DNA of 27,427 bases from a virus (IMGVR_UViG_3300037465_000435:1-27427), one strand, 5' to 3'; counted from the first letter of the stretch, positions 1-27,427 are shown. The notes: generated from the sequence alone by a model not told the origin. Numbers and translations are program-made.

Positions 1-431
1 GTCTTAACAACGGTGTCGCGCGACGTCAGTGTGAAGTCGAGGTTCTGGAGTTGACCAAGCGCGTCGACGGCGTTCAGCTTCTGCGATCGCGGACGAAGGT
101 CGAGGCTCGCCTCATACTGGTTCGTCAGCACTTTGCCGATCCAATAGGTCGATGCGCCTTTTTTGATGCGTAGGCGGTACTTTTCGTCATGGGCGACCGC
201 CAGTGCAGCGATCACTGCGTCGCTCGGATCGAGGATCTGAACCTCGGCCGACGACGGGAGGATGGGGACATCCTTATCGGAGTTCTGCTGGCCCCACCGT
301 ACGATGAGACCCTTGCCGGCGAGCGTGATTGAGGTCGACGCACCGACAAAGCCGTCCTCGAGGATCTCGGCGGTGTAGACGTTCCCGTCGAGGGACGGAA
401 TGGAGCCAGTATATTTGATCCCGTAGCTCAC
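1..431 (-). CDS. Tail protein following the tape measure (distal tail/baseplate hub-like), truncated by the window edge
   Basis: Read by hand, not in the ORF track. GTG at 431 overlaps the TMP stop (GTGA). The frame MSYGIKYTGSIPSLDGNVYTAEILEDGFVG...YWIGKVL...LNAVDALGQL stays open to the edge. Confidence 0.8.
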   Translation of the reverse strand, partial: MSYGIKYTGSIPSLDGNVYTAEILEDGFVGASTSITLAGKGLIVRWGQQNSDKDVPILPSSAEVQILDPSDAVIAALAVAHDEKYRLRIKKGASTYWIGKVLTNQYEASLDLRPRSQKLNAVDALGQLQNLDFTLTSRDTVVK

Positions 432-3184
432 GTCGCGAGGCCCACCTGGCCGTCGAATTCATCTTGAGTCCTGAGCACCGCTTTGAGCGTCCGAGCGTCA
501 CCAACGAGCTCGCCCTTGATTTCGAGCCGCTCCAGCCGATCGATGGCTTGCTCGAAGCGTTCAACGAATTGAAGGTCGATCCCCGAACCACGCCCGCCCG
601 AGATCTCCCGCCGAGCCTCGACCAACACTTCAGGACGAATGGTCGGTAAGAGCATTTGATGGGCGGTGCCGGTCGCCAGCATGCCAAGAAGCTCAGGCAT
701 CAAATCGTCCCGGAAGACCTCTTTGAAGTCTTTTTCAGGAGCGATGATCTCTACGTCGCGACCTTCGAAGAAGCCCGTCTGACCCTTCTTGATCTTACCC
801 CCGTGTTCAAATCCAAATGCCGACTTGATCGAATTGAAGATGCCGACGAGCGCTGCAATCGTAGCCGGAATCGTCACCAGGGCAAATGGTCCAAAGGTTG
901 CCACTTCCCATTCGACCACCGAGGCCGCCGCCTTCACCATGCTCGCCGCCGCGGCGGCGAGAGATTTCACGACCTCGACAGCGAGCAGGGCCAAGCGGGC
1001 AAGAACACCGGCCTCCGTGGCAGCCGTCTGTTGCGCTTCAGCGGCAACCGTGGATTTGGTCTTCAACAGCTGATTCTTGATGTGCATCGCAACGCTGATC
1101 GCACCTTGACGGAGCTCTTCACGTAGCATGTCACCGATCGCCTGAATGAGCGTACCTCGCATGGCGTCGTAGGCACGCTCGAAAGACGACTTGCGCTCCT
1201 CGTCCATCTGTTCCTGGAGTTCAAGGCGCCTCTCTTCCTCCTGAATGGAGGCGTTGCGAAGTTCCTGCTCCCGCTGTTGCTTTTCCAGTTCCATCTGTTG
1301 AATGCGCAAACTGTATTCGCGCTGCGAAATCTCGCCGTGTTGGAGTTGTGCCTGGAGGGTCTTCTTGCGGGCATCCTGGTCGATGAGGAAGAGGTCATAG
1401 TCGACCTGCCGCTGCCGCGCCGAAAATTCATTCTGGCGGGTCATATCGTCGATCATCTGCTGCGTGACGGTACGGCTCTGGTTTACAATCGAGTTGAAGA
1501 ACTCATCATATCCGGCGAGCAGGGGCCCGAGGATATATTGATGGTGCTGCTCCCAGGCGTCGCGTTCGGCCTGAATGGTCCGCTTGCGCGCCTCAAGGCC
1601 CTCGACAGAGATCTCGGTAAGAGAGACCTCCAGTTCCCGCTTCCGGAGCAACTTGTCCTGGTCCAGCTGACGGCCAGCGGAAGCAGCGGCCGACTCCTCG
1701 CGCTTCAACTGGTCCAGTTCTGCTTGAGCCGCACGCCGCCGGACCTCAAGGACGTCCTCGGCGGTCTGTTCCTCGATCTGCTTGTTGATGATCCCGTTAC
1801 CGCGGGCGATCGCGATCTGCTCTCGGACCAGGAGACCATACAGCTGCATGCGTGAGTTTCGTTCACTTCGCTCAAGATCGATGCGCTTCTGGGACTCTTG
1901 TTGCTGAATCTGCGTCAGGAGCGTCTCGAGTTGCTGCTTCCGAAGTCGCTGCTGGCTGGACATCTGCGTATCGAGTGCCGCCAGGGCATTCAGCTCTTTT
2001 CGATAGTAGTCCGCCCGCGCGGACAGGATCGCGAGATCGAGCTGTTCCTGAAGTGCGCCGCGAGAGACTCCGTCCGCAGTGATGCGTGCGAGTTCAGCCT
2101 CGAACTTCTGATCGGCGATCTGTTTGTCAAAATGGGCCTCTTCTTCCGCGATCCTGCGCATCTCCGCCGCATGCTTCTTGCGGGCCGCCTCGAGGCCATC
2201 GGCGTGCCCGCGGAACTCCTCTTGTTCCTTCTTGTACGTATCCTCGGCGGCGCGGCGCTGCTGTTCGAATTGGTCAACTGTCGCGGCGGTCTCCGCTTGA
2301 CGGATGAACTCCCTGACTTCGGCTCCTGTCTTGGCTCGTGCGTTCAACTCCTGATCGAGCTTCTCCCTCTCCTGGACCAGGAGTGCTCGACGGGCCTGCT
2401 CTTGGCTGATGAGGCTTTGTGTCTCGGCGCGTCCGGCGAGATCGCCAACGGACAACGCTGCCTTCTTACGCTCGGCGGCCTGGATGAATTGGTCGGAGGC
2501 CGCGATCGCTTGAAGGAGCCCCTTTCGGTACTCCTCAAGATCGCGTCCGCTCGCGCCGCGAAGCGATTCGCTGAACAGCTGCATGGCCGTCGCATTCCGC
2601 TTCAGGCGCTCTTCCGAGTCATCAAAGAATCTGAGGAGCGACAGGCCGATCGCTACAGCAGCGCCGATCGCGACCGCCCAACCGCCTGTGGCAATGCCGA
2701 GGACCGAGAGGGTGCCGGCTAAGCCAAACCCTGCCGAGATCCCTTCGCTCATCCCTCGGTTAAGCTTGTCCATGTCCTTGCTGCCGCCGGAAGCCTTCGA
2801 ACTGAGTTCGACAATTCCGGTAGCGAGGAAGGACAGTGCTCCGAAAGCTTCGAGCGCATTCCGCTTGGCCTTGTTCAGCGATCCCGACTTGCGTTCGACC
2901 GCCCCGGCTGCGTGGTCTGTATGGGCAGCATGATCTTCTTCCTTCGAGCCGAGCTTGTCATTCGCGACCCCGGCGTCGTTCAACGAACGGATGTACTCTT
3001 CGGTCTGATCGACGACGGCCTTCAACTGTGACTCCAGACCGCTCACATCCGGCGCCTTGACGTCGACGTTCAGCAGCGGCTTCAGCTGCTGGCCGGTCGT
3101 CGCCGTCATCGAAAGCATGGATTTCAAGCCCTCGACATACGGCTTCAGATCCGCCGTGAACACTATTTTGACTTCGGTCGACAT
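428..3184 (-). CDS. Tail tape measure protein (918 aa)
   Basis: Long Ala/Glu/Gln-rich helical protein with hydrophobic segments and a C-terminal FEHGG...E motif, directly after the tail assembly chaperone. Confidence 0.9.
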   Translation of the reverse strand: MSTEVKIVFTADLKPYVEGLKSMLSMTATTGQQLKPLLNVDVKAPDVSGLESQLKAVVDQTEEYIRSLNDAGVANDKLGSKEEDHAAHTDHAAGAVERKSGSLNKAKRNALEAFGALSFLATGIVELSSKASGGSKDMDKLNRGMSEGISAGFGLAGTLSVLGIATGGWAVAIGAAVAIGLSLLRFFDDSEERLKRNATAMQLFSESLRGASGRDLEEYRKGLLQAIAASDQFIQAAERKKAALSVGDLAGRAETQSLISQEQARRALLVQEREKLDQELNARAKTGAEVREFIRQAETAATVDQFEQQRRAAEDTYKKEQEEFRGHADGLEAARKKHAAEMRRIAEEEAHFDKQIADQKFEAELARITADGVSRGALQEQLDLAILSARADYYRKELNALAALDTQMSSQQRLRKQQLETLLTQIQQQESQKRIDLERSERNSRMQLYGLLVREQIAIARGNGIINKQIEEQTAEDVLEVRRRAAQAELDQLKREESAAASAGRQLDQDKLLRKRELEVSLTEISVEGLEARKRTIQAERDAWEQHHQYILGPLLAGYDEFFNSIVNQSRTVTQQMIDDMTRQNEFSARQRQVDYDLFLIDQDARKKTLQAQLQHGEISQREYSLRIQQMELEKQQREQELRNASIQEEERRLELQEQMDEERKSSFERAYDAMRGTLIQAIGDMLREELRQGAISVAMHIKNQLLKTKSTVAAEAQQTAATEAGVLARLALLAVEVVKSLAAAAASMVKAAASVVEWEVATFGPFALVTIPATIAALVGIFNSIKSAFGFEHGGKIKKGQTGFFEGRDVEIIAPEKDFKEVFRDDLMPELLGMLATGTAHQMLLPTIRPEVLVEARREISGGRGSGIDLQFVERFEQAIDRLERLEIKGELVGDARTLKAVLRTQDEFDGQVGLAT

Positions 3185-3405
3185 CAGGTTTTGCTTCGGT
3201 TCTTCGCTTCTTCAGCACGCTCGTTCAGGATCCACAGCTGTTTACAGACGTCTTCAAGGTCCAACCTCTTGATGATCCGGAATCGGGATCCGTCGCCTCC
3301 CGAGAGATCAAAGGCGATGCGATCCTGAATCGTTATGGGGCCTTGGTCGTCGCCGGCGTCGGAGAAGATGCTCCAGTAGAGAGTCCCAAGACGCCGCTTC
3401 TGGTA
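3184..3405 (-). CDS. -1 frameshift extension of the tail assembly chaperone (GT-type C-terminal part, 73 aa)
   Basis: Slippery T TTT TTT (plus strand A7, 3405-3411). The -1 frame YQKRRLG...IAFDLSGGDGSRFRIIKRLDLEDVCKQLWILNE...SKT ends in a TGA overlapping the TMP ATG. Confidence 0.8.
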   Translation of the reverse strand, partial: YQKRRLGTLYWSIFSDAGDDQGPITIQDRIAFDLSGGDGSRFRIIKRLDLEDVCKQLWILNERAEEAKNRSKT

Positions 3406-3815
3406 AAAAAAGTGTTGATCACCTCCCGCACGACATCCCGTGTGGCATGCTTGGCCATGAACTCCTCTCGCTCGGAGATGTCGTTCTCGTCGAACTCCTT
3501 GTCCGTCGGAACGAGCAACACCGCAAGGATGCGCCGGGCAAAGTGCTTCTCATACACCCAGGCATTGACCTTCGCCATGTCGAAGGCGAGCGTCACCATC
3601 TGGTCTTCCAGGCGACGCAATCGGTCATCATCGGGAATCGCGGAACCATCGGGGATCGCCTTGCTCACGTCGATCATCGACCGGGTGGCCGAGCTCAACG
3701 CTTCCGGACATTCGGTGAGCATGCTGCGAACGATCGGTGCCAGGATCTCGTCCTGGGCCAGGGAGAGAGTGAAGCGGAAGGCCTTGCCGCCAATCTCATA
3801 CTTCTGCTGTTCCAT
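3333..3815 (-). CDS. Tail assembly chaperone (G-type, 160 aa)
   Basis: GAAGGAGG Shine-Dalgarno before ATG 3815 (MEQQKYEIGG). Lies between tail tube and TMP and carries a slippery site near its end. Confidence 0.8.
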   Translation of the reverse strand: MEQQKYEIGGKAFRFTLSLAQDEILAPIVRSMLTECPEALSSATRSMIDVSKAIPDGSAIPDDDRLRRLEDQMVTLAFDMAKVNAWVYEKHFARRILAVLLVPTDKEFDENDISEREEFMAKHATRDVVREVINTFFTRSGVLGLSTGASSPTPATTKAP

Positions 3816-3838
3816 GTTTCCTCCTTCTGGAATAAGTA

Positions 3839-3902
3839 GGCTTCGGGTCCGACCACGCTTCGGCTCCACTTGCGTGAGGCTTGACCCGGTCAACCCGAAG
3901 CC
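3839..3902 (-). other. Intergenic stem-loop between tail tube and chaperone genes
   Basis: Arms GGCTTCGGGT / ACCCGAAGCC, with an internal CAC-GCAA-GTG tetraloop hairpin on the minus strand. Confidence 0.55.
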
Positions 3903-3930
3903 CGGTTGAAACGACGCTGGACCGGCAGCC

Positions 3931-4353
3931 TTACGCGCCGGTCAGCGCCATCAGGTCAGCTTCGGTGAGGGCGAAGCCGGAGAGGGTGATCTTGCGGGCA
4001 TTGAACGCGCCCGCCGACTTCGCCTCATGATCCACCCGCACGAGCACCTTCTTGAGCGTGTAGTACTTGCTCTGGTCGATGCCGTAGAACCGGAACCAGA
4101 GTTCCGTCCCGGCTTCCTCGGCCGCGACGAGCTCCGTGATCACGGCGCCGCTCAACTCCTTCGAGCGGATGACCGCACCGAGCTTCTTACCGGTGGCGAG
4201 CTCCTTCTCGTTGCCGAGCGTCTCAACCGGCGTTGAGAACTCGACGGAGGTCCCTTCCTTCAGGATGAGGCCTTCCGCAAGGATCGTCGCCGAACTGAAT
4301 CCGGCGTTGTCGTCGAAGTCGATCTTCGACCAGCCACCCTTCATGAATCCCAT
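3931..4353 (-). CDS. Putative tail tube protein, short paralogue (140 aa)
   Basis: Tail-tube position, beta-rich, AAGAGGAG SD, clear similarity to the upstream 286-aa protein. Confidence 0.7.
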   Translation of the reverse strand: MGFMKGGWSKIDFDDNAGFSSATILAEGLILKEGTSVEFSTPVETLGNEKELATGKKLGAVIRSKELSGAVITELVAAEEAGTELWFRFYGIDQSKYYTLKKVLVRVDHEAKSAGAFNARKITLSGFALTEADLMALTGA

Positions 4354-4375
4354 GGTAGTACTCCTCTTGAAATGG

Positions 4376-5236
4376 TTATGTGGTCAGTTCGATGACATCA
4401 GATTCCTTTTCGCCCCAGTTCGTCCCGCTGATCTTCTTGGCGTTATGGGCCCCGGCCGCTTTCGGATCGTTGACGATCGTCGGGAGGATTTTCTTCACGA
4501 GATAGTTCATCGGCACAGCCCGCAGGTCATCGAGCCACAACACGAACGCCCCCTTGTCAACCACCTGCTTCACACCGACCGAGATGATGGCCGTCAGGTT
4601 CGCCGGCGTCGCGAGTTTCAGGTTCACCTTCGTCCACGCGTTGATCGGAATGGCGGGGAGATTCAACGTCTCAAGCGGCGTGGCACACGCGGCCGTGTCG
4701 TCGAGCAGCAGCTGCACGTCGCCGGCGTTCAGAGCGACGCTGCTCTTCACCCAAGCCGTGATCTCCTTGGCGGCCGTGAGGTTCAACGGACCGATTGCTT
4801 CCGTCGCGAGCTTGTCGCCTGCGCTGGCCGTCCCGGCGACCGTGAGCTTCACCGAATTGACGCCCACCTTCTTGTCGGCAGCATCGATCGCAGAGGTGAC
4901 ATCCGCATCGACGGACTCATTCCAGGCGTCCTCACAGTCTTCGATGACCGCGCCTTCAGCGAGTCCACGGAACCGGAAATCAAGCGTGGTGCCCGCTTCC
5001 TCTGCGGCCTTGATCGCGGCGTAGACTTCAGGCGTCAGATCGGAGCTCCGGACGTTGATCCGATAGCCTTTGCCGGCCGAACGTTCTTTTTCATCGGCGA
5101 AGGTCTCGGTCTTCTCGATCGGCTCGATGCCGGTCCCTTCTTTGAGCAGGCTCGTGATCTCCGTAACGACCGACGAAGCGGCCGTGAGGTCGGCGGAGAA
5201 TTCTACCTGCTTGAAACCACCCTTTGCGCTTGCCAT
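4376..5236 (-). CDS. Putative tail tube paralogue with inserted CBM-like domain (286 aa)
   Basis: N- and C-terminal parts align with the 140-aa neighbour. The central ~150 aa (IEDCEDAW...WTKVNLKL...LWLDDLRAV) resembles a jelly-roll carbohydrate-binding module. Confidence 0.65.
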   Translation of the reverse strand: MASAKGGFKQVEFSADLTAASSVVTEITSLLKEGTGIEPIEKTETFADEKERSAGKGYRINVRSSDLTPEVYAAIKAAEEAGTTLDFRFRGLAEGAVIEDCEDAWNESVDADVTSAIDAADKKVGVNSVKLTVAGTASAGDKLATEAIGPLNLTAAKEITAWVKSSVALNAGDVQLLLDDTAACATPLETLNLPAIPINAWTKVNLKLATPANLTAIISVGVKQVVDKGAFVLWLDDLRAVPMNYLVKKILPTIVNDPKAAGAHNAKKISGTNWGEKESDVIELTT

Positions 5237-5246
5237 GAGAGTGCCT

Positions 5247-5681
5247 CTAGGATTCGAAGAAGGATATGACCATTTCGTAGACGACCAGTCCCCGGACGGC
5301 GAAGAGGAAGTCGATGGATTCTAACCCGAACGCGATCGGTTCACCCGATACCGTCAGCGTGTAGCCGTCGAACTTGTCACGCAATGAGCCAAGCAGGCTG
5401 TACGCCCCACGCTGTGCATCCTGCCTGGAGCGAAGCGAGTGTGCCCCGATCGCAAGGTGAAACGATTCCTTTTTGATGCCGCTGGCGTTATCCGCCAAAC
5501 GCTGGCCCTCCTGCGGAACCAATCCACCGTAGCGAACGAGCACGAACGGTACCATCGGGCGGATCTGCTCCAGCTTGCTCTCATCAAACTCGCCCTCGTG
5601 AGGCACAACGGTTTTCAGCGTCGGAACCGTTGCCTTGATCTCCGCGATGAGCGCGTCTTCAATATCAGCCGTGTCGATCAT
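5247..5681 (-). CDS. Mu gp37-like tail terminator/completion protein
   Basis: IEDALIAEIK...HEGEFD...PFVLVRYGG...GAYSLL pattern and synteny after gpG. Confidence 0.8.
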   Translation of the reverse strand: MIDTADIEDALIAEIKATVPTLKTVVPHEGEFDESKLEQIRPMVPFVLVRYGGLVPQEGQRLADNASGIKKESFHLAIGAHSLRSRQDAQRGAYSLLGSLRDKFDGYTLTVSGEPIAFGLESIDFLFAVRGLVVYEMVISFFES

Positions 5682-6199
5682 GCTCCGCTCACGACATGGT
5701 CACGGACGATCTGCCCGAAGGTCTGTTCGGCTTCCTGAGACGCGAAGAGGAACGGCCGCGCCGGCATCTTGATCACGAACTCTTTGAAGGTCATTCCACG
5801 TCCGGCCTGCGTTCCGCCCTTGAACTGACCGCGTCTCGCTCCGCGAGAGATTCGATTGCGCTTGAAGACCTCCGATCGTGCTGCCCGCCGGATCTCTCCG
5901 CCGAACTGATGAATCGCCGCATACGGGAGGTTCGATCCAAACGTGATCGATTGTGAATCCACCTGCGGCTGAAGCAGCGAGTGTTCCAAGGCGCCGGTGT
6001 CGCGAAGCGTCTGGCCGCCTTCCTTGATGGCGCGTTTCGAAGGCTTCCACTTCTCAGGTCGTCCACCCTCGGCAAAGTTCTTCTGAAACTCAGAGGTGAA
6101 GAGCAGCGCACCCTCGCGAAGGGCAGGTTCGAGGTTCTGCGATCGGGCGATCATCTCACCGAGAGTCCTGTTGAGATCTCCAAAGAGCATCTCGCCCAT
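5678..6199 (-). CDS. Phage virion morphogenesis protein (Mu gpG / P2 S-like)
   Basis: TLRDTGAL...GSNLPYAAIHQFGG...MPARPFL motifs. Confidence 0.92.
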   Translation of the reverse strand: MGEMLFGDLNRTLGEMIARSQNLEPALREGALLFTSEFQKNFAEGGRPEKWKPSKRAIKEGGQTLRDTGALEHSLLQPQVDSQSITFGSNLPYAAIHQFGGEIRRAARSEVFKRNRISRGARRGQFKGGTQAGRGMTFKEFVIKMPARPFLFASQEAEQTFGQIVRDHVVSGA

Positions 6200-6200
6200 T

Positions 6201-6629
6201 TCAAAGGCCCTTCAAAGACTCGTTGGAGAATATCCGCTTGCTGGCACTCGTATATCCGCCGGCCGAGGAAGCAGACGACGGAGGCGGATCGATTCCCACG
6301 GTGACCTTTCCGGCCGCGACCTGCTCCAAGAACCTGATCGAATCATCATAGTTCTTCTGGACCGTTTCGCTCATGCCGACACGAGGCGCTCGTCGGGAGA
6401 AGAGCAGGTAGAGAGCGATCATCGATGACAACAATGTGAGCCGCGCCGTGGTGGGACTCACCGGCACCGCATACACTTTCGCGAGGTACGAATCGATCAG
6501 GCTATCGGCATCGGCGATACCCTTGGCGATGACGGCGTCATCGACCACATCACCCGCCTCGGAGGTCACCTGTGCGAGCTCCGATTCGGAGATGTAGTTC
6601 AGGATGTCGGTCTTCGTGCAGTAGGCCAT
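6201..6629 (-). CDS. Mu gp36-like (DUF1320) head-tail connector
   Basis: MAYCT..D...ADSLIDSYL...Y.VP...YDDSIRFLEQVAAGK pattern. Confidence 0.92.
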   Translation of the reverse strand: MAYCTKTDILNYISESELAQVTSEAGDVVDDAVIAKGIADADSLIDSYLAKVYAVPVSPTTARLTLLSSMIALYLLFSRRAPRVGMSETVQKNYDDSIRFLEQVAAGKVTVGIDPPPSSASSAGGYTSASKRIFSNESLKGL

Positions 6630-6663
6630 CGCTTGATTCCTTGAAGCGTTTACTTCGTTGTGA

Positions 6664-6750
6664 GCCGGCGGAGGTGCAACCCCCGCCGGCCCTGTCCACT
6701 ACCCGGAGAAGGAGGGCCGGGAGTGGAGGATCCGGCTGGCGGGACCGGAT
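6664..6750 (-). other. Cluster of GC-rich hairpins immediately downstream of the capsid gene (terminator or mRNA-stability elements)
   Basis: GCCGGCGG/CCGCCGGC, TCCACT-CCCGG/CCGGG-AGTGGA and ATCCGG/CCGGAT inverted repeats. No clear U-tract. Confidence 0.5.
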
Positions 6751-7763
6751 TATCCGAGACCGGTGGAACCGAATGCGAGCTGCGGCAGGCCGTAGCCGGC
6801 GTTGTAGCGCGCATCCACGCCGAAGGTGAACGTATTCGTCTTGAAGACTTCCGGCGAATCCGGATCGACGAACTGCGTGAACTTCGGATCGCGCCGTTTT
6901 TGGAAGACGAGCGGCTTCAGCGTGTTGTATTCGACCACGATGAACCACGCCGTCGCACTCGTGATGATGCCGCTCTTCACGTAGCTCGCCGCGCCTTTCC
7001 AGATGTTGTTCTGCGTGCTCCCGTTGGCGACGGAGATGTATTCGTTGTTCAGGATCGCGAGCGCCGTTCCCTCGAGCTCCGGACCGGTCACGAGCGTGAA
7101 CTTCTCGCCGCCGGTATAGAACGGCGTCTTGCCGTCGGCACGCTTCAGACGTCCGAGGGCCGCGAGGGCCTTGCCGAAGTTCTCGGCGTTGAGCACGTAG
7201 GTCGCCTTGTTGCTCCCGAACGCATGGTCGGTGGCGAAGAACGTCTTGCCGTCATAGGCCAGGGAGGTGAAGCCGGTGTTGAGGAGTCCGAACACCAGCT
7301 CATCGGGATGCGAAACCGCCAGGGCCGCCTGGTGTTTGACGACGGGGTTGTAGACCCCGTACTGGTCGTCTTCGATGTCCTCCCGCGGGACCCCGATCGT
7401 ATGTTCCCACGTCTTGTTGAGGAGCTCGTAGACATAGGCCTTCAGGTTCTCGACGTGTCGATCGCCGATCCACTCGCGCATGCCCGTCAGCAGAGCCATC
7501 CACGAGTAGTTGTTCGACCGTGTCGTCGACGGCACCTCCATGGCGATCTTCGGCCATTGCGGTGTCGCGGCCGCGAAGGCCTCATTGAAGATGGCGTTGA
7601 ACGACTTGAACATGGCCTTGAGGTTCGCGGCGTTGACAACCAAGCCGACGGCGAGCAATGACATCGGAGCCATCCAGTCGTTGTGCTCCGTCGTGCCGGC
7701 CGCGGCGTAGACGGGCAGCGCCACCAGCAGCACGAGGGCGAAGATGAGAATGAAGCGTTTCAT
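6750..7763 (-). CDS. Mu gpT-like major capsid protein with N-terminal signal-peptide-like extension
   Basis: MREWIGDR, REDIEDDQYG, YDGKTFFATDH and GVDARYNAGYG motifs. AGGAG SD 7 nt before ATG 7763. Confidence 0.95.
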   Translation of the reverse strand: MKRFILIFALVLLVALPVYAAAGTTEHNDWMAPMSLLAVGLVVNAANLKAMFKSFNAIFNEAFAAATPQWPKIAMEVPSTTRSNNYSWMALLTGMREWIGDRHVENLKAYVYELLNKTWEHTIGVPREDIEDDQYGVYNPVVKHQAALAVSHPDELVFGLLNTGFTSLAYDGKTFFATDHAFGSNKATYVLNAENFGKALAALGRLKRADGKTPFYTGGEKFTLVTGPELEGTALAILNNEYISVANGSTQNNIWKGAASYVKSGIITSATAWFIVVEYNTLKPLVFQKRRDPKFTQFVDPDSPEVFKTNTFTFGVDARYNAGYGLPQLAFGSTGLG

Positions 7764-7796
7764 GTGTGGTCTCCTGTGAGAGTGATATTCGAGAGG

Positions 7797-7836
7797 TCCC
7801 GCTCCGCCAGCGTCACCGGATTTGGGCGGAGCGGGA
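7797..7836 (-). other. Perfect 12-bp hairpin upstream of the capsid gene
   Basis: TCCCGCTCCGCC (7797-7808) pairs with GGCGGAGCGGGA (7825-7836). Confidence 0.65.
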
Positions 7837-7847
7837 TCGCAACGTTC

Positions 7848-8783
7848 TTAGGTCTCGATGTAGATCGTGACCTTCGCGCTCTTCGCGGCCGTGTTCGTAC
7901 CACCGACAGTGACCGAGATGACATCGTCGACAGCAACGACGTTGGCGGCCGTAGGCGTGGCAACGTCAACGTCGCCCGCAGCCGAGCCCGCTTGGGTGAT
8001 CGTGATGACACCATTGGTGATCGCGACGGCTCCGATCTTTCCGGCCAGCGTGGCATCGCCGACGGTAAGGGGGCCGTCAATGACCGAATAGATCTTCTTG
8101 ATCGTGCCCGCAACCGGAGACACAACACGGTAGACCTTTGCCGAGGCTGAGGTCAGGTCGGCGACTTCGAGATCGAGCACGATCTTATTGGCGGCCAGGT
8201 TCGCACGAGCTGTAGCCGCGCTGGCGACGTCGCTCAGGTTGTTGGCCGCGACCAGATCGCCGTCAGCCGAATACACGTTGCGGATCTCGACCCAAACGCC
8301 GTTCGCGTCGACGTCGCGGATGTAGCCCGCCACTGACCGCGTGCCGCCGGCGCTCGTCTTGGCGACCGTTCCGTCGTCGACCAGGAAGCAAGCGCTCCCG
8401 ACCTCTGCGAGAGTTACCTCATCACCCCCCGCCGAATTGCTGTAGCGGAACACGCCCTCTTCGACCTCGACCGAGAGGTCTCCATTGGCGCCGGCCGAGT
8501 TGTCGACCTGGGCGCAGGCTCGGCCTAACGCCTTCTTCGCCACGGCGGCCGTTGCCGGTTCGGCATAGCCGGTGGCGTTGAGGACGACGATCGACCCTGC
8601 ATAGATGAGTTTCGTGGCCGCGACCGGGTAGCTGAAGCGCCTTCCATCACGGGAAGGCGTATCGCGATCCTCCGTCAGAGCCATCATCGCGAACGGAAAC
8701 ACAGCGGTTCCCGTAACGCGCTTGAAAAGAAGTGCGATGAGGAAAAGAACCCCCATCACGAGTAGAGGAATGAACTGTGTCAT
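7848..8783 (-). CDS. Head decoration/cement protein (DUF2190-like) with N-terminal hydrophobic segment and C-terminal beta domain
   Basis: ALTEDRDTP...IYAGSIV...GYAEPA...VDNSAGANGD...GVWVE core. Sits between gpI and gpT. AAGGAG SD before ATG 8783. Confidence 0.75.
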   Translation of the reverse strand: MTQFIPLLVMGVLFLIALLFKRVTGTAVFPFAMMALTEDRDTPSRDGRRFSYPVAATKLIYAGSIVVLNATGYAEPATAAVAKKALGRACAQVDNSAGANGDLSVEVEEGVFRYSNSAGGDEVTLAEVGSACFLVDDGTVAKTSAGGTRSVAGYIRDVDANGVWVEIRNVYSADGDLVAANNLSDVASAATARANLAANKIVLDLEVADLTSASAKVYRVVSPVAGTIKKIYSVIDGPLTVGDATLAGKIGAVAITNGVITITQAGSAAGDVDVATPTAANVVAVDDVISVTVGGTNTAAKSAKVTIYIET

Positions 8784-8851
8784 CGTGCTGCTCCTTGAAG
8801 TAGTGGTGTTCGATCAATGCGACTTGAGGCGGCGGTCAGACGCCGAATGCT

Positions 8852-9466
8852 TCAAGCGGCCGGCGTATGCTTGCGCAAGAGGTCTTCTCCCACGCCAAGG
8901 TTGCGCGCGACCACGAGGTCCGTCTCGGTGATGTCCTTCGCCGACACATCACCCGTCGGCGGCAGCGGCTGCACGGGGGCGACGACCGGTTGCTTCGCCC
9001 AGAAGGCCTCGAACTTCTGCAGGTCCTTTGCGGCGAACTCACGCTGGTGCTTCATCCACTCGGGATCCGCCTTTTGTGTCGGCATGATCCGGCCCTCGGT
9101 GAAGGCCTTGGCGATGATGCGATCAAGCTCCCGGTCCAGCTCGCGGTCCTTGAGCTGCGCGATCTCGGCCTGAAGCGTCGGGACCTGGTCGGCGGCCGAC
9201 TTCGCCGCCACGATCATGACCTTCACTTCCGGCAGCGACGCATCGTCCTTCGCGCCGATCGCACCAAAGAGGTCGGCCTTCGCGGCGACGACATCCTTGA
9301 GCTGGGTGAGCGCGGCGAGGACATCCTTCGCCGTTACCTCGCTCGACGCCGACACGGCTGCCGTCAGCTGGCCGATGAGCTTCCTCAGTTCGGCGACGCA
9401 TTCCTCGGCCGTCGCGGTGACGGGCATGTTGAGGAAGTAGCGGACGCGTTCGATGAGTTCATCCAT
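8852..9466 (-). CDS. Nested in-frame scaffold protein (Mu gpZ-like), internal start
   Basis: GGAAGG SD before in-frame ATG 9466 (MDELIERVRYFLNMP), just after the protease domain. This matches the known Mu I/Z arrangement. Confidence 0.65.
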   Translation of the reverse strand: MDELIERVRYFLNMPVTATAEECVAELRKLIGQLTAAVSASSEVTAKDVLAALTQLKDVVAAKADLFGAIGAKDDASLPEVKVMIVAAKSAADQVPTLQAEIAQLKDRELDRELDRIIAKAFTEGRIMPTQKADPEWMKHQREFAAKDLQKFEAFWAKQPVVAPVQPLPPTGDVSAKDITETDLVVARNLGVGEDLLRKHTPAA

Positions 9467-10090
9467 GGTAGAATCCTTCCCTGAAATGGTGAGTTGGTGC
9501 TTTGCGATGATCGGAGCCAGCCCATCGAGCAGCGGCTCATTGGTGAGGCCGGCGTTCTTGAGGATACATCGTTCACGCTGACCCGTCTCCTTGTCAATGC
9601 CGTTGAGGGCGAAGACGGGAGAGATGTAGCGATACTCCCGGTTCAGGATGAACTGCTTCGCGCGCTCGGTCCAGCTGCTGACCTTCGCACGCAGCACGCG
9701 CTTCCCGTCGCGCACGATCGAATAGACGGCCGAGATCCAACCGGCGGCAGGAGCGATGTCATCGCTGAGCGTCTGATGTTCATAGTCGATGACGAGATCT
9801 CGATTCGGATGTCGTGCTCGGCGCGCGTTGAACTGAGCCTCGGCGGCGAGAATGTCCTCGCCCGTCACCGTGAACGGGACGTGAGCCGCCGGGACGATCG
9901 TACCGTCCGGAAGGCGGCGCTCGGGGACCAGACGGTAGTATGATCCCTCGACCAGAACATCGATCTCAGATGGGACTTCCTCCGATGTCAGATCCGCGCC
10001 AGCGCAGATCAGGACGTCGTCCGTGAGGAGGTCCAGCGCCCGACAAAGGTGCAGCGTGTCGTCAACCAACAGGACCTGATGATGTCGCAT
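8852..10090 (-). CDS. Mu gpI-like prohead protease with C-terminal scaffold (start uncertain: 10090 or 10126)
   Basis: IDYEHQT, APAAGWI, WTERA, EYRYISPVF and GLTNEP motifs. Confidence 0.93.
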   Translation of the reverse strand: MRHHQVLLVDDTLHLCRALDLLTDDVLICAGADLTSEEVPSEIDVLVEGSYYRLVPERRLPDGTIVPAAHVPFTVTGEDILAAEAQFNARRARHPNRDLVIDYEHQTLSDDIAPAAGWISAVYSIVRDGKRVLRAKVSSWTERAKQFILNREYRYISPVFALNGIDKETGQRERCILKNAGLTNEPLLDGLAPIIAKHQLTISGKDSTMDELIERVRYFLNMPVTATAEECVAELRKLIGQLTAAVSASSEVTAKDVLAALTQLKDVVAAKADLFGAIGAKDDASLPEVKVMIVAAKSAADQVPTLQAEIAQLKDRELDRELDRIIAKAFTEGRIMPTQKADPEWMKHQREFAAKDLQKFEAFWAKQPVVAPVQPLPPTGDVSAKDITETDLVVARNLGVGEDLLRKHTPAA

Positions 10091-10400
10091 CTGCTTCACG
10101 ATCTCGACCTCTCTTGATGTCTTCACGCAGGCGTTGGTAGATCCGATCCTGCATGCCTTTGATGTCCGTCAGCTTCTGGATGTCGGGATCCCGCATCACT
10201 TCCTGCAGGACCGCTGCCACGATATGCTTCACAATCAGGTCTCTGAGCCAGGCGATGCGCAGGAGCAGGACCGCCAGCACCCAGATGAAGACCTGCAGAC
10301 CGATGATGTAGACTTTGATCAGCTCATCAAGCCCTGGGCTGAACCACGTTCCCGCCATCAGTCCGGTGAGAACGATCCACTCCTTCGCGCCTGCGCTCAT
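10062..10400 (-). CDS. Membrane protein, holin-like candidate
   Basis: Hydrophobic segments, located close to the endolysin, TGATG coupling with the upstream gene. Confidence 0.5.
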   Translation of the reverse strand: MSAGAKEWIVLTGLMAGTWFSPGLDELIKVYIIGLQVFIWVLAVLLLRIAWLRDLIVKHIVAAVLQEVMRDPDIQKLTDIKGMQDRIYQRLREDIKRGRDREADATSSGPVG

Positions 10401-10660
10401 CAGTCAGCGCTCTCATTCAACTCCTCGGCCAACGCTTCAATTCGCTTGGCGACCTTGTCGTAGTCCTGCTTCTTCCGGGCGATGGCGTTCATCCAAATTT
10501 CCAACTTCACAGGGTCGAGCTTGCGCACATAGGACAGATCATCATCCATCGGATCGAAGTGGTAGAGGATCGACTTCACGGTACTGTCGATCTCCACCGC
10601 CAGGCGCAATCGCTCGCGCTTCAGGCGCTGCAGTTCCCCGACCTTGGTGTCTCGGTTCAT
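10400..10660 (-). CDS. Hypothetical coiled-coil protein (86 aa)
   Basis: Fills the operon gap between endolysin and membrane protein. Translationally coupled to the next gene. Confidence 0.7.
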   Translation of the reverse strand: MNRDTKVGELQRLKRERLRLAVEIDSTVKSILYHFDPMDDDLSYVRKLDPVKLEIWMNAIARKKQDYDKVAKRIEALAEELNESAD

Positions 10661-10667
10661 AACACGC

Positions 10668-11324
10668 TCACAGTCTGTAGCGACGCATGATCGTGATCAG
10701 CTTCAATGCGTAGTCCGGGTCCGTCGCATAACCCGACCGCGCGATCATCCGGGCGAAGTCCTGAGGAGATGTCGTCTCGAATGCGGAGCGATAGCGTGCG
10801 GATCCGGAGAGATACCTGCCGTGCGCGTCGAAGCATTGATCCAGCGACATATACTTTGCAAAGCGTACAGCCTGGCCGGCCACAATCGAGCCGTTGATGA
10901 TTGTCTTCTCCCGGAGCACCACCCATTGGAGCGAGTCGACGAACGGTCGCAATGCCGCGTAGGTGTGCCCGAACGTATTGTTGGCGCCGAGATCGCTCAG
11001 TCCGAAGTGACTTTCCAGCACCCATTGAGAGATGGTCACTCCTTTCGGAACGCGGTAGAGTTCTTCGACCCGTTGTGCAAGAGCGAAGATTGTGTCGGGG
11101 ATGAAGCCGACTCGGAATTGTGATCGCTGAGGAACTCGGAATTGTGCAACGGTGGCGATTGTATCGATCGGGAGGCGGTCGGTGGCCCAGGCGGCGATGA
11201 CGTCGTCGAGAATGCCCACCGCTTGAGCGTCTGCATCATCCAGGCCCACAAGGTGACCAAGGGCGAGAAAGACACTCGCGGCGATGGCGCAGCCGAGGAG
11301 GAAGGCAAATACGACTCTTCGCAT
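10668..11324 (-). CDS. Endolysin, GH73 glucosaminidase/FlgJ-like, with N-terminal signal/SAR segment
   Basis: QWVLESHFG, NNTFG and GYATDPDYALKL motifs. Hydrophobic Ala/Gly-rich N-terminus. Confidence 0.9.
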   Translation of the reverse strand: MRRVVFAFLLGCAIAASVFLALGHLVGLDDADAQAVGILDDVIAAWATDRLPIDTIATVAQFRVPQRSQFRVGFIPDTIFALAQRVEELYRVPKGVTISQWVLESHFGLSDLGANNTFGHTYAALRPFVDSLQWVVLREKTIINGSIVAGQAVRFAKYMSLDQCFDAHGRYLSGSARYRSAFETTSPQDFARMIARSGYATDPDYALKLITIMRRYRL

Positions 11325-11818
11325 GGAGACGTCGGCTCATGTTGGGGAGGAAAGTTCAGTCGCGCGAATGGTCCGGAGCGCTTGAGAGCGGCGCGGTCAT
11401 ATGCGCGGGCTGCGAGCTCCGCGGTTGTGAATCGACCGAGATAGATCGTGCGGTAATCGACGCTGATCTGTGCGGTCCACTCGCCGTTCGATGCCGGGTG
11501 CACTCCACGGAATCCAGTCTTGTTGTGTTTCGGCAAGCGCCGATTGCTCTGCCTTTGTTGTGCATCTGCCACAGCAAGATTGGAGCGGCGATTGTCGAGA
11601 CCGTTGTTGTTGCGATGTATGACTTGAGTTCCCGCTCCAACACCCAGGAGGGACCGATGCATCGTCAGCCATTGCCTGCTCGCACGGGATCCAACAGCTC
11701 TCACCGCATGAAGGCATCCCTTTCGATTGCGAAGAGACCATTTGAACTCAGTCACCGACGGATAGTCCGCGTCGTCGACAATCGCACTGGCACCCTTGGA
11801 GAGCGACACGGTCTTCAT
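11036..11818 (-). CDS. HNH-AP2 domain protein (homing-endonuclease-like), degenerate HNH site, C-terminal tail overlapping the endolysin
   Basis: AIVDDADY, MHR, HRNNNGLDNRRSNL, TGFRGV, YLGRF...AARAYD...FARLNFP. The recognisable fold ends near 11348. Confidence 0.85.
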   Translation of the reverse strand: MKTVSLSKGASAIVDDADYPSVTEFKWSLRNRKGCLHAVRAVGSRASRQWLTMHRSLLGVGAGTQVIHRNNNGLDNRRSNLAVADAQQRQSNRRLPKHNKTGFRGVHPASNGEWTAQISVDYRTIYLGRFTTAELAARAYDRAALKRSGPFARLNFPPQHEPTSPCEESYLPSSSAAPSPRVSFSPLVTLWAWMMQTLKRWAFSTTSSPPGPPTASRSIQSPPLHNSEFLSDHNSESASSPTQSSLLHNGSKNSTAFRKE

Positions 11819-11831
11819 CAGAGTGAGCGTA

Positions 11832-11887
11832 GAAAATGAAAAAGCCCCGATGCGGTTCTCTTTCGGCGAGAGAACTACATCGGGGCT
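11832..11887 (-). terminator. Leader hairpin with U-rich tail (attenuator, copy 1)
   Basis: AGCCCCGATG...CATCGGGGCT stem with inner GTTCTCT/AGAGAAC, followed by TTTTCATTTTCT. Confidence 0.8.
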
Positions 11888-11932
11888 CCTTATGATCGGA
11901 TGACCCTCGGTGGGCGGTTACGGCCCTATGTC
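11881..11932 (-). promoter_or_regulatory. Conserved late-operon leader element, copy 1
   Basis: GACATAGGGCCGTAACCGCCCACCGAGGGTCATCCGATCATAAGGAGCCCCG, 47/52 identical and ungapped against 23938-23989. Confidence 0.9.
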
Positions 11933-11949
11933 ACTTCAATTGCTGAACC

Positions 11950-11978
11950 AACTTACGAAGTCACGGAGAGTTTGTCAA
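11950..11978 (-). promoter_or_regulatory. sigma70-type promoter of the leftward late operon
   Basis: TTGACA (11978-11973), 17 nt, TAAGTT (11955-11950). Ends 17 nt before leader copy 1. Confidence 0.8.
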
Positions 11979-12005
11979 GTCCCTGAATGACCTCGTCAAC
12001 CGCTT

Positions 12006-12734
12006 CTATTCGGTCGACATCGTATCTGCCGGATTCGAAACGGCCGCCTTGACAGGGTTTCTTTGGCCGAACGTAAAATCTATTGTGATGTTGCCAGTCA
12101 GCAGCCCAAGGACGAAGCCCACAATCAGGCCGGCGGCAACTCGCACGATCAGCTTGTAGGCTCGGTCCTTTCTGTTTGATCGCGCTGCTCGGATGCTGCA
12201 TTCGTGAAACGCATTCGCAGCGAGAGAAATTTGCTCATGGATGACTTTGAGCCGGTCAACGTCGACGATGTAGGCTTCGATGACTCCAACAATATTTGAG
12301 CTCAGGTCTTTCGCCGCTCGATGTTTGGCAAAGCTCTCTCCGATTTTGGCGATTTCGCGCTTTAGATTCCAGTAGTTTGGGAGCACTTCCGTAAGAATCG
12401 CGGCACTGTATGGTCGAACAGTCGCTTCGATCATCTCCTTCAGAGAGATCTGAGTTCCATCTAGAGCGTCAAACCCGGCCCTAAAGACATGGCCAATTGC
12501 CTTGTCGATATTCTCCGAGAAGGATGCTTCGTCTTCAACGCCACCAACATGATGGAGCTTCTTGTGAAATGCTGCCATCGTATGATCGAAGGCGTCCCTG
12601 AATTCCTTGATTGTCTGAATGTTCGACTTCGAGTGCGGGTCGATCTCCTCACTATACAACACCAACGTCTTCACCTGCACATACAAATCGACAAGCCTGA
12701 GCAGCGTCTCACGTTCGTGCGTTGAGAGCGTCAT
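12006..12734 (-). CDS. Accessory protein with RxxxxH (HEPN-like) motif and C-terminal transmembrane helix
   Basis: All-helical, with EFRDAFDH and GHVFRAGFDALD, and a TM segment LIVRVAAGLIVGFVLGLLTG. Visibly more AT-rich than the structural genes. Confidence 0.7.
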   Translation of the reverse strand: MTLSTHERETLLRLVDLYVQVKTLVLYSEEIDPHSKSNIQTIKEFRDAFDHTMAAFHKKLHHVGGVEDEASFSENIDKAIGHVFRAGFDALDGTQISLKEMIEATVRPYSAAILTEVLPNYWNLKREIAKIGESFAKHRAAKDLSSNIVGVIEAYIVDVDRLKVIHEQISLAANAFHECSIRAARSNRKDRAYKLIVRVAAGLIVGFVLGLLTGNITIDFTFGQRNPVKAAVSNPADTMSTE

Positions 12735-12803
12735 GATGGGCAGTCCACTGCGATGGTGGGGAAGTGCGCGCTTGTACCCTGATGGGATTTTGGGCGAACG
12801 AGC

Positions 12804-13067
12804 CTAAGGAAGCTGGAGAGCTTCCACGCGGCGCGCCCGTTCGCGGAATTCAGAAGGCGTATAGTACCGACCGTTCTTGAGTCGGACCGAGCCTCTGATG
12901 CGAGGAGCATATCTCGATGCTGACTCCCGATTGAAGGAATCAGGATCGGAATCAGGAAACTCGCGGCCAATGACGTCCTCGAGCCTCTGAGCGCCGATTG
13001 TCTTTAGGAGAATGGACAAAATCTCCTTGCGGATGGAGAAGGTCTTGCTCATGACGATTCTTGCCAT
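12804..13067 (-). CDS. Small hypothetical protein, probable partner of the downstream gene (start may be 13052)
   Basis: Co-oriented ORF with a RGSVRLKNGRYYT...EF motif. Confidence 0.6.
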   Translation of the reverse strand: MARIVMSKTFSIRKEILSILLKTIGAQRLEDVIGREFPDSDPDSFNRESASRYAPRIRGSVRLKNGRYYTPSEFRERARRVEALQLP

Positions 13068-13366
13068 AATGGCTTGTCACCGCTGGCGCGGCGACCGTGT
13101 GAGCCGGTCAACAACTCATCACCGGACAGGAAATTGCATTTGGAAGTTCCTGACTCCTTCTAGGGTTGGAGAAGAAGTCCCCTGGGTTACACTTGACCAC
13201 CGTAGCTGGATGCGGGCGCATCCAGAGTAGACGGCGACCCCACACGAGTAGCCATGCACAGCGAATACAAGTTAACGCATGTCCGAAACAACCGCAACAG
13301 TCAAACCCTGATTAGAAATACGTCACAGACGGTAGATGGTTTCGAGTCCAATCCTTAAAGAATCAA

Positions 13367-13382
13367 TGTGACGTTCGTCACA
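13367..13382. promoter_or_regulatory. Palindrome matching the CRP-type core TGTGA-N6-TCACA
   Basis: TGTGACGTTCGTCACA in a ~420-bp intergenic region. Confidence 0.4.
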
Positions 13383-13433
13383 CGGCTCCGGAAAACTAAC
13401 CGCGAACGAGAGTGACCGGCATCTGATTCCACG

Positions 13434-13468
13434 TGCGCCCGGAGTGTCTCCGGACCGCAGTTTTTTTT
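13434..13468 (+). terminator. Intrinsic terminator-like hairpin, plus-strand orientation
   Basis: CCGGAG-TGT-CTCCGG stem extended by TGCG/CGCA, then T8. Confidence 0.55.
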
Positions 13469-13492
13469 CCCGACGCGACGACCGAGGATTCA

Positions 13493-14302
13493 TCAAAGTT
13501 CAAGCTGCTGCGGCGAAGTGGACGGGCGATCGGTCGTGGCCTGGAGAGTTACGTTCGATGGGGGGTAGTCGATTCCCCGTTTGTTCAGTATATCCTCGAT
13601 CGTCAAGAGCTGCAATCGAGGGTACTTCTTGTTCCATCCTTTCGAGTGATAGAATCCTGCGGAGGCACATTCTTTTACCATGTCCTTTGTTGGATCCTCC
13701 AGAGTAATGAGCACGCCAATCTCGGCCTCTTCCCTGTCGAGGACGCCGCGCAAATCCCTGATGTCTCTAACAGAGACTGATCCCGACTTAACCGACAGTA
13801 TGATTTCCTTCGTCTTCCCCTTTGCCTCGTCGTGGAAGTAGATTCTTCCGTCGATTCCCTTGTCGGGACCCTTCTTCTGCTCTACGGGCCGCGCACCAAC
13901 GAGTCCGAGTGCCCAGAATTGAAATTGGAACCGGTCTTCCTTTGATAAAGACACCGCGTCTGGCAACGAGACAGGTTCTCCCACCACATCAAATCGAGCT
14001 TCGCCCTGGAACGAACGTGAGAGCCTATGCTTGATCAGAGCAATCGCAAGATGCGTGATGTCAATGCCGACCCAGGTGCGTTGTTGCTTCTGGGCAGAGT
14101 AGATTGTTGTTCCGCAGCCACAGAATGGGTCCAAAACTACGCCGTCTTTTGGACATGCCGCGTTGATGATCCTATCCAAAAGGCCAATGGGTTTCTGAGT
14201 CGGATAGCCTAACCTTTCGGGATCTGTTGTACCCAGCCAAGCAACATCTGCGTCGAGTTCAGTTTCTTCGCTTCGTACTCGATCCGTGCCTTCGCCAGCC
14301 AC
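13493..14302 (-). pseudogene. 5'-truncated N4/N6 DNA methyltransferase-Mrr-like endonuclease fusion
   Basis: Has YPTQKP, VLDPFCGCGTT (SAM-binding) and DKGIDG...SVK, but no DPPY/DPPF catalytic motif or N-terminal half. Its 5' end overlaps the immA-like gene. Confidence 0.75.
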
Positions 14303-14670
14303 GGCGACACGCTGTGTCGATCGACTAGCGCTTCGATCGAATCATTCCATTTGACTATGGGAATGCGACAGAGCGCCGCGAACAATGTCGCTGCGCGCTC
14401 TTCCTTGATCGCATAGTGCATCGTGCAAGTCGAGTCGTGGAAGTGATGCCACAACTCATGCCAGGCCCAATCGCGCCGCTCTTGAAACGACAGAGAAGAG
14501 TTCAGGATGATCGCTCGATAACCGCTCACGCGCACGTACACACCGAACACGTCCGGACTCAACCCCTCTTTGGTGTGGACGATTCCTTCCTTCTCACAGA
14601 TCGTTTTGAACGAAAGCGGTGTCCCGTATTCCTCCACGAGCTTCAGATAGAACCGTTCAACCGACCGCAT
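14209..14670 (-). CDS. ImmA/IrrE-family metallopeptidase (anti-repressor)
   Basis: IILNSSLS...RRDWAWHELWHHF (HExxH), later EERAATLFAA. Starts 4 nt after the repressor stop. Confidence 0.88.
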   Translation of the reverse strand: MRSVERFYLKLVEEYGTPLSFKTICEKEGIVHTKEGLSPDVFGVYVRVSGYRAIILNSSLSFQERRDWAWHELWHHFHDSTCTMHYAIKEERAATLFAALCRIPIVKWNDSIEALVDRHSVSPWLAKARIEYEAKKLNSTQMLLGWVQQIPKG

Positions 14671-14674
14671 CTCC

Positions 14675-15064
14675 TCACTTCTTCTTTCGAAACGCCTCCT
14701 TGATGATGCGTCGAGCCTGATCTATTTGTCCAGGCTCCAGCTCCGACAATCCATCAACGATCTTCTGCATCGCTTCTCGCATTTCTTTGCTCAACCCCGC
14801 CGGAGCATGGAAGGCGACGAACGCCTCTGTCTCTGATTTCTTCTTCGTCCCCCCACCCTTGTCGCCCGTCATCAGCCACTCGATGTCGCAGCCAAGCTCC
14901 CGTAGCCTCGCCTGCATCTTGTTGCCCGGCCGGATCGCGCCGGACATGTAGTTGCTTAACGTGGACTGGGGAATACCCAAGGCCTCAGCAAATGCCTTGA
15001 GATTGGAAAACCGGCTTAGCCCGAATTCCCGTATCCGCACGCCAATCTTGGCAGTATCAGTCAT
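14675..15064 (-). CDS. XRE-family phage repressor
   Basis: FAEALGIPQSTLSNY HTH and DIEWLMTG. Divergent from the early operon. No S24 autoprotease domain. Confidence 0.9.
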   Translation of the reverse strand: MTDTAKIGVRIREFGLSRFSNLKAFAEALGIPQSTLSNYMSGAIRPGNKMQARLRELGCDIEWLMTGDKGGGTKKKSETEAFVAFHAPAGLSKEMREAMQKIVDGLSELEPGQIDQARRIIKEAFRKKK

Positions 15065-15087
15065 GTAAAGAAATCTTCAATTCGTAC

Positions 15088-15116
15088 TTGACACGACTTA
15101 CAGAAATATGTAAGTT
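15088..15116 (+). promoter_or_regulatory. Early promoter (sigma70-type)
   Basis: TTGACA (15088-15093), 17 nt, TAAGTT (15111-15116). Confidence 0.85.
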
Positions 15117-15135
15117 GTCCGTGAACTTATTCACG
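15093..15135. promoter_or_regulatory. Candidate operators overlapping the early promoter
   Basis: Inverted repeats ACTTACA-N6-TGTAAGT (15096-15115) and CGTGAA-N4-TTCACG (15120-15135). Confidence 0.6.
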
Positions 15136-15149
15136 AAGCGACCGCACTC

Positions 15150-15335
15150 ATGATCTCTCCGAAGCCCCTATCTGTCGAGATCCTGCTGCTCCGTAAAGGC
15201 ATCAGCCGTCGCGATCTCATGAAACAATTCCGCGTCGGTCCCGCTGCAATCTCGATGGCGCTCTCGGGTCAACGGCTTTCGCTTCTGAAGCGGATTCACC
15301 ACTTCGCCAAGACCACAGAGAGGAAGGCAGCCTGA
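15150..15335 (+). CDS. Ner/Cro-like HTH regulator
   Basis: 61 aa, GISRRDLMKQFRVGPAAISMALSG. First gene divergent from the repressor. Confidence 0.8.
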   Translation: MISPKPLSVEILLLRKGISRRDLMKQFRVGPAAISMALSGQRLSLLKRIHHFAKTTERKAA

Positions 15336-15400
15336 AGTGAAGACGCCTTCCTCGGCTTCCCTAGAGATGCTGTTTAAAGGGGTCTTAGAGGCCCACTTAT

Positions 15401-15410
15401 GGGGGGGGGG
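15401..15410 (+). repeat. G10 homopolymer tract
   Basis: Ten consecutive G, followed by AATTTGTTCCCCC (can form a GGGGGAA/TTCCCCC hairpin). Confidence 0.9.
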
Positions 15411-15437
15411 AATTTGTTCCCCCTCGAAAGGTAGGCA

Positions 15438-15770
15438 ATGGTAGGCATTCGGGCAAGGATGGCCACTGGAGGCCTGACAATCAAGGGGCTCGCTCGCGAA
15501 CTGGGCACTCCGCCTATCTCCATCCGGCATTTCCTCAACCGTCGATGGGACAGGCTCGGCCGCCGGCGCCGTCAACTTATCCGCCAATTCCTGATTCACA
15601 AGGGGTTGATCGATCCACCGAAGCCCCGTCCGAAATGCGTCTGCGTTCACTGCGGCAAAGTCCACGTTCGTCCTCGCAATCCATTTGCTGGTCCACGGCA
15701 ATCTACACCGACCACGTCTGCCGCACAATCAGAAACCGTTGAGATGAATTCCGCAAGAGGAGATCGATGA
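15438..15770 (+). CDS. HTH protein with a Cys/His cluster
   Basis: LTIKGLARELGTPPISIRHFLN HTH and CVCVHCGKVH. Confidence 0.7.
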   Translation: MVGIRARMATGGLTIKGLARELGTPPISIRHFLNRRWDRLGRRRRQLIRQFLIHKGLIDPPKPRPKCVCVHCGKVHVRPRNPFAGPRQSTPTTSAAQSETVEMNSARGDR

Positions 15771-16054
15771 AAGCGCTTGACGACAGATACGAGGAGATGG
15801 TGGCGCGGGGAGAGATCACAAATCCTTCACTGAAGAGGGACGCCAACGGTCGATTAGTACTTGGCCCAGACGGGCTTGCAGTCGAGTTGGGTATGTATCT
15901 CGAGCGCCGCCGAGAGCGCGAAGCCTCCCGGTCGCGCCAACAAATCGATCGAACAAGAACACGCGCTCTTCGTTGGACAACAGTGCTGCGATTAATCCCA
16001 TTTGCGTTTCGTCTTCAGATTCTACGATTCGCGCGATGGCGTCATCGACTATGA
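15767..16054 (+). CDS. Hypothetical protein
   Basis: AGAGGAG SD and ATGA overlap with the previous gene. Much of it overlaps an antisense ORF. Confidence 0.5.
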   Translation: MKALDDRYEEMVARGEITNPSLKRDANGRLVLGPDGLAVELGMYLERRREREASRSRQQIDRTRTRALRWTTVLRLIPFAFRLQILRFARWRHRL

Positions 16055-16226
16055 GAATGTTCTCGCTCCTCAATCGCTCTAGAGTCTTGCGTTCTCCGAA
16101 TAGGAGGAGCGATTTGCCGAGTTGGAGGGTCTGTCGCCTGGTAAAGACGAGATCCAGAAGCGAATCAACCTCGGCAAGCACCTGCGAGGCAGTTAGTTCG
16201 ACAGTTTCTGGTTCGTAAGTATTCAT
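15816..16226 (-). CDS. Hypothetical antisense-oriented protein within the early operon
   Basis: ATG 16226 (MNTYEPETVEL), amphipathic helical composition, fills a plus-strand coding gap. Confidence 0.45.
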   Translation of the reverse strand: MNTYEPETVELTASQVLAEVDSLLDLVFTRRQTLQLGKSLLLFGERKTLERLRSENILIVDDAIARIVESEDETQMGLIAALLSNEERVFLFDRFVGATGRLRALGGARDTYPTRLQARLGQVLIDRWRPSSVKDL

Positions 16227-16263
16227 ACCGAGAACGTACTGAGCTTTTCCTGCGAGAGCAATT

Positions 16264-16602
16264 GTGAAAGATCTGCCCGTCATACTCTACGCTACGATCA
16301 GCACCTGGGAGATTGCCGAACGCATCCGACGGCGGGATCTCGCCTTCGATGCGTGGGCGCATGTCGCGAAGCTCATCGGGCACAAGAACCCATCGACGCT
16401 GCGGAAGATGTGTGAGCCGCACGGCAACCACTACGGCGCGAAGCTCGGCTTCCGTGAGGCCGTGCTGATCATGAACGAGACCAAAGACTATCGCCTTTTC
16501 CACTTCATGAAGGAAGAGATGAAGAAGATGGCGCAGCATGAAGGAGATCAGATGGACCTGTTCGCTCACCCGATCCGATCCCTCAATCCTATGATCGACT
16601 GA
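16264..16602 (+). CDS. Phage regulatory CII-like HTH protein
   Basis: AHVAKLIGHKNPSTLRK...KLGFREAVLIMNETKDYRL pattern, directly before the transposase. Confidence 0.65.
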   Translation: MKDLPVILYATISTWEIAERIRRRDLAFDAWAHVAKLIGHKNPSTLRKMCEPHGNHYGAKLGFREAVLIMNETKDYRLFHFMKEEMKKMAQHEGDQMDLFAHPIRSLNPMID

Positions 16603-16604
16603 CC

Positions 16605-18449
16605 ATGTCAGAGCGTGAACCAGAGATCCGGCCGATACCGGCCAGCAAGGTTACCGATGAGCTCGTCGCCCGCACGGCCGACCTCATCGCACTGATGCGC
16701 ACGACGCAGAACCTCACCGAAGCGCAGAGCGCGGCCGCGGAGAAGATGGGTATCAGCGTGCCGACGATCCGATGGTATCTCAGCCGCATTCGTCAGAAGC
16801 TCGGCGCGCCCAAGCGTGCGTCGCTTGCGGAACTCGCAGCACATCCGGAAGTCCGGCGCGCGATCGAAGCGGTGCTAACAAGGAAGGAACGAGCGGATCG
16901 ATTGTCGCTCCAGTCGGCGCGACATCTCAACGTCATCATGCCGAGCGGCGAACGCCTGGGCGTCGACGACTTTCTCAAGTCGCTGTATCCAAGAGAAGGC
17001 GTGAACGCAAGCGCATGTTACGCGGCTCTCAAAGGGCGCTGCATCCAGCATCAAGTCGTCTTCGACGACGGATCGCCGGCGTCCGTGGTTGATCTACCGA
17101 AGGAGCGGAGCATCCGCCGGTTCCTGCAGCAATGGAGAGAAGAGTTCATCGCCGTCCGGCGGGGACGCGCGCGCAAGCACGATTTCGAGGTGGAGCAACA
17201 ACCGTACGTCACGCGCGACGTGTCCCGGTATCGACCTGGCGAGCTCTGGATCGGCGATCACACGGAGCTCGACTTCGCCGTTATAAATGCGCGCGGCTAT
17301 GTCGACCGCCGGTGGATCAGTTCGTTCCTCGACATCCGGACCGGCCTGATCGTCGGCTATCATCTCTCCTGGCAGCCGAACTCGCAGACGATCTCGCTGG
17401 CGTTCCGCAACGGCGTTCTTGGTACGCAGCTGCGCGCGTTCACGGCCGAGAACAAGTACAAACCCGTCTCCATACGCAACGTGCCCGAGACGGTGATGAT
17501 CGACAACGGCAAGGACTACCGGTCAAAACAGACACAGCGACTCTTCGGCAAGATCGATTTCGACGACGCGGCGCGTCTTTCGATCCAGCGCCTCACGCAT
17601 CTCCAGTATGTGCTTCCGTACCACGGTCAATCGAAGGCGCAGCAGGAGCGTTGGTTCCGCGTCATCCAACAGATGATCCGGCACCTGCCAGGCTACAAAG
17701 GCAACAAGTACCAGAACAAGCCCGACTCCTATGCAACCGATGTCAGGCAGGGCCGCCTCCTACCGTATGCGCAGTTCGACGCCCTGGTGGCGATCGCGGT
17801 CAACGTTTACAACAACCGCGTTCGACGATCGCTCAAAGGCCAGTCTCCGCTTCAGTGCTATCTCACCAACCAGACGCATCAACGCGCCATCGACGAACGC
17901 GTGCTCGACTTCCTGTTGATGAAGGTCGAGGGTCGGCGAATCCGCCGGTGCCAGGTGACACTCTTCTCGAAGGAGTATTACTCCGACGCGCTGATGGGCG
18001 TGAACGAAGAGATGGCCGATGTCTACTACGATCCAAAGGACCTGGGATTCGTGACGGTGTACGTGCATGGCGAGTTCGCGGCTGTCGCGAGCAACAAAGA
18101 GATGATCGGGCAGGACGAGAAAGGCTGGCTCCGCATCCTGCGCGACCGGACGAAGTCGGAGCGTGAGATGAAATCACAGCTCGCGGCGATTAAGCAAGGC
18201 GTGAGCGATGCGGATGCGCGGCGGATGCTGGTCGAGGGTGAGCTGCTGAACGTCGTGCCGGTCCTGGAGGAAGTGTTCACGCGACGTCCGCTCGAGATCA
18301 CGCAGATCACCGGGCTTGAGCAGCAGGCGAAGGAACATCAGGAGGCGCTCGATCGTGAGAAGGAGTCGGCGGAGATCGAGCGTGAAGCTAAGAAGAAACG
18401 GAAACAGAGCCATCTCAGCGTCGCGGCGATGAACAGCCGCATTGTCTAG
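16605..18449 (+). CDS. MuA-like DDE transposase
   Basis: WIGDHTELD, MIDNGKDY and SKAQQERWF triad, N-terminal HTH, Mu-type C-terminal YYDPKDL domain. Confidence 0.95.
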   Translation: MSEREPEIRPIPASKVTDELVARTADLIALMRTTQNLTEAQSAAAEKMGISVPTIRWYLSRIRQKLGAPKRASLAELAAHPEVRRAIEAVLTRKERADRLSLQSARHLNVIMPSGERLGVDDFLKSLYPREGVNASACYAALKGRCIQHQVVFDDGSPASVVDLPKERSIRRFLQQWREEFIAVRRGRARKHDFEVEQQPYVTRDVSRYRPGELWIGDHTELDFAVINARGYVDRRWISSFLDIRTGLIVGYHLSWQPNSQTISLAFRNGVLGTQLRAFTAENKYKPVSIRNVPETVMIDNGKDYRSKQTQRLFGKIDFDDAARLSIQRLTHLQYVLPYHGQSKAQQERWFRVIQQMIRHLPGYKGNKYQNKPDSYATDVRQGRLLPYAQFDALVAIAVNVYNNRVRRSLKGQSPLQCYLTNQTHQRAIDERVLDFLLMKVEGRRIRRCQVTLFSKEYYSDALMGVNEEMADVYYDPKDLGFVTVYVHGEFAAVASNKEMIGQDEKGWLRILRDRTKSEREMKSQLAAIKQGVSDADARRMLVEGELLNVVPVLEEVFTRRPLEITQITGLEQQAKEHQEALDREKESAEIEREAKKKRKQSHLSVAAMNSRIV

Positions 18450-18460
18450 AAGGAGACCAC

Positions 18461-19411
18461 ATGGCAGCTCAAGCAGCGATCAACCGTCTCGACCTGGTCG
18501 AGCGGGCGAAATTCAATCAAGACAAACCCCGCGAAGTCCTCGCAACCATCAAGGGACTCCTGGAGTCGGGGGAGATCCGGCTCAAGGACATCGCCAAATT
18601 CGGCAACTACAGCCAGTCGGTCATCAGCCAGTTCCTCTCGGGCGACTACGCCGGCGATGTGGCCTCGGTGGAGGATGTCGTCGTGCGGTTCTACCGGTAC
18701 TGGGTGGCCAACAATGCGATCGTGCAGACGAAGGTTGTGGAAGAGATCCACGCCGTTATGACGCTCGCCTGGAAGCGCAAGGAGATCGCGCTCGTGAAGG
18801 GGCACTTCGGCCGAGGAAAGACGAAGGCGGCCTCGCGGTTTGAGGCGTTGAACGACTTCGCGATACGTGTGGAGCTCTCGGGCGTCACCTCGCCGACCGA
18901 GCTCTTGCACCGGGTCGGCGACGCCCTGGGGATCGCTTCATCGATGTCCGGTTCGCGCAGCGACAAGCTGCAGGCGATCGTCCGCAATCTCCAGCGCTCA
19001 CCGAAGTTGATCATCATCGACGAAGCCGACGAGCTGCGACCGCGGACGCTCGCTCTACTGAAGGACATTCACGGCGAGGGAACCGAGCGGTGCGGCATCG
19101 TTCTGATCGCCACCCAACGCTTCGACCGGTTGTTGAAGAACCCGGAGCTCGGCTACCTGCGCCGGCGCATTACGATCAAGCGTGAGATCGGCGACATCGA
19201 TCTGAAGGAAGCCAGGGAGATCGTCGCCCTGTGGCCGAACAGTCTGGACACCGAGGACCTGAAGAAGGCCTTCAGCTGGAGCATGAACCACTTCGGCGTC
19301 GCCTCCTTGGTCAACCTGATGATGCGAGCCTATGACGAGATGCAGCTGCGCGCGAAGCGGAAGATTGACGAAGAATGTCTCGAGGCCGCCTATGCTTGGC
19401 TGGTTGACTGA
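18461..19411 (+). CDS. MuB-like AAA+ transposition ATPase
   Basis: N-terminal HTH, Walker A GHFGRGKT, Walker B IIIDEAD, AAGGAG SD. Confidence 0.95.
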   Translation: MAAQAAINRLDLVERAKFNQDKPREVLATIKGLLESGEIRLKDIAKFGNYSQSVISQFLSGDYAGDVASVEDVVVRFYRYWVANNAIVQTKVVEEIHAVMTLAWKRKEIALVKGHFGRGKTKAASRFEALNDFAIRVELSGVTSPTELLHRVGDALGIASSMSGSRSDKLQAIVRNLQRSPKLIIIDEADELRPRTLALLKDIHGEGTERCGIVLIATQRFDRLLKNPELGYLRRRITIKREIGDIDLKEAREIVALWPNSLDTEDLKKAFSWSMNHFGVASLVNLMMRAYDEMQLRAKRKIDEECLEAAYAWLVD

Positions 19412-19607
19412 TCACGCCGACATCATCTTCGCACAGCTGCTCGGAGTCACCGGGTCGACCATGATGCTCTTGCTGAGTGCGACGGTGCGATTGAAGATGA
19501 GCAGCCGAAGGAGAATGGTTCTGTCGCTCCTGGCGACGGCGATGATGGCCGGCGGCATATTCTATCTCCTCGCGGCCTTGAACGCCGAACGATCACTGTC
19601 GAGGTAG
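19392..19607 (+). CDS. Small two-TM membrane protein
   Basis: Two hydrophobic segments. Start chosen at ATG 19392. Confidence 0.55.
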   Translation: MLGWLTDHADIIFAQLLGVTGSTMMLLLSATVRLKMSSRRRMVLSLLATAMMAGGIFYLLAALNAERSLSR

Positions 19608-19611
19608 AGCG

Positions 19612-20061
19612 ATGGCCTGGGATCGATCAGTCAGAGACCGAGCGAATGCTCTCATCCATACGTCGGTGGACGATTGTCGTTCATCGCTGCCGCACATCAC
19701 AGACATCCGGGTGTTGAAGTGCGCGCTCTTCATCGCAGAAGAGTTTCGCCACTTTACGCGCAGCGCCTTGCTCCGGAGTCGGTTGAGGCAACTCCAGAAA
19801 GAAATGGCTGAACGTGCTGTCACTCGCAGATCCAATGGCCATCAACGACCTCGACCAACGGCTGACGCTGGCGATCAAGGACACGATCTATCGGGTCGTG
19901 GGGAACGACACAACCGCCCAGATCTTGAAGGCGGACGTCTTCTCTCATCCAGCAATCGAGACACGTCCGGGGATCGGAACATACGTGAGCATCAAGCTCA
20001 AGGTCGAAGTGAATCTGAAGCCGTGACCCGATCCTCCAAACAGACCCAACGGAACAAGTGA
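19612..20061 (+). CDS. Hypothetical protein (C-terminal half overlaps another ORF)
   Basis: GAGG SD. The first ~65 aa look folded, the tail is low complexity. Confidence 0.55.
   Translation: MAWDRSVRDRANALIHTSVDDCRSSLPHITDIRVLKCALFIAEEFRHFTRSALLRSRLRQLQKEMAERAVTRRSNGHQRPRPTADAGDQGHDLSGRGERHNRPDLEGGRLLSSSNRDTSGDRNIREHQAQGRSESEAVTRSSKQTQRNK
19835..20026 (+). CDS. Hypothetical protein (63 aa), nested in another frame
   Basis: MAINDLDQRLTLAIKDTIY... has a protein-like composition, whereas the overlapping frame does not. Confidence 0.5.
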   Translation: MAINDLDQRLTLAIKDTIYRVVGNDTTAQILKADVFSHPAIETRPGIGTYVSIKLKVEVNLKP

Positions 20062-20549
20062 TGGATCCGGTAGCACGACGACGGCTCAACCACCAGGTGC
20101 GAGCTCTGGCCAACGGCCGGCTCGGACTTGACGAGGAGACGTACCGGGCCATCGTGGAATCAGTCGATCCACGGAGCGGCGGCCACATCACACGGTGCGA
20201 CGATGAGCATGCCGGGCTGGTCCTGCTGCAGCTGAGACTGATGGTCGATCGGCAGCGATTCGGCGGTCCGAAGAAAAACGATCGCGAGCAACGCAAGATC
20301 GCGCGACTGATGCAGTATCTGAATTGGACGTGGAAGACGACAGCCGAGTTCTGCGAACGTCAGACCGGCAAACGGTCGACGCGATTATGCGACGCCAAGG
20401 AACTGGCGAAGGTCATCAACGGAATGGTGGCGATCATCGAAGAAGACATTCGATCCGGACGCCTGCAGCTGACGCCGGCCGAACGAGCAGAGTTCGCACG
20501 CCATACACATACACGGTTTGACGATCTCCAAGGAGGAGCCAATGCCTGA
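20058..20549 (+). CDS. GemA-like (DUF1018) regulatory protein
   Basis: LGLDEETYRAIV...QRKIARL...FCERQTG...LAKVINGM, in the Mu semi-essential region position. Confidence 0.8.
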   Translation: MMDPVARRRLNHQVRALANGRLGLDEETYRAIVESVDPRSGGHITRCDDEHAGLVLLQLRLMVDRQRFGGPKKNDREQRKIARLMQYLNWTWKTTAEFCERQTGKRSTRLCDAKELAKVINGMVAIIEEDIRSGRLQLTPAERAEFARHTHTRFDDLQGGANA

Positions 20550-20964
20550 GCTGATCCTGTCCTTTGTTGTCGTCGCGTCGATCGCGACGCTCGTGCTGCT
20601 TCTGCGTTCGGCGCGTCGCAGCGGAGAGGGATTCATTCTGTGTCGCCCGGACAGCAGGCGCTGTCCTCAACTTCGAGAACTGCGGGACGTGGAGGACTCC
20701 ATCGAAGAGCATGTGGATCGGTTGCGCATGGAGTACCTGCGTCGAGAGATGGCCCAGAAGTATCCAGGGCGCAGTTACTCTTTTCAACTCGCGGAGCTCT
20801 ATCGGCAGCGGGGAGCACTTGTGGCGTCGCGCCGAGGTGGAGATCCGGATCGAACGGATTGGATCAGAGACCGGATCCTGCTCGCGCGCGAGCGGGCGCT
20901 GCTGAGTCAGTCACACGCAGAAGTCACAAGTTCATTCAGTCGAGTCGAGCCCCAACGGGCCTGA
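20542..20964 (+). CDS. Hypothetical protein with N-terminal TM helix
   Basis: AAGGAGG SD before ATG 20542. Hydrophobic N-terminus. Confidence 0.65.
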   Translation: MPELILSFVVVASIATLVLLLRSARRSGEGFILCRPDSRRCPQLRELRDVEDSIEEHVDRLRMEYLRREMAQKYPGRSYSFQLAELYRQRGALVASRRGGDPDRTDWIRDRILLARERALLSQSHAEVTSSFSRVEPQRA

Positions 20965-21006
20965 CCGGATTCCATCACAGAAGTTCTAATAGAGGGAGAG
21001 GCGAGC

Positions 21007-21366
21007 ATGACAGCCATCAAGAAGTACGCAAAGTTCCTGCGCCGGCAGAAGGCGTATGGGCGGATCCTCGAGGATCTGAAGCCGGAAGTTCTGCGGGAAC
21101 TCAAGCGCCGTCCGGACGGCAAGGCGGCCGTCGACGGCGTCGAGTTCCATATCACCACGAAGGTGACGCGGCGCTATCCGAAGGATATTCAGGACATCCT
21201 GAAAGACCTGCAGGCGCAGATCGATCAGCAGAAGAAGGTGGCCGAAGAATCGAACAAGGTCACCCTCAGCGAGACGGCGACGTTCGACGCCTCGATCCCG
21301 AAGAGCGCGGAAGACGAGGTGCTCTCGGAGGTCCCGGACTACAAGAAACACTTCGGGACACGCTGA
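21007..21366 (+). CDS. Hypothetical protein (119 aa)
   Basis: Purine-rich SD, typical codon usage, coupled to the next ORF. Confidence 0.75.
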   Translation: MTAIKKYAKFLRRQKAYGRILEDLKPEVLRELKRRPDGKAAVDGVEFHITTKVTRRYPKDIQDILKDLQAQIDQQKKVAEESNKVTLSETATFDASIPKSAEDEVLSEVPDYKKHFGTR

Positions 21367-21611
21367 TGCCGATCGACCTCGACACTACGCCCGAGTCGTT
21401 GCGACGTATGCGGGAGAGCATTATCGAGTCGGCCGGCGGCAACCCTATCGGTGAACGGGGCGGCCTGGTGTGGTTCACGGACCTCGTCACGAAGACGACG
21501 CTGGTCTTGGAGCCACACCAGGTCACGGCCGAACGTGTCCGGGAGAAGATCCTCGCAAGTCGCAGGAGCTTCGGCATCAGGGACGACCATGCACTATCCA
21601 GCCATGCTTGA
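21366..21611 (+). CDS. Hypothetical protein (81 aa)
   Basis: TGATG coupling. This is the plausible 3' part of the track ORF 20640-21611. Confidence 0.65.
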   Translation: MPIDLDTTPESLRRMRESIIESAGGNPIGERGGLVWFTDLVTKTTLVLEPHQVTAERVREKILASRRSFGIRDDHALSSHA

Positions 21612-21795
21612 GAGTCTCTACTCAGCCATCAAGTTCATCGTGCGGCACGAGGGCATTCCGCACGATGTCGTGTTCGAAGCGGCCGAAGCGGCGGCCAGAG
21701 TGATCACACGCCACCAGCGACAAAGAAGGAGCCATGAGGAACCTGACAGAGAAGAAGCGCGATCTGATCGCACAGCTGAAAGCGTACCGGCGTAA
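21589..21795 (+). CDS. Hypothetical protein
   Basis: Fills the gap before the next gene. Start uncertain. Confidence 0.4.
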   Translation: MHYPAMLESLYSAIKFIVRHEGIPHDVVFEAAEAAARVITRHQRQRRSHEEPDREEARSDRTAESVPA

Positions 21796-22510
21796 GCACC
21801 GCTCCATTCCGAACTCTCGGGCGCTCGGCGAGCCTTTCAAGCACCGGGTTCAACGGGCCTTTGGAACGTGGAATGGTGCGATCGCAGAGGCATTCGGACC
21901 GGAAGTTGTCCAACGACGACTGACGGACGCGGAAGTCCTGGAGCGGATACGAAGATACGCAAAGGAAACCAATCAGCGTCCGACGTCGAAAAATGTTGGC
22001 GACACCTTCGGGCGTCTCGCGAGGGAACGGTTTGGATCGTGGAACAAAGCTGTGGAACTCGCCCTTGGCTTGCCGCCTCTCAAGGTGAAGCGATCCGATG
22101 ATGAGTTGCTGGAAATCTTGCGACGTAAGTATGCCGAGCTCGGCCGACTGCCGTTCGCGAGCGACGTCGAGTCAATCACCACGCGACTCTGGAAGCGCTA
22201 TGGCGGTCTCAATGAAGCCCTCGAGCGGGCCGTTGGCACGAGCGTGCGACTCGAAGTGCTGCGCGCACTCAAGGTACTCACGCCCCCCGGATGCGAGGTG
22301 GCATCGAGCCACGAGATCTCGGTCTACTTGAAGACACAACGTGGCGTTCAGTTCGATGTGCATCAGGTGGGTTCGATGTTGGAGACGCAGTACCGGGTGG
22401 GCCTGGTGGAGAAAAGCGCCGGCGACGTTCGACCGACGTGGCGATTGACGGCGAAGGGACATGAGTTCCTTCGGATGAAGGAGAATCAACATGCAGGACG
22501 ACGGTCTTGA
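21734..22510 (+). CDS. Protein with three homing-endonuclease-associated repeats and a C-terminal winged helix
   Basis: Repeats FGTWNGAIAEA, FGSWNKAVELA, YGGLNEALERA, then GLVEK...WRLTAKG. AAGGAG SD. Confidence 0.8.
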   Translation: MRNLTEKKRDLIAQLKAYRRKHRSIPNSRALGEPFKHRVQRAFGTWNGAIAEAFGPEVVQRRLTDAEVLERIRRYAKETNQRPTSKNVGDTFGRLARERFGSWNKAVELALGLPPLKVKRSDDELLEILRRKYAELGRLPFASDVESITTRLWKRYGGLNEALERAVGTSVRLEVLRALKVLTPPGCEVASSHEISVYLKTQRGVQFDVHQVGSMLETQYRVGLVEKSAGDVRPTWRLTAKGHEFLRMKENQHAGRRS

Positions 22511-22715
22511 GGAGATCCGCCCCGGCGCAGAGTGTCCGCCTGGGCTTCATAGCGATGTCCCGATCATCGAAGGCGGCCAGACGGTCGGACTCATCTGCAC
22601 ACTTTGCGGACGCTCCGTGCGAGAGGACATGGCATACAGCACACTCGTAGCAACGGAACGCGGCCTTGTCGATCTCCGCGAGCAACCACATCGGAGGCGG
22701 GATCCGCGCTTCTGA
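22491..22715 (+). CDS. Small putative Zn-binding protein
   Basis: CPPGLH...CTLC, AAGGAG SD. Confidence 0.6.
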   Translation: MQDDGLEEIRPGAECPPGLHSDVPIIEGGQTVGLICTLCGRSVREDMAYSTLVATERGLVDLREQPHRRRDPRF

Positions 22716-22721
22716 ACGATC

Positions 22722-23132
22722 ATGGGCCGCTACGTCAAGAACAGGATCCGGATGGAGGCCGTCGAGCGGTTCGGGCAGACGGCGGGACTCCCGTTGTTCG
22801 AGGCGGTAGGTCCGAGGATCCCGAAGCGGTTTCGAACGCGGCTCGAGAATGCCGCGAAGTCGATGCCGTTAGCGACGGACACCCGGAACCTTGCGCGCAT
22901 TGCTCAGACGAGCGATCCGGTCGAACTCGGCGACAAGCAGCAGAAGGTCCTTGACGCCATCCGAGACCTGGGCGCTCCGACGAATGCGGAGATCGCGCGT
23001 CATCTGGACTGGCCGATCAATCGAGTGACCGGACGGACGTTCGAGCTCCGGCAGTACGGACTGGTAGCTGAGAATGGTAAACGAGCATGTTCGGTGACGC
23101 GCCGGATTGTGGCGACGTGGCAATCTAAATGA
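22722..23132 (+). CDS. Winged-helix DNA-binding protein
   Basis: QQKVLDAI...TNAEIARHLDWPINRVTGRTFEL...GLV. Confidence 0.8.
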   Translation: MGRYVKNRIRMEAVERFGQTAGLPLFEAVGPRIPKRFRTRLENAAKSMPLATDTRNLARIAQTSDPVELGDKQQKVLDAIRDLGAPTNAEIARHLDWPINRVTGRTFELRQYGLVAENGKRACSVTRRIVATWQSK

Positions 23133-23150
23133 GAACGAGAACCGTGTCTC

Positions 23151-23369
23151 GTGGACCATGGTAGTATGCTCCCATTCCCACGCTCATACTACATCCGCAG
23201 CTTCCGCGACTGGAAGAGAATCAATTATCCGGACGCCGAATGTGAATGCATTGAGAACGCCTTTGGTGACGTCATTTACTGCGAGGAGTGTGAGACGCAG
23301 TTCGCAGAGTATTGCCAGATCCGAGATCAACAGGCAGCAATTCGTGACCAAATGTTCGGTCTTCAGTAA
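23151..23369 (+). CDS. Small Cys-rich protein
   Basis: CEC...CEEC, TAATG coupling with the next gene. Confidence 0.6.
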   Translation: MDHGSMLPFPRSYYIRSFRDWKRINYPDAECECIENAFGDVIYCEECETQFAEYCQIRDQQAAIRDQMFGLQ

Positions 23370-23647
23370 TGATCCGCTCGCAGCAGAGACGTCGGGAATT
23401 GGCAATGCTGGAGATCTTGGCGACTCAACCCAAAGGTTGGACCAGGATCGAGTTGACCAGTGAACTTCGCGTCTCCCCGGCAACTCTCGACCGGACGCTC
23501 GGCAATTTGCTGTTGCGAGGACTCGTGTTCGCTCGGCCGATAAATGAACGACGGAACGGCCGACCCGTGAACCGGTACTATTGTACGCTCGAAGGCGTCA
23601 AGTCGTTGAATCAACAATTCCGTCGATCTGCCCAGAAGTCTCGTTAG
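23369..23647 (+). CDS. Winged-helix transcription regulator
   Basis: WTRIELTSELRVSPATLDRTLGNL...GLV...GRPVNRYYCT. Confidence 0.8.
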   Translation: MIRSQQRRRELAMLEILATQPKGWTRIELTSELRVSPATLDRTLGNLLLRGLVFARPINERRNGRPVNRYYCTLEGVKSLNQQFRRSAQKSR

Positions 23648-23655
23648 CACGTCGC

Positions 23656-23874
23656 ATGCCCAAGCTTCCACAACTCATCGAGCTTCTCGAGGCGATGTCG
23701 CGATCGGGCACGGAGAAGATCGGACTCTCGGATCTACTCGACCTTCTGCGAAAGGTGGACTCGACGACATCGCATGTCAAGATCGAGATCAACTACAATG
23801 GGAGGGAGTTCTTCTGGACGGTCCACCAGCGGGACATCCTCGCGGCCGACTGGAAGCCGTCCGGATCAGGCTAA
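23656..23874 (+). CDS. Small hypothetical protein (72 aa), last early gene, directly before the late promoter
   Basis: ATG 23656. Two helices followed by a predicted beta hairpin (VKIEINYNGREFFWTV). Confidence 0.65.
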   Translation: MPKLPQLIELLEAMSRSGTEKIGLSDLLDLLRKVDSTTSHVKIEINYNGREFFWTVHQRDILAADWKPSGSG

Positions 23875-23889
23875 TAGGAATTGCATCGT

Positions 23890-23918
23890 TTGATTCAGCC
23901 GGTCGAATTCACTAGATT
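23890..23918 (+). promoter_or_regulatory. sigma70-type promoter of the rightward late (terminase) operon
   Basis: TTGATT (23890-23895), 17 nt, TAGATT (23913-23918). Ends 19 nt before leader copy 2. Confidence 0.7.
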
Positions 23919-23937
23919 GCTGACCACTGAGATTCAC

Positions 23938-23989
23938 GACATAGGGCTGTAAGAGCCCAACGAGGGTCATCCGATCAAAAGGAGCCCCG
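23938..23989 (+). promoter_or_regulatory. Conserved late-operon leader element, copy 2
   Basis: GACATAGGGCTGTAAGAGCCCAACGAGGGTCATCCGATCAAAAGGAGCCCCG, 47/52 identical to the reverse complement of 11881-11932. Confidence 0.9.
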
Positions 23990-24049
23990 GTGTGGTCGTC
24001 GTCCGCAACTTGCGGAACGGCGGCTGCGTCGGGGCTTCGTCCTTTTCTT
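23983..24049 (+). terminator. Leader hairpin with pyrimidine tail (attenuator, copy 2)
   Basis: About 25-bp stem AGCCCCG...CGGGGCT with several G-U pairs, then TCGTCCTTTTCTT (imperfect U-tract). Confidence 0.65.
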
Positions 24050-24058
24050 GTCCACACC

Positions 24059-24550
24059 ATGGCACGCAAACTCGACCGCATCGAGGCCAAGCGCCTCTAC
24101 TGTGAAGAGAAGAAAGAGGTCAAAGAGATCTCGCGACTTCTCTCGGTGCCCGAAGGCACGATCTACGCTTGGAAGAGCGCCGATGCCGAAAGGGGCAACG
24201 ACTGGGACAAGATGCGGGAGGAGATTCAGCTGACGTCCTTCTCTGCTACGAAGGACATGCTCCGCATGGTGACGGCCAGGCTCTCGGCCATGGCTGATGA
24301 ACTGACGAAGGCCGGTCCGGATGGGGCGAAGATCAACCCATCCGAAGTCTACGCCATTCGACAGCTGCTCAAGAGCCTGAAGGAACTGCAAAAGGACGTC
24401 GACCACTACGGCAACATTCTGCTCGCGATGCAGGAGTTCACCGACTTCATGGGCGACCGGGCGCCGGAACTTCTGCTGACGATGGAGCCCTATCTGCTCG
24501 AGTTCGGCAATACGATTTCCAAGAAGTACGGCCGTCGACGGAGTGGCTGA
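24059..24550 (+). CDS. Putative terminase small subunit (DUF1804-like)
   Basis: AKRLY...EISRLLSVPEGTIYAWK...DWDKMR, immediately upstream of and overlapping terL. Alternative in-frame GTG at 23990. Confidence 0.8.
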   Translation: MARKLDRIEAKRLYCEEKKEVKEISRLLSVPEGTIYAWKSADAERGNDWDKMREEIQLTSFSATKDMLRMVTARLSAMADELTKAGPDGAKINPSEVYAIRQLLKSLKELQKDVDHYGNILLAMQEFTDFMGDRAPELLLTMEPYLLEFGNTISKKYGRRRSG

Positions 24551-26207
24551 GATGGCGCTGATGACGCAAAAAGAATTCGAGCGTGAGTTCGGAGATCTGC
24601 TTTCGAGGATTCGGAAGCAGACGACAACGTTTCCGAATGACACGACGGAGCGGAAGCTCGCGCGGATCAAGCGCGCCCAGGTCGATAAGCTCTTCTTCGC
24701 GGTCACCTACTTCCCGCACTACATCCAAGTTTCGGAGGCGTTCCGCGAGTGCTGGAAGGACCCCGCCGGCAAGTACGATTGGGTGGCGGCCGGGTTCGCT
24801 CCGTTCCACGCCGAGTTGTTCAGGACCGCCGGCCTGCTCGATGTCTTCTCCATTGTGGCCGGTTTTCGTGAGTCGGCGAAGGACACGCTTCTCGGCAAGA
24901 TCGATGTCATCCACAAGATCGTGTTCGGCGATCGCTGGTTCATTCCCATCATTGCACGCACGGAGACGAAGGCCGAGACGAAGGTCATTCCCATTCGCCT
25001 GGAACTCGAAGAGAACTTGCGGCTCCGGAACGATTTCGGTGAACTGAAGGGATCGGTCGAGTGGGAGTTCGGATCGATCATCACAAAGACCGGTCGAAAG
25101 GTGAAGGGTTATGGCCGGGACCAGTCCCTCCGCGGTGAAGAGAACATGGGCCATCGGCCGGACTACCTGATGATCAACGACGTGAACGATCCGATGCTTC
25201 CCGATAGTCCAGGACAGGTCGCCAAGTATGTGGATGCCATCAAACAGACGGCGCTCAAGTCGGTCAACTCGCCCAGGTGGGGCGGGGTTATGCTCTGCAA
25301 CTGGACCGTGAAGGGCGACATCGTCGATGAGATGATCGCAGGCAAGAACACCGCTCATTTCAACAAGCTCATCGTGCGCGCACTGGTTCCGAACGAGAAG
25401 CGGACGAAGGAAGAGCGTGCGATTGCCAAAGCCTGCCGCGATGCCGGCTTCAAAGAAGACGAGCGTTCGGCCTGGGAGACACGCCACCCGACGGTGCGCC
25501 TGTTGCGGGATCAGAAGCAGGATCCGGATGTCTTTGATGCCGAAATGATGATGCGTCCCAGGAGCCGGAAGGATCAGCGTTTCAAGGACAGCTTCTTCCG
25601 ATTCCACGTCAGGGAGGATCTCGCCGGCCGGTCGTATGTGGCCTACACATTCGTGGATCCAAGCGCGAAGGAGGCTGGCGACTACAAGTCCGTCATCACA
25701 ATTGGAGTGGGACTGAATGCAGACGGAATGTTGCACCTGCCGATCCTCCGTTGTTCGATCCAGCAACAGTCGATCGACGACATGATGCTCGAGACCTATC
25801 GGCATCGACAGACCTACAGATCTAAGATCGTCGGCGTCGAGTCGAACGGCTTTCAAATCTTGCTCAAACGGGAGTATCTCAGACTGCAGCGAAAGCATGG
25901 CCCACTGCCGTTCCTTGAGGTGACGCATACCGGCGAAAGCAAAGAGAGCAGGATCGAGCGTATCGTGCCGTTTGTGAAGGAAGGAACGATCACCTTTGAC
26001 CGGGAAGACCCGGACCAGGAACTCCTGATCAGACAGCTGAAGGCGTTTCCAAATGCTGGCAACGTGAGTTCGGGAGGCTTGGGCGACGACGGCCCGGATG
26101 CACTCGCCGGCGCCGTCGAACTTGTTGAAGTCTATCCGCGCGCGACCGATGTAGGCTATGAAAGCCTTGGCCGGCGAGCGGCCGTCTTCGAAAGGGGGGC
26201 GTGGTGA
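24543..26207 (+). CDS. terL: Terminase large subunit
   Basis: ATPase-like N-half (FRESAKDT, LRG...RPDYLMIND) and RNase H-like C-half (FVDPSA, VESNGFQ, KESRI, FP...DDGPDALAGA). Confidence 0.9.
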   Translation: MAEMALMTQKEFEREFGDLLSRIRKQTTTFPNDTTERKLARIKRAQVDKLFFAVTYFPHYIQVSEAFRECWKDPAGKYDWVAAGFAPFHAELFRTAGLLDVFSIVAGFRESAKDTLLGKIDVIHKIVFGDRWFIPIIARTETKAETKVIPIRLELEENLRLRNDFGELKGSVEWEFGSIITKTGRKVKGYGRDQSLRGEENMGHRPDYLMINDVNDPMLPDSPGQVAKYVDAIKQTALKSVNSPRWGGVMLCNWTVKGDIVDEMIAGKNTAHFNKLIVRALVPNEKRTKEERAIAKACRDAGFKEDERSAWETRHPTVRLLRDQKQDPDVFDAEMMMRPRSRKDQRFKDSFFRFHVREDLAGRSYVAYTFVDPSAKEAGDYKSVITIGVGLNADGMLHLPILRCSIQQQSIDDMMLETYRHRQTYRSKIVGVESNGFQILLKREYLRLQRKHGPLPFLEVTHTGESKESRIERIVPFVKEGTITFDREDPDQELLIRQLKAFPNAGNVSSGGLGDDGPDALAGAVELVEVYPRATDVGYESLGRRAAVFERGAW

Positions 26208-26482
26208 AAGCCCGCATCAAAGCGTTCATCATTGCGACGATCTCGCTATTCACGAAGGTCCGGTTTGGACGTCGCTATCGCGCTCGACTGGACATGAAAT
26301 GGCGAGGTCACAGGCTGTTGGTCGGTGCCCTGCAAATGTTGTTCGACGTTCGCATTTCGCCCGACGGCTCACTGTGGCTGGAATTGCGACGGAATCTCCG
26401 TCGTAGAAGGGCAAAGAAACACCTGCGGAGACTGCGTCACCATGCGCGGCCGCATCCCAGTCGACCACCTACTATCGCTTAG
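26201..26482 (+). CDS. Hypothetical basic protein
   Basis: Fills the gap between terL and the methylase. Confidence 0.5.
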   Translation: MVKARIKAFIIATISLFTKVRFGRRYRARLDMKWRGHRLLVGALQMLFDVRISPDGSLWLELRRNLRRRRAKKHLRRLRHHARPHPSRPPTIA

Positions 26483-26484
26483 GC

Positions 26485-27381
26485 ATGCAGAAGCTCTTCG
26501 CGTACCCAGGGGGCAAGTGGCCGATCAGAAATCTGATCGTCGGCCAATTCCCCTCGCACCAGACATTCGTGGACGTCTTTGGCGGTTCAGCCGCCATCCT
26601 CCTCACCAAGGAGCCTTCGAAAGGAGAGGTCTTCAATGACGCGAATCAGGAGATTGTCAACTTCTTTCGCGTCGTGAAGCACCGTCCAGCGGAGCTCGCC
26701 GAACGATCCCGGCACTGGATTCACTCTCGCCAGATGTGGTCAGAGATCAAGGCGGTGCCGACACCGGTCGACGAAGTCGAACGCGCGTTCCGGTTCTGGG
26801 CGCTTGTCGTTGATTCCTTCGGCGCCACGGGAGACAGTTTCGGAACGACGCGAAGCGGAGTGCGTTCGGTCACCCGAGCGCGTGCGCACCTGACACTCGT
26901 GGCCGATCGCCTAAAGGACGTTCACATCGAGAACCTCGACTTCCGGAAATGCATCCGGCTCTACGACGGACCGGACACGTTCTTTTATCTCGATCCGCCA
27001 TACCGGGGAACGACGGGCGGGGACTCGCACTATGACACTCTTCCAGACGAGGCCTGGCTCGAAATGCGCGACCTTCTGAAATCCATTGAGGGTCGGTTCT
27101 TGCTCTCGCACACAGACGATGCGTTCGTTTGCAGGCTGTTCGACGGCTTCAGTATTAGACGAATTCAGGTCCGCGTCAGCCTGTCCCGAAAGAAGGCCGG
27201 GCAGATGAGAAGTGAAGTTCTTATCAGCAACTATCCCTTGGCAAGGTCACTGAAGAATCACCAACGAAGAGAAGGAGACAGAGGTGCGGCGCCATCGGCG
27301 GAGCTTTCGGGGAAGGCTGTTCACAGACCGTCCATCCGTTCCAAGCTGGAGCGAGCCCGTGTCCATCTGGATCGTCGGTAA
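26485..27381 (+). CDS. Dam-like (D12 class) DNA adenine methyltransferase
   Basis: YPGGK, DVFGGS, EVFND, YLDPPY and EVLISNY motifs. Confidence 0.93.
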   Translation: MQKLFAYPGGKWPIRNLIVGQFPSHQTFVDVFGGSAAILLTKEPSKGEVFNDANQEIVNFFRVVKHRPAELAERSRHWIHSRQMWSEIKAVPTPVDEVERAFRFWALVVDSFGATGDSFGTTRSGVRSVTRARAHLTLVADRLKDVHIENLDFRKCIRLYDGPDTFFYLDPPYRGTTGGDSHYDTLPDEAWLEMRDLLKSIEGRFLLSHTDDAFVCRLFDGFSIRRIQVRVSLSRKKAGQMRSEVLISNYPLARSLKNHQRREGDRGAAPSAELSGKAVHRPSIRSKLERARVHLDRR

Positions 27382-27427
27382 GATTGCGGGATCGTCGTGG
27401 GAGTTCCAGGGGACGTTCACGACAGAG

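Follow-up and report, generated by a model that had tools for sequence, protein, structure and literature searches.

In the LicT/SacY/BglG-RAT systems, a short hairpin in the leader, overlapping with an intrinsic terminator, must be held by a factor if termination is to be prevented, and its action is local, with one hairpin for each terminator (available parts of PMC5393181 and PMC3575810). We describe a comparable arrangement in a window of 27,427 nucleotides of viral DNA (the whole stretch analysed, IMGVR_UViG_3300037465_000435:1-27427). Here a small hairpin, called the box below, overlaps the 5' arm of a terminator, and the three strands involved covary. The RAT sequence and shape are unrelated to the box, no CAT RNA-binding domain with PRDs is present in the scanned ORFs of the window, and the switch would serve the late genes of a phage, whereas RAT serves sugar catabolism. 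ANTAR proteins target two tandem hexaloop hairpins. The leaders that they regulate (available part of PMC3369936) differ from the one bulged hairpin with an 8-nt loop seen here, and a search for an ANTAR domain gave nothing.

At the sequence level, the locus also resembles lambda pR'-qut-tR': the late genes come after a promoter and a short leader that ends in an intrinsic terminator, and a regulator is expected from the preceding operon. Lambda Q works processively, through DNA and a pause that depends on sigma, whereas what is conserved at our locus is an RNA helix joined to the terminator, and the box is not fixed to the promoter. BoxB depends on boxA and on Nus factors. Around the box, our alignment (A5) shows no conserved sequence resembling boxA, and Pfam gives no N family; the N-terminus of the winged-helix protein o136 is Arg-rich. 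Twin RNA elements in two divergent operons and a phage-specific loop type recall nutL/nutR boxB of lambda and P22 N and putL/putR of HK022 (available part of PMC9378689), but these systems are processive and have no terminator overlap. HK022 put is a two-stem element that acts without a factor; its RNA is about 70 nt long, whereas the box is one 24-nt hairpin with a bulge.

Phage Mu, with its Mor/C activators (available parts of PMC12867686 and 10.1101/2025.05.02.651988), shares with our virus the phage type and the need to delay late genes. The window differs in that no Mor domain was found in its scanned ORFs and the -35 hexamers are good, and its control appears to reside in the leader RNA. 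In conAn of pLS20 (PMC8191782) and the insulator terminator of Tn916 (PMC11658703), the late or transfer genes of a mobile element are kept off by a terminator and relieved by antitermination; the likeness is one of scheme, none of sequence or structure having been seen, and conAn is described as bipartite and processive. Our literature search found no description of such a leader-RNA switch in Mu-like phages, and the words "phage" and "zinc" are both absent from a review of RNA-binding antiterminators.

Twin cassettes ahead of the late arms

The window encodes transposase A/B, GemA and Mu-like head genes. The initial annotation had proposed that a promoter, a leader, a hairpin and the first gene follow one another at the head of both late arms, and this layout is seen at the sequence level on both sides (Table 1). 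The promoter-like sites have the claimed 17-bp spacing and precede GACATAGGG by 17 nt (left) and 19 nt (right). A strict sigma-70 scan calls neither of them; the layout TTGAYW-N17-TAnrTT recurs in 20 cassettes of relatives. The long hairpins do have the common base AGCCCCG/CGGGGCU, although a terminator scan calls neither. The first ATGs after CGGGGCT lie at 24 nt (left, HNH gene, 11818) and 22 nt (right, DUF1804 gene, 24059), in agreement with the proposed distance. The folding energies of the complete leaders are -46 and -62 kcal/mol (z -4.4 and -4.5). The expected absence of a recognizable Mor/C- or Q-like gene also held, as no Mor/C or Q family domain was found by Pfam in 43 ORFs; N and NusG-like domains were likewise not found in the scanned ORFs.

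Table 1. Features of the two cassettes and neighbouring genes (positions in the window)
Feature	Position	Strand	Description
First left late gene	11036..11818	-	HNH/AP2 homing endonuclease; then glucosaminidase, Mu I, T, gp36 and gp37 homologues
Left intrinsic terminator hairpin	11839..11891	-	-33.8 kcal/mol (fold); U-tract UUUUU then CAUUUUCU; 5' base overlaps box 3' strand
Left box hairpin (predicted antiterminator)	11883..11906	-	GGGU(CA)UCC[GAUCAUAA]GGAGCCC; fold -11.2 kcal/mol alone; model R1 45.6 bits; covariation
Left small hairpin	11912..11926	-	GGGCCGUAACCGCCC; sequence and fold; window-specific
Left late promoter-like site	11950..11978	-	TTGACA-N17-TAAGTT; read from sequence, pattern match
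o74	22491..22715	+	74 aa; C-x4-H...C-x2-C motif, RRKDPRF tail; weak candidate hairpin reader
o136	22722..23132	+	winged-helix protein, phrog_1123; alternative candidate regulator
o97	23581..23874	+	conserved last early gene; ends 16 nt ahead of right cassette
Right late promoter-like site	23890..23918	+	TTGATT-N17-TAGATT; read from sequence, pattern match
Right small hairpin	23944..23958	+	GGGCUGUAAGAGCCC; sequence and fold; window-specific
Right box hairpin (predicted antiterminator)	23964..23987	+	GGGU(CA)UCC[GAUCAAAA]GGAGCCC; fold -11.3 kcal/mol alone; model R1 46.3 bits
Right terminator hairpin	23981..24038	+	-45.4 kcal/mol (fold); weak tail GUCCUUUUCUU at 24039-24049, a poor U-tract
First right late gene	24059..24550	+	DUF1804 / Mu gp27-like small terminase-type protein; start set by homology
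Large terminase	24543-26207		after DUF1804 gene

The two cassettes form the top-ranked repeat of the record, an inverted repeat of 59 nt (arms 11874-11932 and 23938-23996) with 88% complementarity; the runner-up inverted pair has 47 nt and 70%. The identity of 47/52 claimed earlier agrees with the five mismatches that we count in the 52-nt stretch. A metagenome assembly, as this record is, could in principle yield such a repeat by chance or as an artefact, or the repeat could be a dispersed host element, but nothing further speaks for such origins. Copy 2, compared by BLAST with the whole record, finds copy 1 at E 4.3e-17. Independent Logan contigs span both cassettes without differences (11137-17275 and 23632-24915), although the source sample may be one of the two Logan runs behind these bridging contigs. 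The element is present in just two copies in the record, so the dispersed host repeat envisaged earlier is not what we see. An exact 16-mer of the core matched 33 loci elsewhere in viral contigs, all of them unrelated coding sequence; a degenerate 25-mer gave five loci in three records, one of them new. Finally, the element keeps its position across related phages. The comparative data have already refuted an origin by chance, artefact or host repeat, and its probability is practically nil. The contigs contain no joints over 9000-27000, and hence there is no sign of an inverted isomer. Among the sequencing runs listed for the sequence of the window, none is of RNA.

A covarying hairpin joined to a terminator

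The conserved element is a 24-nt core, GGGU(CA)UCC[GAUCAWAA]GGAGCCC, which folds into two helices, of 4 bp and 3 bp, separated by a 2-nt bulge and capped by an 8-nt loop. Relatives were collected via the DUF1804 protein and not via the RNA, and they have a matching cassette layout upstream of the DUF1804 gene. Across the copies, the conserved hairpin has a P1 of 4-5 bp, a 2-nt 5' bulge, a P2 of 3-4 bp and an 8-nt loop G-A-U-(C/A)-A-N-A-A. In an alignment of 11 boxes, all 77 pair cells are paired, with double changes in 4 of the 7 pairs. In 16 boxes from ten phage records, pairing is complete again (112/112 cells), and compensatory double changes occur in 5 of the 7 pairs (10 cells). These counts refer to cells and not to independent events, since the sequences are related and few, representing about 12 lineages; two of the alignments had been trimmed around the motif by the analyst. 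None of 500 shuffles reached the pairing and double-change values of the 16-box alignment, and slid controls gave pairing of only 61-63%. A U-G pair is present in 15 of the 16 copies, and the structure is therefore specific to the late-sense strand. The P2 variants UCG/CGA, CGC/GCG, CUC/GAG, GUC/GAC, ACC/GGU and UCUG/CAGA keep the hairpin, and no pairing with the U-tract is expected of them. Folded alone, all 20 boxes take the common shape.

Selection at the RNA level, as suggested by the initial annotation, is thus supported by covariation, but the covarying part is the 24-nt core, which had been treated as plain conserved sequence. The GGGC-GTAA-GCCC hairpin highlighted earlier is present in both copies of the window; it is missing from the relatives compared and so is window-specific.

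A covariance model finds two sites in the window, with 46.3 and 45.6 bits against 9.2 bits for the third-best one, and the models gave no matches at unrelated loci across 478 kb. The search of Rfam 15 that had been suggested along with such a model returned no match at the gathering score in the whole window (the highest permissive scores were 21.6 bits, where the threshold is 80, and 19.3 bits, where it is 46), nor did Rfam match an extra RNA seen in relatives. Judged by sequence comparison, the box hairpin is a new RNA motif.

The box and the intrinsic terminator after it have a strand in common, which is 3' in the box and forms the terminator's 5' base; the overlap is 4-5 nt. The box is joined to a terminator in 20 of 20 copies, whereas its distance from the -10 hexamer varies from about 13 to 75 nt; 19 of the 20 type-1 boxes run directly into a hairpin of -25 to -45 kcal/mol with a U-rich tail. 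The box 5' strand, the shared strand and the terminator 3' arm covary across copies. They read GGGU/GCCC/GGGGC in most copies, GGAU/GUCC/GGGAC in G005 right, CGGU/GCCG/UCGGC in G002 left, GAGGU/GCCUC/GAGGC in G005 left and GUCGGC/GCCGAC/GUCGGC in G007 left. The strand shared with the terminator and the joint change of three strands point to an antiterminator/terminator switch.

Six phage records, including the window, have one box facing each late arm. G001-G004 carry one copy per strand, 13-17 kb apart, as in the window; the second copy in G005 was found by eye. As had been anticipated for homologues, each unit directly precedes a late operon, with no promoter between. G008 has three boxes. 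Its left arm has a promoter, box and terminator, then an extra gene and, 0.8 kb downstream, a second box and terminator without a promoter; its right box, which follows the last early gene at about 30 nt, likewise lacks a promoter. The promoterless boxes suggest that box and terminator are the core module, needed at each terminator.

Two other roles for parts of the leader were considered and rejected. Relatives do not preserve a leader peptide (AAGGAG then ATG-TAG on the left, AAGGAG then an in-frame GTG on the right), and covariation marks AAGGAG as stem P2. A role of Dam methylation at the GATC of the loop is contradicted by the presence of GATC in some copies only.

Proposed local antitermination and its alternatives

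We consider that the box is probably an antiterminator for the terminator ahead of each late operon, likely held by an early-lytic factor. By default, transcripts from the cassette promoters would stop at the terminator, giving an RNA of about 105-125 nt, and those from the early operon (right) and the repressor-side operon (left) would stop there likewise, since the terminator (-25 to -45 kcal/mol) should outcompete the box hairpin (-7 to -14 kcal/mol). A factor, likely made early in lytic growth, would bind the loop and bulge and hold P1 closed. Closed P1 would withhold GCCC from the terminator base beside the U-tract, and RNA polymerase would enter the late genes. Antitermination is predicted to be local, with one box per terminator, and non-processive. 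RNA-based antitermination as first proposed thus stands insofar as twin promoter-leader-terminator cassettes head the late arms, but the processive models cited for it (lambda pR'/qut, HK022 put, conAn) fit worse. The constant join to the terminator, the varying promoter distance and the promoterless boxes of G008 favour local, factor-stabilised antitermination of the LicT/RAT type over processive systems of the Q, N or put type.

A processive mechanism of the nut/boxB-N or put type, in which the hairpin, by recruiting a phage protein or by binding RNA polymerase itself, makes the polymerase resistant to terminators throughout the late operon and its overlap with the first terminator is incidental, is unlikely. 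With an overlap this short, the sequence alone is compatible with such a role too. It would suit two copies facing divergent operons as nutL/nutR and putL/putR do, a small hairpin with a conserved loop, a loop variant common to both copies of G001, and long late arms (more than 11 kb on the left) that might need processivity. However, the left arm has 7 terminator-like sites against 9.3 expected, with no strong terminator conspicuous inside it. The box keeps its place relative to the terminator and not to the promoter, three strands change together with the terminator, and G008 repeats the box at its second terminator. The scanned ORFs yielded no domain of the N, Q or NusG-like kind, and a factor-free put-like element would leave the late genes on from a constitutive promoter.

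Quite unlikely, too, is that the unit of about 100 nt is a small-RNA gene, or that its hairpin serves stability or processing or enhances the terminator. The hairpin would then take no part in switching the late genes, which would depend on a DNA-binding activator, for instance o136. A promoter-like site and a terminator belong to the unit itself, o136 is kept in all related phages whose record covers its region, and its PLF, invariant near the N-terminus, recalls the clamp-binding motif reported for Mor/C activators (available part of PMC12867686). Such an activator would leave unexplained the GCCC common to two conserved helices, the position of each unit directly before a late operon and the boxes without promoters in G008; no conserved site upstream of -35 was seen by eye. 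Activator-dependent Mu late promoters lack a near-consensus -35, unlike the hexamers TTGACA and TTGATT found here. As for a DNA-binding antiterminator of the lambda Q type, loading at the promoter or a promoter-proximal pause with the 24-mer as its DNA site, the pR'-6S-tR'-like layout and the last early gene o97 just upstream, as Q is, agree with it. We regard it as highly improbable, because compensatory changes keep pairing and not sequence, the box position relative to the promoter is not fixed, promoterless boxes exist and the scanned ORFs contain no Q family.

Local antitermination by the box would mean that Mor/C-type activation is not obligatory for Mu-like phages, that a leader-RNA switch can time late genes and that twin copies can coordinate two divergent late arms. 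The sequence data suggest a control scheme that the literature searched does not describe for Mu-like phages and a variation on known antitermination regulation. The motif, which is well supported, marks early/late boundaries in uncultured transposable phages, an aid to annotation, and allows an RNA-binding regulator to be sought directly; coupled to a dedicated reader, a 24-nt hairpin-terminator module would make a useful small genetic part.

Candidate readers and loop variants

A wider reading, possible but doubtful, is that a clade of Mu-like phages of freshwater and sediment bacteria replaced Mor/C activation with the 24-nt antiterminator, read by a new small phage protein. If so, these phages would possess a compact and portable switch for late genes, and its type would be one that has so far been described for no phage. 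Candidates for the reading protein are o74, of a 74-aa zinc-finger family whose tail is RKDPRF, and the winged-helix o136 with its Arg-rich tail.

The best phyletic candidate is o74, present in 8 box-bearing records. G008, with its three normal boxes, lacks o74, which was therefore rejected as a universal reader. The window protein has no Pfam family at E<=1, a fold search gave no match at E<=0.001, and a word-based search returned o74 itself as the sole match; the family has 26 representatives in 1.84 billion proteins. Com, the zinc-finger RNA binder of Mu, may serve as a model, but the Com family is absent among the 29 o74 members scanned with Pfam. The type-2 zinc-finger proteins of G006 and G007 have no relatives in other phages, and a 25-aa match to them in the window lies in a frame without cysteines. 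For o136, PDB sequence and profile searches gave weak winged-helix matches only, and its structure model, at pLDDT 53.7, is not good enough to search by fold. In the Atlas, o136 falls among winged-helix clusters of phages; for o97 the Atlas gave nothing usable.

Within a phage, the two copies agree in loop type: AACUA occurs twice in G001, and loop position 4 is identical between copies in five of five phages. In G002 and G005 the loop is kept between copies and the stems differ, and the copies of G003 are near-identical over more than 60 nt. This sharing within a phage counts in favour of the proposed switch but could also stem from gene conversion between the copies.

The twin repeat and its genome

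The record, complete in IMG/VR at 27,427 nt and 56% complete according to CheckV, belongs to a transposable, Mu-like phage, as shown by Pfam, PHROG and NCBIfam scans. Its late genes form two arms that both point outwards. From the central repressor and early block, the terminase genes lie to the right and the lysis, head and tail genes to the left. Among Mu-like phages this two-way plan is unusual. It is kept in relatives, including prophages in metagenome-assembled genomes (MAGs) of Bacteroidota, Ignavibacteriota and Kryptoniota (per record titles).

Features of the window and of related records
Feature	Position	Strand	Remarks
HNH endonuclease	11036-11818	-	first gene of left late arm; domain scans
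Rest of left late arm		-	glucosaminidase, Mu I, Mu T, gp36, tail-S-like protein, gp37, 918-aa protein
Left cassette	~11839-11978	-	
AAGGAG of left box	11895-11875	-	ATG-TAG 5 nt on
Methylase/endonuclease fusion	13493-14302	-	269-aa ORF near repressor
ImmA-like protease	near repressor	-	Pfam/PHROG/NCBIfam scans
CI-type repressor	14675-15064	-	Pfam/PHROG/NCBIfam scans
Early promoter-like site	15088-15116	+	TTGACA-N17-TAAGTT
Early operon	~15150 to 23874	+	includes MuB-like ATPase, GemA, small winged-helix proteins
Mu transposase A	16605-18449	+	within early operon
o74, candidate reader	22491-22715	+	C-x4-H...C-x2-C motif; conserved RRKDPRF C-terminal end
o136, candidate reader	22722-23132	+	winged helix; in all related phages with a record that extends this far
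Right cassette	~23890-24049	+	
AAGGAG of right box	23975-23992	+	GTG 5 nt on, in frame with DUF1804 gene
Right late arm	from 24059	+	DUF1804/gp27-like protein (24059-24550), large terminase, Dam
HNH/AP2 endonuclease, G005	6193-6678		
Second unit type, G003 (L085)	10354-10560		
Second unit type, G005	~19447		
Second unit type, G001	~17098 and 12894	-	

The top inverted repeat of the record is 11874-11932/23938-23996 (59 nt, 88%); the runner-up pair has 47 nt and 70%. The two copies match by BLAST at E 4.3e-17. Contigs from public runs, one of which is possibly the source sample, span both sites with 0 differences and 0 joints. The initial annotation had described each copy as part of a promoter-leader-hairpin cassette heading a late operon, and its hexamers, spacings, small and long hairpins and distances to the first ATG were all borne out on re-reading. 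The repeat is not dispersed within the record, having two copies only, and Rfam holds no match for it. The small GGGC-GTAA-GCCC hairpin, assigned to both leaders, is present in the window and was found in none of the relatives examined. Strict promoter and terminator scans called neither cassette promoter nor either long hairpin. The U-tract of the right terminator is weak.

Near the repressor, the methylase/endonuclease ORF combines the C-terminal portion of a DNA methylase domain (N6/N4) with an endonuclease domain of Mrr type and overlaps the ImmA-like ORF by 94 nt; it may be truncated or fused. An inverted repeat, ACTTACA-N6-TGTAAGT, spans the spacer and -10 of the early promoter-like site and is likely an operator for the divergent repressor gene.

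A covarying hairpin joined to a terminator

An exact 16-mer of the repeat core used as a query gave unrelated matches only, and relatives were therefore collected via the DUF1804 protein rather than via RNA. Upstream of the DUF1804 gene most of them have TTGAC(A/T)-N17-TA(G)ATT, then a leader that varies in both length and sequence, then a conserved box, GGGUnAUCCGAUmAnAAGGAGCCCC. A terminator lies directly 3' of the box, and its 5' arm starts within the box.

The box folds into helix P1 (GGGU/GCCC), a 2-nt bulge, helix P2 (UCC/GGA) and an 8-nt loop, a shape that isolated boxes take in 20/20 cases (-6.8 to -13.7 kcal/mol). Among 11 copies, 77/77 cells are paired, and 4 of 7 pairs have changed on both sides. 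With 16 copies from 10 phage records the values are 112/112 cells and double changes at 5/7 pairs (10 such cells); none of 500 shuffles of this set reaches the observed values, and pairing falls to 61-63% when the partner is slid by one column. Natural P2 variants are UCG/CGA, CGC/GCG, GUC/GAC, ACC/GGU, CUC/GAG and the 4-bp UCUG/CAGA. A U-G pair occurs in 15 of the 16 copies; the opposite strand would have a C-A mismatch there, which assigns the structure to the late-sense RNA.

Directly 3' of 19/20 such standard (type-1) boxes is a hairpin (-25 to -45 kcal/mol) whose tail is U-rich; at the exception, the second left copy of the related record G008, the hairpin is present and the tail is weak. 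The 3' strand of the box is common to P1 and the 5' arm of the terminator, and where this strand varies both partners change along with it (GGAU/GUCC/GGGAC, CGGU/GCCG/UCGGC, GAGGU/GCCUC/GAGGC). The variants of P2 would fail to pair with the U-tract, so this helix is more than a prolongation of the terminator. Variant (type-2) boxes of two MAG prophages, identified by eye and not found by the covariance models, have the sets GUCGGC/GCCGAC/GUCGGC and UCGGU/GCCGA/UCGGC. Type-2 boxes (G006 C43, L092-L094; G007 C48, L095-L097) have a longer loop (GAUUUAAGGA, GAUUUUAAGAGA) and occur in the left arm only.

In four of five related records searched with the covariance model R1 there were two hits, on opposite strands and 13-17 kb from each other. 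In the fifth, G005, reading by eye revealed a second copy whose stems are entirely different. G008 has three copies. Its left arm runs promoter, box, terminator, one extra gene and a second box-terminator without promoter, and its right box, also without promoter, follows the last early gene by ~30 nt. In 20 cassettes exactly 17 nt separate the two hexamers of a promoter-like site; the search pattern was composed after the first examples had been seen. The two MAG prophages have the left cassette only, and their DUF1804 gene directly follows the early operon.

Some neighbouring features differ between records. An HNH/AP2 homing endonuclease separates the left cassette from the lysis gene in the window and G005, and a small membrane protein directly follows the cassette in other relatives; the endonuclease resembles a mobile insertion at a leader-proximal site. 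The AAGGAG-start codon arrangement of the window boxes is not conserved in relatives. A Shine-Dalgarno sequence ahead of the first late genes is absent from the window and present in relatives.

A putative late switch and its candidate readers

The best reading of these sequences is that the box would act as a local antiterminator needing a stabilising factor, like LicT with its RAT hairpin. This reading rests on the box being fixed to the terminator, not to the promoter, recurring at a second terminator in G008 and being far weaker than the terminator. Termination would be the default state and would also shield the late arms from the early and repressor-side operons; these end 16 and 28 nt, respectively, upstream of the cassette promoters, and no further terminator intervenes.

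The loop type is common to both copies within a phage (AACUA twice in G001), and loop position 4 is the same in both copies in 5/5 phages. These matching loops hint at a phage-specific reader, a factor presumed to hold the box; alternatively, gene conversion could have made the two copies alike. Competition between an antiterminator and a terminator hairpin is a classical kind of mechanism, and the literature searched, including one review, does not describe such a switch in Mu-like phages. What is new is the box motif, the twin late switch in transposable phages, as we infer it, and its presumed reader.

Among the early proteins considered as readers, 74-aa o74 has the conserved core C...H...PIIEG...TVG..C..C..VRE and neither a Pfam family nor a fold match. 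Its family is rare (26 representatives in 1.84 billion proteins); o74 occurs in 8 records that carry boxes and is missing from the two type-2 prophages and also from G008. The N-terminus of o136 is Arg-rich, and its predicted disordered N-terminal tail holds an invariant PLF within GQTxGLPLF. This PLF is reminiscent of the clamp-binding motif that PMC12867686 reports for the Mor/C activators of Mu. The last early gene encodes the conserved o97.

Relatives also have a second unit type upstream of an o97-like gene, none of which was seen in the window: a promoter-like site and, behind it, ~150 nt of structured GC-rich sequence that has no match in Rfam and is similar between phages. In G006 and G007, a different small Cys/His protein is encoded just upstream of the o136 homologue, where o74 sits in the window.
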